A program made the translations under genes and the position numbers. The notes beneath the pieces are model-generated. The model was not told where the DNA came from and did no database searches. It saw only the letters and a program-made list of their open reading frames with translations. This document shows, in pieces, positions 1 through 64,000 of a stretch of DNA of 64,000 nucleotides. How positions within the stretch are numbered: position 1 is the first letter of the stretch; every line of letters begins with the position of its first letter. Origin of the DNA: Escherichia phage vB_EcoM_ASO2A; the sequence record MZ726793.1. One strand, 5' to 3'.

Positions 1-26
1 GGGCGCACCAAGCGCCCTTTCTTTTT
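1..26 (+). terminator. Rho-independent terminator (GGGCGC-ACCAA-GCGCCC + T-run)
   Basis: GC hairpin followed by TTTCTTTTT; near-identical copies at 3983 and 5121. Confidence 0.6.
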
Positions 27-47
27 ACATGTAGAGGATAAACAAAA

Positions 48-233
48 ATGACTTTAAACGAGCTTAAAACAGCCTATAACGCAACATTAAAAATAGCCGT
101 GCGTTACCGTGACGAATACGGTTTTATTGCGCAGGGTGTGATCCTGGGCTTTTCTGACGATGGTTTGATCTATGTTGATGCACATCACAACAAGGTTAAA
201 CCTGAAAACGTCATTAGCATAAAATATCTTTAA
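48..233 (+). CDS. hypothetical protein
   Basis: 61-aa ORF; SD GAGGA upstream of ATG. Confidence 0.5.
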   Translation: MTLNELKTAYNATLKIAVRYRDEYGFIAQGVILGFSDDGLIYVDAHHNKVKPENVISIKYL

Positions 234-239
234 AAACGC

Positions 240-267
240 TTGACACCATAACCAGGTAGGATAAGAT
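240..267 (+). promoter_or_regulatory. sigma70-like early promoter with 5' hairpin
   Basis: TTGACA, 16-nt spacer, TAAGAT; then TAGGGCGG and hairpin 281-295. Confidence 0.55.
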
Positions 268-318
268 GTATCACATAGGGCGGGAATAGTTCCCGACCAC
301 ATAAAAGAGAAAAACATT

Positions 319-531
319 ATGACCACTATCACAACAAAACAAGAAAAAATTATTACAGACATTGCCGCAGTAGCCGCTATTGCTATTATCGGTACCTACT
401 ATGACACCGCGCGTCCTTCCTCCTTGCATGAGATCGCCGCCGTTGCATCAGTTGGCGTGCTGTTTTACGTTGGTAAACGTTATTTATCACCAATGATTAA
501 CAAGCTGACACCGTGGAAAAATAAAGGTTGA
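319..531 (+). CDS. hypothetical protein (hydrophobic)
   Basis: 70-aa ORF; A-rich RBS; hydrophobic stretch IAAVAAIAIIG. Confidence 0.5.
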   Translation: MTTITTKQEKIITDIAAVAAIAIIGTYYDTARPSSLHEIAAVASVGVLFYVGKRYLSPMINKLTPWKNKG

Positions 532-555
532 TCCTGTTTTACATTGTGTTATAGT
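528..555 (+). promoter_or_regulatory. sigma70-like early promoter with 5' hairpin
   Basis: TTGATC, 16 nt, TATAGT; TAGGGCGG; hairpin GCGGCA-ATGG-TGCCGC 567-582. Confidence 0.5.
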
Positions 556-602
556 TATCGTGTAGGGCGGCAATGGTGCCGCGCCCCTTTGAGGATGCAA
601 TC

Positions 603-887
603 ATGAGTAAAGCTAACACCGTGCTAATGTTTTCCCTGATTAATGATCCCGCTTACTTGTCCAACATGACGCAGGAGGGTAACACATTAACGGCAACATT
701 CACCAATAAGCTTGACCGAGTGATCATCATCTCACTGAAAACAGTTAGTAAAGGCTTTTACTCGTTAGCTTATCATTGGATCACTGATACCGACGAGACA
801 AGCCAGGACTATAGCGCCCCTTTCCCTGAATCAATGGCACGGGAGATCATCGCCGCCGTTGTAAATGATGGTTTGTTTACTGCATAA
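603..887 (+). CDS. hypothetical protein
   Basis: 94 aa; start moved from 573 to ATG 603 (SD GAGGA) because the 5' hairpin overlaps 573. Confidence 0.5.
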   Translation: MSKANTVLMFSLINDPAYLSNMTQEGNTLTATFTNKLDRVIIISLKTVSKGFYSLAYHWITDTDETSQDYSAPFPESMAREIIAAVVNDGLFTA

Positions 888-904
888 ATAATTTAGAAAA
901 AGGC

Positions 905-932
905 TTGCAATCATTTTGAGATAGTGTATATT
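905..932 (+). promoter_or_regulatory. sigma70-like early promoter with 5' hairpin
   Basis: TTGCAA, 16 nt, TATATT; TAGGGCGG; hairpin 949-961. Confidence 0.5.
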
Positions 933-984
933 TAATTCATAGGGCGGCGGGAATAGTTCCCAAAGCAAACGAGAGGATTACACG

Positions 985-1104
985 ATGAGCAAGTACACAG
1001 TAGAATACACGGTAGAGAATCCGGTAGTATCCGAAGGTAAAAAGATGACATTTGCCATCAGTATAATCGCTTTCGTTGTCACTATCTTATCAATCATCTT
1101 ATAA
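985..1104 (+). CDS. small membrane protein (39 aa)
   Basis: ORF below track cutoff; SD GAGAGGA; one hydrophobic helix. Confidence 0.45.
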   Translation: MSKYTVEYTVENPVVSEGKKMTFAISIIAFVVTILSIIL

Positions 1105-1114
1105 GGTGCACACC

Positions 1115-1276
1115 ATGAAAATAACAGACATTATCAAAGAGATCGCCCTTGCCGCTGGCGTTGAAGTCGAGGAAGTGATCGCGCTCAATCTTACAGAAAA
1201 CGATCTGCGCAACTATGAAGCGGAAAGCGTGAAAGCAAGCGGCGCGGTCCTGGCATATAATCCGGCTAACAAATAG
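1115..1276 (+). CDS. hypothetical protein
   Basis: 53 aa from internal ATG 1115 with SD AAGGTG (track ORF 1076..1276). Confidence 0.45.
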   Translation: MKITDIIKEIALAAGVEVEEVIALNLTENDLRNYEAESVKASGAVLAYNPANK

Positions 1277-1277
1277 T

Positions 1278-1305
1278 TTGACAAGCTGAATCAACCTGAT
1301 AAGAT
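1278..1305 (+). promoter_or_regulatory. sigma70-like early promoter with 5' hairpin
   Basis: TTGACA, 16 nt, TAAGAT; TAGGGGCG; hairpin GGGGCG-ACAAG-CGCCCC 1316-1332. Confidence 0.55.
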
Positions 1306-1356
1306 GTATCACATAGGGGCGACAAGCGCCCCGCCTAACAGAAGAGAGAAAAAATC

Positions 1357-1635
1357 ATGACCATCGTTAAATTAACAACCGAAGAAATGAAAACAATGTT
1401 AACCACTAATTTACAAAATTGGAAAATTGGTGTTGACGTTGAAACAGTGTGCAAGTTGAACGACAAACTAACACCGGACGACATTGAAACGATCATCCGT
1501 GCAGATTTCTATGATGCTTTATACGATGATTCCACAGTCCTTGAAACGATGTTGGATAACGCTTGGATCAATCCCGATTTGGCGGCTTATGGTCATCTTG
1601 CCTTTGAAGCCATCCATAATGTTTATAATCGTTAA
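1357..1635 (+). CDS. hypothetical protein
   Basis: 92-aa ORF; RBS GAGAGAAAAAATC-ATG. Confidence 0.55.
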   Translation: MTIVKLTTEEMKTMLTTNLQNWKIGVDVETVCKLNDKLTPDDIETIIRADFYDALYDDSTVLETMLDNAWINPDLAAYGHLAFEAIHNVYNR

Positions 1636-1645
1636 GGGGGATAAC

Positions 1646-1756
1646 ATGAATCCGAAAGATATGCAAGCATGGAAAGGGTACGACGATCTAAGCGCCTTGC
1701 GCAATAAGTCAAGCCGTAACTTTAGACGGTTGGAAGCAAAGAAAAAGAAAAAATAG
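1646..1756 (+). CDS. small basic protein (36 aa)
   Basis: SD AGGGGG 7 nt before ATG 1646; C-terminal part of track ORF 1484..1756. Confidence 0.4.
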   Translation: MNPKDMQAWKGYDDLSALRNKSSRNFRRLEAKKKKK

Positions 1757-1757
1757 T

Positions 1758-1785
1758 TTGACAAGTCCGCGTAGTCTGGTAATAT
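1758..1785 (+). promoter_or_regulatory. sigma70-like early promoter with 5' hairpin
   Basis: TTGACA, 16 nt, TAATAT; TAGGGCGG; hairpin 1798-1813. Confidence 0.55.
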
Positions 1786-1834
1786 GTATCTTGTAGGGCG
1801 GCAATGGTGCCGCTCACAAGAAGAGAGAAAAATC

Positions 1835-2119
1835 ATGAAAATTACAAAAAGCCTAACTAATTATGCAGCACGTCGCGGATTATGCTTAACCGTTGAAAAC
1901 TTAGGGAAAGAAGACTTTTTGTGTTTTTGGGAGCTTGAGAATGATTGCGAGTGGATGTTTTCTTATTCTATCTGCGAAGATCAAAACGGTTGTTTGTTAA
2001 CCTGGCGCGGTAATATCTATTTACCGGAAGAAATTAAAGAAGAGTTACCAGGTACGATCATGACAGAGAGACAGCTTAAAGAAGTGATCAATTTTGTAGG
2101 GCAAAACATTAAAAAATAA
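1835..2119 (+). CDS. hypothetical protein
   Basis: 94 aa from ATG 1835 downstream of the 5' hairpin. Confidence 0.5.
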   Translation: MKITKSLTNYAARRGLCLTVENLGKEDFLCFWELENDCEWMFSYSICEDQNGCLLTWRGNIYLPEEIKEELPGTIMTERQLKEVINFVGQNIKK

Positions 2120-2120
2120 T

Positions 2121-2149
2121 TTGACAGTAGGCAAACAACGTAGTAAAGT
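2121..2149 (+). promoter_or_regulatory. sigma70-like early promoter with 5' hairpin
   Basis: TTGACA, 17 nt, TAAAGT; TAGAGCGG; hairpin 2161-2182. Confidence 0.5.
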
Positions 2150-2204
2150 TTATTACATAGAGCGGCGGAATGGTCCACCGCTCACAACAGAAGAGAAACA
2201 AATC

Positions 2205-2375
2205 ATGATCCCGACTATGTTTTATGTATCGCGCAAAGGTCACAATATTTTTTGGTCTGAAGATTTAAATGAAGCTATGACGTTTGCCCATGATCGTGTT
2301 GCTATCGGTGGCGTTAACATCACTGTAACCGATGAAAACGGCATTGAATACTATAACGGCGACGATGAAGAATAA
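2205..2375 (+). CDS. hypothetical protein
   Basis: 56 aa from ATG 2205 downstream of the hairpin. Confidence 0.45.
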   Translation: MIPTMFYVSRKGHNIFWSEDLNEAMTFAHDRVAIGGVNITVTDENGIEYYNGDDEE

Positions 2376-2423
2376 TTAATGAGGCGGGGGGAGTATTCCC
2401 CGCCGTCAATAAAGAGGTAAATC

Positions 2424-2693
2424 ATGAAAATATCATTAGACGTTGCAATCAAGGCCATCGAATCCGGTTACATCCTGGTAAAAGATGATAAGGCTAAAAC
2501 CGTGCACCACGTTAACAAGGAAACAGGCGAAAGCATGATCACATATAAAGCCGCCTACTTTCTCCAATCAGTAGCAGATCCGCGCGTACAACGCCAGGTT
2601 ACAGCGGCTATTGCTAAAAAATTATGTGCTTTACAGGGCACAAGTTTTAACGAGATCGCCCCGTGTTTTGACTGGTCGAGCTTGAAAAAATAA
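2424..2693 (+). CDS. hypothetical protein
   Basis: 89-aa ORF; RBS AAGAGGTAAATC-ATG; GC hairpin 2383-2404 upstream. Confidence 0.55.
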   Translation: MKISLDVAIKAIESGYILVKDDKAKTVHHVNKETGESMITYKAAYFLQSVADPRVQRQVTAAIAKKLCALQGTSFNEIAPCFDWSSLKK

Positions 2694-2694
2694 T

Positions 2695-2722
2695 TTGACA
2701 ACAATTATAAATCGGGTAGAAT
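2695..2722 (+). promoter_or_regulatory. sigma70-like early promoter with 5' hairpin
   Basis: TTGACA, 16 nt, TAGAAT; TAGGGCGG; hairpin 2733-2756. Confidence 0.55.
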
Positions 2723-2774
2723 GTATTTCGTAGGGCGGGGCAATAAGGCAACGCCCATTAATGAGGGTAGAATC

Positions 2775-2879
2775 ATGTTAGAGAAAATTTTCACGGTCGT
2801 AGTAGTGGGCCTGGCGTTATCGGTTGGAGTGGTTGCAACTATGGCTAACATGATCCTATCTTCCCACGGTATTGGATAA
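2775..2879 (+). CDS. small membrane protein (34 aa)
   Basis: ORF below track cutoff; single hydrophobic helix. Confidence 0.45.
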   Translation: MLEKIFTVVVVGLALSVGVVATMANMILSSHGIG

Positions 2880-2889
2880 GGTGAATCAA

Positions 2890-3105
2890 ATGATCACGAA
2901 TAAGACAGGTAAAACAGAATTTTTACGCGCCTTGCAGATCGGCAAGCCTGAGATCTGGCATTGCACTAAATCCGCGCATAATGAAATGAAAGATTTTACC
3001 GCTACTTTACAACGTGTTAAAATATCTATCACACAGAAAAAAGCCTTGTTAGTAGTAGAAAACGAGATCCCGCAAACTATTATTATTGTCGAGCGTACAG
3101 CATGA
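2890..3105 (+). CDS. hypothetical protein
   Basis: 71 aa from ATG 2890 with SD AAGGTG. Confidence 0.5.
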   Translation: MITNKTGKTEFLRALQIGKPEIWHCTKSAHNEMKDFTATLQRVKISITQKKALLVVENEIPQTIIIVERTA

Positions 3106-3488
3106 AAACAGAAATCATTATTGAAATCATCAACGGTTATAAAGAAGCCTTTATTTTTGCTGAATCAGCAAGGGATCATGAAGGTAATTTTATTGATAAC
3201 TTAGACGATTATGATTTTTCTCCTAGCGCGGACGAACGGATCGCCCAGGATGTAACAGCCTTTATTAATGCTAATCTTGCCGCTATCTCTGAGGCAATGA
3301 GCGACGGCGCAACAGCCAACCAGATCGGGAATGATTTACATTTTACCCGTAACGGTCACGGCGCAGGCTTTTGGGATCGCCCTGAAATATACACCACTAA
3401 CACGGCGAACCGCCTAACCAATGCAGCTAAGTTTATGCCGAACGTGTCGGCTTACATTGGTGAAGATAATTTGATTTATATTGAATAA
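3102..3488 (+). CDS. hypothetical protein
   Basis: 128-aa ORF; ATGA start/stop overlap with upstream gene. Confidence 0.55.
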   Translation: MKTEIIIEIINGYKEAFIFAESARDHEGNFIDNLDDYDFSPSADERIAQDVTAFINANLAAISEAMSDGATANQIGNDLHFTRNGHGAGFWDRPEIYTTNTANRLTNAAKFMPNVSAYIGEDNLIYIE

Positions 3489-3494
3489 AAAGTA

Positions 3495-3522
3495 TTGACA
3501 CCGATCCCCAATATGGTACTAT
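3495..3522 (+). promoter_or_regulatory. sigma70-like early promoter with 5' hairpin
   Basis: TTGACA, 16 nt, TACTAT; TAGGCGGG; hairpin 3533-3553. Confidence 0.55.
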
Positions 3523-3576
3523 TTACCACGTAGGCGGGAAATGGTTTCCCGCCAGGTAATCAAAAAGGTAAATACT

Positions 3577-3966
3577 ATGCGCAACCTGGTTTCTGTTTCT
3601 AACGTTGAAAAATTTCAATCTTTACAGGGTATCGTTAACAACGTAGCGCCTTTTTTAGTCAACGGCTTGATTGCAAAGATGAAAAATAAACATCATGCGG
3701 CATGGTCTGCTTACTGCTTTGATAATGATGAAAAAGCGGCTGAAATGATGCTAAATATGCTGTTAGACAGTGTAGAATCATCTTTACCGGAAAACATCGC
3801 AGAAGAGATCACCTATCGTTATAATATGGCGATCACTTACCAGGAGGTTGCGCAATTTAATATGATGGACGATGACGAACAACAGGATCAGGAAATGTTT
3901 TGGGAGTATGCTGATCGTCAATCGGCTTTTGATGAAAAATTAGCGATGTATTATAACGAATATTAA
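3577..3966 (+). CDS. hypothetical protein
   Basis: 129 aa from ATG 3577 downstream of the hairpin. Confidence 0.55.
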   Translation: MRNLVSVSNVEKFQSLQGIVNNVAPFLVNGLIAKMKNKHHAAWSAYCFDNDEKAAEMMLNMLLDSVESSLPENIAEEITYRYNMAITYQEVAQFNMMDDDEQQDQEMFWEYADRQSAFDEKLAMYYNEY

Positions 3967-3982
3967 TACACGGTAAAAGAAA

Positions 3983-4006
3983 GGGGCGCACTAAGCGCCC
4001 TTTTTT
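3983..4006 (+). terminator. Rho-independent terminator
   Basis: GGGCGC-ACTAA-GCGCCC followed by TTTTTT. Confidence 0.65.
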
Positions 4007-4351
4007 GTATTCTTTTTTCACGATGGAAACAACACGTAAAGAATAGGCGTAAAGGTGGCGTAAAACCATCTAAAACCGACTGTAACCGCTTAAACAAGGT
4101 AGGAATGATTAATCACCTTACCAGGATGAAAAAGCCGTTATAAAGCTATCTAGAGCGTTTAAAGCACATAGGAAATAATTTGCTTTTTATCTTGCCTTTT
4201 ACCCTGCTTTTGATTATTATTATGGAACGGGCGGCACCTGGAAGCAGGGGAAGATAATCACCGGAAGACCCCGCTATATATTGATAGCTAACATCTATCA
4301 AACAACAAAACATCAAAGAGATAAACTATCAAATCTTTACAATCCTACCTA

Positions 4352-4380
4352 TTGACACCGGATCACGCTTACATTATCAT
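4352..4380 (+). promoter_or_regulatory. sigma70-like early promoter with 5' hairpin
   Basis: TTGACA, 17 nt, TATCAT; TAGGGCGG; hairpin 4392-4410. Confidence 0.55.
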
Positions 4381-4428
4381 TTATCACGTAGGGCGGGAAT
4401 GTTTCCCGCCTGATTTAGGAGTCATATC

Positions 4429-4662
4429 ATGATCGAACAAATTAAAAGCACTAAACCAAATGTTAACGGTAATGTTTCTCACTTTATCGGGGATAATGAA
4501 AGAGGTACACCGTACGCCGCCGTAACCGTTCAACCGAACGGGGATTATTGGTTTACCGTGTACGGATCTTACTCTTTTGGACGTTCGGCACATGATAAGA
4601 TCTTGCAAGTGGTTAAGCCTACTGGGAAGAATATCACAGCAGAAAAATTTTATAAAAAATAA
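4429..4662 (+). CDS. hypothetical protein
   Basis: 77-aa ORF; SD AGGAG 7 nt upstream. Confidence 0.55.
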   Translation: MIEQIKSTKPNVNGNVSHFIGDNERGTPYAAVTVQPNGDYWFTVYGSYSFGRSAHDKILQVVKPTGKNITAEKFYKK

Positions 4663-4663
4663 C

Positions 4664-4692
4664 TTGCTTTATAGCTCCTGTTAACTTATAGT
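4664..4692 (+). promoter_or_regulatory. sigma70-like early promoter
   Basis: TTGCTT, 17 nt, TATAGT; TAGGGCGA downstream. Confidence 0.45.
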
Positions 4693-4741
4693 TATTGCGT
4701 AGGGCGAGCAATACAGCAAGCCCACAAAGAGGAAAATAAAA

Positions 4742-5110
4742 ATGAGCAAATCAGCAATTAAAGCACTTGAAAAAGCACAAGAAGTGATCGCAACGTCAAC
4801 CACTGGCGCAAAGGTTAATCTTGTTGGTTATCTGACAGATGAAACTATCCGTAAAAATTGGCGTAATGCTGATTTACTGGCTTGCTTATTGATTAATAGT
4901 GTCGCTAATGCTTTCCAGTGCGAAACAGCCGAGAGCCTGGAGGAAAACTTGTTTGATAATATGGATCAAGCCATTGAAACCTATATACAATCAAACATGG
5001 ATAGCTGGAACAGTAAAACATGGCCCGACAATTTACGCGATACAACTGATCAACTGATCCGCCTTGCCCTGATGGTTGAACGCGATAACGTTCACAACCG
5101 CACAAAGTAA
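4742..5110 (+). CDS. hypothetical protein
   Basis: 122-aa ORF; RBS AAGAGGAAAATAAAA-ATG. Confidence 0.55.
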   Translation: MSKSAIKALEKAQEVIATSTTGAKVNLVGYLTDETIRKNWRNADLLACLLINSVANAFQCETAESLEENLFDNMDQAIETYIQSNMDSWNSKTWPDNLRDTTDQLIRLALMVERDNVHNRTK

Positions 5111-5120
5111 GATTATACAA

Positions 5121-5148
5121 GGGGCGCACTAAGCGCCCTTTCTTTTTG
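5121..5148 (+). terminator. Rho-independent terminator
   Basis: GGGCGC-ACTAA-GCGCCC followed by TTTCTTTTT. Confidence 0.65.
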
Positions 5149-6659
5149 CCTAAATAATGTTGATAGATTCCGCCTATGGAAAACCGACACAGAACAAAAC
5201 TGAATAAATAGCGGTATCGAGCTAATCAACCATTAAACGAATAACCATACCTCCCAGGGTAACAGGCTGTTAGAGAGCCATTTAGAGCGGTTAAAATCGA
5301 TCAACAACCAACAACAAACCATCAAAAACACCCTTTTACCTCCTTTCTAGTGCAATGATAACCATTATCATCTATCCATGTTTATCTATGCAATATAAGT
5401 GCATAACTATAATGTTGATAATAGTTCGCAACAACTAACTAACCAACAACCTAAAACAATAAGCAAACTAATCATAATCAAAGGAATAATAGCAAGATGA
5501 TTGATAACGACAAACAATCAAACTATGATGAATACTAAGCAAGATAACGATAATACGACAAAACAACCAACTAACGAACAATAACAAACGAAACCATTAA
5601 AATAATAACTATTAGCAAAATAGTGCCTGAATGAAATCATTACAAAACGAATCATTCACAGGATCATCATTAGCACGCTATGCCGGACACATAGCGAGCT
5701 AATAATAAGCCAACTACACCCCAACAATCATAACCATCGGTGATGGTTATTTCTTGTTACTGCGTAGCTTGCAATAATTGCAAGCGTAATACGCTTACAC
5801 TTATTGCGCTGGCTTATTATTAGCATTATATGTAATTACCAAGATCATAACATTAGCGCAATAACAATAATCATTGTGGTAATTACAAGATGAAATCATT
5901 AGCAAGATGAATAATTGCACGTAGCAACATGAGCGAATAGCGACAGGTTGCATAGTGTGCACATAGATGTACACGCAGTGTATAAACATACAAGAAAATA
6001 AAGGCTAATCTTTCGGGGGCGAATACTATCGCGTAGCGATATGTTGAGCATCTTCTCTTAAACGTAAATAAAATCAGAAAATTCTTGATTTATTTTAGTT
6101 TTTATGTTAATAAACGTTTAAATAATAATCATTCTCATATAAATAATAGTCTGCTTGTCATGAGCGGGATCAGTTGACAATGTTCCGTCATATGATGAAG
6201 TTGCCAAACCATTGATAAATAAGTGTTTGTGTGATTTATAATCAAGTGGCCCACCTTGTCGCTATGTTGGCATGAGCCTTGCATAAGTCCTTGAATACGA
6301 ATGATAATTATTCTCATTCTCATGATATTTGGGAATTGTCGCTGCGTGGACCTGACGGCCCGAAAATTCGCGTTAAGCACTTCTTACGTATGCGCCATGA
6401 TTTTTGCCATATGATATTGATTCTATTAGATATTCTTGCCATGATTGCCATGAAACAGGGTGTCCCGAAATAATCTCTCCCCGTAGATATTTTGGGTTAC
6501 TTTTTATACAAGAGTGGGGTGTCAAAAATAATCGGTATATATGGGATAATTGATAGGAATCCCCTATGATAATTCGATTGTAATTCCCTGAGATTGATCG
6601 TATGATGTTGGTGATTGATGATTGCCATGAAAGATGGCTAACGATGAGAGGAGATTATC
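5141..6659. repeat. 1.5 kb non-coding A-rich region with short direct repeats
   Basis: No ORF with RBS; top strand A-rich and G-poor; repeated ATTAGCAAGATGA, GATTGCCATGAAA and ATCATTCTCAT motifs. Confidence 0.5.
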
Positions 6660-7034
6660 ATGCAAGAGAGTAAAAATGTTCCGTTGAGTAGTGCAACATT
6701 GCTTCGCTTCTATAAAGCATGGATTGCCAACTATCCTGCAATGAATCGCACAACGAGTGGCTTATGTGGTTGTCTGGTGGATTATGTAGATGATTTTGTT
6801 GGTGAGACAACTAGAGAAGAAGATAGAAAATGGCGGGATAGTTTGTTGGACCGTTTGAAATATGAAATGAGGAAACAATTTACATGTGCAGGGCTGGACT
6901 ACAATCTTCCGTTCAATGCAGATTGCATGGATTACCTTTCAGAGTGTATAAACTTGGCGTGTCATACCAACACGTTACGTCTTCAATGGGTGAAAGACAG
7001 AATTGAAGATGCAAATAATGCTTGCATTGAATAA
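6660..7034 (+). CDS. hypothetical protein, paralog family A (GLC...WVKDR)
   Basis: 124 aa; SD GAGGAG; shares FY..W, GLCxxL, PF and R.xWVKDR motifs with five other ORFs. Confidence 0.6.
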   Translation: MQESKNVPLSSATLLRFYKAWIANYPAMNRTTSGLCGCLVDYVDDFVGETTREEDRKWRDSLLDRLKYEMRKQFTCAGLDYNLPFNADCMDYLSECINLACHTNTLRLQWVKDRIEDANNACIE

Positions 7035-7093
7035 AGATGTTTGTATAATGGTTTGCATACCGCGCATAACAGATAGCCAATGAGGAGATTGAA

Positions 7094-7303
7094 ATGTCAA
7101 ATATGAAAACTGTATCCTTGTATTTAGCTAACACTGATCGTGTGCACACCCTTGCTAACGCAAGTCGTGTACTCGTGCAGTTTCGAAACTTCGCACCGTC
7201 CGTTGTGACAGGTAGTGAAACGTGTGTTATCGATTTCATTAACGAATACTTCCGAGGGAATCCGGTTGGTCGTTATTTCATTAAGGGTCTGAAGGATGCA
7301 TAA
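7094..7303 (+). CDS. hypothetical protein
   Basis: 69-aa ORF; SD GAGGAG. Confidence 0.55.
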   Translation: MSNMKTVSLYLANTDRVHTLANASRVLVQFRNFAPSVVTGSETCVIDFINEYFRGNPVGRYFIKGLKDA

Positions 7304-7304
7304 T

Positions 7305-7526
7305 ATGAAACGCATGAAAATTCGTATTGAGAATGATGGTGGTTATAAAGGATTGGCACATGCAAAATTTCCACTTGTGCTGGAAGCTACGGTGGAATAC
7401 AGTGGGCTTGCTCATGTGCGATTCTCGAAGATGATGGAAGTGCAGGAATGGTTTTGGGACGAGATAGATGCACGAGAAGGAGAAGATTATGTTTTCTTTC
7501 CTCACGAATATGAAATTGTCTATTAA
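7305..7526 (+). CDS. hypothetical protein, paralog family B
   Basis: 73 aa; SD AAGGA; C-terminal EW..W..EG.DYVFF shared with 11243..11464. Confidence 0.55.
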   Translation: MKRMKIRIENDGGYKGLAHAKFPLVLEATVEYSGLAHVRFSKMMEVQEWFWDEIDAREGEDYVFFPHEYEIVY

Positions 7527-7538
7527 AGGTTGTGTGCA

Positions 7539-7778
7539 ATGATCACACCACAGCAAAACGAAGCAGCAATGGATCTTCTTGATAGTTTGTATTTCGATAA
7601 TTGGTATTCTGAATGTGAATGGATGAATATGCAAACTCTGAAAGAGAAGACAAAAGCGTTGATTACAGTAGATCAATTTCTTGCAGAGACGGAAAGAATG
7701 AATTATGATATGGCATCTCGCGCACGACGCGTTTCCATTTTCAATAAAATGTTAGCATTATGGGGAGGTAGAAAATGA
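7539..7778 (+). CDS. hypothetical protein
   Basis: 79 aa from ATG 7539. Confidence 0.5.
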   Translation: MITPQQNEAAMDLLDSLYFDNWYSECEWMNMQTLKEKTKALITVDQFLAETERMNYDMASRARRVSIFNKMLALWGGRK

Positions 7779-8236
7779 GACAATTCACTATACTGGCAGC
7801 TTATGTGCAATGTGTTCACGATTATGTTAGTGCTCATACAGGTTTGCTGGAAGTTAATAGTAAAATTGAAGGCAATATGGGTACTGTCTATGTGCAACAT
7901 ACTTTATCCAATGTGCCGTTTAAAGTGTTCACTGTTGTAGCTGCCGATTACAATCGTGTAGATGTACGTTTCTTGGATCATAATTTTCGTAACGCACTAG
8001 ATAATATCGAAGATTATCTTCCCGTGAAACCTTTGTCATTTCCACCAAGTCGTGCAAATAATGTAGTGACAAACCTTAATGAAAGGAATGTGGCTATGCA
8101 CAAAAAAGTCCGTCAACTGAAAACGCTGATGGAAATGCAAGAAGAGATTGAAAAAGAACTAAAAGAAGATTTTGGTATGCTTCCAAAAGACGCTTTGAAA
8201 TGGTATGATGAACTAAGAGGAGAAAGTTATGAATAA
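7775..8236 (+). CDS. hypothetical protein
   Basis: 153-aa ORF; SD GGAGG; overlaps neighbours by 4 and 8 nt. Confidence 0.55.
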   Translation: MRQFTILAAYVQCVHDYVSAHTGLLEVNSKIEGNMGTVYVQHTLSNVPFKVFTVVAADYNRVDVRFLDHNFRNALDNIEDYLPVKPLSFPPSRANNVVTNLNERNVAMHKKVRQLKTLMEMQEEIEKELKEDFGMLPKDALKWYDELRGESYE

Positions 8237-8423
8237 AGGAACTACTGTATATTTAGTAACAAAGAATACCCCAGGCTGGAGCCAATGCAGCACTGTCCCT
8301 TACAAGATCTGTGCAACATTAGAACTAGCACAACGTGCAGAAGCAGAAGTGGATGCCATGCAATACAGCTATGGTGAGATCATTCCTTTTACTCTTGAAC
8401 AAGAAGGAGCATACAATGTTTAA
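8229..8423 (+). CDS. hypothetical protein (tandem paralog D)
   Basis: 64 aa; SD AGAGGAG; shares a W.VV...F.S.EEA motif with the C-termini of the next two ORFs. Confidence 0.55.
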   Translation: MNKGTTVYLVTKNTPGWSQCSTVPYKICATLELAQRAEAEVDAMQYSYGEIIPFTLEQEGAYNV

Positions 8424-8871
8424 AGTAGGGATTACTTATAAATTCAAAAGCGTTGCTGACCAAGGAGATATGGCAACACATGACAAAGCAAATATTGCTG
8501 TTTGCCAAGCGATTGGAAACGAAGTTTTCAAAGTTATGAATACAGATGATAAGTATGGTCATGTTCTTGAGTTTTATATCAATGGTACCCTCTATACAGC
8601 AGGTGTTACCCCAGGGTTTAATTCGTATACTTATTTGATTGATAACGAAGAATTTAAATATTTTGAAGAAGTAAAGGAGGAAACAATGGGTAAAGCAGAA
8701 CCACAATGGCATGTTGTGATCGTAGGATCAGAGTGTGTAGATGTTTGTTCTAGTTTTGAAAAAGCTTCTGAAGTAGCTACAAAAGCTAAGAAGGATTATC
8801 CGTCGAAGACGGTTGAGATTTACGCTCGTGTTGCAGTAGCAAACGCCACAATCACTATTGATAAGGAGTAA
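8416..8871 (+). CDS. hypothetical protein (tandem paralog D)
   Basis: 151 aa from ATG 8416; N-terminal MFKVG..Y.FK shared with neighbours. Confidence 0.55.
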   Translation: MFKVGITYKFKSVADQGDMATHDKANIAVCQAIGNEVFKVMNTDDKYGHVLEFYINGTLYTAGVTPGFNSYTYLIDNEEFKYFEEVKEETMGKAEPQWHVVIVGSECVDVCSSFEKASEVATKAKKDYPSKTVEIYARVAVANATITIDKE

Positions 8872-8876
8872 AGCCA

Positions 8877-9332
8877 ATGTTCAAAGAAGGTCATGTCTAC
8901 CGTTTCCAGGATGAAGATTATATGCGACTATATTCTACCTTTGATAACAGTATTGCGGCTATCATCGGAGAGAATTTTTTCGAGGTGTTGAGCACTGATG
9001 CAAATGGTAATATCTTGTCAATTGTTGTGATAGGGAGAGACGGTATTATCACTGCTAGTGATGGGGATCGTTACATAATCAATTCTGCTCATATAGATTA
9101 TTTTGTTGACGGTGGTATTCGTGGTGGTCGTGGAAAACCCCAAGAAGAACCTGTTGATACAACAAAAGAAGAGTGGTATGTTGTAATGACTGATGACACC
9201 TGTATTTCTGGGTTTGAAAGTTATGAAGAAGCTTTGAAAGAGGCAGCAGAGCATAAAATGTCTAATCCTACAGAAGAGGTTGAAGTTTATAAACGTTTGG
9301 TTGTTGCTACCATCGGCGTATCTTTTGTTTAA
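8877..9332 (+). CDS. hypothetical protein (tandem paralog D)
   Basis: 151-aa ORF; SD AAGGAG. Confidence 0.55.
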   Translation: MFKEGHVYRFQDEDYMRLYSTFDNSIAAIIGENFFEVLSTDANGNILSIVVIGRDGIITASDGDRYIINSAHIDYFVDGGIRGGRGKPQEEPVDTTKEEWYVVMTDDTCISGFESYEEALKEAAEHKMSNPTEEVEVYKRLVVATIGVSFV

Positions 9333-9344
9333 AAGGGGAATGTT

Positions 9345-9782
9345 ATGTTTAAAGTTAATGCTGTTTATTGTTTCAAAAGTAAAGCTGCCTGTGAAGCTTT
9401 CTCTATGATCTCTGATGAAAATTTCAAAATGGCAGCTTTGATTGAAGGGTCTTGTTTCCGCGTCGAGGATGTTAGTGAATCAGGGTCTGTTTGCTCATTG
9501 ATTTTATTGGACAGCGGGGATATTATTGAAGCTGGACAGTATCCGTTCAGAAGTTGGGAGATATTGTTAGCTCGCGGAGAGCGTAACTTTTTTATGTGCG
9601 TGTCTGCGGGGGAAGTTGTGAAAGAAACTAAGGATGTTTCTGTTTACAATTCTGAATTTATAAGTTATAGTGAGTATCAACATCTGGAAGGCATTGTTGG
9701 TCACTTGTTATCTCTGATTGACATTGAATGTGACCTGCCTGAATCATTGAAAGAAGAGTTGAAAGCATTAGATTTGTTATAA
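9345..9782 (+). CDS. hypothetical protein (tandem paralog D)
   Basis: 145-aa ORF; N-terminal MFKVNAVYCFK. Confidence 0.55.
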   Translation: MFKVNAVYCFKSKAACEAFSMISDENFKMAALIEGSCFRVEDVSESGSVCSLILLDSGDIIEAGQYPFRSWEILLARGERNFFMCVSAGEVVKETKDVSVYNSEFISYSEYQHLEGIVGHLLSLIDIECDLPESLKEELKALDLL

Positions 9783-9809
9783 TGTTTCGCACAACGAAAG
9801 GAGAATAAG

Positions 9810-10109
9810 ATGAATCTGACCGAACAGTTACGCCGTATTGCAAAAGAAGCTTCCTTCAACTTCCCTGTTGAAGAAGTGATCGAGACATGTTTTGCTGAAG
9901 CACGAGCGGGGAATTCTTCAAGAAATTTCACACCATCTGATTTTGGTCTGGATAATTCCCCTACCCACCCAGGGGCGATCTACAATCAGGTGAAGTGGAT
10001 GGATGAAGCAGTAGCAATTCTTCGTGAGCGTGGGCTTATTGTTTATAAAGAAATGGATCTGAACGGGGCATACGAGTGGATCACTATTGATTGGTCCGAG
10101 GTGAAATGA
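9810..10109 (+). CDS. hypothetical protein
   Basis: 99-aa ORF; SD AAGGAG. Confidence 0.55.
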   Translation: MNLTEQLRRIAKEASFNFPVEEVIETCFAEARAGNSSRNFTPSDFGLDNSPTHPGAIYNQVKWMDEAVAILRERGLIVYKEMDLNGAYEWITIDWSEVK

Positions 10110-10342
10110 TGAAAGGTAACAAGATGAAAGTTAATCAAGTGCCGAGCGCATACACTTTGTGGCTTGCGCGAGCGTTACACCAGACGATCAAAGACCCTAA
10201 GAAGCCAATGAAGAGTGGGAAGAAGTTTATGTCTAAGGGCAAAACAACCTTTGGCTTCACTCGTATGTCTGTTAAGATGAAAAGGCTGGGGTACAAGCCA
10301 AACTACGCTCGTTACCCTTCTGAATACAACTGGTTTGACTAA
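10106..10342 (+). CDS. hypothetical basic protein
   Basis: 78 aa, lysine-rich; SD GAGGTG. Confidence 0.5.
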   Translation: MMKGNKMKVNQVPSAYTLWLARALHQTIKDPKKPMKSGKKFMSKGKTTFGFTRMSVKMKRLGYKPNYARYPSEYNWFD

Positions 10343-10355
10343 AAGGAGAAAGACT

Positions 10356-10532
10356 ATGGCTACTTTTCAACAACTGAAAGATGTTTCACGTTTAGTAAGA
10401 AAAATCCGAGAAGCAGACGCTGCTGTGCGGAATGCATTAACGCCAGCAGAGCGTGAAGATCTTGAAGAGGAGGTGAAAACAGCCGAGAATGCTTTTGCTG
10501 TGTATCTTTCAACACTGTATACAGGAGGTTAA
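10356..10532 (+). CDS. hypothetical protein
   Basis: 58 aa from ATG 10356; SD AAGGAG. Confidence 0.5.
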   Translation: MATFQQLKDVSRLVRKIREADAAVRNALTPAEREDLEEEVKTAENAFAVYLSTLYTGG

Positions 10533-10847
10533 ATGTCAGAAGAACTTAAAGAATTTTATCAAGCATATCATAACTGGCTGTTAGCTGGTGCTCCTGATAA
10601 TAATCCTTTCTGGCATGATAAAGGATTATGTAGTTGCCTCTACCTTTGGACTGGAGGTTATGATGATCTAAATTATGAAATGCAAATGCAATTCCGTGAG
10701 GCAGGATTGTCTGAAGAATACCCGTTTGATGACGGAGACTGGTTTAAATATGATTTTGCACAAAGAAACGGGCTGCTACATTTGAATGCTGCCCGTATAA
10801 AATGGGTAAAAGATCATGCTACACAGGAGGATGTGCAATGCCAATAG
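10533..10847 (+). CDS. hypothetical protein, paralog family A
   Basis: 104 aa; family A motifs (FY..W, GLC, PF, RIKWVKDH). Confidence 0.6.
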   Translation: MSEELKEFYQAYHNWLLAGAPDNNPFWHDKGLCSCLYLWTGGYDDLNYEMQMQFREAGLSEEYPFDDGDWFKYDFAQRNGLLHLNAARIKWVKDHATQEDVQCQ

Positions 10848-11038
10848 TGTTTAGTTTCTTGGTGATTGTTATGGTTGTTCTTTTCGCGGCATGGCTTTGG
10901 GATTTTGACCCAGGAGCAGCGCAGCAAAGAGCTACAGACTGGAAAGAACAATGTATTGTGCTCAAACATGAACGAAATGCGGAGAAATTTCTTGACCTGG
11001 AGTGTGATCGCCTTGTAAGATACAAGCAAGATAAATAA
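10838..11038 (+). CDS. small membrane protein
   Basis: 66 aa from ATG 10838; SD AGGAGG; one TM helix. Confidence 0.5.
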   Translation: MPIVFSFLVIVMVVLFAAWLWDFDPGAAQQRATDWKEQCIVLKHERNAEKFLDLECDRLVRYKQDK

Positions 11039-11052
11039 CCTTGAGGTGCAAA

Positions 11053-11241
11053 ATGGTAATTGAGATTAAACTTGAATATGCTGGGGCTGTTGCCCTGATC
11101 GCACAAATGTTGGGAGCAAAGATTGAAGAAGTGTGTATCAATGCCTGGAGTGTAGAGATTAATGTTCCTATGGATAACATTGCTAATCGCTTGCTGGTAG
11201 CAGAGTGTGAACGCACCAACATAATCTACAAAGGAGCATAA
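11053..11241 (+). CDS. hypothetical protein
   Basis: 62 aa; SD GAGGTG. Confidence 0.5.
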   Translation: MVIEIKLEYAGAVALIAQMLGAKIEEVCINAWSVEINVPMDNIANRLLVAECERTNIIYKGA

Positions 11242-11242
11242 T

Positions 11243-11464
11243 ATGAAAATTAGAGTTTGTGATGTATTGGGTTATGTTGGTTTTGAGAATGTTCAGATTC
11301 CTTTTGTTGTTGAAGCACATCTTGTTAGCGATGACATGACAACATTCTTTGTTACGATAGAAGAAATGTCCAAAGTTGAGGGATGGGAGTGGTTTGAAGA
11401 AGATGTTTGGGAAGGTTGTGATTACGTATTTTTCTCTGACGAAGTGAATATTCTTGCGGAGTAG
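11243..11464 (+). CDS. hypothetical protein, paralog family B
   Basis: 73 aa; SD AAAGGAG; C-terminal motif shared with 7305..7526. Confidence 0.55.
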   Translation: MKIRVCDVLGYVGFENVQIPFVVEAHLVSDDMTTFFVTIEEMSKVEGWEWFEEDVWEGCDYVFFSDEVNILAE

Positions 11465-11466
11465 GT

Positions 11467-11673
11467 ATGTCTTGTTTTACAAAAGCAGTGTCCATATGTA
11501 AGAAACAATATGAAAGTGATTACGGAATATTTAATATTCCAGTAGATCATACAGAGTATTGTTCATGTGGTGGCAGAATGAAGAAAACAGTGATTTATGC
11601 GGATAATGGAGATGAACTTGTTCCGGTTGTGGTTTGCAAAGCTTGTCATTCTGTTAAAACATTAAAAGCGTAA
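11467..11673 (+). CDS. putative zinc-ribbon protein
   Basis: 68 aa with CSCGG...CKAC cysteine pairs. Confidence 0.5.
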   Translation: MSCFTKAVSICKKQYESDYGIFNIPVDHTEYCSCGGRMKKTVIYADNGDELVPVVVCKACHSVKTLKA

Positions 11674-11768
11674 GGAGTCGGGACACCCGACGATTGGAGC
11701 TAAAAATTTTGCGTACAACCCTTTCCGCCCAACAGGGGCGCGTCGGGTAAGTAAAGAGGAGAGTTTAT

Positions 11769-12167
11769 ATGAAAAAGATCATCGTAGGTTTCTTGTTACT
11801 CATTGCATCACTTGGAACAGCAAATGCGTCTCAAGTTTATGAGTGTGTGTCAGATGTGGTTGTTAAAAATCTGAAAGGTGAAGTGATTTCTGGTCCTAAG
11901 AAAATGGCTTCTGTTGTCATTAATAAAGATAACTCCTTTATCCTTAAAAATTCAGGTGGTGCTTTGATGAGTGGCATTCTGCAATACACAGGAGAAAAAA
12001 GTAAAGATGGTAGTGCTATGTATGGTTCACAACAGTTTATTGGCACTACTGAAGTTGTGATGATGCGCACAGAGTATCGAGACACTTTAGCTTGGTTTGC
12101 ATTTCTAAAAAATGATAAAACAATAACGAATGTTCTTACTCTAGAAGCTGATTGTACGCAACGATAA
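11769..12167 (+). CDS. secreted protein with signal peptide
   Basis: 132 aa; N-terminal MKKIIVGFLLLIASLGTANA; SD AGAGGAG. Confidence 0.6.
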   Translation: MKKIIVGFLLLIASLGTANASQVYECVSDVVVKNLKGEVISGPKKMASVVINKDNSFILKNSGGALMSGILQYTGEKSKDGSAMYGSQQFIGTTEVVMMRTEYRDTLAWFAFLKNDKTITNVLTLEADCTQR

Positions 12168-12177
12168 GGGGGGATTT

Positions 12178-12633
12178 ATGACTAAAATGAGACATTACGC
12201 TGTAAACTGCAACGATGCTTGGCGTTTGTGTCCTGATGATCCGACAGAAGGCACATTTGTAAGATATGAGGATTATAAAGAGTTATCGGATGCTGTAATC
12301 GCATTGTTAACTGATATCCGTTCACGTTATCCAGGACAAGATTTCACTTGCCCTCACATCAAACTTCTTGCTTGCCTGGTAGAAGGTGAGAAAGAAGTGG
12401 AAGATGGCTTCAAGCGTGTAGAGTATCAAGGTGAAACTTTAGATGTTCCTGAATTTGTTAATTATATTGCAACAGATTCAAGTGGCGAGCGTTATGGTTA
12501 CACTCATAAACCGGAGATTCCAGATTTCGCTTATGCGTGGCGTATTCCTTATGAAGTTTTTAATGTTGCAGATTGCTGGTATTTAGGAGAAGGAAACAAC
12601 CTTAATTGGCGTGATTCCTTGTTTCAGGTTTAA
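12178..12633 (+). CDS. hypothetical protein
   Basis: 151-aa ORF; SD GGGGGG. Confidence 0.55.
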   Translation: MTKMRHYAVNCNDAWRLCPDDPTEGTFVRYEDYKELSDAVIALLTDIRSRYPGQDFTCPHIKLLACLVEGEKEVEDGFKRVEYQGETLDVPEFVNYIATDSSGERYGYTHKPEIPDFAYAWRIPYEVFNVADCWYLGEGNNLNWRDSLFQV

Positions 12634-12637
12634 CAAT

Positions 12638-12901
12638 ATGAAAGAGACATTGCCAGCAGCATACCGTTTGAATGATGAACGTATTTGGGAGTGGACCGAC
12701 GTTTCTTGTTTTTACCCTGAAATAGTTCAATATTGGCGAGCAAAAGGGTGTGTTGTAGTTATCAACCCATGTGGACCAGTCGATGAAGATTGCTTGTATC
12801 TCGATGGAAAGTGGCACAGTTATTGTCGCTGGCCTTTTGAGTGGATGTGTAAAGAAGATCTCCCAGAGGGTTGGGAGTATCCAAAAGCAAATAGGAGATA
12901 A
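12638..12901 (+). CDS. hypothetical protein
   Basis: 87 aa from internal ATG; weak RBS. Confidence 0.4.
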   Translation: MKETLPAAYRLNDERIWEWTDVSCFYPEIVQYWRAKGCVVVINPCGPVDEDCLYLDGKWHSYCRWPFEWMCKEDLPEGWEYPKANRR

Positions 12902-12902
12902 T

Positions 12903-13265
12903 ATGTCTAAAGATTTTGTTGAAATGTTTGTCAAAGATGAAGAAACTGGTTTAGGCACAGGTTTCATTTGTGAAGAAACCTTTAAACGTGAACAAGAAAA
13001 AGCTATTCTTATGCGAAACTATGATCACGCATTAGAACAATGGAAAAATGCAGAACAAAAATGCAAAAACCTTTATGCAGAAAATAGAAAACTACAAGAT
13101 CAAATGGAGTTGTTAGCTATCAGTTTACGATCTCTCATTTTGGCTGTAGAAGATGGTTTTAAAAATCCAGATGGTTTTCCTGTGAGCGATATTGAACATG
13201 ATTTGTATCTTGCTCGTGGTGCTTACTTCTATGTTAAACAGAAGTCTGTAGAAGGAGAGAAGTGA
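12903..13265 (+). CDS. hypothetical protein
   Basis: 120 aa from ATG 12903; SD AGGAG. Confidence 0.5.
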   Translation: MSKDFVEMFVKDEETGLGTGFICEETFKREQEKAILMRNYDHALEQWKNAEQKCKNLYAENRKLQDQMELLAISLRSLILAVEDGFKNPDGFPVSDIEHDLYLARGAYFYVKQKSVEGEK

Positions 13266-13462
13266 TGGAAGAAAAACTGGAACGTATTATCGAGTTAGCC
13301 ATGTCTATTGGCTACGACGATTGTTTTCTCCAAACTATTGGAGAAACAGAGAACGATTACGACTCTTGGGTGAAAGAGTTGGAAGAACTTAAAACTTCCT
13401 TGATTGCTGACTTTGCTAAAGCAGAGGATAAAGCAGATCGTTACAACTATCTGTGTCGATAA
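13262..13462 (+). CDS. hypothetical protein
   Basis: 66-aa ORF; ATGA overlap with upstream gene. Confidence 0.5.
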   Translation: MMEEKLERIIELAMSIGYDDCFLQTIGETENDYDSWVKELEELKTSLIADFAKAEDKADRYNYLCR

Positions 13463-13465
13463 ACC

Positions 13466-13494
13466 TTGACATTTATTTTATGTATGGTATACAT
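13466..13494 (+). promoter_or_regulatory. sigma70-like promoter overlapped by a palindrome
   Basis: TTGACA, 17 nt, ATACAT; inverted repeat ATGTATG-GTATA-CATACAT across the -10. Confidence 0.45.
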
Positions 13495-13524
13495 ACATTA
13501 TCAACGTGAGCAAGGTGGTGTAAT

Positions 13525-13797
13525 ATGAATAAAGATCGGTTTCTTTCTTTAGTCGCGGAAGCTCCTTTTGATGTTCTTGGGGTGAGATTATGGAAAGACA
13601 GAAACTATGGGTTAGATGTTCAAACATACTCTCTTTGGTTGGTTGGGGAGCACAGCTTAGATGAAAGCTTGTGCATGGGTAGGGATTCTCGTTCCCTCTG
13701 TTTAAAGTTCAGAAGCTTAGAACGCGCAAACAAAGAGCAAGAAAAACTAACGAGGTGGCTAAATGAAAACAAGCGCAAGGTTGATGGAGTTTTATAA
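13525..13797 (+). CDS. hypothetical protein
   Basis: 90-aa ORF; SD AAGGTGG. Confidence 0.55.
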   Translation: MNKDRFLSLVAEAPFDVLGVRLWKDRNYGLDVQTYSLWLVGEHSLDESLCMGRDSRSLCLKFRSLERANKEQEKLTRWLNENKRKVDGVL

Positions 13798-14089
13798 AAT
13801 TTATCTAGCATGGATTGATGTTGGTGCTCCTGATGGTAAACCTTTTCGGCGGGATTGCGGTTTGTGTGCCAACTTATTCGACTATGTGCACGCGGATGGC
13901 TACAATCCCCTTATAACAACCTTGTCAGATGAAATGCACGCACAGTTTTACCACAAAGGGTTAAGTCAAGAATTACCCTTCAATGAGAACTACGATGCAT
14001 ATGTCTTAGAATCAGATGCAGAGGTATGTCACCTGAATGTGGACAGGATTAATTGGGTAAGAGATCGTATTGCAGAGGAGGATGAATAA
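13763..14089 (+). CDS. hypothetical protein, paralog family A
   Basis: 108 aa; family A motifs; overlaps upstream gene. Confidence 0.55.
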   Translation: MKTSARLMEFYKIYLAWIDVGAPDGKPFRRDCGLCANLFDYVHADGYNPLITTLSDEMHAQFYHKGLSQELPFNENYDAYVLESDAEVCHLNVDRINWVRDRIAEEDE

Positions 14090-14316
14090 TGTCGGATTAT
14101 AACTGGTATGAACTTGAGGCTGTTTGTCAGTTTTATGACTCAATAGTTCTGCGTGATCCAATCTGTCAAGAATTGAGTCGCCGTGCAAGTGCATTGGCAA
14201 TCCGTGTTAAAATAAACGGTTGGAACGCAGATTTGGAAAAAGAGTTGGAATTTCTCTTAGAAAACACGCGGGTCTTCCGCAAAGTGTTCCCTGAATGGTT
14301 TGAGATGGAAGAATGA
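14089..14316 (+). CDS. hypothetical protein
   Basis: 75-aa ORF; start overlaps upstream stop. Confidence 0.5.
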   Translation: MSDYNWYELEAVCQFYDSIVLRDPICQELSRRASALAIRVKINGWNADLEKELEFLLENTRVFRKVFPEWFEMEE

Positions 14317-14531
14317 TCATGTGGATTGTGCGTCTTAAGTATGATGGCAAGTTTCCGTGGGAGAAAGATGTTTGTGCTTGTGATTCGGCAGCACATGCCA
14401 AAGCAGCGGGTCAGGCAGTAGTTGACATGTATAACAACACTTCCGTTGATCCAGAAATGGCAGGTGTTACAATGAGCATGTTCACTTACTATTCTTTTGA
14501 GGTTTACTATCATGAAGGAGAGTGGAAATGA
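14313..14531 (+). CDS. hypothetical protein
   Basis: 72-aa ORF; ATGA overlap. Confidence 0.5.
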   Translation: MIMWIVRLKYDGKFPWEKDVCACDSAAHAKAAGQAVVDMYNNTSVDPEMAGVTMSMFTYYSFEVYYHEGEWK

Positions 14532-14848
14532 GCGAAGAACTATTAACATTTTACCGCACGTATTTGGCATGGTTGGAAGCTGGTGCTCCTGAAGGCGAAC
14601 CGTTCACCCGTTGCACAGGTTTGTGCTCGAACCTCTATGATTTTTACGATATGGGTGAAAGCGAACGATACGAACCCGTACTGGATGAAATGCATGAGCA
14701 GTTCTACCGCAAAGGTTTGGTTATGGTGTTGCCTTTCAACAGTAATTTTGGAAAGTACACCTTAGAAGCGGAAAAAAGCCGCTGTCACTTGAATGTGGAT
14801 CGTGTGAACTGGGTAAAAGAACGTGTAGCAGAAGAAATAATTGGTTGA
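14522..14848 (+). CDS. hypothetical protein, paralog family A
   Basis: 108 aa; closest paralog of 13763..14089. Confidence 0.6.
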   Translation: MEMSEELLTFYRTYLAWLEAGAPEGEPFTRCTGLCSNLYDFYDMGESERYEPVLDEMHEQFYRKGLVMVLPFNSNFGKYTLEAEKSRCHLNVDRVNWVKERVAEEIIG

Positions 14849-14902
14849 CAGAGGGATCTATCTTTGTCATAATCATCTCATCGAAACAGAGAGGAGAGAA
14901 TC

Positions 14903-15316
14903 ATGAAAAAGTTTATTTGCACCCGTTCCACTAACAGTGATATCCTTGTAGGTAAGGTTATCAAAGGAGAACTCTTCCATGCAAACGGTAAGAAATATAT
15001 TCTGCTGAAAGATTCTTTCAACGGGGAATATCCGCGCTGCACTTTCTTCAATTACAACACTCCATTTGCTTTAGAAGGAGATGCTTGGGATTGGGCTGAA
15101 CTCAATCCTTGTTGTGAGGAAGAAGAATCTATGTTCTTAGGTTTAAACGTTTACCGTGTAGATTACACCATGTGCGGAGCGGAACATTCTGTTCGCGTAG
15201 AAGCCGAATCCAAGCTACAAGCACCTTTCAAGGCGGGATTGACTTTGGGTCATTGTTTGGCAAACATTGAAGATGTTGTGATCCAAAGAGTTGTTTTAGA
15301 GAAAGAGGCTATTTGA
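14903..15316 (+). CDS. hypothetical protein
   Basis: 137-aa ORF; SD GAGAGGAGAG. Confidence 0.55.
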   Translation: MKKFICTRSTNSDILVGKVIKGELFHANGKKYILLKDSFNGEYPRCTFFNYNTPFALEGDAWDWAELNPCCEEEESMFLGLNVYRVDYTMCGAEHSVRVEAESKLQAPFKAGLTLGHCLANIEDVVIQRVVLEKEAI

Positions 15317-15369
15317 CAGAAAACGGTGCAATATTTAAAATATAAAGATTAACCACAAAAGGAGAGAAA

Positions 15370-15669
15370 ATGCAAGTTGAAGACCTGATCCAGATTCTAA
15401 ATAAAGCCAAAGAGAAGGGTGCTATCAAAGACTGGAAACGTGAAACGAGTGAAGACCTATCTCACTGTTGCCGAGAATTTTACATCGAAGGTATTGCTGA
15501 CGATCATTATATTATCGAATGGTATATCAACTTAATGACTCTTAAGCACGGTTCGTTTGAGGTTTGGTTTGATGACATTGATGTAAATGGTTTTCATCCT
15601 GGCTATAAAATCGCTATGCAGTTATCTTATCGTAGAGAAGTTGTAGCACATTTGGGTTTACATAACTAA
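15370..15669 (+). CDS. hypothetical protein
   Basis: 99-aa ORF; SD AAAAGGAGAG. Confidence 0.55.
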   Translation: MQVEDLIQILNKAKEKGAIKDWKRETSEDLSHCCREFYIEGIADDHYIIEWYINLMTLKHGSFEVWFDDIDVNGFHPGYKIAMQLSYRREVVAHLGLHN

Positions 15670-15679
15670 GGAGAAAAGA

Positions 15680-16003
15680 ATGCAAGCAGTTGTTAACGAA
15701 GCTATTATGAACTTATCCTTCTTGTTAGCTGGTTTAGGAGGTGTTCTCATAGGTTTGGCTCTTATCTGGTGTATTCGTCGATTAGTCGGGTACCGACAAA
15801 AAGGTGTTTCATGTTTTGTATCTTACAATTTTACAACTGCTTACAGCAATGAGGTTGGATCTGGCAATGCTCAAGCATTTTTACCAACATATCCTCCTAC
15901 GGTGGAAGATATTCGAAACTTGGAAGTAGAACTTATGGGACTAAGTGATAACTATACATCTCTAGTTATTCAAAATATTTTTCGACTAAAACAGGGGGCG
16001 TGA
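15680..16003 (+). CDS. membrane protein
   Basis: 107 aa; SD AAGGAG; TM helix LLAGLGGVLIGLALIWCI. Confidence 0.55.
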   Translation: MQAVVNEAIMNLSFLLAGLGGVLIGLALIWCIRRLVGYRQKGVSCFVSYNFTTAYSNEVGSGNAQAFLPTYPPTVEDIRNLEVELMGLSDNYTSLVIQNIFRLKQGA

Positions 16004-16216
16004 ATGAAGGTACATTACCCTCATCCGTTTGATCCTAAAAACAAAGCCGTAATTCTTCGTCAGTGGCAACGGGTTTGTCGTACTAAATGTCCAATCAATA
16101 GCCCACACAATGTAGACAAGGACTATCTTGGGACATTTGTTGAATACACTTACATAGACAAAAACAAGCGTAAACAACATGTCGAGGAATACTGCTTAAG
16201 AGTAGAATGGCTGTAA
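16004..16216 (+). CDS. hypothetical protein
   Basis: 70-aa ORF immediately after upstream stop. Confidence 0.5.
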   Translation: MKVHYPHPFDPKNKAVILRQWQRVCRTKCPINSPHNVDKDYLGTFVEYTYIDKNKRKQHVEEYCLRVEWL

Positions 16217-16228
16217 ATAATAAATACC

Positions 16229-16257
16229 TTGACAAATGTTTATTCGTTTTGTAAAGT
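16229..16257 (+). promoter_or_regulatory. sigma70-like promoter upstream of recombinase
   Basis: TTGACA, 17 nt, TAAAGT; near-palindrome AATAAA..TTTATT around the -35. Confidence 0.45.
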
Positions 16258-16286
16258 GAGAATACAGCAATGGTTTAGGAGTGGTT

Positions 16287-16958
16287 ATGAAAAAGTTTGT
16301 TGTTTACAGTCGTCTTTCTAAACAGAAAAAAGGTGAGGCACAATATGGTATGGAGAGCCAAGAGAACGATATCCGTTACTTCTTAGACTCTGTACCTGAT
16401 GCGGAAGTTATTGGTCAATTTTCTGAATACTATTCGGGTAAGGGCGATTGGAAGCAACGTAAGGAACTGGTTAAAGCGGTTGAAATGTGTAAAGCTACCG
16501 GAGCAACTTTATTGGTAGCTAAAGTTGACCGCTTGGGTCGTAACAACGCCTCCGTAGCAACTCTTCTAGAAATGATCGATGTTAAGATAGCCATCATGCC
16601 AGACGCAGATAAAATGGTTATACAGCTTCTGTCTGTTCTGGCTGAACAAGAAGTTAGAGGTATTGCTGATCGTATTAAAAAGGGTCTTGCTGTAGCAAAA
16701 AGCAAAGGTGTTTTATTAGGCAGTGCTAATCCTAAAACTGCCGCTGCACGTAGAAAAGGAAAAATGGAATACAACTCTGTTAAAGCAGACGCTTTTGCAG
16801 AGACATTCCGTGAACGTTTGGAGATCCTTAGAGATTTAAATACACCTTACAAAACTATTGCTGAAAAATTCAATAGTAAGAAAATAGCAACAGCACGTGG
16901 TGGTAAATGGGATGCTAAAACTGTTTCTCGTTTGTGTGCCAGACTGAACATTAAATAG
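16287..16958 (+). CDS. serine recombinase (resolvase/invertase family)
   Basis: 223 aa from ATG 16287; N-terminal VVYSRLS...Q with LLVAKVDRLGRN, C-terminal HTH-like region. Confidence 0.7.
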   Translation: MKKFVVYSRLSKQKKGEAQYGMESQENDIRYFLDSVPDAEVIGQFSEYYSGKGDWKQRKELVKAVEMCKATGATLLVAKVDRLGRNNASVATLLEMIDVKIAIMPDADKMVIQLLSVLAEQEVRGIADRIKKGLAVAKSKGVLLGSANPKTAAARRKGKMEYNSVKADAFAETFRERLEILRDLNTPYKTIAEKFNSKKIATARGGKWDAKTVSRLCARLNIK

Positions 16959-16966
16959 GAGAGGAT

Positions 16967-17389
16967 ATGAAACAAGAAAATGAATCTGTAGATCACTTAA
17001 TCATGCTGTCAGCCCTTTTTGCCGGATGGGACGTATTTTTTGAAAATTTGTTCAATTCTGCTACAGATGGTTCCGATTTTATGCGCCAGTTTAAACGACG
17101 AACTGTTGAGGACTATGCTTTCTATTCAGGTCGGATTGAAAAAGGTTACGAAGATACAAATACAACACTCACCATTAAAGTTTTAGATGTGATGTTTAGT
17201 GTTATAGATGCTATCGACGAAAGTCTTCCGATCCTAGATAATTGTAATACGAAAGTCTATGTTTACAAAATAGCTCGTGCTTATGTGTCTGCAAACAGTT
17301 GTCTTCTTTCCACCCAGATTGCCGTGAACAATCTTGCCAACTTGTTTGATGAAGGAGAAACTTTTTATGACAATCGATTTGAAGTGTAA
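16967..17389 (+). CDS. hypothetical protein
   Basis: 140-aa ORF; SD AGGAGAGG. Confidence 0.55.
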   Translation: MKQENESVDHLIMLSALFAGWDVFFENLFNSATDGSDFMRQFKRRTVEDYAFYSGRIEKGYEDTNTTLTIKVLDVMFSVIDAIDESLPILDNCNTKVYVYKIARAYVSANSCLLSTQIAVNNLANLFDEGETFYDNRFEV

Positions 17390-17732
17390 GAGGATTCTTT
17401 TAGATTTCTATAATAATTGGTTAGAACACCTCCGGCTCTTTCCAAGAGAAAGTGGTTACGCTGATGTTGGCTTATGCCGAGGTCTACGTATGTATATAAG
17501 TGATGAATTTCGGGCCGAGCATTCTTTAGCATATTCTGTTTATGGTATGCAATTAGCCAGTTTTGAAAACGCTGGCTTAGATACAACTTTCCCATTTAAC
17601 ACAGCAAAATCTTTTGAGCAAGAGTGTAAGGAAAAACGTTGCATGTTTAATGAAAAACGTGTACAGTGGGTTAAGGATCGAGTTAAACAACTGGAACAAG
17701 AGTTGGATTTCTTCTATGATGAGGCAGAATAA
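17367..17732 (+). CDS. hypothetical protein, paralog family A
   Basis: 121 aa from ATG 17367; SD GAAGGAG; family A motifs. Confidence 0.55.
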   Translation: MTIDLKCKRILLDFYNNWLEHLRLFPRESGYADVGLCRGLRMYISDEFRAEHSLAYSVYGMQLASFENAGLDTTFPFNTAKSFEQECKEKRCMFNEKRVQWVKDRVKQLEQELDFFYDEAE

Positions 17733-18004
17733 TGGATAGACAAACCTTAAAAACAATGGCAGATGCCACTAATTCCCCGTACTTTGAAAAAGTAAGTAAA
17801 TTGGTAGCTCAAGCCGCAGAGGAAGGATATTATAACATAAACATCCACAACCCAAGTCTTATACTAGAAATGCCAAGTGATAAGAAGATACAAGAGAGTA
17901 TCTGTGAAGGTATTGTTAGTTACTGGCGCGAGCGTGGGTGTGGTGCAAACATGGCTTTAGACAGTGCAAACATTGTAAGATATATAAATATTTCTTGGGG
18001 GTGA
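17732..18004 (+). CDS. hypothetical protein
   Basis: 90-aa ORF. Confidence 0.5.
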   Translation: MDRQTLKTMADATNSPYFEKVSKLVAQAAEEGYYNINIHNPSLILEMPSDKKIQESICEGIVSYWRERGCGANMALDSANIVRYINISWG

Positions 18005-18008
18005 TTTT

Positions 18009-18620
18009 ATGATTCAATGCACTCATATCCAAATTACTTGGAGAGATGAACTTTACCATTTGGGACAATTTACTGTAGGGGAAACATACCCTGTCATTAA
18101 ACATAATCCTAACATCGCAAACTTTGATAGGATGGTTCTTGTTGAGGACGATCTGGGTCAAACTTATTCTTTAGATCTAAAATATCCGTTTTCTTACGGC
18201 TACGATTGGATCGTTACTTTTGAAGACGTGGAGGAAAATAAAACAATGAACGAAAAAAATTCTTGGTATTATCGTTGTGAACTGCCGCCAGTAGGTGAAA
18301 AGGTTATCTTTGTTCCTGATTTGGAAAGATATTCTTGGGACAGTTCTTATTCTGTTCCTAAAGAAGGCACCGAAGTTGAAGTTATTGCACATCGCACGAC
18401 TTCGCATGGTAACGATGTAGCAGTTGTTTTCTGGGATGATGAAGGCGCTGCTTGTGCAGGTGGCTTTGTTGCAGGTAACTTTGAACCCCTGCCAGATCCT
18501 TTGAAGGAGGCAATTTTAGGCGTAGCTTCTTTTGGACTCTCTTACACGTCTGCACAGGAGATCGTAGAAGGTATTTTAAACGGTACTGTTCCAAACGAAA
18601 TTTTCAAACAGATTAAGTAA
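18009..18620 (+). CDS. hypothetical protein
   Basis: 203-aa ORF; hairpin CACCCCG-TTCT-GCGGGGTG follows stop. Confidence 0.55.
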   Translation: MIQCTHIQITWRDELYHLGQFTVGETYPVIKHNPNIANFDRMVLVEDDLGQTYSLDLKYPFSYGYDWIVTFEDVEENKTMNEKNSWYYRCELPPVGEKVIFVPDLERYSWDSSYSVPKEGTEVEVIAHRTTSHGNDVAVVFWDDEGAACAGGFVAGNFEPLPDPLKEAILGVASFGLSYTSAQEIVEGILNGTVPNEIFKQIK

Positions 18621-18671
18621 CAGTTGCACCCCGTTCTGCGGGGTGTTATTGTATATGTAAAGGAGGCGCTA

Positions 18672-19010
18672 ATGTATTACACTGAAGACTACATATTGTA
18701 TAACTTTTTTAAAGGTTGGTTGAAATGGGCGGAACAAGCTCCTGTCGGAGATTGTGTTTTTCCTTGGGATTCTCGTCAAGGCTTGTGTCGTTGTTTGGAA
18801 GATTGGCTTATAACCACAAACTACAATTCAGAAACTAAGAAATCTACATCAAACAGATTAAAAATGTTGTTTGAAGAAGATGGTTTAGATCCAATTTATC
18901 CTTTCGGTGAGGAAAGTTTCCACAATGGTCTTTTCCTTGGCACTCAACATTATGATAAAGATCGTGTAGATTGGGTAAAAGAAAAGGTAGCACAGTATGA
19001 ATGGGGTTAA
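18672..19010 (+). CDS. hypothetical protein, paralog family A
   Basis: 112 aa from ATG 18672; SD AAAGGAGG; family A motifs. Confidence 0.55.
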   Translation: MYYTEDYILYNFFKGWLKWAEQAPVGDCVFPWDSRQGLCRCLEDWLITTNYNSETKKSTSNRLKMLFEEDGLDPIYPFGEESFHNGLFLGTQHYDKDRVDWVKEKVAQYEWG

Positions 19011-19200
19011 GAATTATCACCGCTGGTTAGAAAGCTATCTTAAGAAATGTGAACTTGGTGTTCCAGGTTATACTTACGACACGGACGAGATTCTTGATGA
19101 AATGGAAGTTTGGTTTAAAGAGCCTCGTGAACTATTGGAAAACATTCTAATGGCTTGGGATGGTACGGCACAAAGCATTGAAGGAGGTAGAAATGAGTAA
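18997..19200 (+). CDS. hypothetical protein
   Basis: 67-aa ORF. Confidence 0.5.
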   Translation: MNGVKNYHRWLESYLKKCELGVPGYTYDTDEILDEMEVWFKEPRELLENILMAWDGTAQSIEGGRNE

Positions 19201-19327
19201 GAAATTGTTTAATATTCGTGAGAACCGTGATGGATCGTTCTCTGTAGTCAATGAGTTTAACGTTTCGGTTGGGACTTTTATTACTAAACGTCAAGCAGAA
19301 CAAGTAAGAGATACTTTAAACAAGTAA
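19193..19327 (+). CDS. small protein (44 aa)
   Basis: ORF below track cutoff; SD GGAGG upstream. Confidence 0.4.
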   Translation: MSKKLFNIRENRDGSFSVVNEFNVSVGTFITKRQAEQVRDTLNK

Positions 19328-19345
19328 ATTTTTAAGGGGGGACTT

Positions 19346-19765
19346 ATGTTAGGTAAGATCAAAGCTTTTTTCAAACGTATTGTTGAAGGAAGTCCAACAG
19401 AAGGTGCATTAGGAAGATCTCTAACAGGAGAACCACTTGCCATAATTTCTATCAGTCGGTATGGTGGATATTCAATTAAACAAACACCTTTAGGTATAAA
19501 AGGTAGTATGCTTTCTTGGACAATATCTCAAGTTGGTGATAACAGACTTGCAGCTATAGCATTGCTTCGTGGGGAGTATGACTATTGTTTATCAGCATCT
19601 TGTAAAAAGCACCTCATAGAGCACATTAGAGACAGAGTAGAAAGAGAAGGCGGATACTTCTTCGAAACTAAGAGAAACGAACAAGGAACTCTTGACTTCA
19701 CTAAGGTTTACTGGGACAATCATACTCGTCAAACTGTTGAACAACTTCTGGAGGAAAGATGTTAA
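19346..19765 (+). CDS. hypothetical protein
   Basis: 139-aa ORF; SD AAGGGGGG. Confidence 0.55.
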   Translation: MLGKIKAFFKRIVEGSPTEGALGRSLTGEPLAIISISRYGGYSIKQTPLGIKGSMLSWTISQVGDNRLAAIALLRGEYDYCLSASCKKHLIEHIRDRVEREGGYFFETKRNEQGTLDFTKVYWDNHTRQTVEQLLEERC

Positions 19766-19968
19766 AAGCTTTTGCTGTATACTCTACTGTAGGATTCTTT
19801 TATTGGATTATAGTTGTTGTTGGATGTTGGTTGGGTTCTTCTGTTGTGATGGGAGAATGGTTAACATACAATGTATTTGAATGGGATGTAGTTTGTAGAT
19901 CATTACTTGTTATATGGACTGCTATTGTTTGTTGGATAACTGTTAGTCTAACATTAGATCTATATTGA
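19759..19968 (+). CDS. small membrane protein (two TM segments)
   Basis: 69 aa; two hydrophobic helices; last gene before the 360 bp gap. Confidence 0.5.
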   Translation: MLKAFAVYSTVGFFYWIIVVVGCWLGSSVVMGEWLTYNVFEWDVVCRSLLVIWTAIVCWITVSLTLDLY

Positions 19969-20261
19969 TTAATAGATGGTAGATAGATGATCATAGTTTA
20001 TCTACCTTCACTTACGTTTCATACCTCACTATCGTGAGTAACATGAAACATTATTATATAGAAATCTACTACTCGCTATCGCTCGTAAACATATGTTTAG
20101 GGTACCATATTTTTTTGAAAAAGTCAATGTTGATTCACCTATCAATTATCTGTTTAAGATAAATCTTACCTATCAATCTAACTCTTAACTAGTATTGCAC
20201 CTATAGTAAGACTATTCCTATAGTTATTAACCCTCTTCTTCTGTAGAATGTAATTAGATCC

Positions 20262-20290
20262 TTGACAAACTCACAAAGCTTGTGTTACAT
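20262..20290 (+). promoter_or_regulatory. sigma70-like promoter
   Basis: TTGACA, 17 nt, TTACAT; followed by SD AGGAGGAAG and ATG 20329. Confidence 0.5.
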
Positions 20291-20328
20291 TGTGTCTCAC
20301 AAGTGAATAATACCGAACAGGAGGAAGA

Positions 20329-20544
20329 ATGAGTTCCAATTTTCTATACAAAGCAAAAGATTCACGAGATGGAGAGAACCATTGGTGGTTGATCACAGAA
20401 GATGGTGTTATCATCCTACCGTGGGACGGAGAGACGAAAGTTCAAATACTAGAGAAAGTAAAAGGTGTTAGTTTTAATGTTAGTCATGATATAACAACTT
20501 TCAAAGCTTTTGCTATGAATCCTAGTCTTGTTGCTGAATGGTAA
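20329..20544 (+). CDS. hypothetical protein
   Basis: 71-aa ORF; SD CAGGAGGAAG. Confidence 0.55.
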   Translation: MSSNFLYKAKDSRDGENHWWLITEDGVIILPWDGETKVQILEKVKGVSFNVSHDITTFKAFAMNPSLVAEW

Positions 20545-20557
20545 TCCAGGAGAAGAT

Positions 20558-20776
20558 ATGACTAAAATGTATGCAGCCGTTGATAAGCTGGATGGGTCTG
20601 ATTCTGTTTTTATTTTGAATAAAATGGGTGTCTTAGTTTATGCCCGAACTTCTCAAAACATAGAGCACCAAGTGGAAGCAGCACAAATTTTAGAGCAAAT
20701 AACCCCTCCATACCTATACTCAAATGTTGAGCGTTTTAACGATGCACTTGGTTTGACGTTAATAGCGGAATGGTAA
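20558..20776 (+). CDS. hypothetical protein
   Basis: 72 aa from ATG 20558; SD AGGAG; C-terminal AEW like the preceding ORF. Confidence 0.5.
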   Translation: MTKMYAAVDKLDGSDSVFILNKMGVLVYARTSQNIEHQVEAAQILEQITPPYLYSNVERFNDALGLTLIAEW

Positions 20777-20976
20777 TAATGGCGAAAATGTTGAAAATTG
20801 ATAATGTCGTAACAATCACTACGTCCATACCTTGTCCTCCTATGCCTTGCCCCTATTGTGGTGGTGCAGGATATGTTATGGCGGATGTAGGTCAAATTTA
20901 CGAGTGTAACCCGTGCAAAACCACAGGTTATATCCAAATAGAATCAGAGGAGAAACACTATGAGCCAAAACGCTAA
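20770..20976 (+). CDS. putative zinc-finger protein
   Basis: 68 aa with CPYCGGAG and CNPCKTTG (CxxCxGxG-type). Confidence 0.5.
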   Translation: MVIMAKMLKIDNVVTITTSIPCPPMPCPYCGGAGYVMADVGQIYECNPCKTTGYIQIESEEKHYEPKR

Positions 20977-21409
20977 AGAAAAAGAAGTAATCACGGTAAT
21001 CCGTCAGATGGAAGGTGCCGAAAACAATGCTTTTGTTACTAAGATTCTTCTTAATATTTTTGAAGATGTTATTTTAAACAATCCTGGTCATAAAGATTAT
21101 CAGTATGATGTTATGATGGGTGCTTTGCTTGAGATTAACAAAAACACTTTTGCTGAATATGAGCAACACATGCTTTTACCAGAGGAAGATCAGGATTATT
21201 TGTTATCTGGTGCTTTAAGTGCACAAGAAAATTTCTACCACGTTCTTAATATGGCTTATGCAGATGAACTTGCTGTCTCCCTTGAAGAGCGGATTCAAAT
21301 GGTTCGTGACGTAATGAATGAACAAATCCAAGAAGTTGAAGATCTGGTAGCAGAGCCTTTAGCAGAAATTCGTGCAGCTATTGAAAAACAAAAAGGAACT
21401 CAATCATGA
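20960..21409 (+). CDS. hypothetical protein
   Basis: 149-aa ORF. Confidence 0.55.
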   Translation: MSQNAKEKEVITVIRQMEGAENNAFVTKILLNIFEDVILNNPGHKDYQYDVMMGALLEINKNTFAEYEQHMLLPEEDQDYLLSGALSAQENFYHVLNMAYADELAVSLEERIQMVRDVMNEQIQEVEDLVAEPLAEIRAAIEKQKGTQS

Positions 21410-21573
21410 TGCAAGTAGGTGATGTGGTTTGTCTTAAAGGTGCAAACAAACAAATGACAGTAATAGAAAGTTATGGTGAATCTTGTAAAGTAACTTGGTT
21501 TGATGAAAACGGGGATTTGCAACACGCTATATTCGATCAAAAAGCTTTGAGGAAGGTTGAAGAAAAAGAATGA
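21406..21573 (+). CDS. small protein (DUF2158-like)
   Basis: 55 aa, below track cutoff; MMQVGDVVCLKGANKQMTV resembles the small GDxVxLKSGGPxMTV family; ATGA overlap. Confidence 0.5.
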   Translation: MMQVGDVVCLKGANKQMTVIESYGESCKVTWFDENGDLQHAIFDQKALRKVEEKE

Positions 21574-21833
21574 GCCATCCGTCAATATTTTTCTGTTTTG
21601 TAGATCTTGAAAACGAGTCTTTAATCGTTGATAGTGAGGGTTACTTCACTTATTGGGAATCCGAGCACGAAACTATAAGTGTAGTGAAAGAAATTATGCA
21701 AACCAATCCAAACCTACCAGCGCATAAGTACGGTATTGCAAAAGTGTTTGTTACTAAAACAGAGTACACAAAAGAGCGAAGCACTTTGTACCATAATATT
21801 GAAGTGATTCACTATTTCAAAGATGTTATTTAG
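21570..21833 (+). CDS. hypothetical protein
   Basis: 87-aa ORF. Confidence 0.5.
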   Translation: MSHPSIFFCFVDLENESLIVDSEGYFTYWESEHETISVVKEIMQTNPNLPAHKYGIAKVFVTKTEYTKERSTLYHNIEVIHYFKDVI

Positions 21834-21841
21834 GAGGTTAT

Positions 21842-22450
21842 ATGGAAGAGAAGATTTGGGATGGTAAAGATCCTTTAGAAGTTGGACACGTAGCACGTGT
21901 CAAAAAATCTACTACAGGTCCTGGTTTTTCTGGTTTGTATCATATACCAGAAGAAGGTCAGCACGTTACAATTTTGGCTCGTGACAAACAAAACGGAGCA
22001 ACGCCTGTGTGGATTGTTCGTTGGTATGACAAAGATCTTAACATTTGCTTGTCACCTATTATGGCTCATTTGCTGGAAGCCCCTTGCTCTGAAGAAGCTC
22101 TAATTTTTGTTTCGGCTTTTCAGAAAGCCACAGGTTTAACATTAGATGCAAAAGATGTGCAAAAAGCATTTGACATTATTCAGGAAGACAACGATACTAC
22201 ATCTAACGACGAACTGGTTGAAGTTACAATCTTATCTTCAGCAGATATCCGAGAGATTGATAATTGTGATTTTCCAATCACATTTAAAATGTCGCAGAAA
22301 GACATGCAGTCATCTGGAAGTTGTTTTGGTATACCTCGTTGGTTTTTTGATTCTATCAAAAATTCTACTACAGAGGGATCAGACTATGATCAAGATGACA
22401 TGCTTTGGTTCTTAAAAAACCGAGAGATTGTTCTCTCACCACTTAAATAA
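21842..22450 (+). CDS. hypothetical protein
   Basis: 202-aa ORF; SD AGGAGG. Confidence 0.55.
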   Translation: MEEKIWDGKDPLEVGHVARVKKSTTGPGFSGLYHIPEEGQHVTILARDKQNGATPVWIVRWYDKDLNICLSPIMAHLLEAPCSEEALIFVSAFQKATGLTLDAKDVQKAFDIIQEDNDTTSNDELVEVTILSSADIREIDNCDFPITFKMSQKDMQSSGSCFGIPRWFFDSIKNSTTEGSDYDQDDMLWFLKNREIVLSPLK

Positions 22451-22459
22451 GGAGAAATA

Positions 22460-22561
22460 ATGGTTTCATTTATCGTAGGTGTAGTTGTAGGCTATCTTAT
22501 TAACAAATATCAAGACGTTATCACGGCAAAAGTAAAAGACATTTTAGACTCATCTAAATAA
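22460..22561 (+). CDS. small membrane protein (33 aa)
   Basis: ORF below track cutoff; SD AAGGAG; hydrophobic N-terminus. Confidence 0.45.
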   Translation: MVSFIVGVVVGYLINKYQDVITAKVKDILDSSK

Positions 22562-22613
22562 TCTATCAAAGCTGCATCTTCAATAGGTGCAGCCTTTTAA
22601 AAGGAGATATGGC

Positions 22614-22784
22614 ATGACTAAACGCACTGATTTTAAATGTATGCATTGTGGGAAATCTTTTGGGGATCATCAAGCTCGCACATTCAACTGTCCACGTAAA
22701 GGTCGCGGAAATTTTAAAGGTTTTAATCCCGCACATGTTTATTCTCCAGATTACGATAAGCCAGAAGAAAAATTTGTTATTTAA
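22614..22784 (+). CDS. small cysteine-rich protein
   Basis: 56 aa from ATG 22614; SD AAGGAG; CMHC...C. Confidence 0.5.
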   Translation: MTKRTDFKCMHCGKSFGDHQARTFNCPRKGRGNFKGFNPAHVYSPDYDKPEEKFVI

Positions 22785-22796
22785 TAAGGAGGTCAT

Positions 22797-23078
22797 ATGG
22801 AACTCGTTCAAGAATTGTATAATGCTTTAGGAGCAAAAGGAAAAGATTGGCCCGAACATGCGCTTATTGCTATAAGAGACTCCGATGGTGAGATTAAGTT
22901 TTCAAGCGTAAGTAAAGAGCACATCGTAGAAACAAAACTGGGTATTTACATGCGTGGAACTTATTGCTTATTCAACACTAGAATGGTAGAAGCCCCTGTT
23001 ATCGAGGATGGAACAAAAGGTTGCCCCACAATCGTAACAAAATCTGAATATGAGAAGTTTTTCTACGCTAAGGCTTGA
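22797..23078 (+). CDS. hypothetical protein
   Basis: 93-aa ORF; SD AAGGAGG. Confidence 0.55.
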   Translation: MELVQELYNALGAKGKDWPEHALIAIRDSDGEIKFSSVSKEHIVETKLGIYMRGTYCLFNTRMVEAPVIEDGTKGCPTIVTKSEYEKFFYAKA

Positions 23079-23122
23079 CACAGAAACAATACTATAGGAT
23101 AGTGATCCTATCGTAGCAATAG

Positions 23123-23145
23123 AACCCGCTTCGGCGGGTTTTTTC
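23123..23145 (+). terminator. Rho-independent terminator (UUCG loop)
   Basis: CCCGC-TTCG-GCGGG followed by TTTTTT. Confidence 0.65.
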
Positions 23146-23169
23146 ATATCTGTAGCAATAGGAGGTCGT

Positions 23170-23400
23170 GTGTTAAATAAAATCGAAGAAGGTTGTATGG
23201 CATTTTTGGTAGATAACCCGTTTCCCTTTATGGTTAAGGTCCATGTAGGAGAGTATTTAGGTTATGACGAATGGGATTGTAGTATCAATAGTGAAATGCA
23301 CCACTACCAACCAACAATACTTAAGACGGATCAAATGGCGCGTATTACAGTAGAGGATGAATTGATCATCGAGTTATACGAGAGAGCACTGCACAAGTAA
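23170..23400 (+). CDS. hypothetical protein
   Basis: 76-aa ORF with GTG start 4 nt after AGGAGG. Confidence 0.45.
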   Translation: MLNKIEEGCMAFLVDNPFPFMVKVHVGEYLGYDEWDCSINSEMHHYQPTILKTDQMARITVEDELIIELYERALHK

Positions 23401-23440
23401 GCTAGAACCCACCTAAATCGAACAGAGACGCTCTAAAATA

Positions 23441-23472
23441 GAAAAGGCACCCACTTGGGTGCCTTTGTTTTA
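23441..23472. terminator. Bidirectional rho-independent terminator
   Basis: GGCACCC-ACTT-GGGTGCC flanked by AAAA and TTTGTTTT, between converging gene blocks. Confidence 0.65.
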
Positions 23473-23742
23473 TTCTTCGTTAGATTGCGTCTCAGACGCG
23501 TTAAATTCGGTTTCAGTACAACTTGCTAGGTAACTTATATTTTGCATCACTACAACTACAGGTGTTTGAAGTTTATCTTCTAGCCCCGCAGCCACTTGAG
23601 CCAAGGCATTATCAATATTTGATTTCCTAACGCCTGTTCCATGTCCTGTTGCCAAGTAAAGATTACCTTCCCCTTTTTGTGTAGCATTAGCAAAGTAGTA
23701 AACGTAATGTGCAAGGTAGTAATCACGGATTTCTTCAGTCAT
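23470..23742 (-). CDS. hypothetical protein
   Basis: 90-aa ORF; SD AGGAG; last gene of the SIR2 operon. Confidence 0.5.
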   Translation of the reverse strand: MTEEIRDYYLAHYVYYFANATQKGEGNLYLATGHGTGVRKSNIDNALAQVAAGLEDKLQTPVVVVMQNISYLASCTETEFNASETQSNEE

Positions 23743-23785
23743 TTTATTCTCCTAATAAGAAAGGGGCCGAAGCCCCTTGAGTGGT

Positions 23786-24586
23786 TTATTTGTTTAAGTG
23801 GTCTTCGACCATTTTAATGAAACCTTCATTGCTGAAGGCTGTTGCAGCTTTTTCTCGGTAAACAAAAACTCCACGATCTTCATAGAGAAGTGTTTCTTCG
23901 TAATTAACTCCAGGGTTAACTACAACCATTTTTGTCCCGATATTAAGAGCAGGAAAAAGCTCCCAGTTAAAATTGATAACTTGATTAGAGCAACCCACTA
24001 CAATCACCATATCTTGAGCCGTCAAGCCGTCTAAGATGTGGTACATATCGTTATACAATGGGGCAGTCTCCCCAAAGAACACTACATTGGGCTTCACATA
24101 CTTGTAATCATCCACATCGATAGCAGCATAGCCAACATCTTTGATGATTCTATTGTCTACGATCACTTCAGGCAGGAAGCCGTGAACATGTAGAACATCT
24201 TCATGAACAACACCCGCTTGTTCCAGAAGATCATCTACGTTTGTCGTGATGTTGATAACACGATCACAGCCGTACTCTTGAAACCATTCCGCGATCTGGT
24301 AATGCGCAGCGTTAGGAGACACACTATCCATCTCTACGCGACGTTTATTGTAGAAGTCATGAGTTTTACGGTAGAGGTTGTATCCCTCTGCATCTAATCC
24401 ACCAACAGCGCCAGGAACACACTGTTCTTGCTGGTAGCCAGCACGGAAATTGAAAATGTCACACACTTCAGAAAGGTCGTATTCATCCCACAAAGCTTTA
24501 CCACTTTCTGTGTCAGTGCGGAAAGTACGAATACCGCTATCGGCGCTTAAGCCAGCGCCGCTAATCACTATTAATCGTCTTGGCAT
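23786..24586 (-). CDS. SIR2-family protein (sirtuin-like NAD-dependent enzyme)
   Basis: 266 aa; N-terminal VISGAGLSADSGIRTFR matches the sirtuin GAGIS..SGIP.FR motif. Confidence 0.65.
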   Translation of the reverse strand: MPRRLIVISGAGLSADSGIRTFRTDTESGKALWDEYDLSEVCDIFNFRAGYQQEQCVPGAVGGLDAEGYNLYRKTHDFYNKRRVEMDSVSPNAAHYQIAEWFQEYGCDRVINITTNVDDLLEQAGVVHEDVLHVHGFLPEVIVDNRIIKDVGYAAIDVDDYKYVKPNVVFFGETAPLYNDMYHILDGLTAQDMVIVVGCSNQVINFNWELFPALNIGTKMVVVNPGVNYEETLLYEDRGVFVYREKAATAFSNEGFIKMVEDHLNK

Positions 24587-25056
24587 TCTTCCTCCTCAAA
24601 TGGATCATAAGAATCGTACTCGTAAGTATCATCTTCTGAAAATTCTACTTCGAAATAAATATCAAACTCTGCAAACAGACGTAGGATGTTAGACATGCTG
24701 TAATAATTATCGTAGGCAGATTCAGCTTCATAGTAAACATAAAGCAAATGGTTAGCCTTATCATCTTCCAAATATTTCCCGTCTGCATACGCATAGTCTG
24801 CATATGCTTTACCTGCATCTTCCACAAGAGAACGATCAAGCAGAGTAGGAAATGGTTTCTCTTTTTCTTTTAGTTTGCTCACCAACCAATGTGCAATATC
24901 ATTCCATTCTGCATCCATACCACTAAAGCAACTTGCTTCTTCTCCAAAAGAAGCTTCTCCTAAATCGCCACTAATACGAACAACATTAGATGAACTATAG
25001 CCACACGTTTCACAATCAGAGTAACTATTATGCACATTGACATTTACTTGAAACAT
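24571..25056 (-). CDS. hypothetical acidic protein
   Basis: 161 aa, strongly acidic C-terminus. Confidence 0.5.
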   Translation of the reverse strand: MFQVNVNVHNSYSDCETCGYSSSNVVRISGDLGEASFGEEASCFSGMDAEWNDIAHWLVSKLKEKEKPFPTLLDRSLVEDAGKAYADYAYADGKYLEDDKANHLLYVYYEAESAYDNYYSMSNILRLFAEFDIYFEVEFSEDDTYEYDSYDPFEEEECQDD

Positions 25057-25114
25057 ATTCCCTCCTATAAAAGAAAAGCCCCCTGAAACAGGAGGCTTTG
25101 TTCAGATATCGGCA

Positions 25115-25768
25115 CTATACCAGACTTTGAAGGTATTTGTCAAGTGCTTCTTGATCACCTTGACAAACATAGCAACGGAAGTCTTGAGCAGAAGGTTCTT
25201 TGTCCTCGTCCCAATCCCAATAGACAGTACCTTTATAGCGTGAGCCTGGGAACTCGAAGTATGCCACATGAGTAATATGGTGTGGGCCACCCCAAAACTC
25301 TGTAAAAGTAAATTGAGGATACGCTGCTTTAACTGTATTTTCAAACCAAGTTTTACGATCTAATGCTTCGTTTATAAAATAAGCATGGCGTTCCATTTCA
25401 TCCCACGTTTTCCAGACACTTCTCTCATCAGGAGAAAAGACAAGCCATTCTGGAAGGTAGAGAGTGTCATAGTAATCATCATATTCGATCTCGGAGACGC
25501 ACGAAGCTGACTCCTCCAGTTTTGAGTAATCAAAAGCAGAATATACCCACCAACCATCTTCCAGTAACGCTTTGATAGGGACGAAGCCTTTATCAGCATA
25601 TTGATCGAATTGTTTGACACGGTGGCTTGTGCAGTCTTCAAACTCACATTCTAAACGATATGCACCTTTTCGACGAGCCTCAAGACCGTGTGCACTGAAA
25701 ATAACAACACTTCCTTCACCATCATTACGATCTACTTGATAAGCAACTACTTGTTTTGAATTTGACAT
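25115..25768 (-). CDS. hypothetical protein
   Basis: 217-aa ORF. Confidence 0.5.
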   Translation of the reverse strand: MSNSKQVVAYQVDRNDGEGSVVIFSAHGLEARRKGAYRLECEFEDCTSHRVKQFDQYADKGFVPIKALLEDGWWVYSAFDYSKLEESASCVSEIEYDDYYDTLYLPEWLVFSPDERSVWKTWDEMERHAYFINEALDRKTWFENTVKAAYPQFTFTEFWGGPHHITHVAYFEFPGSRYKGTVYWDWDEDKEPSAQDFRCYVCQGDQEALDKYLQSLV

Positions 25769-26451
25769 TATTTCTCCTTATCTAGAAGATTGTTAGACAA
25801 AAACACTGCACGAGCAAAACCACGTGCGGTTAAGGATCTAAGTTGTTTTGTTTTTGCACTAGCTCCACCTAAGCTTTTCCAACCCCAGAAGCAGCCTATA
25901 TGATCTACTGGTTTCTTCACTGGTTGAACAAAACCATTGCCGTGCCAAATACAAGTTTTCTTTGTATACCCATCACGGGTAGGCATTTTAGGATGAAAGC
26001 TTCCTTCCTCTTCAAACAAATACCCACCATACTCATAAGGATCAAAGTAAAAATCGGGTTTACGCCATAAGGTTGAAAGTTTACCTACTGGGTTCTCAAT
26101 CATCCAAGGAACATTATATTTGTTACCCAAAGCTTCCACTACACGAATATTAGCTAAAGCTTCATCTAGTTCCTCTGTGCTACGTTCGTGTTTGCTACCA
26201 CTACCTGCTAACATAGTGCAAGGTGGAAATCCAAAAATAATATCGGGTTTAGGTATCCCATGATCTTCAGGGTTGAATGTAGAATCTATCCAGGCATTCA
26301 CATAGGTTATGTTTGGGTGCTCCATCCTAACCTCGTATTTACCGTGATCCCCTTCATCAGCGTTTACACAAAAACACTTGTGACCTGCTTCGGCATAACG
26401 TAACACCATAATCCCAGATCCGTCAAACATAGACAAAACTGTTTTACTCAT
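25768..26451 (-). CDS. C5-cytosine methyltransferase-like protein (compact)
   Basis: 228 aa from ATG 26451; motifs FDGSG, GFPPC and ENPVG in canonical order. Confidence 0.5.
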   Translation of the reverse strand: MSKTVLSMFDGSGIMVLRYAEAGHKCFCVNADEGDHGKYEVRMEHPNITYVNAWIDSTFNPEDHGIPKPDIIFGFPPCTMLAGSGSKHERSTEELDEALANIRVVEALGNKYNVPWMIENPVGKLSTLWRKPDFYFDPYEYGGYLFEEEGSFHPKMPTRDGYTKKTCIWHGNGFVQPVKKPVDHIGCFWGWKSLGGASAKTKQLRSLTARGFARAVFLSNNLLDKEK

Positions 26452-26857
26452 TACCCCTCCATTCAAGACAAGCCATAACTTTACGCCAATCACTTTCTGT
26501 AAGAAAAATCTCGTTTGCTTTCTTCCACAAATCTAAATCGTGAAGGGTTGGAATACGATATGTTAGTTCACAGAATCTATGCTCTTCTTCTGTAATATAA
26601 CCAAAATGCAGAGCCACATCGTGAAACCAACACCAACCATGCATCTCTCGAACAACATGGTCATGCTGAGACATTGTTTTATGCCGTAAACCTAACCAAC
26701 AAGGAACAGATACTTTAGTAGTCTTTAATCTGTGATCAACAGTATTAGAGTATTCAATAATAGCTGTCAGTTTCAATCGTGCTTTTTCTAAATCCTCATG
26801 GGTCACTTTGAAATAACTTTCTGAAAGATATCCACACATATTAATAACCTCCTTCAA
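26444..26857 (-). CDS. hypothetical protein
   Basis: 137-aa ORF. Confidence 0.5.
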   Translation of the reverse strand: MKEVINMCGYLSESYFKVTHEDLEKARLKLTAIIEYSNTVDHRLKTTKVSVPCWLGLRHKTMSQHDHVVREMHGWCWFHDVALHFGYITEEEHRFCELTYRIPTLHDLDLWKKANEIFLTESDWRKVMACLEWRGNE

Positions 26858-27782
26858 AAGGCTTAACTACATGTTGATTAGCTTTAAAACGTTCAACATA
26901 GTCGTTTTCGCCCATGTTTTCATATAGCTTAGTAACAACATAAAAGTTTTCCCAAGCATATTCCCTAAACCAACCACTAGTGATGGATGTGCAGACTTTA
27001 GATAAAGCCATTATAAAACTTTGCTTAGGGGTTGGACCTCCGATCTCTTCACCGAAAGGAATTTGTGAACGTTCCAAAGCCAAAACACACGCTTCTTCAT
27101 AAACACCTAACAGGCGCACATGTTTTGGTTGAGCAAAAAACTTTTCTTTGCTGGTCATAACTTCACTTCCATCTTTCATATAAGATTTATATGCTGGAGC
27201 ATCCATTAACGCGATTGCTTCATGGATAGAATCATGATCATAAACATAGGGAACCTCGTCACCTTTAAAGAAGTCTTTACTTTTTACGTTTAAGTTCGGA
27301 TGAGAGTAAGTGTATGTTTCTTTCTCACGTAACTCATAAATACTCTTAAGATTTTCTGGGATCTTTGCGCCCAGTGACCGCATGAAATGAATATCTTTCA
27401 TAGTTTTAAAGAAGTGAGGACTATCCTTTTTAAAACGATGACTCATTTTAAGAAGGTAGAGCACATCTAAAGGAGCAACAACATGTCCAGCGTAAGTTCG
27501 ACGAACATCATCAGAATCTTCACAATAACTAATCAAAGCTTCTGTGCTATCTCCTTGAGAAGCAATATCATATTCCAAATGTGCACCAGCTATCATTTTG
27601 ACGTGGCCTTTGTTCCTTTTACGTTCTACAAGTTCAACAAACTCGTCTTGAGAGAACATTTTTGATAATTCTTCCCACTCTTGTTCTGTACACAGGTAAT
27701 CTAAATCTACACAAGGGCGATACAAGTCTTTTCCCATGTCCATAGCATGAATTTGTAATGCACGGCTACCAATTAACACCAT
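26841..27782 (-). CDS. hypothetical protein (possible nucleotidyltransferase fold)
   Basis: 313 aa; weak N-terminal GS...DLD pattern; first gene of the operon. Confidence 0.45.
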   Translation of the reverse strand: MVLIGSRALQIHAMDMGKDLYRPCVDLDYLCTEQEWEELSKMFSQDEFVELVERKRNKGHVKMIAGAHLEYDIASQGDSTEALISYCEDSDDVRRTYAGHVVAPLDVLYLLKMSHRFKKDSPHFFKTMKDIHFMRSLGAKIPENLKSIYELREKETYTYSHPNLNVKSKDFFKGDEVPYVYDHDSIHEAIALMDAPAYKSYMKDGSEVMTSKEKFFAQPKHVRLLGVYEEACVLALERSQIPFGEEIGGPTPKQSFIMALSKVCTSITSGWFREYAWENFYVVTKLYENMGENDYVERFKANQHVVKPFEGGY

Positions 27783-27840
27783 AATATTTCTCCTCTATTG
27801 GTTGATAGGTTAAGTTTATCAAGCTTCCAGATTCCTGTCA

Positions 27841-27864
27841 ATAAAAAACCCGCCGAAGCGGGTT
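27841..27864 (-). terminator. Rho-independent terminator (UUCG loop)
   Basis: On minus strand CCCGC-UUCG-GCGGG then UUUUUU; the T-run overlaps the -35 of the SIR2-operon promoter. Confidence 0.6.
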
Positions 27865-27872
27865 ATTATTTA

Positions 27873-28145
27873 CTAACACATTGAGGAAGAAGAGATCCAA
27901 ACACCTCTTGTGGTTAAACCATTTTCATCCAACTCTACACCATAATCTTCACAAATGAAATCAATATAGTGATCTGCGGCTGGCGTTCCTGTAGGGTAAT
28001 AAGTTTCTCCGTTACCGTAGTCACCTATCCAAGCTTGTTCCTGAAACTGTTCACAGAGTTCTTCAATTTCCTTACGAAACTTTCTTTGTGCTTGTTCCAT
28101 CTCTTTAACTTTCTTTTTTATCAGCAGTTCGCCTTCAGACTCCAC
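27873..28145 (-). CDS. acidic small protein, paralog family C (C-terminal W-SSS-C)
   Basis: 90 aa, GTG start after SD AAGGAG; ends GVWISSSSMC. Confidence 0.5.
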   Translation of the reverse strand: MESEGELLIKKKVKEMEQAQRKFRKEIEELCEQFQEQAWIGDYGNGETYYPTGTPAADHYIDFICEDYGVELDENGLTTRGVWISSSSMC

Positions 28146-28154
28146 AATCTCTCC

Positions 28155-28373
28155 TTAACAGCTACTACTGTGCCAAACGCCTTGAGAATTAACGACGAAA
28201 CCATCATCACCTTCACCATAACAAGAAGAGGATTGCCAATCTTCAAAACAGATTGCGTCATCTTCTAAGCTAAGACCAAAACCAGCATCTTCGGCTTCTT
28301 TTGTAAGTTCGTCCACTAAAGCCATAATAGCTTGGGCTTTTTCAGTTAATTCTTCAATGTTACGATAACTCAT
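28155..28373 (-). CDS. acidic small protein, paralog family C
   Basis: 72 aa from ATG 28373; SD GAGGAG; ends GVWHSSSC with an internal WQSSSC. Confidence 0.55.
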   Translation of the reverse strand: MSYRNIEELTEKAQAIMALVDELTKEAEDAGFGLSLEDDAICFEDWQSSSCYGEGDDGFVVNSQGVWHSSSC

Positions 28374-28642
28374 TAGTATTTCTCCTCTGGTTGGAAAACG
28401 GAACGACAGGCCCACATAGAAGCTTCTTTCAACTTAGTCTTTGCTATTGAAATTTGGTCAAGGCGGGTGGATATATTGGTAGACTCTTCCAAATCTTCAC
28501 AATCATCCAGTTCAGCCCACAATTCAGACATTAGAGCATCAAAGATTAATCCTAATCGAACTTCAGCATCTTTAATAGCATTCACTTTACCAATTTTGTC
28601 ATCGGTATGCGGTTTATAACCTTTGATATCTTCGATTCCCAC
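28373..28642 (-). CDS. hypothetical protein
   Basis: 89 aa with GTG start 4 nt after AGGAGG. Confidence 0.45.
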   Translation of the reverse strand: MGIEDIKGYKPHTDDKIGKVNAIKDAEVRLGLIFDALMSELWAELDDCEDLEESTNISTRLDQISIAKTKLKEASMWACRSVFQPEEKY

Positions 28643-28653
28643 TTTACCTCCTA

Positions 28654-28851
28654 TTAACAACTTAAAGAAGATGGATGCCAATTTGTTCCAGTATTCTCAT
28701 TTTCATCTTCTGGATCATAATAACCACCCATCCCATATTCAGGAGAGAAACTGAAACCTTCACCAGTCTCGTCTGCTAACTGTTCTGCTTCCGCTAAAGC
28801 CTCATAAGCTGCTTTTACGGCTTCTTCTACTGTTTTAAACTTGGTCGTCAT
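28654..28851 (-). CDS. acidic small protein, paralog family C
   Basis: 65 aa; ends NWHPSSLSC. Confidence 0.55.
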   Translation of the reverse strand: MTTKFKTVEEAVKAAYEALAEAEQLADETGEGFSFSPEYGMGGYYDPEDENENTGTNWHPSSLSC

Positions 28852-29125
28852 AAAATTTCTCCTCTCCTAAAGACATGTTGACATGAAATGCGCGGTATGT
28901 AAATTCGTTGTCCGTTGTGTTAGAATAAAACTCAAATTGAACAACACCGTCTTGAGAAGACAAATACATGCCAATTTGAACTGTTCCTTCTGGTACCAGG
29001 TAAGCATACTCTGGACGTAGTGTTACATTGTAAAAATAAAGTTCCCCAACACCCATTTCATCCCAAGCTTCCCAAGCGGTAACGAAGTTACTTTCAAAAC
29101 TTGTTACTGATCCGAACTCTGCCAT
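28835..29125 (-). CDS. hypothetical protein
   Basis: 96-aa ORF. Confidence 0.5.
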   Translation of the reverse strand: MAEFGSVTSFESNFVTAWEAWDEMGVGELYFYNVTLRPEYAYLVPEGTVQIGMYLSSQDGVVQFEFYSNTTDNEFTYRAFHVNMSLGEEKFYDDQV

Positions 29126-29616
29126 AAAACCTCCTCAATCTTGTAGTTTGACTCCATCTCCAACACATTTCCACGAACATCTCTCCGAAGAAAGGCATAA
29201 GCTTTATTAGGTATTGTAGACTCATATTTAACCATATCTGGCACAGCAAAAGATACTACTACTCCTGCTGGGCTTCTGTCAAGAGCCTTATTAATATTTC
29301 TAAGGATATCGTTAGCCAAGATTTCTGCCAATTCTCCAAGAACAGTTTCGGTTATATCTTTATATCCCATTAAATATTTGTTGATATCTTTCATCTCTGT
29401 ATTGTTCAGAGTATAGTCTAAAGGATAAAAATTCAAAGAGGAGTCACTTTTATGTGTCCACATGAAATGCACCCGATCCGAGCAGAATCGTAACCCTCTA
29501 CGAAGAATATCTTCTACAACAGGGAGAATTTCTTTTGTCACATCATTAACCATGTTGTAATCTAAGATTTCTGCCAAGTTTGTTCTTTGTTCACCACGTT
29601 TACGTCTAGGAATCAC
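29104..29616 (-). CDS. hypothetical protein
   Basis: 170-aa ORF. Confidence 0.5.
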   Translation of the reverse strand: MIPRRKRGEQRTNLAEILDYNMVNDVTKEILPVVEDILRRGLRFCSDRVHFMWTHKSDSSLNFYPLDYTLNNTEMKDINKYLMGYKDITETVLGELAEILANDILRNINKALDRSPAGVVVSFAVPDMVKYESTIPNKAYAFLRRDVRGNVLEMESNYKIEEVLWQSSDQ

Positions 29617-30187
29617 TTGTTATTGCCCTCATTACCAAAGGTCGTAGAAAATCGTAAATCTCTTGTTTTGTTTTCCCACGAATGTTTAAACAAGGAACAT
29701 TATTGGCTTTAGCTATCTTCCAAGCCGTAGCTGTTCCACCTTTTGCATCTCCATGTTTATCAGTATTAGTACAAGCCAACAAGAAACATGATGGAGCAGG
29801 ATTCTCCAAATCTCTGCCTAACACTTGATGCACATTACGTTGGTGCAATTTTCTAGCACCCTGCTTAAGCTTTTCATAAGCTGGGTGAACATCTTTGATC
29901 CATTGCACAGAGATAGCATAGTTCATTGTATCTGGTTTTGCAAGAACAATAACATCACCTGGAATCTGATTACCTTTGAAATTTTCCCAAGGAACATAAA
30001 TTTCCTTGTTAGTAGGATTTTCAGACTCTTGGACACCTGTTTCAAAAGCAGAATCACTACCCTCTGCCTTACCAGACCGTAATTTAAACCCAAGGTTTGA
30101 AAGCCATTTCCCTATGCCTACCATCAAAGCCCACTCTTCTTCAGATATGTCCCTACTTCCAACTCCCGTATAGAACAGTTCTGCCAT
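29606..30187 (-). CDS. DprA/Smf-like Rossmann-fold protein (putative)
   Basis: 193 aa from ATG 30187; YTGVGSRD and SGKAEGSDSA resemble DprA motifs. Confidence 0.4.
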   Translation of the reverse strand: MAELFYTGVGSRDISEEEWALMVGIGKWLSNLGFKLRSGKAEGSDSAFETGVQESENPTNKEIYVPWENFKGNQIPGDVIVLAKPDTMNYAISVQWIKDVHPAYEKLKQGARKLHQRNVHQVLGRDLENPAPSCFLLACTNTDKHGDAKGGTATAWKIAKANNVPCLNIRGKTKQEIYDFLRPLVMRAITSDS

Positions 30188-30194
30188 AATCACC

Positions 30195-30503
30195 TCAACA
30201 AGTAATTTCAAAAGGTGTATAGGGTTCCGTATTTCTCATAATCCAAGGACTGCTAGGATTGCTCGGATCATAAGGACCAAAAGGTTTTATGGTAGGTTGT
30301 GTTTCTTTCTTCTGAATCTCTTCAAAAATACGACGAAGTTCAGAATATTCTTGATCCACCATAAGATTCGGTGCATCTGATTCTACAGTTTGCAGGTTAT
30401 CTTCCTTAAGAACAATCTCACGAACAAGATTAACATCTTCTGTTTCTAAGATAACTTCTTTACGGATATTACCTACACTTTGAATAATTGTAATTTTATA
30501 CAT
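30195..30503 (-). CDS. hypothetical protein
   Basis: 102-aa ORF. Confidence 0.5.
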   Translation of the reverse strand: MYKITIIQSVGNIRKEVILETEDVNLVREIVLKEDNLQTVESDAPNLMVDQEYSELRRIFEEIQKKETQPTIKPFGPYDPSNPSSPWIMRNTEPYTPFEITC

Positions 30504-31246
30504 TAATCCTCCTCAAGAGTTGAATAAAATTGAAGACCACCATCCATATCGAAATAAGCAAATGTTAAGTTATTATTGAACACAGATCCAGTATCCATAT
30601 AAACACGATTCGCATTGATAATAGGTGTTTTTACATAAGAGTGTCCATGAAACACATAATCCACACCCATCACAACAGGAAGTTTCATTCCCTCTTTAGC
30701 ACAGTCTACCATATCTCTGTCCCACATAAGTGCTTCAGCAAAACGGTTTTCCTGTGTTTTTGTCATCTTCGAAATGTATTCTGGAAGATCTGTTACAGGG
30801 AGATATTCCAAAGAAGATGGATACCCACCATGAATAAACGCAAGTTTCATGCCTCTGTAGTTAACAATGAGAACAACAGGTAAATCTTCTGTCATCATTG
30901 CTAAGGCTGTAGCTCCTTCTTCACCACATTCTTCAAATACCGTATATCCTCCATTTTGATACCAACACTCGTAGTAGCTACGATCTCCTTCCAGCATACC
31001 TTTAATCATCATGTCTTCATGATTGCCACGAATAGCGTAGCGATTGTGTTTACGAGTAAATTCTAAAACACAACGAAAGTTTTGCTTTCCACGATCAGTA
31101 AGATCTCCTAAAGATACAACTACATCTGTATCTCGGATACCTAACTTTGCCTTTCCTTTTTCATACAGATTATAACAACCATGTAGATCTCCAATTATAA
31201 AAAGGTCTTGATCGCTTTTAACAGTAATTTCTCTATGTATGATCAC
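30503..31246 (-). CDS. Ser/Thr protein phosphatase (metallophosphatase)
   Basis: 247 aa; motifs GDLHGC, GDLTDRG, GNHE. Confidence 0.8.
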   Translation of the reverse strand: MIIHREITVKSDQDLFIIGDLHGCYNLYEKGKAKLGIRDTDVVVSLGDLTDRGKQNFRCVLEFTRKHNRYAIRGNHEDMMIKGMLEGDRSYYECWYQNGGYTVFEECGEEGATALAMMTEDLPVVLIVNYRGMKLAFIHGGYPSSLEYLPVTDLPEYISKMTKTQENRFAEALMWDRDMVDCAKEGMKLPVVMGVDYVFHGHSYVKTPIINANRVYMDTGSVFNNNLTFAYFDMDGGLQFYSTLEED

Positions 31247-31572
31247 TTATCCTCCTCAAAATCTAAGAAAATAAAAATATTCACCTTTCCTTCAATCTCT
31301 TGTTCTAAAACAAGATCGGCAAATTCTGCATAAGCTTTCTCTTCAACTTTTTCAATATGCTCTGCGGCATCTTTAAAAGGCGTATCCCCATCCACCTTTA
31401 CTAATAAGAAAAGAGATCGCATTTCTACGCTTTTACTGTTACGAGGAAGGAAATCTACAGCTTCAACAATTCTCCAACCCAAATAGCCAGGGGTTTTATG
31501 AATCTCTCCTAAATACTTTTCTAAGATTTTACGACCCTCGTCGATAAGGGCTTGTTCTGTAGTAATTTCCAT
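31243..31572 (-). CDS. hypothetical protein
   Basis: 109-aa ORF. Confidence 0.5.
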   Translation of the reverse strand: MEITTEQALIDEGRKILEKYLGEIHKTPGYLGWRIVEAVDFLPRNSKSVEMRSLFLLVKVDGDTPFKDAAEHIEKVEEKAYAEFADLVLEQEIEGKVNIFIFLDFEEDK

Positions 31573-31582
31573 TCCTTCCTCC

Positions 31583-32173
31583 TCAAATTATTAACGAAAC
31601 CGCATGACTAAATCTTGGTTCAGATATAACCTCTGCTACAGTAACATATGTATCGTGCAGCCAAAAAGATTCTACTCTACAAACACAAATACCGTTGATA
31701 ATGAAATCTACACAGGCTTTATTATTTTCGCACACTTGTTGACTATAAACAACCCCTAAAGAGTCATAAAGTGATCTCACTGTTGCTACCATTTCATCTG
31801 TTTCGTCTTCCTGTGAAACAAAGAAAACGAATACAGACAAGTTATTAGCGAAAGTATTGCTATTCTCTACTTCAACCGACTTACAAGGTAAAAAGGAGTA
31901 ATATTTACCATTAGGTATCAATTTCGCCTCAACCTGGTTAAGTATGCTTTGAGATGGTTTTGTTACATAAAAAAGATTTTCTGTTGGGTTTTCAACATTA
32001 CTCCTTACTATGCAACGAGTGGGGTTCGAAGGATCAAAAACATGATCGAAATCGACACACACAGGTAAGTTAACAACTTTAAACTTTTTGCTAAGAATGC
32101 TTACTGCTGTAAAAATCAAACCAGCATTTATTTTGCCAGTGAAAGTTGAACGCATAACTACTCCTCGGATCAT
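31583..32173 (-). CDS. hypothetical protein
   Basis: 196-aa ORF; ATGA overlap with upstream gene. Confidence 0.5.
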   Translation of the reverse strand: MIRGVVMRSTFTGKINAGLIFTAVSILSKKFKVVNLPVCVDFDHVFDPSNPTRCIVRSNVENPTENLFYVTKPSQSILNQVEAKLIPNGKYYSFLPCKSVEVENSNTFANNLSVFVFFVSQEDETDEMVATVRSLYDSLGVVYSQQVCENNKACVDFIINGICVCRVESFWLHDTYVTVAEVISEPRFSHAVSLII

Positions 32174-32364
32174 TCTACCAAAGAGAATTCCGCCTCTTCC
32201 AGGTAGATTACAGACCTTGTTGCATGATATTTAACGCTCCAGAAATTACCTTCGCGCCGTAAAAGTATCTCATTCACATCAAGATTGCTTAGAAAAACCA
32301 TATAACTTAAAGCTTGTTGACGCGTTGAGAATTGTTTCTCTAAAAGTTCTTCTCCGCTCTGCAT
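32170..32364 (-). CDS. hypothetical protein
   Basis: 64-aa ORF. Confidence 0.45.
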   Translation of the reverse strand: MQSGEELLEKQFSTRQQALSYMVFLSNLDVNEILLRREGNFWSVKYHATRSVIYLEEAEFSLVE

Positions 32365-32409
32365 AATCCCTCCTTAAAATACTCCCTCCGAAAAGGGAGT
32401 ATAAGTATA

Positions 32410-32613
32410 TCACGTAGTTGTTATGTTGTCTTCTTGGATTCTAGAATCCACTTCTGCAAACATATCTTCTGCACTGTAATTATTTCCAGTCCAGCGTGAT
32501 AAAAGGATAGCACCAATCTCTTTTGCATGAGATTCGGACTCCGCATAAACGTTAGTCCCAGTGTCACCTTTTTTCTTTTCATGTGCATAAATGCAGTAAT
32601 AATTGTAAGCCAT
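32410..32613 (-). CDS. hypothetical protein
   Basis: 67-aa ORF. Confidence 0.45.
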   Translation of the reverse strand: MAYNYYCIYAHEKKKGDTGTNVYAESESHAKEIGAILLSRWTGNNYSAEDMFAEVDSRIQEDNITTT

Positions 32614-32849
32614 TAGTCTTCCCAGTCATTGCCCTCGGTAGAGTGAACCAAAGCTCGCACGATACCGCCGTAATCTACTGCCTGATTTGCAGCATGTTCG
32701 GCATAAACTTCAATGGCTTTTTTGAAGAAAAGAGCAGTAGCTGCTTCAATATTATCCATTTCGCCATCTACGTCAGTAGAAAGTGAAAGGTTGAGGCTTT
32801 CATCTACTTCATCAAAATCAATAGCCACTGTCATAATTAGTTTACCCAT
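32613..32849 (-). CDS. hypothetical protein
   Basis: 78-aa ORF. Confidence 0.5.
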   Translation of the reverse strand: MGKLIMTVAIDFDEVDESLNLSLSTDVDGEMDNIEAATALFFKKAIEVYAEHAANQAVDYGGIVRALVHSTEGNDWED

Positions 32850-32861
32850 AGTTCACACTCC

Positions 32862-33371
32862 TTAAACAAAATAAAATGGTTGAGAGAGGCCCAAACGATT
32901 CTTTGGGTCGTATACATACCAAGCGTATGCTGTCTTATCTGTTCCACCTGCAACAAACGAAGGCCGTTCTGAAAGGACTATAAGGTTTGTTGGTGGATTC
33001 TTTTGATGGAACTCTCGTCGTTTCTTTGACTCCAAGAAGCCCAACCGAAGAAGATAAATACAAACATCCGCCTCTTTTAAGCTCTTTTCCAAGAACTCCA
33101 TTGCTAACTTAAATGGAGGATTTGTGATTATAATATCGGGACGATTTTCCCATTTATGACTAAAATAATCTTTACCTTCTTCAAGTTCGCAATATTCTGA
33201 ACCTTCAGGAAAATGGCGATAAATCGCTTCAGCTTCACCTCTACAAGGTTCTGCAAAAACCCAACCTTCTTCCTTTAGATTTTTGAAATCTATAACACTA
33301 AACAAACTATTGATTGCTTTTTGCGGTGTCGGATAATAATCGCTCGTTGGGCGATCATAATCTAATGCCAT
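32862..33371 (-). CDS. N6-adenine DNA methyltransferase-like protein (small phage Dam type)
   Basis: 169 aa; DYYPTP near the N-terminus and IITNPPF catalytic motif. Confidence 0.5.
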   Translation of the reverse strand: MALDYDRPTSDYYPTPQKAINSLFSVIDFKNLKEEGWVFAEPCRGEAEAIYRHFPEGSEYCELEEGKDYFSHKWENRPDIIITNPPFKLAMEFLEKSLKEADVCIYLLRLGFLESKKRREFHQKNPPTNLIVLSERPSFVAGGTDKTAYAWYVYDPKNRLGLSQPFYFV

Positions 33372-33789
33372 CTAAAATCTCCTCTTTTGTAATATTATCC
33401 AACTCTTTAAAGGATGAAATCTCGTTTAATAATCCTATTTGATCAGCCTCTAGAGGATAAGTGTTTTTATCTGTTTTTCTAGACAGAATATCTTCAACAA
33501 ACTTATCAATAGCCAAAGAAGAATCATAAAATTTTAAAAGTTGGTAATCCATAGGAGATATTTTGTCATCTCTTAGAAATATTTCTAACATGTTTTCAGT
33601 AGTATCGTGGTTTAGTGTATGTTCACCAAAAATATTAACTTCGTAAACATCTTTGCCAAACCAACGTTTCTTCTTTTCAACAGTATAGGTTTTTGCCACC
33701 AGACCATCTAAACAGTTTCTTGCCCTCTTACATGTTTGACGGTAAGAGTGGATAGCGCCTTCAACAAACTTAGCAGGAACTTGTAACAT
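33355..33789 (-). CDS. hypothetical protein
   Basis: 144-aa ORF. Confidence 0.5.
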   Translation of the reverse strand: MLQVPAKFVEGAIHSYRQTCKRARNCLDGLVAKTYTVEKKKRWFGKDVYEVNIFGEHTLNHDTTENMLEIFLRDDKISPMDYQLLKFYDSSLAIDKFVEDILSRKTDKNTYPLEADQIGLLNEISSFKELDNITKEEILDGIRL

Positions 33790-33834
33790 TATTAATCTCC
33801 TATGTTTAAGAAATGCCCCCGAAGGGGCAGTTTG

Positions 33835-34527
33835 TTAAATAGCGGTTCCTTCGAAATCCGCCACATTTACGAGATTAATATTTTCAGATTTAGAAGTCAA
33901 GTTGTTTTCTGCAACAGATTTTTCTTCAGTATCCGCCTCGTTACCTGCCACGTTACGAGGTTCTTCTTCACCGTAGGGATTACCGAATTTCAAAAGATTG
34001 ATCAATTCTTCTTTGGAGAAGTTTTCTAAATCATCGTCTGTTAATTCAATAATCTCGTCTTGTTCTTCAATAAATGTTTCACCACCAGAAAAAGCATCTC
34101 GCTTTTTAGCTACTTCCATAGCTTGTTCTGGTGTTGCCCCTGCGTCAAGAGCAGCTAAAGCAAAGTCTGACCCACTTCCTACTGCATAATATTCTTCATC
34201 AATCGGATATGCACGTGTTGGGTTGTTACCTTCGTGCAAGAAAATACGTCCGTCTGGATGAACAACAAGTGCAATAAACTCTTCATCTTCTTTATCTGGA
34301 TCAGAGTGAATCATCAAACCAGGGACAGCATCACGTGCTGCTTCGCACTGTAGATTTTGTTCAAACCATTGAAAGAAAGAAAGCACGGAGGTCAGACGAC
34401 CAGCACCACCTACAAGGTAATCTCCAATTTTTCGGACCTTTTTGAAATTAATAGAATCTACACGTCCACCAAAAGTTACCTTACCGTCACTCAAAATCTT
34501 ATTTTTGGTTGCAATAATTGTCGTCAC
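33835..34527 (-). CDS. HslV-like (proteasome beta-type) threonine peptidase homolog
   Basis: 230 aa; N-terminal MTTI, LVGGAG and AVGSGSDFALAA resemble HslV; long acidic C-terminal extension. Confidence 0.45.
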   Translation of the reverse strand: MTTIIATKNKILSDGKVTFGGRVDSINFKKVRKIGDYLVGGAGRLTSVLSFFQWFEQNLQCEAARDAVPGLMIHSDPDKEDEEFIALVVHPDGRIFLHEGNNPTRAYPIDEEYYAVGSGSDFALAALDAGATPEQAMEVAKKRDAFSGGETFIEEQDEIIELTDDDLENFSKEELINLLKFGNPYGEEEPRNVAGNEADTEEKSVAENNLTSKSENINLVNVADFEGTAI

Positions 34528-35030
34528 TATTCTTCCTCCTCTGTTAATGTTTTAAGAACCGCTTTCCCGCCATTCACATATTTGCAGATGTATTCTATCG
34601 CACGTAGTGTCTCTTTGTCAACAAAAATTTGATCAGACGTTGCGAGCGGGTTATTAAGAAGATCACTGCAATCACGAACAAGCAGTGCTTTCTTATTAAA
34701 CAAATTACTTAAGAACAGTAACTTCGCCTCTTCTTCTGTTATGTGCAGAAGGCTAGGATCGGAGCCAGCTATTCCTATTATACAATCAAACAAGCTTTCT
34801 TTACTATCAGAAAGTTCTTGAAAATGGTTTAAAAGCCAATCTTCTCCTAGACACCAACATTTAAACATTTCCAGTTTATCTCGGAGGGTCATATTCTCTA
34901 AAGTAAGAGCAATCTCTTTTTCAATATGGTTTACACAAATTTGACGAAATTCGTTAGGTTTTACGAGTCCCGTTTGATAGCACTCATCTATACCGCTTCT
35001 TCCGATAGCTATTGTTGCTACACCCATCAA
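34527..35030 (-). CDS. hypothetical protein
   Basis: 167-aa ORF. Confidence 0.5.
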   Translation of the reverse strand: MMGVATIAIGRSGIDECYQTGLVKPNEFRQICVNHIEKEIALTLENMTLRDKLEMFKCWCLGEDWLLNHFQELSDSKESLFDCIIGIAGSDPSLLHITEEEAKLLFLSNLFNKKALLVRDCSDLLNNPLATSDQIFVDKETLRAIEYICKYVNGGKAVLKTLTEEEE

Positions 35031-35062
35031 TCCTCCTTATAAATGGCTTCCCTGCCATGTCA

Positions 35063-35872
35063 TTAAATAAACACTTCAGTAATCAGTTTAGACAAACGTC
35101 CACGTTTATTATCGTCCGTTGTCAGTTCAACGTATCCAATAAAATCTACAATTGGCTCACGAACACCTTCTTCATTTTCTGGATATAAAAGTTCCAAAAT
35201 TTGATGCAGACCATTGCTACGTTTTTTAATTGCATATGTCTGGCGAACATCGCCTAATACAATAACATGCGTATTAATACCTGCACGTTCAATAAGAAGT
35301 TTAAGTGTTTCTGTTGACATAAGTTGTGCTTCGTCAATAATGACGATTGTATTATCCAGGGTGGCCCCCAACAAATAGTTAGGAATATTCAATTCGATCT
35401 TACCTGATCCAATATCGTTTTCCAATTTGTTGGCTGTCATGAATTGCTGGAAAATACGTTTTGTAGATTCATAGTGTGCTGCTAGTTTATCTGTTTTATC
35501 TCCAGACAAGAAACCAATCTGGTCATCTCCGACTTCAGTAGGGTTCTTGATAAAAAGTAGTTTACGGAAGTCTCCTGAACGAAGCATCTGCAAAGCTTTC
35601 CATAAAGCAACAGAGGTTTTACCAGTCCCTGCCGGAGCATTTACAACAGTCAGATCATTCCAAATCATGCTTTGAACAATCTTATTTTGGTCCCCTTCAG
35701 GCATAAATTCATCTAAACGGTAATCGTCATTACCTACCGCTTTTGCTGCATAACGGCTTTCAATCTTTGCTGAATTAGCCAGTTTCTGCCGTTGTGTTTT
35801 AGCTGCGGTTTTATTTCCCATAGTAGCACTCCTTTTAGAAGGGGCCGAAGCCCCTTTATTAGTTGTAAGCAT
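35063..35872 (-). CDS. phoH: PhoH-like ATPase
   Basis: 269 aa; Walker A APAGTGKTS; overall PhoH layout. Confidence 0.8.
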   Translation of the reverse strand: MLTTNKGASAPSKRSATMGNKTAAKTQRQKLANSAKIESRYAAKAVGNDDYRLDEFMPEGDQNKIVQSMIWNDLTVVNAPAGTGKTSVALWKALQMLRSGDFRKLLFIKNPTEVGDDQIGFLSGDKTDKLAAHYESTKRIFQQFMTANKLENDIGSGKIELNIPNYLLGATLDNTIVIIDEAQLMSTETLKLLIERAGINTHVIVLGDVRQTYAIKKRSNGLHQILELLYPENEEGVREPIVDFIGYVELTTDDNKRGRLSKLITEVFI

Positions 35873-36359
35873 CTAAAGTTCCAGAAGTCAGAACTTTAAT
35901 TACTCGTTCAGCACGGTTTGGCGTCTGGCTATACCATCGGCTTTTACGCATGTTTTTACCTGCTTGAGTATAATATGCATTGCTGATTAAAGTCAAGCTA
36001 TTTTGAAACCCTTCAGCACCTTTTAACCCCAACTGGAAAACCATGTTGATTATTCCCAATTTACGAGTATCACTAACCTTATCATAGATTGGTGATAAGA
36101 TAGCACTGTTTTTTATGTCTCTCTTCACTTTTGCAACATCGTCAGCAAAGATTTGACGGGCTTCTTTTTCTGTGATAACTCCATTAGTCTTACGACCAAG
36201 AAGATTATCTAAGATTTGAATAGCCTTTGCTTTATCTTTTATTTTAGTCAGAAGGTGTCCTATGCCGACTGTCCAATAACCAAGATGGTCTTGATAAACA
36301 GTAAGCTTCAGTCCTTCATCGACTCGTAGCATATCAAACTCATCTACTACTTTAGCCAT
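35859..36359 (-). CDS. T4-type lysozyme (endolysin)
   Basis: 166 aa; MLRVDEGLKLTVYQDHLGYWTVGIGHLLTK closely matches the T4 lysozyme N-terminus including catalytic E, D and T. Confidence 0.9.
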   Translation of the reverse strand: MAKVVDEFDMLRVDEGLKLTVYQDHLGYWTVGIGHLLTKIKDKAKAIQILDNLLGRKTNGVITEKEARQIFADDVAKVKRDIKNSAILSPIYDKVSDTRKLGIINMVFQLGLKGAEGFQNSLTLISNAYYTQAGKNMRKSRWYSQTPNRAERVIKVLTSGTLDAYN

Positions 36360-36366
36360 TTACTTC

Positions 36367-36516
36367 CTATTCGTCGTCTCCTACTCCGTGATCCAACTCG
36401 TTAAACAACAGATGTTCTGGAGAAGTTTCACGTTTTGGTTTCGTTTTCTTTATGTTGGACTTCAGCTCATTTGCCAAAGCACGAGAAAAGATCTTACGTT
36501 TCTGTTTACTTTTCAT
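36367..36516 (-). CDS. small basic protein (49 aa)
   Basis: ORF below track cutoff filling the lysozyme-glutaredoxin gap; weak SD. Confidence 0.3.
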   Translation of the reverse strand: MKSKQKRKIFSRALANELKSNIKKTKPKRETSPEHLLFNELDHGVGDDE

Positions 36517-36521
36517 AATTG

Positions 36522-36782
36522 TTACTCCGCAATTTGAGCCATGAGATCACGCAGTTCGGTAAAACCGCCTACGTATGTTACCTCCCCGTTCACTTCGGAC
36601 AGAATTTGTGGAAATGTGCGTGGAGGAACTCCGGTAAGATCAACAACTGTTTTAGTCATTGATTCTAAATCATAGTCTTGATCAAGACTTAAATATTCAA
36701 ACTGTTTATTGCGCATGGTTAATAGTTGTTTTGACATTTCACAAAATTGACAGTTAGGTTTACCAAAAATTACAAATTCCAT
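36522..36782 (-). CDS. glutaredoxin/thioredoxin-like protein
   Basis: 86 aa; N-terminal CQFC redox motif; next to the rml and nrd genes. Confidence 0.65.
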   Translation of the reverse strand: MEFVIFGKPNCQFCEMSKQLLTMRNKQFEYLSLDQDYDLESMTKTVVDLTGVPPRTFPQILSEVNGEVTYVGGFTELRDLMAQIAE

Positions 36783-37624
36783 TACCTCTCCTTATTAAGT
36801 AATACTGCTAAAGACTGTTCAATACCTTTATTTAAATCTGATTTTGTAAGATAGTGACTGGTTACTAGTTGTGACTTCACCGGACGTGCTGCTGGAGCAT
36901 TATAGGTTGAAGCTGATACCGCCGATATCTTAACAGGTTCTGGCATCTGTGTCAAGATCTTTTCCGCAAACTCCGCCCAAGAAATAAGATGGCTTCCTGC
37001 AAAATGGTAAGTCTTAACAGACCTTGACCAACCTGTTTTTAATACTTCAAAAATAGCTTCTGCTAAATCTGGAGCATATGTTGGACAAGAGAACTGATCA
37101 GCAACAATAATAAAATCACGTTGTCCATCATTATAGCGAGACAACATGGTTTTTAGAAAGTTATTTCCAAATTCGCTATATACCGAGGCTGTTCGAATAA
37201 TATATGCATTTGGGTTAACTCCTCGCACCATTTTTTCACCAAGTTCTTTCGTATACCCATAATTGTTTATTGGGTTAGGTGTAGTATCTTCAAAAATAGG
37301 ATGAGAATAATTAAAAATATAGTCTGTAGAAATATGCACAAAATCAATTTTAAGTTTGCTGCACACTGCCGCAATATTTGCAGGTCCATACGCATTAACA
37401 GCCAAAGCAGTAGCAAAATCATGTTCTGCTTTATCTACAGCCGTATAAGCGGCGCAATTAATAACACCATCTACATAATCTTCAATAATAGCGTTTCGCA
37501 CAGCTTCAAAATTTGTAATATCTACACGTTCTTTAGGATAAATTAAAGATACATTTGAAGGAGCCACTTTACGTAAAGCTTGTCCCAGTTGTCCATTACC
37601 GCCCAATACCAGATATGTTAGCAT
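36782..37624 (-). CDS. rmlD: dTDP-4-dehydrorhamnose reductase
   Basis: 280 aa; N-terminal LVLGGNGQLGQAL Rossmann motif; last gene of the rml operon. Confidence 0.8.
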   Translation of the reverse strand: MLTYLVLGGNGQLGQALRKVAPSNVSLIYPKERVDITNFEAVRNAIIEDYVDGVINCAAYTAVDKAEHDFATALAVNAYGPANIAAVCSKLKIDFVHISTDYIFNYSHPIFEDTTPNPINNYGYTKELGEKMVRGVNPNAYIIRTASVYSEFGNNFLKTMLSRYNDGQRDFIIVADQFSCPTYAPDLAEAIFEVLKTGWSRSVKTYHFAGSHLISWAEFAEKILTQMPEPVKISAVSASTYNAPAARPVKSQLVTSHYLTKSDLNKGIEQSLAVLLNKER

Positions 37625-38184
37625 ACACCCTCGCTACGTAACTGTTGAAAAGATTTAGCCATTGCATCTTTTGTTGATAGAATAGGTTTAAAACCTTCGT
37701 CAAAAATCATATCGAAGCCCCAATCGATCCCTATATCAGGATCATCCCAACGTAAACTTTGTTCACTAGAAGGGTCGTATGGAGTTGTGCATTTGTATTC
37801 AAAGATAGCATCCATACTCAAAACTATAAAACCATGAGCCAAACCAGGCGGAAGCCAAAACTGCGTATGGTGTCGTGCACGAAGAACAACACCGTCCCAA
37901 GCACCGTAAGTTGGACTATCTTTACGTAAATCTACAGCGAAATCCAATACTTCCCCACTTACACAACGAACTAGCTTACCTTGCGGGTTATTTGTTTGAA
38001 AGTGCATTCCTCGCAAAACACCGAAGTTTGATTTAGACATGTTATCTTGAACGAAAGTTTGTCTACCAATAATATCTTCGTATTTTTGTTCATTATATGT
38101 TTCTAGAAAGAAACCACGATCATCTTTATAAACGTCTGGTTTGATAATTACCGCACCTTCAATTTTTGTTTTTTCTACTTTCAT
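37618..38184 (-). CDS. rmlC: dTDP-4-dehydrorhamnose 3,5-epimerase
   Basis: 188 aa from ATG 38184 (ATGA overlap with rmlA stop); cupin-type RmlC motifs DDRGFF and RGMHFQ. Confidence 0.8.
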
Positions 38185-39059
38185 TTTCTCTCCGCTAATT
38201 TGAGTAGGTATTGCCCGTACTCTGTTTTCTTCAGTGAGTTTCCATGATACACCAAAGTCTCTAAAGAAATCCACCCTTTTTTGAAAGCAATTTCTTCCAG
38301 GCACGCAATCTTCAATCCTTGACAGTTCTCAATAGTCTGCACGAATTGACCAGCTTCCATCAGACTGGCGTGTGTTCCTGTGTCAAGCCAAGTAAATCCT
38401 CGTCCGAGAACTTCCACTTGTAACTTCCTGTCTTCTAGGTAGCTGCGATTGATATCAGTGATCTCCAGTTCTCCACGCGCGGAAGGGGTTACTTCTAATG
38501 CACGTTGAATAACAGAGTTATCATAGAAATACAAACCTGTGACAGCATAATCTGATTTAGGATTTTCAGGTTTCTCTTCAATAGAAATAGCTTGACGATT
38601 ACTCCCAAATTCAACCACACCGAATCGTTCAGGATCTTTCACCAAATACCCGAAAATACAAGCTCCGCCCCAAACATCTACCATCTCACTGGCGTTAATC
38701 AGTAGTTTACCAAAGCTTTGTCCGAAGAATAGGTTGTCACCTAAAATAAGAGCAACAGAGTCTTCTCCGATAAAATCTTTACCTATGATGAAAGCTTCCG
38801 CAAGACCTCGTGGCTCGGATTGGATTGCGTAAGTGAGTTTTATCCCAAACATAGACCCATCTCCGAGAAGATACTCAAAGTCTTCCTGATCACCTGGTGT
38901 GGTGATGATTAAAATATCCTTAATGTCAGCCAACATCAATACCGATAAAGGGTAGTAGATCATGGGTTTGTCATACACAGGGAGCAATTGCTTGCTCACA
39001 CTGCGTGTTACCGGATGAAGGCGGGTTCCGCTTCCTCCCGCCAAAATAATACCTTTCAT
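38181..39059 (-). CDS. rmlA: glucose-1-phosphate thymidylyltransferase
   Basis: 292 aa; [18 protein letters not shown]...[17 protein letters not shown] is the RmlA signature. Confidence 0.9.
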
Positions 39060-39067
39060 AACCCTCC

Positions 39068-40060
39068 TTAAATTTTCTCACTCCACCATTGAGGGTTGTT
39101 TAAGTACCATTCAATCGTTGAGTAGAGATCTTGTTCAAATGTAGAGTTTGCACTCCAGCCCAGTTCAGACTCTATCTTAGAAGGATTGATTTCATAACGC
39201 AAGTCATGTCCTTTACGATCTTCAACAAAAGTTATCAAGTTGGAAGAAGGGTAGGTTACTGCTTCTGGATGTACAGTATCCATATAGTCACAAACCATAT
39301 AGATGATCTCCATATTGGTTTTGGGATTACGTGTTCCAACATTATACGTTTGACCTGGTTCTCCACCTGTTGCCACTTGAAGAATAGCTCGCGCATGATC
39401 CTCAACAAAAAGCCAGTCTCGCACCTGGTCGCCTTTACCATACACCGGAATCTCTTTATTCGTCAAGATACTTGTGATGATTTTTGGGATCAGCTTTTCT
39501 GGATGTTGATAAGGCCCAAAGTTATTGGAGCAGTTGGTTATCACAACAGGCAAATCGTAGGTGCGGTGCCAAGCTTTCACAAGATGGTCAGATGCCGCCT
39601 TAGACGCACTGTATGGGCTTGAAGGGGCATAAGCTGTCTCTTCGGTAAAAGGAACGCCAGAGTCTGCCATATCGCCGTACACTTCGTCTGTGGAGACGTG
39701 TACGAACATCTTCAGTTTATTTTTTGGGAGGAGCCTTGCAGCTTCCAATAAATTGTATGTACCAATAATATTGGAGTCAATGAAAACTCGTGGATTCTTG
39801 ATAGAATTATCCACATGACTCTCTGCCGCTAAGTGAATGATGAAATCGGGATTGCACTCTACTACTAAACTTTTGACCTGGGTTTCGTTTGCCAAATCTG
39901 TCATGCTTAGTTTAATGTGAGTGATATCGCCTACATTCTCAATATCTGCTGCATAGCCCATCTTATCAACGACAAAAACTTCGTTATTAGGATCTTGACA
40001 AAGAGAGCGCACCACGGCACTCCCAATAAAACCAAGACCACCTGTTACCAGATAGCGCAT
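39068..40060 (-). CDS. rmlB: dTDP-glucose 4,6-dehydratase
   Basis: 330 aa; [21 protein letters not shown]-binding N-terminus typical of RmlB. Confidence 0.9.
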
Positions 40061-40069
40061 CAGTTCTCC

Positions 40070-40396
40070 TTACCAGACATGTTGAGAAATAATAGTTTCC
40101 GTTTTAATGTTATATTTTTCAAGTAGTTTTGCATAGGCTTCTTTTGCATTCTCATTCAATTGCTCAAGATCTACAGCTATGCTTCCCTCTCCGCCTTCTA
40201 AATCAAGGCCATATATGCAATAAGACTCATCCGCATCGTAGAAAGGAGAGATGCGGCTTAAGTCCAGACCTTCTTGTAAGAACCAGTTAAAATCTCCATC
40301 AAATTCTTCTTCAATTCTAGGATCTTCTCCTACAGCCTCTTCCCATTTATTAAAAGGTGCACCCTGTAACATACGCCATGCAATATCAACTCCCAC
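40070..40396 (-). CDS. hypothetical acidic protein
   Basis: 108-aa ORF. Confidence 0.5.
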   Translation of the reverse strand: MGVDIAWRMLQGAPFNKWEEAVGEDPRIEEEFDGDFNWFLQEGLDLSRISPFYDADESYCIYGLDLEGGEGSIAVDLEQLNENAKEAYAKLLEKYNIKTETIISQHVW

Positions 40397-40532
40397 TATC
40401 TTCCTCCTCTTCTTTTTCTTCTGTATGAACGAAACCTAAGCCGTTACAATTCCAACAAGGAATAAATTGTTCCATACTAACAATAAAATTCCCAGTGCCG
40501 CCGCAGATAGGACAAATACTTACATCATCCAT
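40386..40532 (-). CDS. small zinc-ribbon protein (48 aa)
   Basis: ORF below track cutoff; CPICGG...CWNC. Confidence 0.45.
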   Translation of the reverse strand: MDDVSICPICGGTGNFIVSMEQFIPCWNCNGLGFVHTEEKEEEEDSGS

Positions 40533-40534
40533 TA

Positions 40535-40741
40535 TTAAAGCTCCTCAATCTTTTCTAACATCTGTTTTAACTCATTCTCTGTTAACAGAATTTCTGTGAT
40601 ACCATCATAAGTTTCTACCATCAGAGTAAAACATTTTTCCCCATCTGAACACACAAAAGCGCCACCTTCATCTTCTGTTAAGTCAGAATTAATATCTACA
40701 TCACCAAAATCAATCATCTTTTTCTCCTTTGATAATTTCAA
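40535..40741 (-). CDS. hypothetical protein
   Basis: 68-aa ORF. Confidence 0.5.
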   Translation of the reverse strand: MKLSKEKKMIDFGDVDINSDLTEDEGGAFVCSDGEKCFTLMVETYDGITEILLTENELKQMLEKIEEL

Positions 40742-40928
40742 ACTTGGCTACACCATTAACTATAATGTGACCACAAGACATAACTCCTAGCCAAGGATCG
40801 CCGTTTTTCTTCAGGCGTTTACCGAATACATCACAAAAACCATTCTTCATTTCGGAGGCTTCATAAGAAGCCCCTTTATCAAAAACGTCTTTGAATGTGT
40901 CGATTATACCAACACATCTCAAAATCAT
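40710..40928 (-). CDS. hypothetical protein
   Basis: 72-aa ORF. Confidence 0.45.
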   Translation of the reverse strand: MILRCVGIIDTFKDVFDKGASYEASEMKNGFCDVFGKRLKKNGDPWLGVMSCGHIIVNGVAKFEIIKGEKDD

Positions 40929-42013
40929 TAGAAGTCAAGCTCCTCATCATCAGAGAGATCTTTGTTAGCTGAATTCAATTTGTAATTAGTTAACTGAATC
41001 TCTTGGGCTGCTGACTGAATCAAATCAGGATTCAACCATTTTTCCATCCAAGCTAAAGGACTATGTTTAGGTGCTTTAAACTTGGCTTTCATTTTCAATC
41101 GACGATAAATAGGAGCAGCATTGAAATAAACCCACTGTTTAGACAATTCGGCGTTAAGACCTACAATAAAACGACCTTCACTAAACAGGTAGTCACACCA
41201 CTGTTCCTCTTGTTCAACAACAGTGTCGAGGATCAAAGTCAACTCTTCAATATTGTCTTCGTAAATTTTACGCCAAATTGGGTCATGCATCAATGCATCA
41301 ATTACAGCATAATCCATCTTAACATGCAAGATTTCATCTAGCATAATTTTCTGGATCAGTTTACAAGCCCCAACAAACAGTTGTTGTTCTGCCATAGCAA
41401 AAGTAGCAGAGAAGGAAGATATAAACTGAATACCTTCTAATCCAATCAGGGCTACCATCCCTTTAAGAATCAGCAGTCGAAGTTCATCGTTAGCTTCAAT
41501 CAATCCTAGAGCATACTTATGACCAGCTTCTTCCAACTGACCCATGATATCAGCAATGATACCCATACGATTGAAAATTTTATCATTAATCATAATCTGA
41601 TTGATGACTTCAATTGGATCTGGAGTACATTGACGGATTATTTCAGAATACGTTAACGCATGGAGAACTTCCATTTCACTCTGCTTCATCATCATAGCAC
41701 AGGCTTCATTGTTACTCAAGAATGGAGAGAACAAAGTGATGATTGATTTTGCAAGAGAATCATTTTCCCATTGGAACGATAAGTTTTTAATCATAACATC
41801 ATAGTTGTTTTTAGAACAAGCTACGAAATCTTTACGTGTCTGATCCAGATTAACTTCGTTTTCATCCCAATCTTGTGCTTTTTGAAGTTTGTAGAGTTTG
41901 TGCATTTCAGGGTAAGTCACGTTGATAGAATCAAAAATCCCCAACTGTTCCCCCATGAAAACTGGATATTTACCTGTTTTGTAAGTCTCGTTATGTAAAT
42001 TAATTGCTGCCAT
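40928..42013 (-). CDS. nrdB: ribonucleotide reductase class Ia beta subunit
   Basis: 361 aa; R2 di-iron/ferritin-like architecture; adjacent to nrdA. Confidence 0.85.
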   Translation of the reverse strand: MAAINLHNETYKTGKYPVFMGEQLGIFDSINVTYPEMHKLYKLQKAQDWDENEVNLDQTRKDFVACSKNNYDVMIKNLSFQWENDSLAKSIITLFSPFLSNNEACAMMMKQSEMEVLHALTYSEIIRQCTPDPIEVINQIMINDKIFNRMGIIADIMGQLEEAGHKYALGLIEANDELRLLILKGMVALIGLEGIQFISSFSATFAMAEQQLFVGACKLIQKIMLDEILHVKMDYAVIDALMHDPIWRKIYEDNIEELTLILDTVVEQEEQWCDYLFSEGRFIVGLNAELSKQWVYFNAAPIYRRLKMKAKFKAPKHSPLAWMEKWLNPDLIQSAAQEIQLTNYKLNSANKDLSDDEELDF

Positions 42014-42338
42014 TTAAATCCTCCACTATTTCACAAAAACCTCTTAAGCTTAAAATATCTTCTTCCTCAAAATCATTGCTCCGGTAGAAAGCTTCCAGTG
42101 CTTCCCATACGCTTCTACCAAGTATAACAGTCACTGTTTCTTCACTTCTTGCCCTTGTTATTGCGTAAGCCGTGGCTTCTGGATAAAAAGATTCCCAAAT
42201 CTGCATGTTAGCTATTTCAAGACCGCCAAGATAATGGTGACACCAAGTAGGGGTAAAATCTTCAGGGCGAATCAACAGAGGCTTAAACCCAGGTCGGTAG
42301 ATTGGGGTTACTCCAGGTAAAACTATAATTGTGCTCAT
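42000..42338 (-). CDS. hypothetical protein
   Basis: 112 aa from ATG 42338, downstream of hairpin 42357-42370 and SD GAGGAGG. Confidence 0.5.
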   Translation of the reverse strand: MSTIIVLPGVTPIYRPGFKPLLIRPEDFTPTWCHHYLGGLEIANMQIWESFYPEATAYAITRARSEETVTVILGRSVWEALEAFYRSNDFEEEDILSLRGFCEIVEDLNGSN

Positions 42339-42378
42339 AATCCTCCTCAATAAAAAGGGGCTGAAGCCCCTAGTTTCA

Positions 42379-44619
42379 TCACATTTTGCAAGCTTCACAA
42401 CCACCATCAGAATCTTCTTGTGCTAAAGAGTCTGCTGATTTTGTTCTACTGTTAAGGTAATACAATGACTTGCCACCCAGTCTAGCAAAATTCAGAATAA
42501 ACTGCATCTCAGCTTTCACTGATAAACGTCCACCTACCAATTTAGAATAATCTAGCCAAGAATCACAAGAAATTCCTTGGTCCGTAAACTTGGTAAAGAT
42601 ACCATACATTTCTGCAAGATCTTTAGCCGGAGTGTCCCAGGCAGACTGGTAGAACATTTTCAGTTTTTCATAGTCTGGAACAATAAATAATACACTACCT
42701 TTCTGACTTTGTTTATACATAATAGTATCACGAACAGGATACAGAGAGTTAGTAGTATTGCTTACCAAACTGCTGGACTCATTAGGTGCAATAGCAGCCA
42801 AGACACTGTTACGGATACCACCTTGTTCAATGATTTCAGCACGTAAGCCTTCCCAGTCCATTTTAAGATCAAAATTACCGATACTATCTACTGTTTTAGC
42901 ATAAGTGTCAATTGGTAGCCAACCTTGAGGCCATTTGGTCTTATCGATCCATTCTGCATTACCTTTTTCCTTAGCCAGACGCAGAGAGGCTTTTGCCAAC
43001 CAAAAGTAATGACGTTCTGCAAGTTCATGCATTAATTTTTTAGCATAAGCGTCTGAATAATTTACAAAATTACTTGCCAAATAATGCGCTAAGTTTGTAA
43101 TGCCTACACCAATAGATCTACGTGCTTTAGCAGTTATTTCGTTATGTTTAAATGGATAATCCATTGTTTCAATAACGTTGTCAATTGTCAATACAGTGTA
43201 GTATGCAACATCCTCATATTCTTCAGGTAAGACACGACCAGCAACAATAGAAGATAAGAAGCATAAAGCCAATTCTTGATTTTCTGTATTCTCACCAGTA
43301 AAGAGATCCGGCATACTGTGGAAAGCTTTAGTTGGTAAGAAGATCTCTTGACACAGGTTTGATTGATACACCGTATCCAGGAAAGGTGTATGGTTGTTAA
43401 CGTTGTCAGCAAAGAACATGTAAATACGTCCTGTTTCTGCACGTTGAACAATAATCTCTGTCAGAAGATCACGAGCCTTAACAAATTTTTTCTTAATGCG
43501 ACGACGGCTTACTTTGTCATAAACTGCATCAAACTCTTCTTCACTTTTATACAAAGCTTCATAAAGTTCAGGAGCATCATCACAACTAACTAACATCCAA
43601 TCTTCGTTTTTTGCTGCTCGACGCAAGAACGAACGGTTAACAACAATAGAATAATCCAGTTTGTCTACTCGTTTATCTATAGGTGTTGTTGGATTCTTCA
43701 GTCGAATCAGATCGTCGAAGTCTGGTTCAAGTATGGTAAAGGTAACTGTAGCACTACCTCCACGGCTTGCTTGCTTCGAAGCTCCAACACTATCTTCCAT
43801 CCATTTCAGATACGGAAGAAGACCACCATGAATAATACGATTATTCTTAACACCTTGACCTGTGGCACGAGTTTGAAGATTAACACCAATACCTGCGTTA
43901 TTCAACGTATACTCATGAGCTAAGTAATTAGCAATGGCTAAAGACTCTGCCGTATCGTCTGCACGGAACAAACAACAAGACGCACTTCCTTTGATTGGAG
44001 TTCGTAGAGTTGTCAGATACGGCGATGGCAGATTAATCTTAAGATCGCTAACATAAGTATAAAGTTTTTTAATATCTTCTATACGGCGTTCTTTTGGTTG
44101 GATCTCCATAACCTTCATTGCGATACCAATGAAAAGAAACTGTGGAGACTCATGCACCACATCGTTTACTGCATCTCGAATAAGATATTTATCTACCATC
44201 TGACGTAAAACAGAATAACCATAAGTTAGATTTTTATTATGCTTTACAATCTTACCGATTTCTTTGATCTCTTCATCAGTATAATCCATTTTAGCCCAAT
44301 GTCCACGTTCTACCATATCATGATAAAAGGTATTCAGTGAAGGGATACTGTGGTATCCCCCATGAGCCTGTTTGTAAATCATACCCAGAAGAAGTCTTCC
44401 TGCCATATCACTGTAAGCTTGTGTTTTCTTGTCAATACACGCTGCAATCATTGCTTTATGCAGATCACGTGTAGACACACCGTCATAACACCGCTTCACA
44501 GCTTCTAATTCAATTTCAGACCAGTTTAGTTTACCTGCTGCAAATTCAGACCACTTGCGAAGTTTTTCTGGATTAAACTCCTCTGTCTTACCGTTAGATT
44601 TAGTTACAAAACGAATCAA
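42379..44619 (-). CDS. nrdA: ribonucleotide reductase class Ia alpha subunit
   Basis: 746 aa; NLCQEIFLPT active-site region and C-terminal CxxC tail. Confidence 0.9.
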   Translation of the reverse strand: MIRFVTKSNGKTEEFNPEKLRKWSEFAAGKLNWSEIELEAVKRCYDGVSTRDLHKAMIAACIDKKTQAYSDMAGRLLLGMIYKQAHGGYHSIPSLNTFYHDMVERGHWAKMDYTDEEIKEIGKIVKHNKNLTYGYSVLRQMVDKYLIRDAVNDVVHESPQFLFIGIAMKVMEIQPKERRIEDIKKLYTYVSDLKINLPSPYLTTLRTPIKGSASCCLFRADDTAESLAIANYLAHEYTLNNAGIGVNLQTRATGQGVKNNRIIHGGLLPYLKWMEDSVGASKQASRGGSATVTFTILEPDFDDLIRLKNPTTPIDKRVDKLDYSIVVNRSFLRRAAKNEDWMLVSCDDAPELYEALYKSEEEFDAVYDKVSRRRIKKKFVKARDLLTEIIVQRAETGRIYMFFADNVNNHTPFLDTVYQSNLCQEIFLPTKAFHSMPDLFTGENTENQELALCFLSSIVAGRVLPEEYEDVAYYTVLTIDNVIETMDYPFKHNEITAKARRSIGVGITNLAHYLASNFVNYSDAYAKKLMHELAERHYFWLAKASLRLAKEKGNAEWIDKTKWPQGWLPIDTYAKTVDSIGNFDLKMDWEGLRAEIIEQGGIRNSVLAAIAPNESSSLVSNTTNSLYPVRDTIMYKQSQKGSVLFIVPDYEKLKMFYQSAWDTPAKDLAEMYGIFTKFTDQGISCDSWLDYSKLVGGRLSVKAEMQFILNFARLGGKSLYYLNSRTKSADSLAQEDSDGGCEACKM

Positions 44620-44635
44620 CTTCTCCTCCCTATTA

Positions 44636-44890
44636 TTAATGCATATTCAAAACATCTACATCATAACCGAACTTCATTTCATTAAAAAGTCCATTAGCAT
44701 ATAGAAAACCTTCAAAATGAGTTATGTCATCAAACCCTTTTGCTTTTGCTCGACGGTCTGCTTCTTGTCTTTTAGGAGATAAACGTTTTGAAGTGTCTAG
44801 AATTACAGTTACATTACAACCAACAGTTTCATCAAAATAGACTTCGATTTCACAGCCTTCATATTTATTATCAGTCATTGTCCCTCTCAT
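44636..44890 (-). CDS. hypothetical protein
   Basis: 84-aa ORF. Confidence 0.5.
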   Translation of the reverse strand: MRGTMTDNKYEGCEIEVYFDETVGCNVTVILDTSKRLSPKRQEADRRAKAKGFDDITHFEGFLYANGLFNEMKFGYDVDVLNMH

Positions 44891-45297
44891 TGATTAGTAT
44901 CATCTGCTTTCGCAGGATCATAAGAGTTACCGAAATCATCCATCTTAATATGTGACGCACCCCAACCTGTAAATTCTTCATCACCAAAATGAAAAATATC
45001 ATTTTCTTGATAGATTCGTTTAAAACCACAATTAGGTGAAACAGGGAAAGTGAAAAGCGTTGTATTTGAAAACACTACTCGCTTATCGTTATTGCTTCGG
45101 ATATTCACATTACGCTCAACAGAATAGTGTGAATCTTCAGCCATACCCAGCATTACAAGCGACGCTCTAATAACAGCATTTTGTTTCTCGTGTGGGATAT
45201 TGCCATTGTGTTTATTTGATTCTAGTTTCCAGATAGGGGTAGACATTACAGTAGACATGCTTACGGTAGCCCAAGTTGTAGTATTTACTAATGACAT
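44887..45297 (-). CDS. hypothetical protein
   Basis: 136 aa from ATG 45297; SD AAGGAG. Confidence 0.5.
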   Translation of the reverse strand: MSLVNTTTWATVSMSTVMSTPIWKLESNKHNGNIPHEKQNAVIRASLVMLGMAEDSHYSVERNVNIRSNNDKRVVFSNTTLFTFPVSPNCGFKRIYQENDIFHFGDEEFTGWGASHIKMDDFGNSYDPAKADDTNQ

Positions 45298-45395
45298 ATT
45301 TTCTCCTTCATTTTGAATGGGAGGACTCACCTCCTCCCAGTATTGTGCTATATTATACTAAAACTAATACTAAAGTCAATAACTATTTAAACAGA

Positions 45396-46394
45396 TCACC
45401 ATTTAGTATGATTTGTTAAAAGTTGACGATGTTGAATCCAGCCTTTGAAATTGCCAGACCAAAACTTACCATTACGATCTACATGGGTAATACCTGGTTC
45501 CCAAGAGTTAAAATCCCAAGGAGCATTGATAAACAAATCTTCAAAACAGTTCTCTCCATATTGTTCGCATGTTTCTTGAATTGGAGTGGCTTGATGTTCA
45601 AACGGAGAAGCATGAACCTTGCGCCCAGTCAGCAAACGACCATAGATATCTAAAGCTTTATCTTTAGTTGCATTTAAACGACGATAGCTAACCTGTGCAC
45701 AACATGAAGCTGAAATAGCTTTGGCTTCTTCCAAGGTAAGCACAACAACTTCTCCAGATTCATCTTGAACGTAGTATCCACCAAAAACAAAATGATCGTC
45801 ACCTTCTGTGCCAATATTATCGTAGAAATGGTCTACATAAGGTGTGTGCCATTGCCCTGGTTTCAGCACTTCTGGTGTAGATCCTTCATACTCTTTGTGC
45901 ATCTCTTTAGCCAAAGCTTCGATAGTAGGATCGGCTTCTTTGTCATCACGTAGCCACCAGAAATTTTCATATTCTGTTGCTGTCAGAACTGTTTTAATTC
46001 GTTGGAAAGGTTCCAGAAGACGGTTTGCAACTTGTTTGTGGTACCCTGCCAAAGAGAATTCTTCTGCAAAACGTGCTGCACTAAGCGCGGCAAGATCCCA
46101 CCACTCTTGAGCAGTATAACCTGCATCAATAAGAGCGTCATGATCAACACCTTTATCCTGCATACCAGGTTGGTTAGCCCCAAAACGATAAGGACGAGCA
46201 GGTTGATTTCGCACCATTTCAATCAGTGTTTTAACAGGTATAGCACGGCTAGAAGCAGCATTACGACTGAACAGGCGGTGAGTCATCAATTCTGAATGAA
46301 TAATACGTGGATATTCTAGTTCAAAAGTTACAATCTCTTTTCCGTCTTCAGTGATGGAATGCGCAATAATACTAGCCGAAATCTGTTTTGTCAT
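45396..46394 (-). CDS. thyX: flavin-dependent thymidylate synthase
   Basis: 332 aa; ThyX RHR...S.R signature in MTHRLFSRNAASSRAIP. Confidence 0.8.
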   Translation of the reverse strand: MTKQISASIIAHSITEDGKEIVTFELEYPRIIHSELMTHRLFSRNAASSRAIPVKTLIEMVRNQPARPYRFGANQPGMQDKGVDHDALIDAGYTAQEWWDLAALSAARFAEEFSLAGYHKQVANRLLEPFQRIKTVLTATEYENFWWLRDDKEADPTIEALAKEMHKEYEGSTPEVLKPGQWHTPYVDHFYDNIGTEGDDHFVFGGYYVQDESGEVVVLTLEEAKAISASCCAQVSYRRLNATKDKALDIYGRLLTGRKVHASPFEHQATPIQETCEQYGENCFEDLFINAPWDFNSWEPGITHVDRNGKFWSGNFKGWIQHRQLLTNHTKW

Positions 46395-46403
46395 TTTTTC
46401 TCC

Positions 46404-47012
46404 TTAGTTTTTAAAATTGTTCAAAGTGTTAAAAACATCCAAACATGTTAGCCACTGATCTTCTAAACCTGTGATCACAACATTTGGTTTTTTCTTTAGT
46501 TCTTCTAGATGGTTATCTTTATAAGGCGTATTAAAATATATTTTAACCACTTCATCTGGAAAATATAGTAGGTTATCAGCCCTGTCATCTATTGCTATAT
46601 CACAAGGCAATAAGTATTTTTCTTTCGTAGCAAAAAAGCCGTTACCAGATCCTTTGCTAAAATCAATCGTATCTAACGTTCTTAAAACATGCTTATGTTT
46701 AGAACTTAAGTGACCACCTTTTGTCACACTTGCGATCAAAAGATTGCTACCTTTCCTTGAAACATACTTTAAGAAATCTGGCATACCTGGAACAAAACCC
46801 ATTGTATCATAGAGATGAGGATTATCCAGAAATCCGTAAGGATCTATATTGAACTCCTCCCTGAAACCAGGAAAGTAGTTGGTAAGATCATAGTCTGCAT
46901 TTTTTGTGAATGTGTCTATCTTAACACCAAGTCCACTAATCTTATTCAACCATTCTAACCAAGCAACATCTAATGGAGCCACAACTAAATCCCAATCACA
47001 TACTATCTGCAT
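46404..47012 (-). CDS. HAD-family 5'(3')-deoxyribonucleotidase-like protein
   Basis: 202 aa; N-terminal DWD (HAD motif I); nucleotide-metabolism neighbourhood. Confidence 0.5.
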   Translation of the reverse strand: MQIVCDWDLVVAPLDVAWLEWLNKISGLGVKIDTFTKNADYDLTNYFPGFREEFNIDPYGFLDNPHLYDTMGFVPGMPDFLKYVSRKGSNLLIASVTKGGHLSSKHKHVLRTLDTIDFSKGSGNGFFATKEKYLLPCDIAIDDRADNLLYFPDEVVKIYFNTPYKDNHLEELKKKPNVVITGLEDQWLTCLDVFNTLNNFKN

Positions 47013-47048
47013 AAAACCTCCTCTCTCTTTTAGTATAGTTATCTTATA

Positions 47049-47624
47049 CTAACTTTCAATTTCCTGCAATAGGATTTTGACTATTTGTTTGCGGCGTTTC
47101 GCTACTGTGCTTTCAGGTTCTATTTTACGCTTCTTCAACCAAGCTTTATCTTTCTTAGCTCTACACAAAGCTATTGCTTCTTTTTCAGCTTTCGCTTCTT
47201 CAAAAGATATACCTTGTTTATCTGCATAAGCAAGAATAGAGTTGCACAATTTACAAACCATTCGCAAATCTTCTTCTTTCACATAGATCAAACGGAAAAC
47301 AAAAAGGGGAATATCCTCAAAACATTGAAGTTGTTTTGCTGCGTGAATATGATCCACTTGGAAGTCTTTCATTCCTCCTCTGTGTCCACATATTTCGCAC
47401 TCACAATTCCAAACTTGTTTTGGTTTTCCAGTTTTCTTGTCTATCATCACATTGCCGTCTTTATCTACACGATCAACTTTAAAACGCCTTGCATTGATAA
47501 CCTTAATTTTATTAGGGTGTCTCATCCATGCTTTTCTAAAACATCCCCTAAGATAAGTATAAAATTCAGCTTGTGTTTTCCAGGGTGTTCCTTCACCCCA
47601 CATTATTTTTGGTTCACCTGCCAA
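47049..47624 (-). CDS. HNH / endonuclease VII-like nuclease
   Basis: 191 aa; CECEICGHRG...DFQVDHIHA zinc-binding HNH-like core. Confidence 0.55.
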   Translation of the reverse strand: MAGEPKIMWGEGTPWKTQAEFYTYLRGCFRKAWMRHPNKIKVINARRFKVDRVDKDGNVMIDKKTGKPKQVWNCECEICGHRGGMKDFQVDHIHAAKQLQCFEDIPLFVFRLIYVKEEDLRMVCKLCNSILAYADKQGISFEEAKAEKEAIALCRAKKDKAWLKKRKIEPESTVAKRRKQIVKILLQEIES

Positions 47625-47667
47625 TATTGCTCACCTTTTTAGCTGTATATTCCCCTGGTGGGATATT

Positions 47668-47703
47668 GTGTTTAAAAAACAAAAGGCGGTCTAACCCCGC
47701 CTT
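47668..47703 (-). terminator. Rho-independent terminator
   Basis: On minus strand AAGGCGG-GGUUAGA-CCGCCUU followed by a U-run. Confidence 0.5.
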
Positions 47704-47791
47704 GCACATTGTTTCTGGAATAGTCAAAGTTAGTAAAAGTTTATCACCTTTTCGGTTGAATATTTTATAAACTTCTCCTGCTCCATATTGT

Positions 47792-48193
47792 TTAGTATTG
47801 CTCGCCACTAATACGTTCCTTAAGTTGTTTAATAGCTTCGATTGCATCTAAATAAGAAGAGTTATACATGTGTTTCAGTGCTACTCGTACTAAAGGATCT
47901 TTTGTGAAGAAATCAATAAGAAGCATAGCTTGATCATGTTTAGCTGCATTTGTCATAGATGGATAATTTTCACGAACCATATACGTGCTATTTTGCATAA
48001 GGGTTCTTTCTAGTTCAATACAATGAATAGCTTTATCTAGGTTAATCTGACGTTCACCTTTAATACGTGTTGCGTATTTTGCCAATTTGCAAAAACAAGG
48101 TGTGCCACCAACCAAATAAGCTAGTTCAATAGGTTGCATTGCCATTTTTGTGTAGTGATCACCGTCAACCTGATTATCAAAAGCATTAGACAT
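47792..48193 (-). CDS. DUF3310-like protein
   Basis: 133 aa; GDHY...IE motif near the N-terminus, as in the phage DUF3310 family. Confidence 0.45.
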   Translation of the reverse strand: MSNAFDNQVDGDHYTKMAMQPIELAYLVGGTPCFCKLAKYATRIKGERQINLDKAIHCIELERTLMQNSTYMVRENYPSMTNAAKHDQAMLLIDFFTKDPLVRVALKHMYNSSYLDAIEAIKQLKERISGEQY

Positions 48194-48413
48194 AATTTTC
48201 CTCCTGAATTCCTACTGCACCTTCTTCTGGGTAGTCTGCATAATAAGCTACCCTACCTTGATAGATAACATCACCATCATTATTGTAGATTGCTGTATCT
48301 TCTTGAATTGTTATTTCAACATCAAGTAAATCTGGGTCTTTCTCGATGGTATAGTTCAAACCTAACATTTCAAACAGTTCGAAAATTTCGTTACCTGTTA
48401 ATGTAATGCTCAT
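48186..48413 (-). CDS. hypothetical protein
   Basis: 75 aa from ATG 48413; SD AAGGAGG. Confidence 0.5.
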   Translation of the reverse strand: MSITLTGNEIFELFEMLGLNYTIEKDPDLLDVEITIQEDTAIYNNDGDVIYQGRVAYYADYPEEGAVGIQEENYV

Positions 48414-48499
48414 ATTTCCTCCTTTTATTGTGGTTAGCAGAGTATACACTAATATAAAATTTTTGTCAATAAAAAAGGGAGCAATAAGCTCCCTGATTA

Positions 48500-49459
48500 T
48501 TAGATTCCAATAATAGTTGCTGCTCGTTTATCCTTGGATCTGGTGTTTGCTCTACTACGTGACAAACCGCCGCAAGATTCACAACGAATGATATCGAAAG
48601 AACTTACCGCAGTGTGGTATTGTTTACCAGTAACAACGTGAACGTGATCACTGCCACAACGAGAACAACGGACCTTCTCATCTGGGTAATAAGCGGATAA
48701 GTTAGGATGCTGTGGAATCCACGGAAGGATTTTCATATACAAATCACGGAGTGAAACAACATCACCATCATTGTAAATCTGCATACGTTCAAAAGCATCA
48801 CGATCACCTTCACAACATGCTTTCCATAAAGGGAATCCCTCGTTATCCAGTTTTTCACTTTCTGTTTCGAAATATGCTCCCATTTCTTTAAGGGAGTTGG
48901 AAGGAAGTGCAAATTGTTTCTTAGCTGCCTTCAATGTATCAACAACTACATAATTAGAAGGAGGAGCCATATCGTGATATGCAAATCGTTGGTTAATGTA
49001 TGCACGGTCAAACTTATACCCGTTGTGTGCCACAACTACATCTGCCTCATTCAGAAGGTTCCAAAGATCTTGGCAAAGCTCCCAATCATCTGTATGATCA
49101 ATATCAAAAAGAGGATAAGAAGACAAGTTCTTACCTTCCACTTCACCAGTATACAGGTCAGCAGAAGAGTAAGATAACAAATAACCCCTACGAATTACTT
49201 GATCTGGAGAAATGAAGGCTTTGAATCGACGGAAAGTATATGCAATCTCTGGTGCAGTTTCAACATCAATAATTTTAATAACGGGTTGTTTCTTTTTAAC
49301 TGGCTCTTGTTTACTTGCTCCAAATCGTGCAAGGAAATCGTTCACTGTGCTTTTTCTTGTTGGACTACCTAAAACAATTGCTGCAATATTACGAGAAGAC
49401 ATACCCTCTGCACTCATACTAAGGATATCTGCTTTCTGCTCTTCTGTTAATCTGCTCAC
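48500..49459 (-). CDS. DnaQ-like (DEDD) 3'-5' exonuclease
   Basis: 319 aa; Exo I motif IIDVETAP, VVAHNGYKFD, C-terminal Cys cluster. Confidence 0.6.
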   Translation of the reverse strand: MSRLTEEQKADILSMSAEGMSSRNIAAIVLGSPTRKSTVNDFLARFGASKQEPVKKKQPVIKIIDVETAPEIAYTFRRFKAFISPDQVIRRGYLLSYSSADLYTGEVEGKNLSSYPLFDIDHTDDWELCQDLWNLLNEADVVVAHNGYKFDRAYINQRFAYHDMAPPSNYVVVDTLKAAKKQFALPSNSLKEMGAYFETESEKLDNEGFPLWKACCEGDRDAFERMQIYNDGDVVSLRDLYMKILPWIPQHPNLSAYYPDEKVRCSRCGSDHVHVVTGKQYHTAVSSFDIIRCESCGGLSRSRANTRSKDKRAATIIGI

Positions 49460-50574
49460 TCTGCCTCCTGTTGTGAGATGTATGACTGAAGCATACTCTC
49501 AAATGTTGTATCGTCATTATCCCAGCGTTTCATGTATACCAACTGGAAAATTGTTTCTATCCATTCATCTGTTGTCATATGGACTTCTTCTCCATCCCAA
49601 GAAGTAAAATTAACACCATCTGGGAACCATGAGTAGTAAGTATCTTTAACTGTTTGGAAAAGTTCTGCTTGAGTTTTACAAGCTGAAAGAAGATTAAAAC
49701 AAGTAATATCTCCGAACTTAATATCAAAATCTTGATAAGGTCGGATACTATCTGTTTTATCTCCCATTAGCATCTGATATGCTAACCAGTAACTGCCCCA
49801 ACCTTTAACTTCTTTCTTTTTACCTTTATCTACGATCCATATATCGCCAATAGACTCGTCAATAAGAATTATATCTGGATTTTTAAATACTCCATCCTCT
49901 TTGTAGAAATTAAAAAGGATACTAGGAGTATGTAAACTATCTTTATCTATAGATACTACGATATAAGAAAATTTACCCGTCCTTTTATAATCTTTATAAC
50001 CTTGGAAACCATACTTCTCTAACTCATCATCAGCTTCTATTACAGTAACAACATCACCATTGTGGAACTCCACAAGATAATCTTTGGTTTCTGAAAGCTG
50101 AAGTGGTTTGATATCTAATCGTTCAGATTTATATTCTACAGGCATTTTGAAGGCGTGTCTGAAAGTTTTTCCTACGCCAATAACTCCGCAATATTTTTCT
50201 AAACGTAGATGTTTTAGAATACCTAAGACTTTTGTTTTAGCTGCTTGGAAGGTGTGTCCGATATCTTCTGGCGGGTATTGCTTATCAATGATTTCGAACT
50301 CTTCCTTTGTGAAGGGACGTTTGTTTTTGGAGGATCTTTCTGCATTTGTATCTCCTAGCCAACCTCCAATTTTAGTCTTGCTTTTACCCCAAAACTCTGT
50401 CTTATTTTTAAATTCCTTTTGAGCACCTGAAGGGATGTGCTTCGCAATGATTGTTCTTTTCTCTAATGCAGACGCTGCTTGGAAAGCGATCTGATCATAA
50501 TCAATTGCAGCTATTGTTTCTTCATTGACATATAAATGAAGATCTTCAGGTTTAATTAAAATATAACCGCTAAT
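49456..50574 (-). CDS. FEN / RNase H-like 5'-3' exonuclease (start codon uncertain)
   Basis: Frame open from 50586 to 49456; IDYDQIA and GDKTDSI resemble T4 RNase H; no in-frame ATG/GTG/TTG before 50145; ATT at 50574 follows AGGGGG. Confidence 0.5.
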   Translation of the reverse strand: MSGYILIKPEDLHLYVNEETIAAIDYDQIAFQAASALEKRTIIAKHIPSGAQKEFKNKTEFWGKSKTKIGGWLGDTNAERSSKNKRPFTKEEFEIIDKQYPPEDIGHTFQAAKTKVLGILKHLRLEKYCGVIGVGKTFRHAFKMPVEYKSERLDIKPLQLSETKDYLVEFHNGDVVTVIEADDELEKYGFQGYKDYKRTGKFSYIVVSIDKDSLHTPSILFNFYKEDGVFKNPDIILIDESIGDIWIVDKGKKKEVKGWGSYWLAYQMLMGDKTDSIRPYQDFDIKFGDITCFNLLSACKTQAELFQTVKDTYYSWFPDGVNFTSWDGEEVHMTTDEWIETIFQLVYMKRWDNDDTTFESMLQSYISQQEAE

Positions 50575-50586
50575 ATTTCCCCCTAG

Positions 50587-50796
50587 TTATTCATCGTCAT
50601 CCTCTGTTGAGAATGTTTTAGTATACGGACATTGACGACTTTTCGGGATTGCTATAACTTCATCTTGGTTAGCGTTAGAATAGTAGCAATATTTTGTATT
50701 GCCATTAACTTCAGAATCAGACAAGATTAAAGTAATTTGACCTGCTGCTACTGTGAAACTAAAAGCTAAAAGAACGACTGTCAGAATCTTTTTCAT
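50587..50796 (-). CDS. small secreted protein with signal peptide
   Basis: 69 aa; MKKILTVVLLAFSFTVAAG signal-like N-terminus; SD AGGAGG. Confidence 0.55.
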   Translation of the reverse strand: MKKILTVVLLAFSFTVAAGQITLILSDSEVNGNTKYCYYSNANQDEVIAIPKSRQCPYTKTFSTEDDDE

Positions 50797-50802
50797 AACG
50801 CC

Positions 50803-50835
50803 TCCTAAAAAGCCTACCTCATTAAGTAGGTAGGC
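50803..50835 (-). terminator. Rho-independent terminator (partial)
   Basis: On minus strand GCCUACC hairpin followed by UUUUU, just upstream of the next SD. Confidence 0.45.
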
Positions 50836-50868
50836 ATAATATCATAACTAATCCCGCAAGTCAAGAAC

Positions 50869-51747
50869 TTATTTAAGGATTGTTGCTTTGGTTAAATCTT
50901 CCATCAGACCTCGAATCTCATTGAAGCACAGAAGGACTGAAGCTTCAATACTGCCTTCTTCGTCTGCAAAATATTTCGGAAAACGTAGTTTAGAAAGTTT
51001 AAACTCTTTATCCACTACGAAATCTACAACACCGTCATATTCAAGACCGATTGCAACAACATCTTTACCATCTTCTTTTAGTTCGACAGCTTTAGACTCG
51101 TATAGGGATTCTTTACTCCAAACAACAACGCCCTCGCTATCCTCCATTTTGATATAATTTCCGAGAGTAATACGATCTGCTTCGTGATTCTCCAGCAATT
51201 CACCAAAACCTTTTACAATAGCTTCTTCATGCACACTAAAACCTACCGAAGGGAAAGTCCCCAGAACGGAACGGAGGAAAGAAGTAATCTCTTCTGCAAC
51301 CTTTTTACTTCCATTAAGAACATAAAGAAGATTCGTAGTTTTATCCAAGACAACATAGTTAAAGAAATCTTCAGGTTCTGTTTCAGGCAATAGTGCAAAT
51401 TCAATATCTTCCTTCATTGCTTTTACTACTTCTTTATCGACATAAAACTCTTTACCTTCGCTCTCCATGTCCTGACGCATTTCTTCTAGACGTTCATTCA
51501 GAATACGTTTAACTTTCTTTTTATCTACCTTCTTCACAGATTGACCTACATTAAGCAGTTCAAGATCTGAAAACTCTTTTACAAATTTAGAGTCATCTTC
51601 GAAACGAACAAGACCGATAGTGTGTGACTGGGAGCCTTCTGCTGTTACAAATTCCAGAGGAATATCTGTAATGTTGTTAAGGGATGCTACAGAAGCATTG
51701 TCACCAACAACCATAGGCAGAGCGGATTTAAAAGATTTTACAAACAT
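50869..51747 (-). CDS. RdgC-like recombination-associated protein
   Basis: 292 aa; central LLP...VVLD...NLLYVLNGSKKVAEEI...FLRSVLGTFP aligns with the E. coli RdgC core. Confidence 0.5.
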   Translation of the reverse strand: MFVKSFKSALPMVVGDNASVASLNNITDIPLEFVTAEGSQSHTIGLVRFEDDSKFVKEFSDLELLNVGQSVKKVDKKKVKRILNERLEEMRQDMESEGKEFYVDKEVVKAMKEDIEFALLPETEPEDFFNYVVLDKTTNLLYVLNGSKKVAEEITSFLRSVLGTFPSVGFSVHEEAIVKGFGELLENHEADRITLGNYIKMEDSEGVVVWSKESLYESKAVELKEDGKDVVAIGLEYDGVVDFVVDKEFKLSKLRFPKYFADEEGSIEASVLLCFNEIRGLMEDLTKATILK

Positions 51748-51803
51748 GTTTCCTCCTATTTAATACATCTCACATTACCGCCCGTAAAGGGCGGCTTACA
51801 ACA

Positions 51804-52529
51804 TTACTTGTTAATAATACCTGCAATATTAGGTTTGACAAAGGTCGATGGTTTCATGATCTTACCTTTATCATCAAAGAACACATACACTTTCTGTTTT
51901 TCATTATAAACAGCATGAACACCAGTGTATGCCCCTTCTGGACGATTGGCATTTCGTTCTTCAATTGCAGCGCATTCTTGTGCAATGGCTGAATCGATAT
52001 CCGAAGTTTTCCAAGTTTTCAGCAACTGTTGTTTAGTTGGATACTTGGAATCATTACTTTTCAATACCTCTTTAATAACTTTCTTTTCTGGATATTTTGA
52101 ACGGATTAGAGTGTCACGAGACATACGCATAATACCAGCAGCCATTAGTGCCATTTGAACTGGCTCTGTAAATGTTTGTTCCAAAGCATCAAAATCAGTA
52201 TACACAGTTGGAGTAAAAACATCGCCTACAGCATAGTCCAAGAAATTCATCGTATGTTCTTCACCAAAGAACATGTAAGTCAGATAACTGGATACTACAA
52301 AAATATCCGCTGCTGCATCCAAGAGTTCTACATGATCGTTTACTTTCGCGGCTGTTTCATACTCTTTAAGCTCTTCACGAACGAACCCGATTTGGGACAT
52401 AAATAACTCTTGAGTGAATTCAGGTTGTTCACCACCTCGTGCTTTGGCATTCCAATCAATTACGTGCTTTGCTGCATTTTTGAAAAATTCAGTATCGAAT
52501 TTAATATCTTTAAAAAAATTCTCGATCAT
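51804..52529 (-). CDS. hypothetical protein
   Basis: 241-aa ORF. Confidence 0.5.
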   Translation of the reverse strand: MIENFFKDIKFDTEFFKNAAKHVIDWNAKARGGEQPEFTQELFMSQIGFVREELKEYETAAKVNDHVELLDAAADIFVVSSYLTYMFFGEEHTMNFLDYAVGDVFTPTVYTDFDALEQTFTEPVQMALMAAGIMRMSRDTLIRSKYPEKKVIKEVLKSNDSKYPTKQQLLKTWKTSDIDSAIAQECAAIEERNANRPEGAYTGVHAVYNEKQKVYVFFDDKGKIMKPSTFVKPNIAGIINK

Positions 52530-52538
52530 TATAACTCC

Positions 52539-52721
52539 TTATTTAAAATAGCTTTCTAGAAAGTTGCTAATATTTACTACAGACTCACCCATGTAAATCC
52601 CTGCGAAACCGAAAACAAGCATACGTGGAATATTGAAATACCATTTATCTGCCGGAAAAGATGCCAGAATTACAATAGCAATTGCTATCAACATCATAAG
52701 AATTGTTGCTAAAATTATCAT
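52539..52721 (-). CDS. small membrane protein
   Basis: 60 aa; two hydrophobic segments. Confidence 0.45.
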   Translation of the reverse strand: MIILATILMMLIAIAIVILASFPADKWYFNIPRMLVFGFAGIYMGESVVNISNFLESYFK

Positions 52722-52774
52722 AAAAATGCCTCCAGGTATTTTTCACAATGATAAGCTAAGAACATTTTTCCTCC

Positions 52775-53902
52775 TTATTCTGCTGGTTCCCAAGTGCCTG
52801 GGATCATTTCTCGAATACGAACACCAACAGGTTTTGTTGGAATACCTTCATCTGAAAATTCTTCATACTCTATTTCAACGAACTGATTAATCAAGGTAGA
52901 AGCATTCTCTGCTTTACGATAATTGATAGTCTCATGAGCATCTTTACGCATTAAGAATTCGACTACTTTACCATTTTCCATCTCGCCTGTCAACACTCCA
53001 TCACCATTTTTATCACTTTTTGAATTTATTACTTTAACTTCAAGCGTATGACGAGGCTTACGTTTAATAACATCATAAGAACGTTTATCAAATTCGTAAA
53101 CTCCGTGAGCATTACGATATACTACACCTTCAGCTTTCTCAAGTAAAGCTTTTTCATAGAAAGCATCAAACTGTTCTTGGTTTTCAATATACTCTGTATG
53201 AACTACACAAATAAGCTCATCAAGACCATAATCCTCCACTACTGCCTTAAGAGCAGTAAGAACATCAACACGTTTTTCAAACGGTAGATCTGGAACTGGA
53301 ATATCGTATACGTAATAGTTCAGCAAAGGTGTATTTGCATTATGCTTCTTCCAGGCACTGTTAATTTGTTGTAGACTAAGGACACCTAACCCAGCAAACA
53401 CTTCACCATCAAGAGGATGACCAACAACTTCACTAATAAAGTTTGGAATACCTTTCCAATGAGGTGGCAGGTTATACACTTCCCCAGCTTTTGATAAACA
53501 CTCCCCTTTCATGTTAATCATAGAACGTAACCCGTTCAGTTTGTATTGTGCATAACCAGGGAACACAACCCTTTCAGGATAATCTTTATAATCCTGGCAT
53601 TTCATTGGTGTGGAAGGAACATGGTTTTCAGCTTCTTCTTTTGTTTTATAATAGCCATTCTTTAACTGTTTTGTCCATTTGGCAAAAGCTTCAAGTTCAG
53701 CTTGTTCTTCCGGTGTTGTTTCATTGGAACGACCAATGTTTTTTGCTTCTGCTGTATAAGATTTTTCTGTGATTTTTCCACCTACCCTTCCATGAGCTAC
53801 AGTAACAACTGCACCATCTGTATACACTGTCCACTGTTTAAGTTTTCCTTTTGAATCTTTACCATACAGCGTTTGATTTGTTTGTTGCATTAGTCCTCCC
53901 AT
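52775..53902 (-). CDS. ATP-dependent DNA ligase
   Basis: 375 aa; nucleotidyltransferase motifs KLNGLR, LDGEVF, EGVVYR and a downstream KxK. Confidence 0.65.
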   Translation of the reverse strand: MGGLMQQTNQTLYGKDSKGKLKQWTVYTDGAVVTVAHGRVGGKITEKSYTAEAKNIGRSNETTPEEQAELEAFAKWTKQLKNGYYKTKEEAENHVPSTPMKCQDYKDYPERVVFPGYAQYKLNGLRSMINMKGECLSKAGEVYNLPPHWKGIPNFISEVVGHPLDGEVFAGLGVLSLQQINSAWKKHNANTPLLNYYVYDIPVPDLPFEKRVDVLTALKAVVEDYGLDELICVVHTEYIENQEQFDAFYEKALLEKAEGVVYRNAHGVYEFDKRSYDVIKRKPRHTLEVKVINSKSDKNGDGVLTGEMENGKVVEFLMRKDAHETINYRKAENASTLINQFVEIEYEEFSDEGIPTKPVGVRIREMIPGTWEPAE

Positions 53903-54111
53903 TTAAAAACTGAAATTTTCAATCTGTTACACACTTCATCCAAATCTGCGTCGAGTAACGTTGTAGATGTTGCCAACATATAATCAATGCTTGTGAAACC
54001 TTGCCCTTTGGCATAGTCAAACATATCTTCATACATATCTTCAAGATCACCGTCATCAAAAGTAGCTAGAAAATCCTCGTCCCCACTACGAACATAAAAT
54101 GCAGTACTCAT
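53890..54111 (-). CDS. hypothetical protein
   Basis: 73-aa ORF. Confidence 0.5.
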   Translation of the reverse strand: MSTAFYVRSGDEDFLATFDDGDLEDMYEDMFDYAKGQGFTSIDYMLATSTTLLDADLDEVCNRLKISVFKWED

Positions 54112-54296
54112 TCATCTTCATCCCAAGATTCAAAAACGCAGCAATCATCGGTTTCTATAATACCAACACGTCCGCAGGTATTGCAAGTGATTTTATCACC
54201 GTAGAATAAATAATTTTTATCACCCTCTGTGTTTACAGAGATTTCATGACTGCCACAAGGACAAGTCAGCCAATCAACAACGATATCTTTTTTCAT
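54108..54296 (-). CDS. zinc-ribbon protein
   Basis: 62 aa; CPCG...CNTCG. Confidence 0.5.
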   Translation of the reverse strand: MKKDIVVDWLTCPCGSHEISVNTEGDKNYLFYGDKITCNTCGRVGIIETDDCCVFESWDEDE

Positions 54297-54305
54297 AATC
54301 CCTCC

Positions 54306-54632
54306 TTAAGCGTTCAGTTCGTTGTTGAGTTCGTAAATCTCTTCTTGAAGAGCATCAATCTCTTCCTCCAAACGGGAGATCTCTTCTTTTAGATATACCA
54401 TTTCTGATTCTTTCTCTTCTAACTCATTTTCAAATTTTACTTTATTCGCCTCATTTTCATAATGGAGTTCAGCGTAATCATCGCGCATTTGTTCAATAAG
54501 ATGAATCAGAGACAAGATGTAATTATCTCCCGTTTCATCACGCCATTCTTCACCGTGGCGGAGAACGGTAATTCGTCCAGTATCTTCATCTAAAATTGTC
54601 TCATATTTACGATCATCTGTATAAATCTGCAT
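54306..54632 (-). CDS. hypothetical coiled-coil protein
   Basis: 108 aa; E/L-rich heptad-like C-terminus. Confidence 0.5.
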   Translation of the reverse strand: MQIYTDDRKYETILDEDTGRITVLRHGEEWRDETGDNYILSLIHLIEQMRDDYAELHYENEANKVKFENELEEKESEMVYLKEEISRLEEEIDALQEEIYELNNELNA

Positions 54633-54641
54633 TATTACTCC

Positions 54642-55046
54642 TTATTGAAGTTTAAGTGAACCACGAAGACGTTTCTCTTGCTGATCACGAATATATTGTG
54701 GAACCTCGTGAATTGAATCATTACCGTGCCTATTTTCAACAACTAAAGAGATAACTTGATAACCAAACTCTTCAGCAAGAGTTAGATAAGGTTTAAGTTC
54801 TTTCTCTGTGGTTGAAGTGTTAGAAACAATAATCTTGTTAAGATTAGATGCCATAGCATCACGAACAATACTCTGACACCATGCGTGTGCTTTACCTACG
54901 TTTTCTGGCTTCCAATCGTAAACACCACTTTCTGTGTAATGATATTGATCTGCCTCACAGATAGGCCAATAACCTTCAGAAATAATTTCTGCTACTGTAG
55001 ATTTACCAGCACCTGAAACGCCACGTAAAATGATAAGTTGTTTCAT
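54642..55046 (-). CDS. P-loop polynucleotide kinase-like protein
   Basis: 134 aa; Walker A GVSGAGKST; directly downstream of the RNA ligase. Confidence 0.55.
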   Translation of the reverse strand: MKQLIILRGVSGAGKSTVAEIISEGYWPICEADQYHYTESGVYDWKPENVGKAHAWCQSIVRDAMASNLNKIIVSNTSTTEKELKPYLTLAEEFGYQVISLVVENRHGNDSIHEVPQYIRDQQEKRLRGSLKLQ

Positions 55047-55979
55047 TTATCCTCCAAAGAAGTTTTCGATTTTTTCACGTCGCTCCTGCTGATTTAAAGC
55101 AGCCCATTGAGTCTTCGTAAAATTATTTCGAATCCATTCTAACAAAGCGTAATATTCTTCGTCAACAATTTGTTTGGCATTTTTTGGATTATCCCAAATC
55201 AGATCCCACTTTTTATCTCCACCACGCATAAGAAACTTCTTAGTAAGATAGTGTGGTGATTTAATTTTTAAAAGTAAGTTGAACGGATAGTTTGTTTCAC
55301 GAACTACAAATCCTTCGTGTTTACAATGTTTAGACATTTCAACAACATCTGAAAACTTAACCATTGGATGAACTTCAGGACGCTTAAATTTGGTGACAGA
55401 AGCAATTCCATCAAGAGCACCTTCAGGTAACATAAAACTTGTCCCATCAGGATTTTGAATTCTGGCACCAATTAAGTATGCACCTGGTTCTTCTTCGACA
55501 ATATGCGGATCAGAAGGATCACAGATTTCAAAAAGGAAAGTTGCTTTTGCACTCTCTATCCATTTGATGAAATGTTCTATGTCATCACACTCTGAAATAA
55601 TATGATTCTTTGCAATACTTGCAAAATCTGATTCAAGGCTTCCTGTTGTCGATACAATAAGTTGACCTTTATATACACCTACAGAGGCCATAAAACCATT
55701 TACTTTACGAACCACATCTACAAATTCATCCGCTGGTAGATCTGTGCCATTCTCAAAACGATTAAAAATCTTAGTGAAAGGCCAAATAACAACATTGTCA
55801 TCATCGTCAACAACGATTCCGCGACATTCTAGAAGACGAGAATCAATGTTCCACAGGTTATCCCAGAAAACTTTGTTCTTATACTTAAGAACAGATAGAC
55901 CAGAATACTCTCCTTCTTTATATGTTTTCTTATGAACTAAACCTTTTTCAACCAAATCGTCGCAATTAAATTTAGCCAC
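55047..55979 (-). CDS. RNA ligase (T4 Rnl1-like)
   Basis: 310 aa; LECRGIVV, KIFN and KVNGF...STTGS align with T4 RnlA ALECRGIMF, KFFN and KEDGSL...SKGS. Confidence 0.65.
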   Translation of the reverse strand: MAKFNCDDLVEKGLVHKKTYKEGEYSGLSVLKYKNKVFWDNLWNIDSRLLECRGIVVDDDDNVVIWPFTKIFNRFENGTDLPADEFVDVVRKVNGFMASVGVYKGQLIVSTTGSLESDFASIAKNHIISECDDIEHFIKWIESAKATFLFEICDPSDPHIVEEEPGAYLIGARIQNPDGTSFMLPEGALDGIASVTKFKRPEVHPMVKFSDVVEMSKHCKHEGFVVRETNYPFNLLLKIKSPHYLTKKFLMRGGDKKWDLIWDNPKNAKQIVDEEYYALLEWIRNNFTKTQWAALNQQERREKIENFFGG

Positions 55980-55980
55980 A

Positions 55981-56532
55981 TTACTCTCCTTTGATTATTT
56001 TGTGATGGTCTACAGTTACGATATCTCGTTTACTCATCATAGAAATTATCTCATCAAAATGTAAGATTTTTCCGTGTGCATCCCAACCCACATCTAACAT
56101 TTTACCATAAGCTTCATCAGGGAAAGATCCGTGGGAATGCCCGTGTAGCATGATTGATCCACGACCTTGCTTATTCCAGGAGGCCATAGGGTAATGGCTT
56201 AAGACGAAGAACAGCTTCTGATATTTCACTTCGTCATAATACACCACTTCTCCATACTCTGCAAGCACTTCTCGGTGTTTGCTGTAATCATGGTTCCCAA
56301 CACAATAAGTGATATCCCCTTGGAGGCGGGAAGCAATCTTACGGGTATCTTCTTCAGTCCCGAAACAGAAGTCACCCAAATGCCACATCTTGACACCTGG
56401 ACTCGTAGCGCATTTATTCCATGCTTCGATCAGTGCTTCTGTCATGTGGTCCATATCTTCCCACGGTCGATATTCAGGAGCAAACTCTCGTATACGTTTG
56501 TGCATAAAATGCAAATCACTTGTAATAAACAT
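55981..56532 (-). CDS. calcineurin-like metallophosphoesterase
   Basis: 183 aa; motifs DLHF, GDFCFG, GNHD, HGHSH. Confidence 0.7.
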   Translation of the reverse strand: MFITSDLHFMHKRIREFAPEYRPWEDMDHMTEALIEAWNKCATSPGVKMWHLGDFCFGTEEDTRKIASRLQGDITYCVGNHDYSKHREVLAEYGEVVYYDEVKYQKLFFVLSHYPMASWNKQGRGSIMLHGHSHGSFPDEAYGKMLDVGWDAHGKILHFDEIISMMSKRDIVTVDHHKIIKGE

Positions 56533-56888
56533 TAGTATAATCCCTCGCTAAATAGGTCACGATCATGACCATTACGTTCGTAGTCAATCTGGTCTGCGTG
56601 TTTTGCAATAATGTATGCATCTTCACGACTCCACCAATTGTAGTATTGATCAATAAAACCTTGATTGTTTGGAAGACAATGCACTTTATCAAGCACACCT
56701 GCTTCTTTCAATACATTCAATTGTGCTGATAATATAGGATTTGCATGTCGAACACAAGGAATAATTAACTCTTCACCATTTTTCAGAATATATTTATTCG
56801 CAGCACAGACGATAACACGTTGCGCATAATGACCCTCACCAATCCAGGTAAGAGGTTGGTAACAAATATTGTTTTCAATACCACTCAT
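56532..56888 (-). CDS. hypothetical protein
   Basis: 118-aa ORF. Confidence 0.5.
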   Translation of the reverse strand: MSGIENNICYQPLTWIGEGHYAQRVIVCAANKYILKNGEELIIPCVRHANPILSAQLNVLKEAGVLDKVHCLPNNQGFIDQYYNWWSREDAYIIAKHADQIDYERNGHDRDLFSEGLY

Positions 56889-56894
56889 TGTTTC

Positions 56895-57038
56895 CTAATC
56901 CTCCTCTCTTAAGTTATCCTCGATAAAACTAGTATCTGGAAGTAAAAGATCATTACTTGTGTCGGGCCAATCCTCTTCTTCTCGGTAGATAAAATAACCT
57001 TCGTCCTCTTCTTGTTCCGACCAAACCGAATGATGCAT
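56895..57038 (-). CDS. small acidic protein (47 aa)
   Basis: ORF below track cutoff; SD AAGGAGAG; its stop lies next to the SD of the following gene. Confidence 0.45.
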   Translation of the reverse strand: MHHSVWSEQEEDEGYFIYREEEDWPDTSNDLLLPDTSFIEDNLREED

Positions 57039-57047
57039 GTTCTCTCC

Positions 57048-57404
57048 TTAATAGTGCACACGAATCATTTTAATACCATAACGCAGCATGGATTCTTTTG
57101 CAAGCATGAATTTATCCCCAGCGGCTGGATTAGAAGTATGCACGAAAATGGTAGGTGAACCAAAGCAAGGTTTACCAAACGCCAGAAGTTCTTCCAGGCA
57201 CAGGAAAACATCATACCCATCTTGGTCAGAATCTTCACCCAAATCGTTGTCAAAATGCCACTCGTCTACAAAACGATAACCCTTCTGCACCTCATTCATG
57301 TAGCGAGAGGCAAGAAGTTCCTGTGATGTTTTAAACCAGATTGCATCTGGACAACCATAATCTTTTGGATCACGTAAATCATCAAGCCAAATAATAGTAC
57401 CCAT
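57048..57404 (-). CDS. hypothetical protein
   Basis: 118-aa ORF. Confidence 0.5.
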   Translation of the reverse strand: MGTIIWLDDLRDPKDYGCPDAIWFKTSQELLASRYMNEVQKGYRFVDEWHFDNDLGEDSDQDGYDVFLCLEELLAFGKPCFGSPTIFVHTSNPAAGDKFMLAKESMLRYGIKMIRVHY

Positions 57405-57414
57405 ATAACCTCCT

Positions 57415-57885
57415 CTAAGCTGGCATGATTAAAAAAGAACTCTCCACTTCAAAATGCCAATCATCTACAAGCCCTGATTCCCAATCCTTCTCTTCATGGA
57501 AAGAGCAAATCCAACGGTACATACCTGGCGGTGTATTCTCAACATCTTCTGGCAACCCGTAATCCAAAGCTGTCAAACCGTTCTCTGTAAAACTAGAATG
57601 GAGATTAGGAGCTTTCAATACAGAAACCCTGCCTCCAACATCTACAGCCACAATCCACTCTGTCATGTATGGGCTGTCATATTGAGGCTCATCAGAACCT
57701 ACCTCAACAGCCTCTGTGCGTAAGATGATAAGAGGCTGCTCTGTGATTGGGGCTTTGACAATATACCCGTGATCCTCAAAAAGATCGATAACCTCGAACT
57801 CATCGCCGTTTTCGACACCATAACTCTTATTCAAAGAGATAAACTTCGGGTTATCATCGTAAGCTTTAGTTACTTTAATTCTCAT
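57415..57885 (-). CDS. hypothetical protein
   Basis: 156-aa ORF. Confidence 0.5.
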   Translation of the reverse strand: MRIKVTKAYDDNPKFISLNKSYGVENGDEFEVIDLFEDHGYIVKAPITEQPLIILRTEAVEVGSDEPQYDSPYMTEWIVAVDVGGRVSVLKAPNLHSSFTENGLTALDYGLPEDVENTPPGMYRWICSFHEEKDWESGLVDDWHFEVESSFLIMPA

Positions 57886-58106
57886 TTTTCCTCCTTCACT
57901 TTAACCTCAAATTCTACAGGCTTACCCTCAATGTAAAAACACTGATACTCTGCCTTATCATCCTCATCACGAGGCCAAGTTACCAAGGAGTTATAGCAAT
58001 CTTCTGGTGTTTTGAAGATGTTTTTAGTCTCCACAGTAACATTCCCATTAAGTGTTGCCAATACCACCCACCCAGCTACAGGGATCATAGTGCCTCCACT
58101 TTCCAC
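57882..58106 (-). CDS. hypothetical protein
   Basis: 74-aa ORF. Confidence 0.45.
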   Translation of the reverse strand: MESGGTMIPVAGWVVLATLNGNVTVETKNIFKTPEDCYNSLVTWPRDEDDKAEYQCFYIEGKPVEFEVKVKEEK

Positions 58107-58267
58107 GTTTTACCCTTATCAACCAAGGTCTTTGCTACAGCATACTCCTTCCCATTAACAAGGAAATAATAAACGATAAAAGATTTCCCGATTGTTACTG
58201 TCTTAGTAACCTCTACACGTTTAACACCTTGCATGTATTTTGCCTTACCGGAATAGAGTAAAATCAT
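58085..58267 (-). CDS. hypothetical protein
   Basis: 60-aa ORF. Confidence 0.4.
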   Translation of the reverse strand: MILLYSGKAKYMQGVKRVEVTKTVTIGKSFIVYYFLVNGKEYAVAKTLVDKGKTWKVEAL

Positions 58268-58545
58268 TTTGCATTCCTCTTGTTGTTGATAACATCCATA
58301 GCAGTATATGGTTTATTAGTGCCATGATACTCCAGAATCATTGGAGAGCCTTCTTGCACTACTTCAAAGATACCATAAACAGAACTTTCAGCAAATACCA
58401 TTTGCTTCGTGCCTTCATCGTTTACAACGAGAGAAAACTTCTTGCCTGTCCCGTTGAGGATCTCGTATTTCTTGCCAGCAGTGAATAATCCAGAGTACCA
58501 CTCATTATCTGTTGCTTTTACACACTTCAGGAAAGTCTTGATCAT
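58264..58545 (-). CDS. hypothetical protein
   Basis: 93-aa ORF. Confidence 0.5.
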   Translation of the reverse strand: MIKTFLKCVKATDNEWYSGLFTAGKKYEILNGTGKKFSLVVNDEGTKQMVFAESSVYGIFEVVQEGSPMILEYHGTNKPYTAMDVINNKRNAK

Positions 58546-58895
58546 TTCTTTTTGCTCCTCTTTTTAGATTTCTCATACAAACCTAACACAGCCGCTTCTT
58601 TTGCACAAGTAGGAACTGAAGTCATCCCTCTTCTTTTTGCTTCTGGTAGTTGCAAAGTCCATATTCCCCACCAATAAATTTGGTCTGCCGTGAGTGGTTC
58701 AGCCATTGGATCTGCCTCCTGCTCCTCAAGACGTTGCAACGCTTCTTCAATCTTCTCGATTGGTGTGTCAAAGACGAATGCCTCCGTATCAAATTTATCT
58801 TTCTTAGGAACTGATTTGGCTACTTTGAGAACCTCGTTTTTCGGTTTCTTAGTAACGTTCTTTGGCTTTGATAACTTCTTCGGTGTTTTCGCCAC
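58542..58895 (-). CDS. lysine-rich protein (possible nucleic-acid binding)
   Basis: 117 aa; K-rich N- and C-termini. Confidence 0.5.
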   Translation of the reverse strand: MAKTPKKLSKPKNVTKKPKNEVLKVAKSVPKKDKFDTEAFVFDTPIEKIEEALQRLEEQEADPMAEPLTADQIYWWGIWTLQLPEAKRRGMTSVPTCAKEAAVLGLYEKSKKRSKKK

Positions 58896-59088
58896 TTACT
58901 ACCTCCATACGATCTAAAAAGTCATTCACAAATCTCCAGTAACGTTGACCTGTTCTAAGATCTTCATAGATAACCACAGGATCAAACACTTTAGATATTC
59001 CGGCAGGTTTTGGAAATTCCACTACTGTATATAAACCACCTTTTGCTACACAAGAATAGGTTACGCCTGTAATTGGATAGTTGCTCAT
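58849..59088 (-). CDS. hypothetical protein
   Basis: 79-aa ORF. Confidence 0.45.
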   Translation of the reverse strand: MSNYPITGVTYSCVAKGGLYTVVEFPKPAGISKVFDPVVIYEDLRTGQRYWRFVNDFLDRMEVVSGENTEEVIKAKERY

Positions 59089-59279
59089 TTCTTTACGTAC
59101 TCCATGATTGGGGTATGGTCGCCAGTAAGCGTAACACGGCTGTAGGACACATCTTGTGTCTTCAACGTATCAATCCACTCTAAGAAGTGTTCTTTAGCTT
59201 CTGTGTAGTTCTGTGTGCCTTTAACAACGTGTATACCATCTAGCGTTACACGGAATACCATTTGAATAACGTCTTTCAT
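59085..59279 (-). CDS. hypothetical protein
   Basis: 64-aa ORF. Confidence 0.5.
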   Translation of the reverse strand: MKDVIQMVFRVTLDGIHVVKGTQNYTEAKEHFLEWIDTLKTQDVSYSRVTLTGDHTPIMEYVKK

Positions 59280-59392
59280 TTCTTACCTCCTTTGTTGTCA
59301 AAGTAGCTTACCAGAACATCGTGAACCACACACATGGCAAAAATCAGAACAATTGTTGCCAGGATTGGGTTCTCACTAATTAGTGCTATCAT
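59276..59392 (-). CDS. small membrane protein (38 aa)
   Basis: ORF below track cutoff; SD GGAGG; ATGA overlap with next gene. Confidence 0.4.
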   Translation of the reverse strand: MIALISENPILATIVLIFAMCVVHDVLVSYFDNKGGKK

Positions 59393-59699
59393 CTTTAACC
59401 ACCTCCAATTGCCTTTCTAGTTTGACTCTGTTTGAGAACTGATAATGACACAACTTACATTGCATGTCAACAATCTGATCGTGATTTAACCCTACAATTT
59501 TAACTTCCTTTGCACCATCCCACTCCAAATACTCAAAGCCATCCAAATGATTACTCTTGTACAACAGGAATGCTATCTGCTTCCATTCAATCTGAATATC
59601 ATTTAAATGATATGCTGCACAGAAGATATCCTCATAGTAAAAGACGATCATTGTCATTGCTTCGTCAAGTACAACTACCTCTTGTCTTGTAAATCTCAT
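59376..59699 (-). CDS. hypothetical protein
   Basis: 107-aa ORF; first gene of the leftward block; SD AGGAGG; GCGTC-AGA-GACGC hairpin in its 5' leader. Confidence 0.5.
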   Translation of the reverse strand: MRFTRQEVVVLDEAMTMIVFYYEDIFCAAYHLNDIQIEWKQIAFLLYKSNHLDGFEYLEWDGAKEVKIVGLNHDQIVDMQCKLCHYQFSNRVKLERQLEVVKDDSTN

Positions 59700-59952
59700 T
59701 CTAGCCTCCTAAACGCGTCTCTGACGCACTTTTATATATAAGATGATAAATCACCTTACCTAGTAAGTAAACTTGCTCTACAGCCTCTTATGAAGCTTAT
59801 GTTATAGGCTATACTATTGCTACCTGTTTAAGCAAGGTTTTTGCACACAGAAAATAATTTTTAATAAAACTCTTGACTTTTGTGTTCGAAGTATGCTACC
59901 CTAGAAATCTATTAACGAGCGCAGCGAGTTAAGGTTTTAGGTTGGTGATGTA

Positions 59953-59985
59953 GTACTCTGTACTCAAGTACTGTACTCCGTACTA
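59953..59985. repeat. Five tandem GTACT(C) iteron-like repeats
   Basis: GTACTC, GTACTC, GTACT, GTACTCC, GTACTA within 33 bp. Confidence 0.6.
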
Positions 59986-60030
59986 GATTAATAATTATTA
60001 AATATTAATAATAAATAATTATTAGATCTA
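59986..60030. repeat. AT-rich palindromic tract
   Basis: TTAATAATTATTAA palindrome and TAATAATAAATAATTATTA, essentially pure A/T. Confidence 0.55.
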
Positions 60031-60117
60031 ACAAACAGGTACAGTGTATCAGAACTGGTACGTACAGATCAACTTCTATCAATTAAAAATAAAATAATAA
60101 ATTATTATAAATAATAC

Positions 60118-60146
60118 TTGATCTATAGATTAGTATGAAGTACAGT
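60118..60146 (+). promoter_or_regulatory. sigma70-like promoter
   Basis: TTGATC, 17 nt, TACAGT; then SD GGAGGTG and ATG 60179. Confidence 0.45.
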
Positions 60147-60178
60147 ACGAAACATCTTAACAAGAATGGAGGTGTGCA

Positions 60179-60364
60179 ATGATTAGTGAGAATCCGTGCA
60201 AATGGCATCATGTGCCTATTAAAGATTGTATGTCTTGTAATCCACGTTCTATTTATAACATTGCATCTTATGATGATGACAATGTGTTAGACGATGATGA
60301 AGGCTGGGAGGATTTAGATTGGACTGGTTATGAAACCAAAAAGGATAAAATTATTCCTAGTTGA
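60179..60364 (+). CDS. hypothetical protein
   Basis: 61-aa ORF; SD GGAGGTG. Confidence 0.5.
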   Translation: MISENPCKWHHVPIKDCMSCNPRSIYNIASYDDDNVLDDDEGWEDLDWTGYETKKDKIIPS

Positions 60365-60401
60365 CTTAAGATATCCTTCGTGCTAAACTAGAAGTGAGGA
60401 G

Positions 60402-60653
60402 ATGCCGATCACTCCCCATTTGGGGTTCGAAGGATATATGCAAAATAGCTTTTATTTTAGGTGCCGTGCTTGTAATAGGCATTTGACAAACCACTCCAGA
60501 CGTGATAAAAATGGAGTCATCAAGGAATCAGACCTCTGTTCTATTTGCACAGGTTTGGCTTTTGATGATAGTCCCGAAAGGGTTTATCAGCATCAATGTA
60601 TAACAGACGTTCTCGTGTCAAACTTGGTAGAGGACGAACAACTAACAGATTAG
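60402..60653 (+). CDS. cysteine-rich protein (zinc-finger-like)
   Basis: 83 aa; CRACNRH...CSIC; SD GAGGAG. Confidence 0.5.
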   Translation: MPITPHLGFEGYMQNSFYFRCRACNRHLTNHSRRDKNGVIKESDLCSICTGLAFDDSPERVYQHQCITDVLVSNLVEDEQLTD

Positions 60654-60661
60654 GAGGAACA

Positions 60662-60910
60662 ATGTCTCTATTAGAAAAACACGTGTTTGAAGATGGTAAC
60701 GGCAATGCAGTTTTTCTTTTCCATCCAGAAAAATACACATCTGAAAACAATGGTACAACTTCTATTGTAATCACTAAAGATGTTAAAGTTATTGATTTCT
60801 TGGCTCTGATGCGAGAGATGGATCTTGAAATTAATACTTTTAACGCAGAAGCTTTGGTTGTTGCTCTTCTGGAAAAGAAAGATAGTGAAGAAGTAGCAGA
60901 ATATGCTTAA
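60662..60910 (+). CDS. hypothetical protein
   Basis: 82 aa from ATG 60662; SD AGGAGG. Confidence 0.5.
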   Translation: MSLLEKHVFEDGNGNAVFLFHPEKYTSENNGTTSIVITKDVKVIDFLALMREMDLEINTFNAEALVVALLEKKDSEEVAEYA

Positions 60911-60917
60911 ATAACTA

Positions 60918-60947
60918 TTGACAAACGTATCCTTCATATGTTAGGAT
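60918..60947 (+). promoter_or_regulatory. sigma70-like promoter (conserved ACTATTGACAA box)
   Basis: AACTATTGACAA recurs at 61501 and 62471; -10-like TTAGGAT. Confidence 0.5.
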
Positions 60948-60961
60948 ACGTTCATCAAGTG

Positions 60962-61148
60962 TGGTAACAGGGTCGTTGACTTTTGTTAAGAGGGGCTTGC
61001 ACTGCGGTAGTGTTAGAGACTACTTCTTCAGAGGTTAGCTACCAAAGAGGAAAAGGAATAGTCTCGGCTCAAGAACTTTTACGCTGAAAGTTGGGCTTGG
61101 TCTTAGAGAATGTAGCGGTTCTCTACAATCGTCAGCGTCTCTGTTACC
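60962..61148 (+). ncRNA. Candidate structured small RNA upstream of the tRNAs
   Basis: 187 nt closed by GGTAACAG...CTGTTACC with nested stems (GAGACTA..TAGTCTC; TAGAGAA..TTCTCTA); no ORF. Confidence 0.3.
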
Positions 61149-61156
61149 ACATTTAT

Positions 61157-61231
61157 GGCCCTGTAGCTCAATGGGAGAGCTGTCGGCTCATAACCGATAG
61201 GTAGCTGGATCGAAACCAGCCAGGGCCACCA
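61157..61231 (+). tRNA. tRNA-Met (anticodon CAT)
   Basis: Manual cloverleaf: acceptor GGCCCTG/CAGGGCC, D-stem GCTC/GAGC, loop CTCATAA, T-arm GCTGG/CCAGC, encoded CCA. Confidence 0.8.
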
Positions 61232-61233
61232 AC

Positions 61234-61308
61234 GTCTTTATGGTGTAATGGATAGCACAGGAGTCTTCTAAACTCTTAGTCAAGGTTCGATTCCTTGTAA
61301 AGACACCA
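61234..61308 (+). tRNA. tRNA-Arg (anticodon TCT)
   Basis: Acceptor GTCTTTA/TAAAGAC, loop CTTCTAA, T-arm CAAGG-TTCGATT-CCTTG, CCA. Confidence 0.8.
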
Positions 61309-61503
61309 GAACATTTTAACATGAATTAGCTCAAGTGATTTGAACCCACTACTGATCATGGTGGCAGAGAATGAGGCAAGTATGTCAGACATTATAAACA
61401 AAGGCCACGGTTATATTAGAAGACATAAATGCTCGAAGAGCACCGTTCGTGGAGAACGGGGTTGGTGGAGTCACCATTCATGGTAAAATGTTTTAAAAAA
61501 CTA

Positions 61504-61533
61504 TTGACAACTAACATTATTTTATGTTAGATT
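61504..61533 (+). promoter_or_regulatory. sigma70-like promoter (ACTATTGACAA box) for tRNA transcription
   Basis: TTGACA, 17 nt, TTAGATT; tRNA-Ser begins about 9 nt downstream. Confidence 0.5.
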
Positions 61534-61541
61534 ATAAGTAT

Positions 61542-61632
61542 GGAAGGGCAAATCGACGTGGCGACGAAAACGGTCTTGAAAACCGCCGAGCTTGAAAGAG
61601 CCTTGGGAGTTCGACTCTCCCTCCTTCCGCCA
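61542..61632 (+). tRNA. tRNA-Ser (anticodon TGA), long variable arm
   Basis: Acceptor GGAAGGG/TCCTTCC, loop CTTGAAA, T-arm GGGAG-TTCGACT-CTCCC, CCA; D-arm atypical. Confidence 0.7.
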
Positions 61633-61637
61633 GATTA

Positions 61638-61723
61638 GGTAGATTGGTGAAATGGTAGCCACGACAGTTTGCTAAACTGTAGTCGGAAACGGCGTGTAGG
61701 TTCGAGTCCTACATCTACCGCCA
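61638..61723 (+). tRNA. tRNA-Ser (anticodon GCT), long variable arm
   Basis: Acceptor GGTAGAT/ATCTACC, arm ACAGT-TTGCTAA-ACTGT, 15-nt variable arm, CCA. Confidence 0.8.
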
Positions 61724-61853
61724 AGTTCTTTTTAATATAGCTTACTTTAGCAGAGTAAATCTTCGGCAAGTGGCGGTAACCACTTTACCGATAACTCATA
61801 GTTAGTGGTGTGAACACTGGCTATTTTAAAAAGAATTTAAATATTAGTATTTA

Positions 61854-61941
61854 GGTGAGTTAATTCCGTAGGGGTAGCGGGGCAGACTGTAAATCTGTTA
61901 TCATTGCGATTCGGGTGGTTCGACTCCATCACTCACCACCA
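61854..61941 (+). tRNA. tRNA-Tyr (anticodon GTA), long variable arm
   Basis: Acceptor GGTGAGT/ACTCACC, GCAGA-CTGTAAA-TCTGT as in E. coli tRNA-Tyr, CCA. Confidence 0.8.
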
Positions 61942-61947
61942 AATTAA

Positions 61948-62033
61948 GATGAGTTGGCTGAATGGTTTAAGCGGCGGACTGTTAATCCGTGTTCGAAAGA
62001 ACGATATAGGTTCAAATCCTATACTCATCGCCA
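61948..62033 (+). tRNA. tRNA with anticodon GTT (Asn by position) and an atypical long variable arm
   Basis: Acceptor GATGAGT/ACTCATC, arm GCGGA-CTGTTAA-TCCGT, 15-nt variable arm (GTTC-GAAA-GAAC), CCA. Confidence 0.5.
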
Positions 62034-62040
62034 GAATTAT

Positions 62041-62117
62041 GGACTTGTAGAGTTAAGGTAAACCCCCAGTCGCCAAGAGGCTTCTGGAATTGCAGGTATC
62101 GAATCCTGCCGAGTCCC
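62041..62117 (+). ncRNA. tRNA-like element (degenerate, no canonical anticodon arm)
   Basis: Acceptor-like GGACTTG/CGAGTCC and T-arm-like GCAGG-TATCGAAT-CCTGC (8-nt loop); no 5-7-5 anticodon arm; no CCA. Confidence 0.2.
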
Positions 62118-62123
62118 AGCTTT

Positions 62124-62198
62124 GCTCCTATAGTATAATGGCTATTACAACGGTTTTGTAATCCGTGGATCTCTGTTCGATTCAGAGTGGGAGCACCA
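62124..62198 (+). tRNA. tRNA-Thr (anticodon TGT)
   Basis: Acceptor GCTCCTA/TGGGAGC, loop TTTGTAA, T-arm CTCTG-TTCGATT-CAGAG, CCA. Confidence 0.75.
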
Positions 62199-62473
62199 AC
62201 ACAACATTAAGGGCACTGTGATTGATCGTCGTATCCTGTGCACAAGGTCTGTTCGAAAGACAGTGTTCTTAGTATTGTGTTGATCACACAAAAAGAGTTA
62301 CCTGAAACTTGACCGGAGTAGGGTTGGATGGGGCAAAAGAAGAAGCGGCTCTCCCATCGACAGCAACGAAGAATAATATTTGACTTTGGTTTTGTATTAT
62401 TTTAAGTTAGCTTACCGAACGTAGGGCTAGTCACCCAACGGGATACTCGTCACTGTCCCACTCAATAAAACTA

Positions 62474-62503
62474 TTGACAACCAATAGTAAAATGTAGTAT
62501 AGT
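62474..62503 (+). promoter_or_regulatory. sigma70-like promoter (ACTATTGACAA box) upstream of tRNA-Gly
   Basis: TTGACA, 18 nt, TATAGT; then GTAGGGCG and tRNA-Gly. Confidence 0.5.
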
Positions 62504-62514
62504 AAAGATGTAGG

Positions 62515-62588
62515 GCGTTCTTGGTGTAGCGGTAGCATTCCGTCCTTCCAAGTCGGCGGCACGAGTTCGATCCTCGTAGAACGCTCCA
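62515..62588 (+). tRNA. tRNA-Gly (anticodon TCC)
   Basis: Acceptor GCGTTCT/AGAACGC, loop CTTCCAA (stem has one U-U mismatch), T-arm ACGAG-TTCGATC-CTCGT, CCA. Confidence 0.65.
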
Positions 62589-62686
62589 AATTATTTAATA
62601 AAGGGTTGCCAGAAAACTTTCTCTTTTACTCATGGTTTTCTCCTTCTCTCACACCTCTTCTGGTTGCCCTTCATTAAATGATTTAT

Positions 62687-62762
62687 TGGTTTGTAGTGTA
62701 GTCCGGTAGCACACGACACTTTGACTGTCGTAGGTTTGGTTCAAATCCAGACAGACCAGCCA
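62687..62762 (+). tRNA. tRNA-Gln (anticodon TTG)
   Basis: Starts with U like E. coli tRNA-Gln; acceptor TGGTTTG/CAGACCA, arm CGACA-CTTTGAC-TGTCG, CCA. Confidence 0.75.
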
Positions 62763-62855
62763 TATAACAAAGGTGAGTCACTACCTCAAGTGTGAAGTTA
62801 AAAACGAGGAGCCGCCGAACACTTTCTTTTGCGGTGTACCTTTAGAATGTTATGA

Positions 62856-62932
62856 CGGAATTTAGCTCAGTTTGGTAGAGTGTACGCTTTGGGAGCGTAT
62901 TGTCGCAGGTTCGAATCCTGCAATTCCGACCA
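62856..62932 (+). tRNA. tRNA-Pro (anticodon TGG)
   Basis: Starts with C like E. coli tRNA-Pro; acceptor CGGAATT/AATTCCG, arm TACGC-TTTGGGA-GCGTA, T-arm GCAGG-TTCGAAT-CCTGC, CCA. Confidence 0.8.
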
Positions 62933-62938
62933 ATTAAA

Positions 62939-63012
62939 TGTTTCGTAGTTCAATGGTAGAACCCACGACTGATAATCGTGAGATACAAGTTCGATTCTTG
63001 TCGAAACAACCA
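62939..63012 (+). tRNA. tRNA-Ile (anticodon GAT)
   Basis: Acceptor TGTTTCG/CGAAACA, D-stem GTTC/GAAC, arm CACGA-CTGATAA-TCGTG, CCA. Confidence 0.75.
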
Positions 63013-63014
63013 GT

Positions 63015-63084
63015 TTCCCGTTAGACTTACAGGATAAGAGTTCCACAATTTATTGTGACGCTGGTTCGAATCCAGCACGGGATA
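63015..63084 (+). ncRNA. tRNA-like element with aberrant anticodon arm (possible pseudo-tRNA)
   Basis: Canonical T-arm GCTGG-TTCGAAT-CCAGC and 6-bp acceptor, but the anticodon region folds as CACAA-TTTA-TTGTG; no CCA. Confidence 0.25.
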
Positions 63085-63090
63085 CATAAT

Positions 63091-63169
63091 AGCGGGATAG
63101 AGGAGTCTGGTCGTCCTCGCCAGTTTCATATGCTGGAGATCATTGGTTCAAATCCAATTCCCGCCTCCA
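63091..63169 (+). tRNA. tRNA with anticodon CAT (Met, or Ile2 if modified)
   Basis: Acceptor AGCGGGA/TCCCGCC (1:72 mismatch), 11-nt D-loop, arm CCAGT-TTCATAT-GCTGG, CCA. Confidence 0.7.
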
Positions 63170-63285
63170 AATATCGCTTGCCAGCGGTATCTTTGAAGAC
63201 CTTGCCTGGTTCCTTCTAAGATGGAGGGGTGCGACTCCTTAACGCACAATTATAATAAAGCATTTCAAATTAACAGTATTTATTA

Positions 63286-63308
63286 GCCTCCTTATTGGAG
63301 GCTTTTTG
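63286..63308 (+). terminator. Rho-independent terminator after the tRNA cluster
   Basis: GCCTCC-TTATT-GGAGGC followed by TTTTT. Confidence 0.65.
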
Positions 63309-63326
63309 CTATCTATTGAATAAAAC

Positions 63327-63355
63327 TTGACTTATTATTTTTTATATGTTAAGAT
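63327..63355 (+). promoter_or_regulatory. sigma70-like promoter
   Basis: TTGACT, 17 nt, TAAGAT (same -10 as the early cassettes). Confidence 0.5.
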
Positions 63356-63376
63356 AAAGTTTAGGAGGATTTTATT

Positions 63377-63673
63377 ATGCCTAAACTAAAACGTGGTCGT
63401 GGAAGACCAACAGCCGAAATGCAACAGATTTACGCAATGGATGCGGCGCAAGCAAGTGTAAAAGAATTATTTGCAGAGCATTATTTAGAAGCTATGCGGT
63501 ATATTGTTGAACTTGTTAATGATAAGGATGCAGCAAAACCTCTCCGCTTCCAAGCAGCTAAAGCTATTAAAGAGCAAGTAGAAGAATGGTTAGAAGAACA
63601 TTATGAAGCTATGGAAGAAGAAACCCCTGCCGTGCAGAATACAGATGACGTTCCTAAAAAGATCGTAATCTAA
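63377..63673 (+). CDS. hypothetical protein with AT-hook-like motif
   Basis: 98 aa; N-terminal KRGRGRP; SD AGGAGG. Confidence 0.55.
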   Translation: MPKLKRGRGRPTAEMQQIYAMDAAQASVKELFAEHYLEAMRYIVELVNDKDAAKPLRFQAAKAIKEQVEEWLEEHYEAMEEETPAVQNTDDVPKKIVI

Positions 63674-63722
63674 TCCCTCTCCTCTCTTGGGGCTTTGCCC
63701 CTCCTCCTTGTTATTTTTAACA

Positions 63723-63752
63723 CCCCTCTCCGAAAGGTTAGGGGCTTTTTTA
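63723..63752 (+). terminator. Rho-independent terminator
   Basis: CCCCT...AGGGG hairpin followed by TTTTTT. Confidence 0.5.
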
Positions 63753-63762
63753 TTTTTAATGC

Positions 63763-63792
63763 TTGCAATTATATATCATTTTGTGATAAGAT
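63763..63792 (+). promoter_or_regulatory. sigma70-like promoter
   Basis: TTGCAA, 18 nt, TAAGAT; then SD GAGGAGG. Confidence 0.45.
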
Positions 63793-63813
63793 CAGATATG
63801 AGGAGGATAAAAT

Positions 63814-63984
63814 ATGCGCAATTTTGTAGTTAAAAATGATTTTAACCGTTCTTCTTATCATAAAGATAAAAAGAATGATTACACACGGGCTTGGAACTTG
63901 GAGGAAGAACTTTATGATGACAGAGAAGACTTGGGAAGAGATCCTAGCGGAGGCTCAACCAATGGAAGTGAAGAAGATAGTTAA
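63814..63984 (+). CDS. small protein (56 aa)
   Basis: ORF below track cutoff; SD GAGGAGG 7 nt upstream. Confidence 0.4.
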   Translation: MRNFVVKNDFNRSSYHKDKKNDYTRAWNLEEELYDDREDLGRDPSGGSTNGSEEDS

Positions 63985-64000
63985 CAACGCCCCTTCTCTT

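Follow-up and report, generated by a model that had tools for sequence, protein, structure and literature searches.

The known elements closest to the module described here are the PeSLs (promoter-early stem-loops) of T4-type phages (Arbiol et al., 2010, PMC2839356; Comeau et al., 2014, PMC4122927). Like the module, PeSLs are repeated composites in which a strong promoter of the sigma-70 type, preceded by an AT-rich tract, is combined with a G/C-rich stem-loop; they stand before small function-unassigned genes in a variable region, and indel junctions between close relatives fall within them. Terminator activity and mini-circles have been shown for PeSLs. Five placements of the stem-loop have been described for PeSLs (Arbiol et al., 2010, PMC2839356), and in RB49 it lies mostly between the -35 and -10 elements or over the -10. 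In contrast, the hairpin of the module always lies past the predicted start, in its own 5' leader, together with a conserved start motif and a conserved apex. PeSLs belong to Straboviridae, whereas the module is found in Stephanstirmvirinae and in rV5-like and 121Q-like phages. A covariance model of the hairpin gave no match when compared with the RB49 PeSLs.

The 5' UTR hairpin of ompA and the T7 gene 10 leader resemble the module in having a stable hairpin near the predicted 5' end and an accessible ribosome-binding site (RBS). Emory, Bouvet and Belasco reportedly showed in 1992 that E. coli mRNAs such as ompA gain stability from a stem-loop no more than about 2-4 nt away from the 5' end, and Mertens et al. 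(1996) reportedly also dealt with such 5'-terminal stabilisers. The T7 gene 10 leader likewise stabilises mRNA. The module differs from both in being multi-copy (about ten in the DNA analysed here) with one promoter type and a conserved apex, and in having some variants with 4-7 predicted unpaired nucleotides. With Rho-independent terminators it shares a GC stem of 5-10 bp, a short loop and an intergenic location, but it lacks a T-tract, has an A-rich tail and follows a promoter rather than a gene end, and in the phage's own terminators another repeated sequence is followed by a T-tract. Like morons or integron-like cassettes, a single small gene comes and goes together with its own expression signals; unlike them, the module has no integrase or attC-type site and short homology between modules is apparently used. 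The same sequences occur in the phAPEC8 record JX561091, where the sigma-70 part carries features labelled 'putative host dependent promoter (MEME)' and PHIRE 20-mers span TAGGGCGG plus the 5' arm. That record presents two promoter kinds, whereas the hairpin, the composite layout, the other lineages and the recombination role are absent from it. An earlier sequence-only reading of our DNA had missed that this GenBank record already tags the motif as a putative promoter.

The array of ten units

The window, that is the whole stretch of 64,000 nt analysed, is from a phAPEC8-like myovirus (Phapecoctavirus) infecting E. coli. Reading of the sequence together with a scan confirmed the units with promoter, start motif and hairpin claimed in the sequence-only reading, which had counted at least ten; ten were found, and all are co-oriented on the + strand between 240 and 4723. 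The repeated module of about 80 bp, each copy of which heads a small, putatively early gene, consists from 5' to 3' of an A-tract, -35, spacer, -10, 7-8 nt, YR-TAGGGCGG and a GC hairpin. The -35 elements start at 240, 528, 905, 1278, 1758, 2121, 2695, 3495, 4352 and 4664; a perfect TTGACA, thought earlier to be common to all, is present in seven, the other three having the weaker TTGATC, TTGCAA and TTGCTT. The proposed spacer of 16-17 nt was found throughout (16 nt in seven units, 17 nt in three), and the proposed -10 TAnnAT fits six units, the wider TAnnnT all ten. The motif had been placed about 8 nt past the -10 and, indeed, TAG lies there at 7-8 nt, preceded by a pyrimidine-purine step in every unit. 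The exact TAGGGCGG occurs in six units (0.40 expected; none of 100 shuffles reached six), and variants are TAGGGGCG, TAGAGCGG, TAGGCGGG and TAGGGCGA. A search of the 64-kb window with the composite TTGACA-N16/17-TANNNT-N7/8-TAGRSSG gave 6 matches versus 0.00 expected, and good scores of the unfiltered hairpin covariance model over all 64 kb were confined to 275-4414. The pattern is far above chance and limited to one 4.5-kb stretch of one strand.

Unit 1 (240-298) has TTGACA at 240-245, a spacer of 16 nt, TAAGAT at 262-267, a predicted start at A275, TAGGGCGG at 276-283 and a hairpin at 279-298 (28.6 bits with the covariance model), and serves the ORF at 319-531. In unit 2 (528-585) the weak -35 TTGATC, 16 nt and TATAGT precede TAGGGCGG at 563-570 and a hairpin with one bulge at 565-585 (dG -14.1, z -0.5, 10.1 bits); the ORF at 603-887 is served. 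Unit 3 (905-966; TTGCAA, also weak, 16 nt, TATATT, TAGGGCGG at 940-947) has the short core GGGAA-TAG-TTCCC at 949-961 (dG -7.8, z -0.8) and serves the ORF at 985-1104. Unit 4 (1278-1332) combines TTGACA, 16 nt, TAAGAT and TAGGGGCG at 1314-1321 with the hairpin GGGGCG-ACAAG-CGCCCC at 1316-1332, before the ORF at 1357-1635. The hairpin of unit 5 (1758-1819; TTGACA, 16 nt, TAATAT, TAGGGCGG at 1794-1801) is GGGCGGCA-ATGG-TGCCGCTC at 1796-1815, with one G.U pair (dG -16.7, z -4.9), and the ORF served, 1835-2119, shares 49% identity with ORF194 of RB49, which is a PeSL-flanked ORFan. Unit 6 (2121-2183; TTGACA, 17 nt, TAAAGT, TAGAGCGG at 2158-2165) serves the ORF at 2205-2375 and has a conserved C.A mismatch in its hairpin at 2160-2183. 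Unit 7 (2695-2756; TTGACA, 16 nt, TAGAAT, TAGGGCGG at 2731-2738) serves the ORF at 2775-2879, its hairpin at 2733-2756 pairing GGGCG with CGCCC around a large apical region. For unit 8 (3495-3553; TTGACA, 16 nt, TACTAT, TAGGCGGG at 3531-3538; ORF at 3577-3966) the 9-bp hairpin GGCGGGAAA-TGG-TTTCCCGCC at 3533-3553 scored 35.4 bits, and for unit 9 (4352-4411; TTGACA, 17 nt, TATCAT, TAGGGCGG at 4389-4396; ORF at 4429-4662) the 9-bp hairpin at 4391-4411 scored 31.8 bits. Unit 10 (4664-4723) has the weak -35 TTGCTT at 4664-4669, 17 nt, TATAGT at 4687-4692, TAGGGCGA at 4700-4707 and a weak hairpin at 4702-4723, and serves the ORF at 4742-5110.

An eleventh copy, missed in the sequence-only reading, is a hairpin devoid of a promoter at 2383-2407 on the + strand (GGCGGGGGGA-GTAT-TCCCCGCC; dG -18.1, z -3.8, 15 bits). 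It lies between two co-transcribed ORFs, 17 nt before the ATG at 2424, and its ortholog in relatives differs in stem sequence while the pairing is kept. The existence of this promoter-less copy shows that the hairpin is not solely a 5'-terminal element. Before tRNA-Gly, a promoter on the + strand (62474-62517; TTGACA at 62474-62479, 18 nt, TATAGT, 7 nt, TAGG, tRNA from G62515) shares the start region. The start motif noted there earlier does exist as TAGGGCG at 62511, but its GCG already belongs to the tRNA, as bases 1-3 of the acceptor stem; this stem replaces the hairpin, of which there is no copy at this place. Also missed earlier was that in relatives the array continues upstream, beyond what corresponds to the window start. 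Scans in relatives gave 13-24 hits of the element per 10 kb, and a genome has about 20-30 copies.

Predicted leader anatomy and hairpin conservation

All ten hairpins fold, with stems of 5-10 bp instead of the 5-9 bp described before and dG values of -7.8 to -16.7 kcal/mol. Compared with dinucleotide shuffles, eight units have z values between -2.4 and -4.9, whereas those of units 2 and 3 are weak. The stem begins at a fixed distance of 10-12 nt past the -10. The consensus of 97 distinct units from 17 loci reads A-tract, TTGACA, 16 nt (68/97), TAnnnT, gTAtcACa, TAGGGCGG, hairpin and A-rich tail, with the ATG about 50 nt past the -10, and in 84 of these units at most two T are found within 8 nt 3' of the stem. 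When predicted leaders were folded, the first paired nucleotide was position 4 in most units and the mean unpaired probability of the RBS was 0.47-0.87; in phi92 and 121Q, units of the CATCAAGG type have a predicted unpaired 5' end of 4-7 nt. The loop apex is ATGG, TAG, TGG or ATAG in 48 of 76 loops. Conservation of the apex AAURGU exceeds what stability needs and hints at a specific partner.

Canonical intrinsic terminators were found on the + strand at 1-17 (GGGCGCACCAAGCGCCC plus T-tract), closing an upstream array outside the window, at 3978-4006 (the repeated terminator sequence, 12 pairs, T-tract), closing the array of units 1-8, and at 5119-5141 (the repeated terminator sequence, T-tract), closing the array of units 9-10. 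A scan of the window found no T-tract terminators between closely packed units within arrays. The possibility that the unit hairpin is itself an intrinsic terminator was rejected, given its A-rich tail without T-tract and the separate T-tract terminators that end the arrays. The earlier view of a leader structure rather than a terminator is supported by sequence evidence: the fixed distance to the -10, the low-T tails, the T-tract terminators elsewhere and the conservation of the hairpin across phages.

The same module precedes small function-unassigned genes in phi92, rV5 and the jumbo phage 121Q, where the letters of TAGGGCGG drift and the hairpin and its position are retained. Units of phi92 have TAAGG, AAAGCGGG, GAGAGCGGG or CAAGGCGGTGG in place of the motif, rV5 has promoter plus hairpin without TAGGGCGG, and TATAAT-agtttaCATCAA-GGGGAGAA-tag-TTCTCCCC units form an array in 121Q; the apex GAA-TRG-TTC is also found in this unrelated phage. 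In a model-fitted alignment 96.5% of the cells are paired, compared to 78.3% after shuffling and 38-69% after sliding, and both sides vary in 6 of 9 pairs; for sense-strand rows alone, the values are 96.6% versus 77.3% (shuffled maximum 82.4%), with 30 G.U pairs versus 8 A.C/C.A. MFE folds of both strands gave 28 G.U pairs on the sense and 33 on the antisense strand. In one class of hairpins, a C.A is conserved on the sense strand. At least eight stem classes coexist within one genome, and some orthologous hairpins have an inverted apex (GGAATAGCC versus GGCTATTCC; GCAATAGTGC versus GCACTATTGC). Structure is kept with compensatory changes while the sequence drifts.

The modules are also sites of gene exchange, a role missed in the sequence-only reading. 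The cassette 1276-1636 (unit 4 plus its ORF) is missing as a whole from three relatives, a precise presence/absence. The relatives L004 and L005 have a chimeric unit in which the promoter comes from unit 9 and the hairpin and leader from unit 10; its crossover lies within the shared CGTAGGGCG, and the ORF at 4429-4662 is lost. In a second event, homology stops at TTACCACGTAGG. Of 192 junction coordinates, 51 lie in unit spans, which make up 11.3% of the sequence, with clusters at -50 to -38 and +1 to +21; this enrichment is confounded, as viable indels must be intergenic and intergenic DNA here is nearly all units, and one event is tallied in several genomes.

Possible roles of the hairpin

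We give an even chance to a combined reading in which the units are early modules for the host sigma-70, the leader hairpin protects or insulates the mRNA and the module also serves as a recombination patch. Each unit would be a self-contained early expression module transcribed by host sigma-70 RNA polymerase, most likely from the purine preceding TAG, 7-8 nt past the -10 and behind a pyrimidine. About 3 unpaired nucleotides (R-U-A) would form the 5' end of the mRNA. Next would come the GC hairpin of 5-10 bp, usually with the apex AAURGU, and then an A-rich stretch that is free of structure and contains the Shine-Dalgarno sequence, with the start codon 41-48 nt from the 5' end. According to a review (PMC3014915), RNases E and G favour 5'-monophosphate ends and decay is triggered by RppH. 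Acting in RNA, the hairpin would hinder such 5'-end-dependent decay (RppH, RNase E/G) and would place any newly gained small gene behind an equally open RBS context. In transcripts that read through from upstream units, cleavage within the AU-rich promoter might leave the hairpin at the head of a protected downstream segment. Transcription start, stabilising effect and early timing are what we infer; a literature search found no published transcriptome for this phage group. The leader reading is weakened by the 4-7 nt unpaired ends, which are at or past the limit for protection reported for ompA, by the hairpin at 2383-2407, kept where no primary 5' end is possible, by a strand test that is not clean (the MFE counts and the conserved C.A class) and by the apex conserved beyond stability needs.

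The sequence-only reading had suggested transcript stabilisation or regulator binding, both of them candidate roles. It seems to us rather unlikely that a factor from phage or host binds the hairpin RNA, or its palindromic DNA at +3 to +25, and so shuts off, times or boosts early genes through translational repression or a start-site roadblock. The letters of TAGGGCGG and chiefly the apex AAT(A/G)GT are kept past pairing needs, the apex recurs in 121Q, and the placement over the start site fits an operator; but the many stem classes per genome make a sequence-specific dsDNA binder unlikely, apexes are inverted among orthologs, TAGGG is lost in phi92 and rV5 units, the apex may be conserved simply because the paralogous units share their descent and undergo gene conversion, and no candidate binding protein was identified. 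A PeSL-type attenuator that dampens transcription from upstream units, with the presence of the hairpin in its own transcript incidental, is unlikely. This role was itself proposed for PeSLs, whose stem-loop lowered expression as much as rrnB T1 when placed between promoter and lacZ (Arbiol et al., 2010, PMC2839356); co-oriented, closely packed units with no T-tract terminator in between and the hairpin at 2383-2407 directly past a stop codon would suit it. Against it, T-tracts are lacking and tails are A-rich, array ends already use the canonical repeated terminator, a hairpin downstream of its own start would dampen its own promoter too, the RB49 stem-loop lies outside its own transcript, and the fixed spacing to the -10 and the ATG is unneeded for attenuation.

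A purely DNA-level element, an inverted repeat kept to promote or target cassette recombination with no RNA role, is very unlikely. It would account for recombinant junctions within the TAGGG motif and 5' arm, for their clustering at units, for apex inversions typical of inverted-repeat DNA dynamics and for an MFE strand comparison without clear RNA-strand bias. Homologous exchange, however, requires shared sequence and no palindrome, the position relative to start site and RBS is fixed across four phage lineages with compensatory substitutions, G.U pairs outnumber A.C/C.A on the sense strand, and a long-term benefit at the lineage level is a weak force for the upkeep of so many copies per genome. 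Finally, we give almost no credence to a phage-specific promoter, in which the 20-mer over TAGGGCGG and the 5' arm would be read by a phage-directed polymerase or sigma factor. JX561091 labels the 20-mers 'putative promoter determined with PHIRE', and we observed that CACATAGGG superficially resembles the T7-type start CACTATAGGG; yet PHIRE merely reports over-represented 20-mers, the motif lies 7-8 nt past a well-spaced sigma-70 promoter with A-tract in 10 of 11 window copies, phi92 and rV5 keep this promoter and not the motif letters, and a single-subunit RNA polymerase is absent from the annotation of the relatives inspected.

On the combined reading of leader hairpin and recombination patch, the hairpin probably shields short early messages. 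At the DNA level the 80-bp repeat would be a homology patch for cassette deletion, insertion and exchange, as proposed for PeSLs, and the module thus appears to double as a recombination joint for gene swapping. It is a lineage-specific version of a known phage design and no novel class of element.

Promoter and hairpin units of the presumed early cassette region

Reading and scanning of the window revealed ten units, all on the + strand, whose -35 elements start at positions 240, 528, 905, 1278, 1758, 2121, 2695, 3495, 4352 and 4664 (units 1 to 10). Scan and covariance model both recovered the repeats described in the sequence-only reading, but its claim that all of them share TTGACA did not hold: seven of the ten have this hexamer and the other three carry the weaker TTGATC, TTGCAA and TTGCTT. 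The spacer of 16 or 17 nt was as described, whereas the -10 element reads TAnnnT instead of TAnnAT. TAG follows 7-8 nt 3' of the -10 element and is preceded by a pyrimidine-purine step in every window unit. Exact TAGGGCGG occurs six times in the window versus 0.40 times expected, and the full composite pattern six times versus 0.00 in 100 shuffles. A relaxed pattern scan of the window gave no match on the - strand and, beyond the cassette stretch, two weak look-alikes and the promoter preceding tRNA-Gly; apart from these, the motif search that had been proposed for the whole genome, run here over 64 kb, confined the units to the cassette stretch. Hairpin stabilities across the ten window units range from -7.8 to -16.7 kcal/mol, with z-scores of -2.4 to -4.9 in eight of them and weak values for the units at 528 and 905. 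An alignment of 45 units with MAFFT was dropped because the 3' arms were out of register, and a covariance model with twelve hairpins as a gapless 12-sequence seed was used instead. Run unfiltered over all 64 kb, this model gave good scores only between 275 and 4414, and it also detected a promoter-less hairpin at 2383-2407. The repeated units are genuine and far exceed chance expectation.

In order to define a consensus, 97 distinct units were collected from six Phapecoctavirus loci, phi92 and several IMG/VR contigs. It consists of an A-rich tract including an upstream AAAAAA, TTGACA, the spacer, TAnnnT, gTAtcACa, TAGGGCGG, the hairpin and an A-rich tail; the ATG follows the -10 element by about 50 nt. 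Information content is highest at TTGACA and at T, A and T of the -10 element, while the spacer, 16 nt long in 68/97 units, carries none. Conserved hexamers on either side of a variable spacer of 16-18 nt typify host sigma-70 promoters, and the units are predicted to act as such. In relatives, the array extends 5' of the window start. The cassette region contains 16 small + strand ORFs, and each of the ten ORFs checked either falls in a PHROG of unknown function or lacks a family.

Transcription by E. coli RNA polymerase commonly begins 7 (6-9) nt past the -10 element, at a purine after a pyrimidine. The pyrimidine-purine step just 5' of TAG lies at this distance in each unit, and we predict the start there. 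Given this start, 5' UTRs would be 41-48 nt long and, in folded leaders, the first paired nucleotide would be position 4 in most window units; for CATCAAGG-type units of phi92 and 121Q, the predicted free 5' end is 4-7 nt. Around the AUG, from -15 to +5, the folded predicted leaders are largely open, with a mean unpaired probability of 0.47-0.87.

The units lack the GC stem followed directly by a T run that would mark a rho-independent terminator. More than two T residues in the 8 nt after the stem were found in only 13/97 distinct units, and a terminator scan of the window listed none of the ten. Canonical terminators of the form GGGCGCAC(C/T)AAGCGCCC plus T-tract are present at 1-17 (1-26 with the tract), 3978-4006 (to 4014 with the tract) and 5119-5141 (to 5150 with the tract), in each case at an array end. 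With hairpins devoid of T-tracts and proper T-tract terminators at the array ends, the hairpins are not predicted to be intrinsic terminators; on sequence grounds, the T-poor tail of 84/97 units and the restriction of canonical terminators to array ends bear out the earlier description as leader structures. The terminator is itself a repeated module, with three near-identical copies each closing a cassette array. Directly 3' of the copy at 1-17 lies ORF 48-233, which lacks a recognisable promoter and hairpin and whose expression would depend on read-through. Two stretches, 4007-4351 and 5145-6650, are without convincing ORFs, each 3' of a terminator. Parts of the second, which is about 1.5 kb long, share 69-81% identity with non-coding DNA preceding the phi92 right terminal repeat, and the physical genome end may lie there.

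Ten tRNA genes (Met, Arg, Ser, Asn, Thr, Gly, Gln, Pro, Ile and Met) are located at 61157-63169. The putative promoter of tRNA-Gly consists of TTGACA (62474-62479), 18 nt, TATAGT and 7 nt, followed by TAGGGCG at 62511. Since the tRNA starts at G62515, the GCG of this motif belongs to the acceptor stem. The start motif noticed there earlier is thus present in its letters and with a promoter, not as a hairpin unit: the site appears to be a promoter with the same start region 4-5 nt before the tRNA, with no further hairpin copy.

Conservation of the units in other coliphages

About 220 phage records match the first 5.4 kb of the window. Those that match best, with 95-96% identity, are 150-kb myoviruses of E. 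coli from the genus Phapecoctavirus, among them ESCO37, Mt1B1_P17 and tuntematon. Their patchy coverage of only 76-83%, split in 4-6 pieces, indicates that close relatives differ blockwise. In BLAST, phAPEC8 carries an 89-nt unit at 100% identity. About 19 records of this phage group were deposited as 'Campylobacter phage' with C. jejuni as host and one as an Acinetobacter phage; these records share about 95% identity with the coliphages, and their host labels are likely mistaken. In an exact-pattern scan of IMG/VR, multi-copy matches were confined to phAPEC8-like contigs of about 97-153 kb, and single matches occurred at about the chance level for 17 fixed bases. One high-GC viral contig of jumbo size, 279 kb (IMG/VR 3300001199_000001; comparison locus L009, 12654-12812) has two tandem copies of TTGACA-N17-TAC(T/C)CT-aaaggtgg-TAGGGCGGGGGCGGGTGGTG, 114 nt apart, which are probably a coincidence of letters unrelated to the window.

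In phi92, which belongs to a different genus, units read CATAAGGCGGGAAATGGTTTCCCGCC, TTAAAGCGGGAATTGTTCCCGCTT, GAGAGCGGGAATAGTTCCCGCCTC, CAAGGCGGTGGAATAGCCCACCGCCT and the like; TAGGG drifts and the position of the hairpin is unchanged. Early genes of rV5, from a different subfamily, have sigma-70 promoters followed by acaGGCGGGAAaacTTCCCGCC, aaaGGGGGGCaacaaGCCCC, caaGGGGCAAgacgTTTGCCCC and similar hairpins, with no TAGGGCGG letters. This layout is found on the - strand at 17000-26000 of locus L035 (rV5 90000-137947), together with several promoter-less intergenic hairpins. The rV5 record annotates only some of these early promoters. BLAST also gave 27-nt matches to one unit in the 350-kb Asteriusvirus jumbo phages, in eight other records of that size besides 121Q. 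The latter contains a 16-kb array of small genes with the order TTGACA/TTGCAA-17-TATAAT-agtttaCATCAA-GGGGAGAA-tag-TTCTCCCC-actaa-SD-ATG, located at about 500-15000 of locus L039 (121Q 140000-170000) and also seen in locus L037, with about 14 sense-strand matches to the hairpin model. One of its units (CATCAAGGCAGGGGAATGGTTCCCCTCCTAAC) has clear homology to Phapecoctavirus CATCAAGGCGGCGGAATGGTCCACCGCCTAAC and differs from it in both arms of the stem, and as judged from layout and, in part, sequence the 121Q array appears homologous to the phAPEC8 units.

When 145 matches (76 distinct) were aligned, 96.5% of cells pair versus 78.3% after shuffling and 38-69% when slid, and 6/9 pairs vary on both sides, in an alignment that is model-fitted and also counts the same palindromes as read on the antisense strand. 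Limited to 50 distinct sense rows, pairing was 96.6% versus 77.3% after shuffling (maximum 82.4%). It is the structure that is conserved rather than the letters. At least 33 different contiguous stems occur, although the loop is ATGG, TAG, TGG or ATAG in 48/76.

Strand comparisons bear on whether the hairpin acts as RNA or DNA. Among 87 distinct hairpins, minimum free energies favour the sense strand in 59 versus 26 cases, but G.U pairs do not, with 28 on the sense versus 33 on the antisense strand. One hairpin class retains C.A on the sense strand. Sense rows of the model alignment contain 30 G.U versus 8 A.C/C.A pairs, a count that gives only moderate support for the sense strand since the rows are related. 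Also, two orthologous hairpin pairs differ by an apex inversion, GGTGGAATAGCCCACC versus GGTGGGCTATTCCACC and GGCAATAGTGCC versus GGCACTATTGCC, in which loop and inner stem are flipped; the pairs lie at L034 15621 (GGAATAGCC) versus L021 626 (GGCTATTCC), and at L005 1486 (GCAATAGTGC) versus L021 325 (GCACTATTGC) (positions in comparison loci). Inversions of this kind mark inverted repeats at the DNA level, and they show that the apex can take either orientation.

Recombination at the units and comparison with PeSLs

Block differences between the window and six relatives were mapped. The cassette 1276-1636, comprising promoter, hairpin and ORF, is precisely present or absent (junctions 1275/1637). 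A replacement at 2430/2685 has the promoter-less hairpin and its ATG as left edge and the A-tract of the next promoter as right edge, and a further deletion at 2879/3097, in relative L005 alone, has no edge in a unit. At 3545-3579/4191-4208 homology continues through the unit-8 promoter up to TTACCACGTAGG, followed by a different hairpin and different genes. In Anhysbys and SKA64 (4395/4689), a crossover within shared CGTAGGGCG has fused the unit-9 promoter to the unit-10 hairpin and leader, and ORF 4429-4662 is absent; this chimeric unit is direct evidence of unit-by-unit exchange. For all ordered pairs of eight sequences, 51/192 junction coordinates fall in unit spans, which make up 11.3% of the sequence, a count inflated by shared events and confounded by the requirement that viable indels be intergenic. 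The junctions concentrate at -50 to -38 and at +1 to +21 of the predicted start.

The nearest described system is the promoter-early stem-loop (PeSL) of T4-type phages, a sigma-70 promoter with a G/C stem-loop before ORFans in hyperplastic regions; PeSLs promote and terminate in reporters, flank indels and form mini-circles (PMC2839356; PMC4122927). Like PeSLs, the units combine a predicted near-consensus early promoter and AT-rich tract with a stable G/C-rich stem-loop within a motif of about 100 bp, and they precede ORFans in a variable region, with indel junctions in the motifs. However, a PeSL has its stem-loop upstream of -35, between or over the promoter boxes, or immediately before the start, from where it could act on transcripts that come in from upstream, whereas the stem of the window-type units always begins 10-12 nt past the -10 element, downstream of the predicted start. 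In the RB49 PeSLs inspected, stem-loops lie between -35 and -10 (TTGACAGGGGATCACCGATCCCCTATAAT) or over -10, outside their own transcript. On RB49 100-135 kb our hairpin model R1 found only terminator-like sites on the opposite strand and no PeSL, and BLAST of a whole unit gave no Krischvirus match. From the difference in placement and the missing model match in RB49, units and PeSLs share logic, not anatomy or sequence. ORF 1835-2119 shares 49% identity, along its whole length, with RB49 ORF194 (18314-18586 of locus L038), a PeSL-flanked ORFan studied by Arbiol et al. (PMC2839356), indicating that the two lineages place the same cargo gene behind different regulatory modules. On the comparative data, the PeSL idea that regulatory repeats serve as gene-shuffling joints would reach beyond T4-type phages, to a second anatomy and several other coliphage lineages.

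In the phAPEC8 record (JX561091), the sigma-70 parts are labelled 'host dependent promoter (MEME)', and 20-mers at 556-575, 937-956, 1787-1806 and 3202-3221 (locus L036, JX561091 1-7000) are labelled 'putative promoter determined with PHIRE'. By their letters, these 20-mers appear to be TAGGGCGG plus the 5' arm of the hairpin and not separate promoters, which corrects the database reading of repeats previously recorded as two promoter classes. No description of the composite module or its hairpin, and no transcriptome or start-site map for Phapecoctavirus, Stephanstirmvirinae or phi92, was found in the published literature. A search of window 1-7000 against Rfam 15 at a permissive threshold returned nothing relevant, with one chance match of 18.8 bits versus a gathering score of 37.8.

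Possible functions of the leader hairpin

In E. coli, mRNA is known to be stabilised by a hairpin that starts at most a few nucleotides from the 5' end, as in ompA and T7 gene 10. In stabilisers of the ompA type it begins within about 2-4 nt of the primary 5' end; at the predicted start, pairing would begin at position 4 in most window units. The 5'-monophosphate ends that RppH generates are preferred by RNases E and G (PMC3014915). The best-supported function, one that we consider about evenly poised between right and wrong, would be that of an early-mRNA stabilising and insulating leader combined with a recombination joint. Its protective and insulating part draws on the end-dependence of these enzymes together with the ompA and T7 gene 10 precedents. 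Weaknesses of the protective-leader reading are its dependence on a predicted start, the 4-7 nucleotides that would be left free in CATCAAGG-type units and the promoter-less hairpin at 2383-2407, which lies between two co-transcribed ORFs, 17 nt 5' of an ATG, and cannot head a primary transcript; its orthologue (5376-5397 of locus L002) has a different stem, GGCGGGATTAATCCCGCC, with pairing kept. Given the AU-rich sequence upstream, it could still head a processed fragment.

Attenuation of the PeSL type, for which the terminating activity of PeSLs is the precedent, seems quite improbable, as the absence of T-tracts after the hairpins argues against intrinsic termination. The hairpin might instead be the site of a regulator, which we regard as unlikely. 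RNase III sites need about two helical turns, and the stems of 5-10 bp are too short for them. An N4-type hairpin promoter and antitermination of the lambda nut/boxB or HK022 put type were both rejected: the hairpin lies behind a complete sigma-70 promoter, each gene has a single copy, a boxA-like partner is missing, and this phage group is not known to have a virion RNA polymerase. IHF or CsrA sites gave no fit by eye.

The same module, hairpin apex included, is present in unrelated coliphage lineages. It is conceivable, albeit doubtful, that a portable expression module has spread horizontally among at least three of them (Stephanstirmvirinae, rV5-like Vequintavirinae and the 350-kb Asteriusvirus jumbo phages), with a conserved apex GAA-URG-UUC read by a common host factor, and that it sets the fate of early mRNA and permits integrase-free cassette exchange between phage families. 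No new principle is involved, composite promoter/stem-loop cassettes and 5' hairpin stabilisers both being known already. If the leader protects and standardises early messages, the unit would be a natural E. coli expression part of about 80 bp, with strong promoter, 5' stabiliser and open ribosome-binding site, useful for synthetic biology. If true, this would also account for the acquisition and simultaneous expression of dozens of unrelated small takeover genes.

Follow-up and report, generated by a model that had tools for sequence, protein, structure and literature searches.

The stretch of DNA analysed, referred to below as the window, comprises 64,000 nucleotides of Escherichia phage vB_EcoM_ASO2A (MZ726793.1) and is assigned to Phapecoctavirus (phAPEC8-like). 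Positions 5111-6659 of the window are the genome-end (concatemer) junction of this genus and have no real genes. The longest open reading frame (ORF) in the region encodes at most 81 amino acids, and among the stretches of the window without ORFs of at least 85 amino acids the region ranks second, the tRNA cluster being larger. The locus carries no annotation in the phAPEC8 record, and a tRNA and tmRNA search of the region gave none. The region does not derive from the host, as a blastn search with words of 11 bases against 5,426 genomes of E. coli detected no similarity. Among 16 genomes the small ORFs show neither an enrichment of variable sites at the third codon position nor consistent preservation, which agrees with an earlier reading of this DNA from its letters alone (the sequence-only reading) that no plausible gene is located here. 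The same reading treated the 1.5 kb as a single tract, but at least five different elements are present. The features are as follows, the vertical bar marking the cut.

5119..5141, plus strand: intrinsic terminator at the end of the last rightward gene block, with stem AAGGGGCGC/GCGCCCCTT and a T-run after it
5142..5729, plus strand: G-depleted, A/C-rich subterminal tract; the minus strand is C-depleted and U/G-rich
5351..5369, no strand assigned: Fur-box-like site in the G-poor tract, TGCAATGATAACCATTATC, 15/19 matches
5669..5833, minus strand: structured element of ~165 nt, three-way junction and flanking hairpin, from consensus folds
5676-5696: hairpin H0 of the structured element
5698-5712 with 5810-5824: closing helix P1 of the structured element
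5730-5750: hairpin H2 of the structured element
5767-5785: third arm, form 1, a palindrome
5771-5777/5801-5807 with 5780-5787/5791-5798: third arm, covarying alternative
5837..6012, no strand assigned: variable, indel-rich spacer with short degenerate repeats ATTAGCA and TGTRYACA, from the conservation profile
6013..6046, no strand assigned: left-boundary module, consisting of GGGGGCGAA, a GC hairpin (6027-6041) and ATGTTG
6043..6050, no strand assigned: left end-forming site GTTG|AGCA, cut between 6046 and 6047, where record ends coincide
6047..6375, no strand assigned: direct terminal repeat (DTR) of 329 bp, a single copy in the circularly joined window
6118..6136, no strand assigned: Fur-box-like site 1, inside the DTR, directly 3' of an invariant TCTTGATTT (-35-like)
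6297..6321, no strand assigned: Fur-box-like site 2, overlapping copies inside the DTR, within a TTGAAT...TCATGATATTTG block conserved across genera
6372..6379, no strand assigned: right end-forming site GTTA|AGCA, cut between 6375 and 6376, inside the conserved GAAAAT(T)CGCGTTA|AGCAC
6376..6659, plus strand: early promoter and leader of the first left-end gene (ATG at 6660), from the promoter scan, cross-genus alignment and repeats

The order of gene, terminator, ~1 kb of non-coding DNA, structured element, 200-276 nt and DTR is conserved in Stephanstirmvirinae and Vequintavirinae, and the conservation of this layout across two subfamilies refutes the view that the region is a variable junk spacer. 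The terminator at 5119..5141 comes from a terminator scan and is annotated as a terminator in both phAPEC8 and Schickermooser; its stem is conserved and its loop variable in 12 genomes. The "non-coding" box of rV5 is the same locus, with rV5 105433-106615 being homologous to the Vequintavirus counterpart, and the rV5 literature has noted it for absent ORFs and a change of skew (PMC3606486).

The terminal repeat is defined through relatives. Schickermooser has an exact 329-bp prefix identical to its suffix, which maps to 6047-6375 at 96.6% identity. Position 6047 or 6375 is the exact first or last base of twelve linear GenBank records, seven of which have two copies. The records starting or ending at the DTR coordinates include those of WPEC1/2/4/6, Mt1B1_P17, BI-EHEC, KKP 3954, three SA_NWU phages and Ro121lw; two terminal copies are found in WPEC1/2/4/6, Mt1B1_P17, BI-EHEC and KKP 3954, and the window segment is 96-99% identical. 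The DTR ends of ASO2A are assigned by this 96-99% homology, and judging from these relatives the repeat would be present at both physical ends of the virion DNA; the window holds one copy because its assembly was circularly joined or permuted. The ends appear to be unique and sequence-specific rather than permuted, as indicated by the 12 independent linear records and the invariant GTTN|AGCA at both sites. The region as a whole is best explained as probably the meeting point of the two physical ends, right and left, of a phage genome that is linear and terminally redundant. Among the options offered by the sequence-only reading, the one of a packaging signal or genome termini was right, since a 329-bp DTR and both cut sites are located inside the region. 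Read-start pile-ups, the check proposed there, are the method by which other laboratories have defined these ends. Short terminal redundancies have been published for the same locus in Vequintavirus, Phapecoctavirus and Justusliebigvirus, giving the repeat length only: 328 bp (Korf 2019, PMC6563267), 342 bp in BME3 by PhageTerm (PMC12210895) and 458 bp in Vequintavirus. The DTR itself is already known; literature searches on the locus and on transcriptomes returned nothing relevant, and there we found the cut motif, the structured element, the G-less tract and the Fur-like boxes all undescribed. A 26-mer of the DTR, searched as an exact string, had no match in IMG/VR. Few coliphages are isolated as often as those of the rV5, phi92 and phAPEC8 groups, and their use in therapy has been proposed widely; several hundred isolates of these myoviruses have been sequenced, many of them therapy candidates. 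Many of the GenBank records are arbitrarily permuted or have the gap filled with spurious ORFs, so that base-pair coordinates of the repeat and a candidate nuclease recognition motif would help to orient and annotate these genomes correctly.

The motif GTTN|AGCA is invariant at both DTR boundaries in 16 genomes and is retained across three genera. The left end-forming site is also present in muut, VEcB and Kp, the VEcB record begins exactly at the motif, and pairs of the motif 343, 344 and 331 bp apart predict the DTRs of muut, Kp 175008 and phiWec188, respectively. When the two boundaries are compared within one genome, their similarity is not significant alone (local alignment P=0.08), so the argument for a cut motif is based on register and cross-genome invariance. 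The boundary sequences of Vequintavirus EdH4 differ. The GC hairpin of the left-boundary module is kept despite complete sequence replacement (ATCGC-GTA-GCGAT, CCGCC-ACA-GGCGG, ATCGC-TAC-GCGAT and, in Kp, AGCGC-GATCA-GCGCT), and in tuntematon the whole module is tandemly duplicated. The spacer at 5837..6012 is a mosaic boundary in divergent relatives. Four of the nine plus-strand copies of ATTAGCA lie within 905 nt, and Vequintavirus has TGTAAAC five times at the position of the spacer.

The junction resembles the concatemer junction of T7 and T3 in several respects: the DTR is short and exact, with 329 bp in the present phage and 160 bp in T7, the ends are unique and specific in sequence, the repeat has non-coding signals beside it, and early promoters are located at the left end. 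Just interior to the right-end repeat is a sequence able to form a hairpin, and Chung, Nardone and Hinkle reportedly proposed a hairpin intermediate for duplication of the T7 repeat in 1990. The differences are substantial: the present phage is a myovirus of ~150 kb without a phage RNA polymerase, there is no sequence similarity, and it has GTTN|AGCA at both boundaries, a 900-nt module with a covarying three-way junction, a G-less tract and Fur-like boxes. To our knowledge, T7 has neither the same cut motif at both boundaries nor a subterminal module nor Fur-like boxes. Packaging of T7 requires both pac and the terminal repeat, and pausing of RNA polymerase at the concatemer junction is coupled to it (PMC13236587, PMC3276506).

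By analogy, terminase would recognise the junction in replicative concatemers and nick both GTTN|AGCA sites. The staggered nicks would allow the repeat to be duplicated by T7-type strand-displacement synthesis, placing one repeat at both ends of each virion DNA; the same motif at both boundaries and the hairpin by the left cut support such a nick-and-displace duplication. A role in end formation is also probable for the GC hairpin, which precedes the left cut by 6 nt. The first early promoters, reading into the left-end genes, would be in the 284 nt that follow the repeat on its right and in promoter-like blocks within it. In these 284 nt the promoter scan places sigma70-like sites at 6445-6474 and 6578-6606, and the block 6511-6590 is strongly conserved in the cross-genus alignment. 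Applied to both strands of seven lineages, the scan was too noisy and revealed no sigma70 promoter positionally conserved across genera. The 900 nt to the left of the repeat would constitute a conserved subterminal module of the right genome end, composed of the G-depleted tract and the three-way junction. Nothing specific favours an injection-stop signal, another option raised before: a first-step-transfer boundary in a long terminal repeat, as in T5, was not found, the repeat being 329 bp only and the tract lying outside it at the opposite end, the right one. We know of no two-step transfer in these phages.

The base composition of 5142-5729 (A 43.2%, C 21.9%, T 22.3%, G 12.6%) deviates strongly from that of the whole window (30.6/19.9/30.7/18.8). 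Its A-richness is equalled by 0.04% of equal-sized windows; taken alone, its G content falls within the lowest 1.7%, a level that coding regions on the minus strand also reach. AAC/AAN repeats are abundant, and CAACAA occurs six times. The description of the top strand as A-rich and G-poor is accurate for the left ~40% of the region (5142-5729) and wrong for the right half (6047-6659), which is T-rich. Between genera the tract is 69% identical or unalignable in sequence and conserved in composition, G falling to 3.5-4.5% over ~300 nt in Justusliebigvirus and to 6.5% in Klebsiella phage 175008. In divergent phages the A-rich tract is 91% identical without gaps, but a reading of this as "ultra-conservation" was rejected, as the upstream genes of those phages are 92-95% identical; the apparent step in conservation arises from the mosaic boundary at ~5836. 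The A-rich tract is conserved like the neighbouring genes in divergent Phapecoctavirus-like phages, and poorly between genera. An origin or a long non-coding RNA is possible for this A-rich part. Several other candidates were dropped: ACCTCCTT at 5337-5345 as an anti-Shine-Dalgarno mimic is not conserved, and a Chi-site decoy, restriction-site avoidance, a primase-site-free zone and toxin-antitoxin-like tandem repeats were unsupported.

The element at 5669-5833 has a conserved secondary structure, supported by compensatory changes beyond the controls, and would represent a new family. Over five lineages there are 12-13 compensated pairs; the count of 13 compares with 7.1±1.1 in shuffles (0 of 500 reach the observed covariation) and at most 4 in slid registers. 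Its 53 pairs are paired in 98.4% of cells, and in the plus-strand reading only 88.8% are paired. Helix arms 97-130 nt apart covary, for which a protein site in duplex DNA cannot account, and since long-range helices covary, the element acts as a single strand and not as duplex DNA. The minus strand is the more stable by z-score (-8.2 vs -6.2 for the plus strand), folding energy (-76.6 vs -60.1 kcal/mol) and consensus fold (-61 vs -46). There are 57 G.U cells on the minus strand and 1 on the plus strand, an asymmetry that could partly stem from the G/T-rich composition of the minus strand. Five Vequintavirus copies share the same fold plan with their sequences replaced, the minus strand always being more stable. 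The Stephanstirmvirinae covariance model finds one copy per genome and gives rV5-like elements weak scores of 15-18 bits, so that homology between the subfamilies is based on inverted-repeat architecture and position. By these two properties the element is common to rV5-, phi92- and phAPEC8-like phages, with the rV5-like counterpart at the same place. In IMG/VR the invariant hairpin pattern retrieved four contigs, and protein-anchored searches added one Phapecoctavirus-like and two Vequintavirus contigs. An Rfam search of 4500-7500 (E<=1) gave two chance-level matches only (E 0.76 and 0.93), far under the gathering scores, and no family, including phi29 pRNA, tRNA-like and 6S. The packaging RNA (pRNA) of phi29 is encoded beside the genome end of a phage with protein-primed ends and no small terminase. 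The present element, if transcribed, is similar to it in being a ~170-nt structured RNA with a three-way junction near the terminus of a linear phage genome, and different in having no Rfam match; nothing suggests that it binds the portal.

Fur-box-like sites are a further property of the junction. They were defined by the 19-bp E. coli Fur box GATAATGATAATCATTATC, and the recurring motif ATCATTCTCAT belongs to such a site; they are ~20-fold enriched in the region, which has 6 of the 12 window sites at >=14/19. Four are positionally conserved, two of them in the DTR. The positional equivalents of 5351..5369 are at 2709/2767 in muut, 2710/2768 in Kp and 2235 in phiWec188; the muut equivalent of site 1 is GCAAATGATAATCATTATC (17/19), and site 2 has 16/19 matches here and 17/19 in phiWec188. 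Four lineages have DTR matches that are better than chance (P<=0.002 each) and at the same offsets, and in Vequintavirus EdH4 the match is not significant (13/19). The sites resemble the E. coli Fur box in their 14-17/19 matches and in overlapping hexamer arrays over promoter-like -35 and spacer sequences, but they are located in the terminal repeat and subterminal tract of a lytic phage and not at an iron-uptake gene. They suggest that the host iron regulator Fur may bind the repeat and the tract, an unexpected possibility for the terminal repeat of a lytic phage; the Fur-like site could instead belong to a phage protein. If bound, Fur would act as a repressor of the end-proximal promoters or as an architectural host factor. 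In lambda cos, the host protein IHF has a binding site within cosB, the site of terminase. The present junction likewise has a candidate host-protein site in the end-forming region and has repeated putative small-subunit binding elements beside the nicking site; unlike lambda, the candidate factor would be Fur, judged from sequence, and not IHF, and instead of cohesive ends of 12 nt there are direct repeats of a blunt type.

We infer both the function of the structured element (a packaging or replication signal vs a non-coding RNA) and the strand that is transcribed. The reading we prefer, tentatively but as a serious possibility, is that the element would be a leftward, minus-sense, C-poor and, being C-poor, Rho-resistant non-coding transcript whose synthesis or folding marks the right end for terminase loading and/or primes replication. 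That an equivalent displaced DNA strand does this instead is rather unlikely. In its fullest form, which is possible but doubtful, the proposal is of an undescribed cis-acting minus-sense RNA, common to rV5-, phi92- and phAPEC8-like myoviruses, whose head would be the bistable three-way junction of ~165 nt and whose tail of ~0.5 kb would be depleted of cytosine and Rho-proof; it would be located 200-276 nt inside the right terminal repeat. This RNA would couple host transcription to end processing or prime replication, and with Fur recruited to the terminal repeat, end-proximal transcription or packaging would be iron-responsive. If the element is a cis-acting packaging or replication RNA, it would constitute a new type of end-processing signal for terminase-using tailed phages. 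The covariation-supported element and the G-less tract are now defined and open to direct testing.

Transcription-primed origins are represented by ColE1 RNA II, T4 oriF and oriG, and the T7 primary origin. The subterminal module would share with them a structured RNA domain at the 5' end and, after it, a potential R-loop region that is AT-rich and GC-skewed, in phages with a T7-like replisome (PMC3606486). A somewhat unlikely explanation is that the module is mainly such an R-loop origin, in which a leftward transcript from near the repeat would fold into the three-way junction and then form a persistent RNA-DNA hybrid in the AT-rich, strongly skewed tract, its 3' end priming leading-strand synthesis by a T7-like polymerase and primase-helicase. 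The tract is AT-rich (68%), and for a leftward transcript the non-template strand has G>C, with a skew, taken from composition, of ~+0.27 here and ~+0.6 in Justusliebigvirus; its composition is kept and its sequence is not, which fits selection on a physical property, and folding favours the minus strand. In rV5-type phages the polymerase is of family A and the primase/helicase is podovirus-like, and the authors of the rV5 paper, seeking an origin, noted the skew change at the same locus (PMC3606486). However, neither a promoter, in the promoter scan, nor an RNase H-type processing site has been identified, the module is at the extreme genome end, and the DnaA boxes or iterons of a classical origin are absent. 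Such an RNA would be rich in U, and hybrids of the rU:dA type are weak. The constant spacing of 200-276 nt to the cut site points at least equally to end processing.

That covariation proves a folded single strand would also suit a free-standing regulatory or anti-host non-coding RNA that is beside the genome end by chance, either a plus-sense, unstructured, A/C-rich RNA ending at H2 and serving as a sponge for Hfq, Rho or S1, or a minus-sense structured sRNA; having no Rfam match, it would be new. We regard this as unlikely. H2 followed by TTTCTTGTT scores as a plus-strand intrinsic terminator, but a stop at H2 would leave out the 3' arm of P1, yet P1 covaries. The tract, rich in AAC/AAN repeats and without G, would be unstructured, but a G-poor, untranslated plus-strand RNA with C>G would be an ideal substrate for Rho. 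A sigma70-like site with 10/12 matches is located on the plus strand at 5501-5529, but this promoter candidate is conserved within the genus only. The fixed subterminal position and spacing in two subfamilies favour a role in cis.

Still less probable is an array of protein-binding sites that acts as duplex DNA only and serves nucleoid proteins, Fur and the small subunit of terminase, the apparent fold arising secondarily from palindromic operators. Short repeats and palindromes are numerous, including an invariant perfect palindrome GCTTGCAA-N3-TTGCAAGC, and the Fur-like boxes and the repeat arrays beside the cut site are present as well. However, compensatory changes occur in helices with arms 24-130 nt apart, in three nested helices, and neither strand asymmetry of composition nor G.U pairs would have a meaning for symmetric duplex sites.

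Several very small protein genes, such as those annotated on the minus strand of ETEC-TG and PsgM04F, are extremely improbable: automatic annotation gives 7-8 ORFs of 30-80 amino acids, a perfect AAGGAGGT and GTG precede a 32-amino-acid minus-strand ORF (5331..5233) and two minus-strand ORFs are intact in 14/15 genomes, but variable sites are spread evenly over codon positions in every ORF (e.g. 5/4/5, 8/5/6), the ORF preceded by the Shine-Dalgarno sequence is intact in only 4/15 genomes, the intact ORFs overlap one another in different frames, minus-strand stop codons are few because the composition is A-poor, and between genera the sequence is unalignable while the flanking genes are 91-93% identical.

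The statement in the sequence-only reading that short motifs recur is confirmed, one motif recurring exactly and two as one-mismatch copies. ATTAGCAAGATGA at 5898 has a one-mismatch copy at 5488, and ATCATTCTCAT at 6128 has such copies at 6307 and 6313. GATTGCCATGAAA is present in exact copies at 6443 and 6620, both inside the promoter and leader region.

The first and last 329 nt of the linear record of Schickermooser, a phAPEC8-like phage with a published 328-bp terminal repeat (Korf et al. 2019, PMC6563267), are identical and map to window 6047-6375 with 96.6% identity. The limits of this segment are the precise start or stop of twelve linear records, which come from at least six groups (WPEC1, WPEC2, WPEC4, WPEC6, Mt1B1_P17, BI-EHEC, KKP 3954, three SA_NWU phages, Ro121lw and Schickermooser); in seven of these records each end has a copy. 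The window therefore shows the two genome ends joined, the direct terminal repeat (DTR) being present once, and this bears out the sequence-only reading insofar as it had offered a packaging signal or genome termini as possible roles for the gene-free region. Short DTRs have already been published for these phages, so that the basic nature of the locus was known before.

The motif GTTN|AGCA lies at both DTR boundaries in 16/16 aligned genomes, including three phages with a DTR only ~65% identical. In other genera it recurs as a pair, with a spacing of 343 bp in Justusliebigvirus muut, 331 bp in phiWec188 and 344 bp in Klebsiella phage 175008, a 'Sichuanvirus' with a genome similarity of only 31-36% (PMC11726925), and the first base of the VEcB record falls exactly at the motif. 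For the phi92-like phage BME3, PhageTerm gave 342 bp (PMC12210895). Compared within a single genome, the two boundaries have weak similarity (P=0.08), and the evidence for a cut motif comes from the shared register and the invariance across genomes instead. The DTR boundaries of Vequintavirus lack GTTN|AGCA. A GC hairpin stands 6 nt ahead of the left cut, and its pairing survives complete sequence replacement. In tuntematon, the whole left-boundary module (GGGGGCGAA, hairpin, ATGTTGAGCA) is tandemly duplicated (L016 ~2790-2942, corresponding to window 6013-6046) with two different hairpin alleles, and muut has two TTTGTTGAGC copies side by side.

The flagged stretch matches more than 40 genomes of Phapecoctavirus (phAPEC8-like myoviruses of ~150 kb, subfamily Stephanstirmvirinae) over its full length at 91-98% identity. 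All Phapecoctavirus-like genomes are colinear across the entire gap, which measures 1494-1591 nt in them, and its counterparts span 1.77 kb in muut and 2.0 kb in the Klebsiella phage. The region is non-coding, as had been supposed when no plausible gene was seen there, because the variable sites of every small ORF are spread evenly across the three codon positions (16 genomes) and the ORF preceded by a perfect Shine-Dalgarno sequence survives intact in just 4 of 15 genomes. ORFs longer than 81 aa are absent from 5111-6659, which ranks second among the window's stretches without ORFs of at least 85 aa; the largest ORF-free stretch is the tRNA cluster. The phAPEC8 annotation of the homologous 1.5 kb holds a terminator only. 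In ETEC-TG (L003 984-2499) and PsgM04F (L007 2024-3497), permissive gene callers gave the junction, including the terminal repeat, 7-8 tiny hypothetical proteins (minus-strand ORFs of 30-80 aa), which the codon-position test does not support. The perfect Shine-Dalgarno, AAGGAGGT followed by GTG (5330-5349, minus strand), precedes a hydrophobic 32-aa ORF at 5331..5233 whose start codon is missing from the divergent phages; the plus-strand reading of these bases mimics the 16S anti-SD sequence (ACCTCCTT). The features of the window are as follows.

61157-63169, plus strand: 10 tRNA genes (Met, Arg, Ser, Asn, Thr, Gly, Gln, Pro, Ile, Met)
5676-5696: hairpin H0, followed by a three-way junction
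5698-5712 with 5810-5824: 15-bp closing helix of the junction, arms 97-130 nt apart
5730-5750: hairpin H2, inside the junction
5767-5785: third arm, form one, an invariant perfect palindrome
5771-5777/5801-5807 and 5780-5787/5791-5798: third arm, form two, a covarying two-part helix
6445-6474 and 6578-6606: sigma70-like sites in the right part (6376-6659)
6511-6590: block ahead of the first gene, with conservation across all four lineages

The ~900 nt to the left of the DTR form a subterminal module of a G-depleted tract (5142-5729) and a structured element (5669-5833). The tract contains 43.2% A and 12.6% G, and just 0.04% of equal-sized windows are as A-rich; the A-rich, G-poor top strand described from the sequence alone therefore holds here but not in the right half of the region, which is T-rich. 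G depletion is stronger in relatives: in Justusliebigvirus G drops to 3.5-4.5% over ~300 nt, and the Klebsiella phage has 6.5%. In comparison with muut, the flanking genes are 91-93% identical while the tract is 69% identical or unalignable, so that between genera its composition is conserved and its sequence is not. In the divergent phages, 5142-5729 has 91% identity with zero gaps; special constraint on it was considered and dropped, since these phages show 92-95% identity in the genes upstream as well. The conservation step at ~5836 is accordingly a mosaic boundary.

Unlike the diverging tract, the structured element is alignable across five lineages and its helices covary. RNAalifold gave 45 pairs, 12 of them compensated, for the plus strand and 53 pairs, 13 of them compensated, for the minus strand. 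The fold is real, with 13 double-change pairs observed against 7.1±1.1 in shuffles (0/500) and at most 4 in slid registers. The covariation of long-range nested helices indicates that the element acts as a single strand and not as duplex DNA; the two forms of its third arm are mutually exclusive. The minus strand is favoured as the folding strand, with a folding energy of -76.6 vs -60.1 kcal/mol for the plus strand and consensus energies of -61 vs -46. Read on the minus strand, 98.4% of the alignment cells in these helices are paired, 57 of them as G.U, whereas the plus reading gives 88.8% with 1 G.U cell and 65 mismatches. This asymmetry may be partly compositional, the minus strand being G/T-rich. 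The element has no match in Rfam, and a similarity search against E. coli genomes found no sequence like it.

A counterpart exists in Vequintavirus. Homologs of the gene that precedes the gap in phAPEC8 occur in rV5-like contigs, and there too an ORF-poor gap (1.1-1.6 kb) comes next; this gap is common to 120 Vequintavirus records and, among the matches listed, nearly always unannotated. The layout in EdH4 is that of Phapecoctavirus: gene, terminator, ~1 kb of non-coding DNA and an exact 459-bp DTR (458 bp in the EdH4 paper). The rV5 genome paper draws a 'non-coding' box at this locus and notes a skew change, no more (PMC3606486). The gap element follows the same plan, with a GC hairpin and then a perfect long-range helix of 17-18 bp (GACATAATA...). 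Two contigs have different sequences in the inner half of this helix, and the changes are fully compensated. An H2-like hairpin and a long third arm complete the element. The minus strand is more stable in 5/5 copies, and in five lineages the element lies 200-276 nt from the left repeat boundary. Because the covariance model scores these copies at just 15-18 bits, kinship of the two elements rests on architecture and position. Just before the DTR, Vequintaviruses also have 5-6 degenerate TGTAAAC(A)/GCATGTAAAC repeats over 130 nt (EdH4 junction L030/L031, reverse complement 2020-2140; L027 5350-5500), which are candidate small terminase subunit binding sites or iterons.

Three motifs had been said to recur in the region: GATTGCCATGAAA does so exactly, at 6443 and 6620, and the other two with one mismatch each. 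One of them, ATCATTCTCAT, is part of a motif near the E. coli Fur consensus. Fur-like sites scoring at least 14/19 are enriched, 6 of the window's 12 falling in the flagged region, and two boxes inside the DTR keep their positions in four lineages, as do one or two more within the G-poor tract. Scores reach 17/19 in muut and phiWec188, and the sites exceed dinucleotide shuffles in each of four DTRs (P<=0.002) but not in the Vequintavirus DTR. The boxes overlie promoter-like blocks conserved across genera, and a putative binding protein could be a phage protein instead of Fur. We interpret the right part, 6376-6659, as the early promoter and leader region of the left end. An exact repeat of 15 nt, ATGATTGCCATGAAA, covers the -35 of a predicted promoter at 6443-6457 and recurs at 6620-6634, where it stands 25 nt ahead of the start codon of the first gene; the pair, kept in muut and not in phiWec phages, could be operators.

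By analogy with T7, staggered nicks at the two GTTN|AGCA sites would be followed by duplication of the repeat through strand displacement, and we infer that nicking at the motifs forms the ends. T7 packaging depends on the pac site together with the repeat, and it is coupled to pausing of the polymerase when this reaches the concatemer junction (PMC13236587, PMC3276506). Gene orientation suggests left-end-first entry and right-to-left packaging, and the subterminal module would have a cis role at the right end. We favour as its product a structured RNA that is transcribed leftward and poor in C, or else the corresponding displaced strand of DNA; either would label the right end as the place for terminase to load and/or act as a primer of replication. 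Being C-poor, the transcript would resist Rho. The main rivals are that the module is purely an R-loop origin or that it encodes a trans-acting non-coding RNA. No promoter was found to be positionally conserved across genera on either strand, and no transcriptome was found in the literature. The searchable literature yielded no account of the Fur-like boxes, the G-less tract, the common cut motif or the covarying element that both subfamilies have. The finding is directly testable in widely used phages.

Window 5110-5117 has no copy of phAPEC8_0017, a gene of 420 nt with a homolog in rV5; in most relatives it lies between the last gene and the terminator (compare L001 2570-2989 and L002 1652-2071), and its presence or absence accounts for the 'insertions' in PNJ1809-36 and AV126. 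The terminator hairpin cassette AAGGGGCGC...GCGCCCCTT has at least three copies among the small rightward genes (1-26, 3981-4006, 5119-5141) and may be a recombination point for mosaic exchange of gene cassettes between relatives. Near-identical Phapecoctavirus, Justusliebigvirus and Vequintavirus genomes have been deposited as 'Campylobacter', 'Pseudomonas' and 'Acinetobacter' phages, labels that probably reflect host mislabelling or contaminating coliphages.
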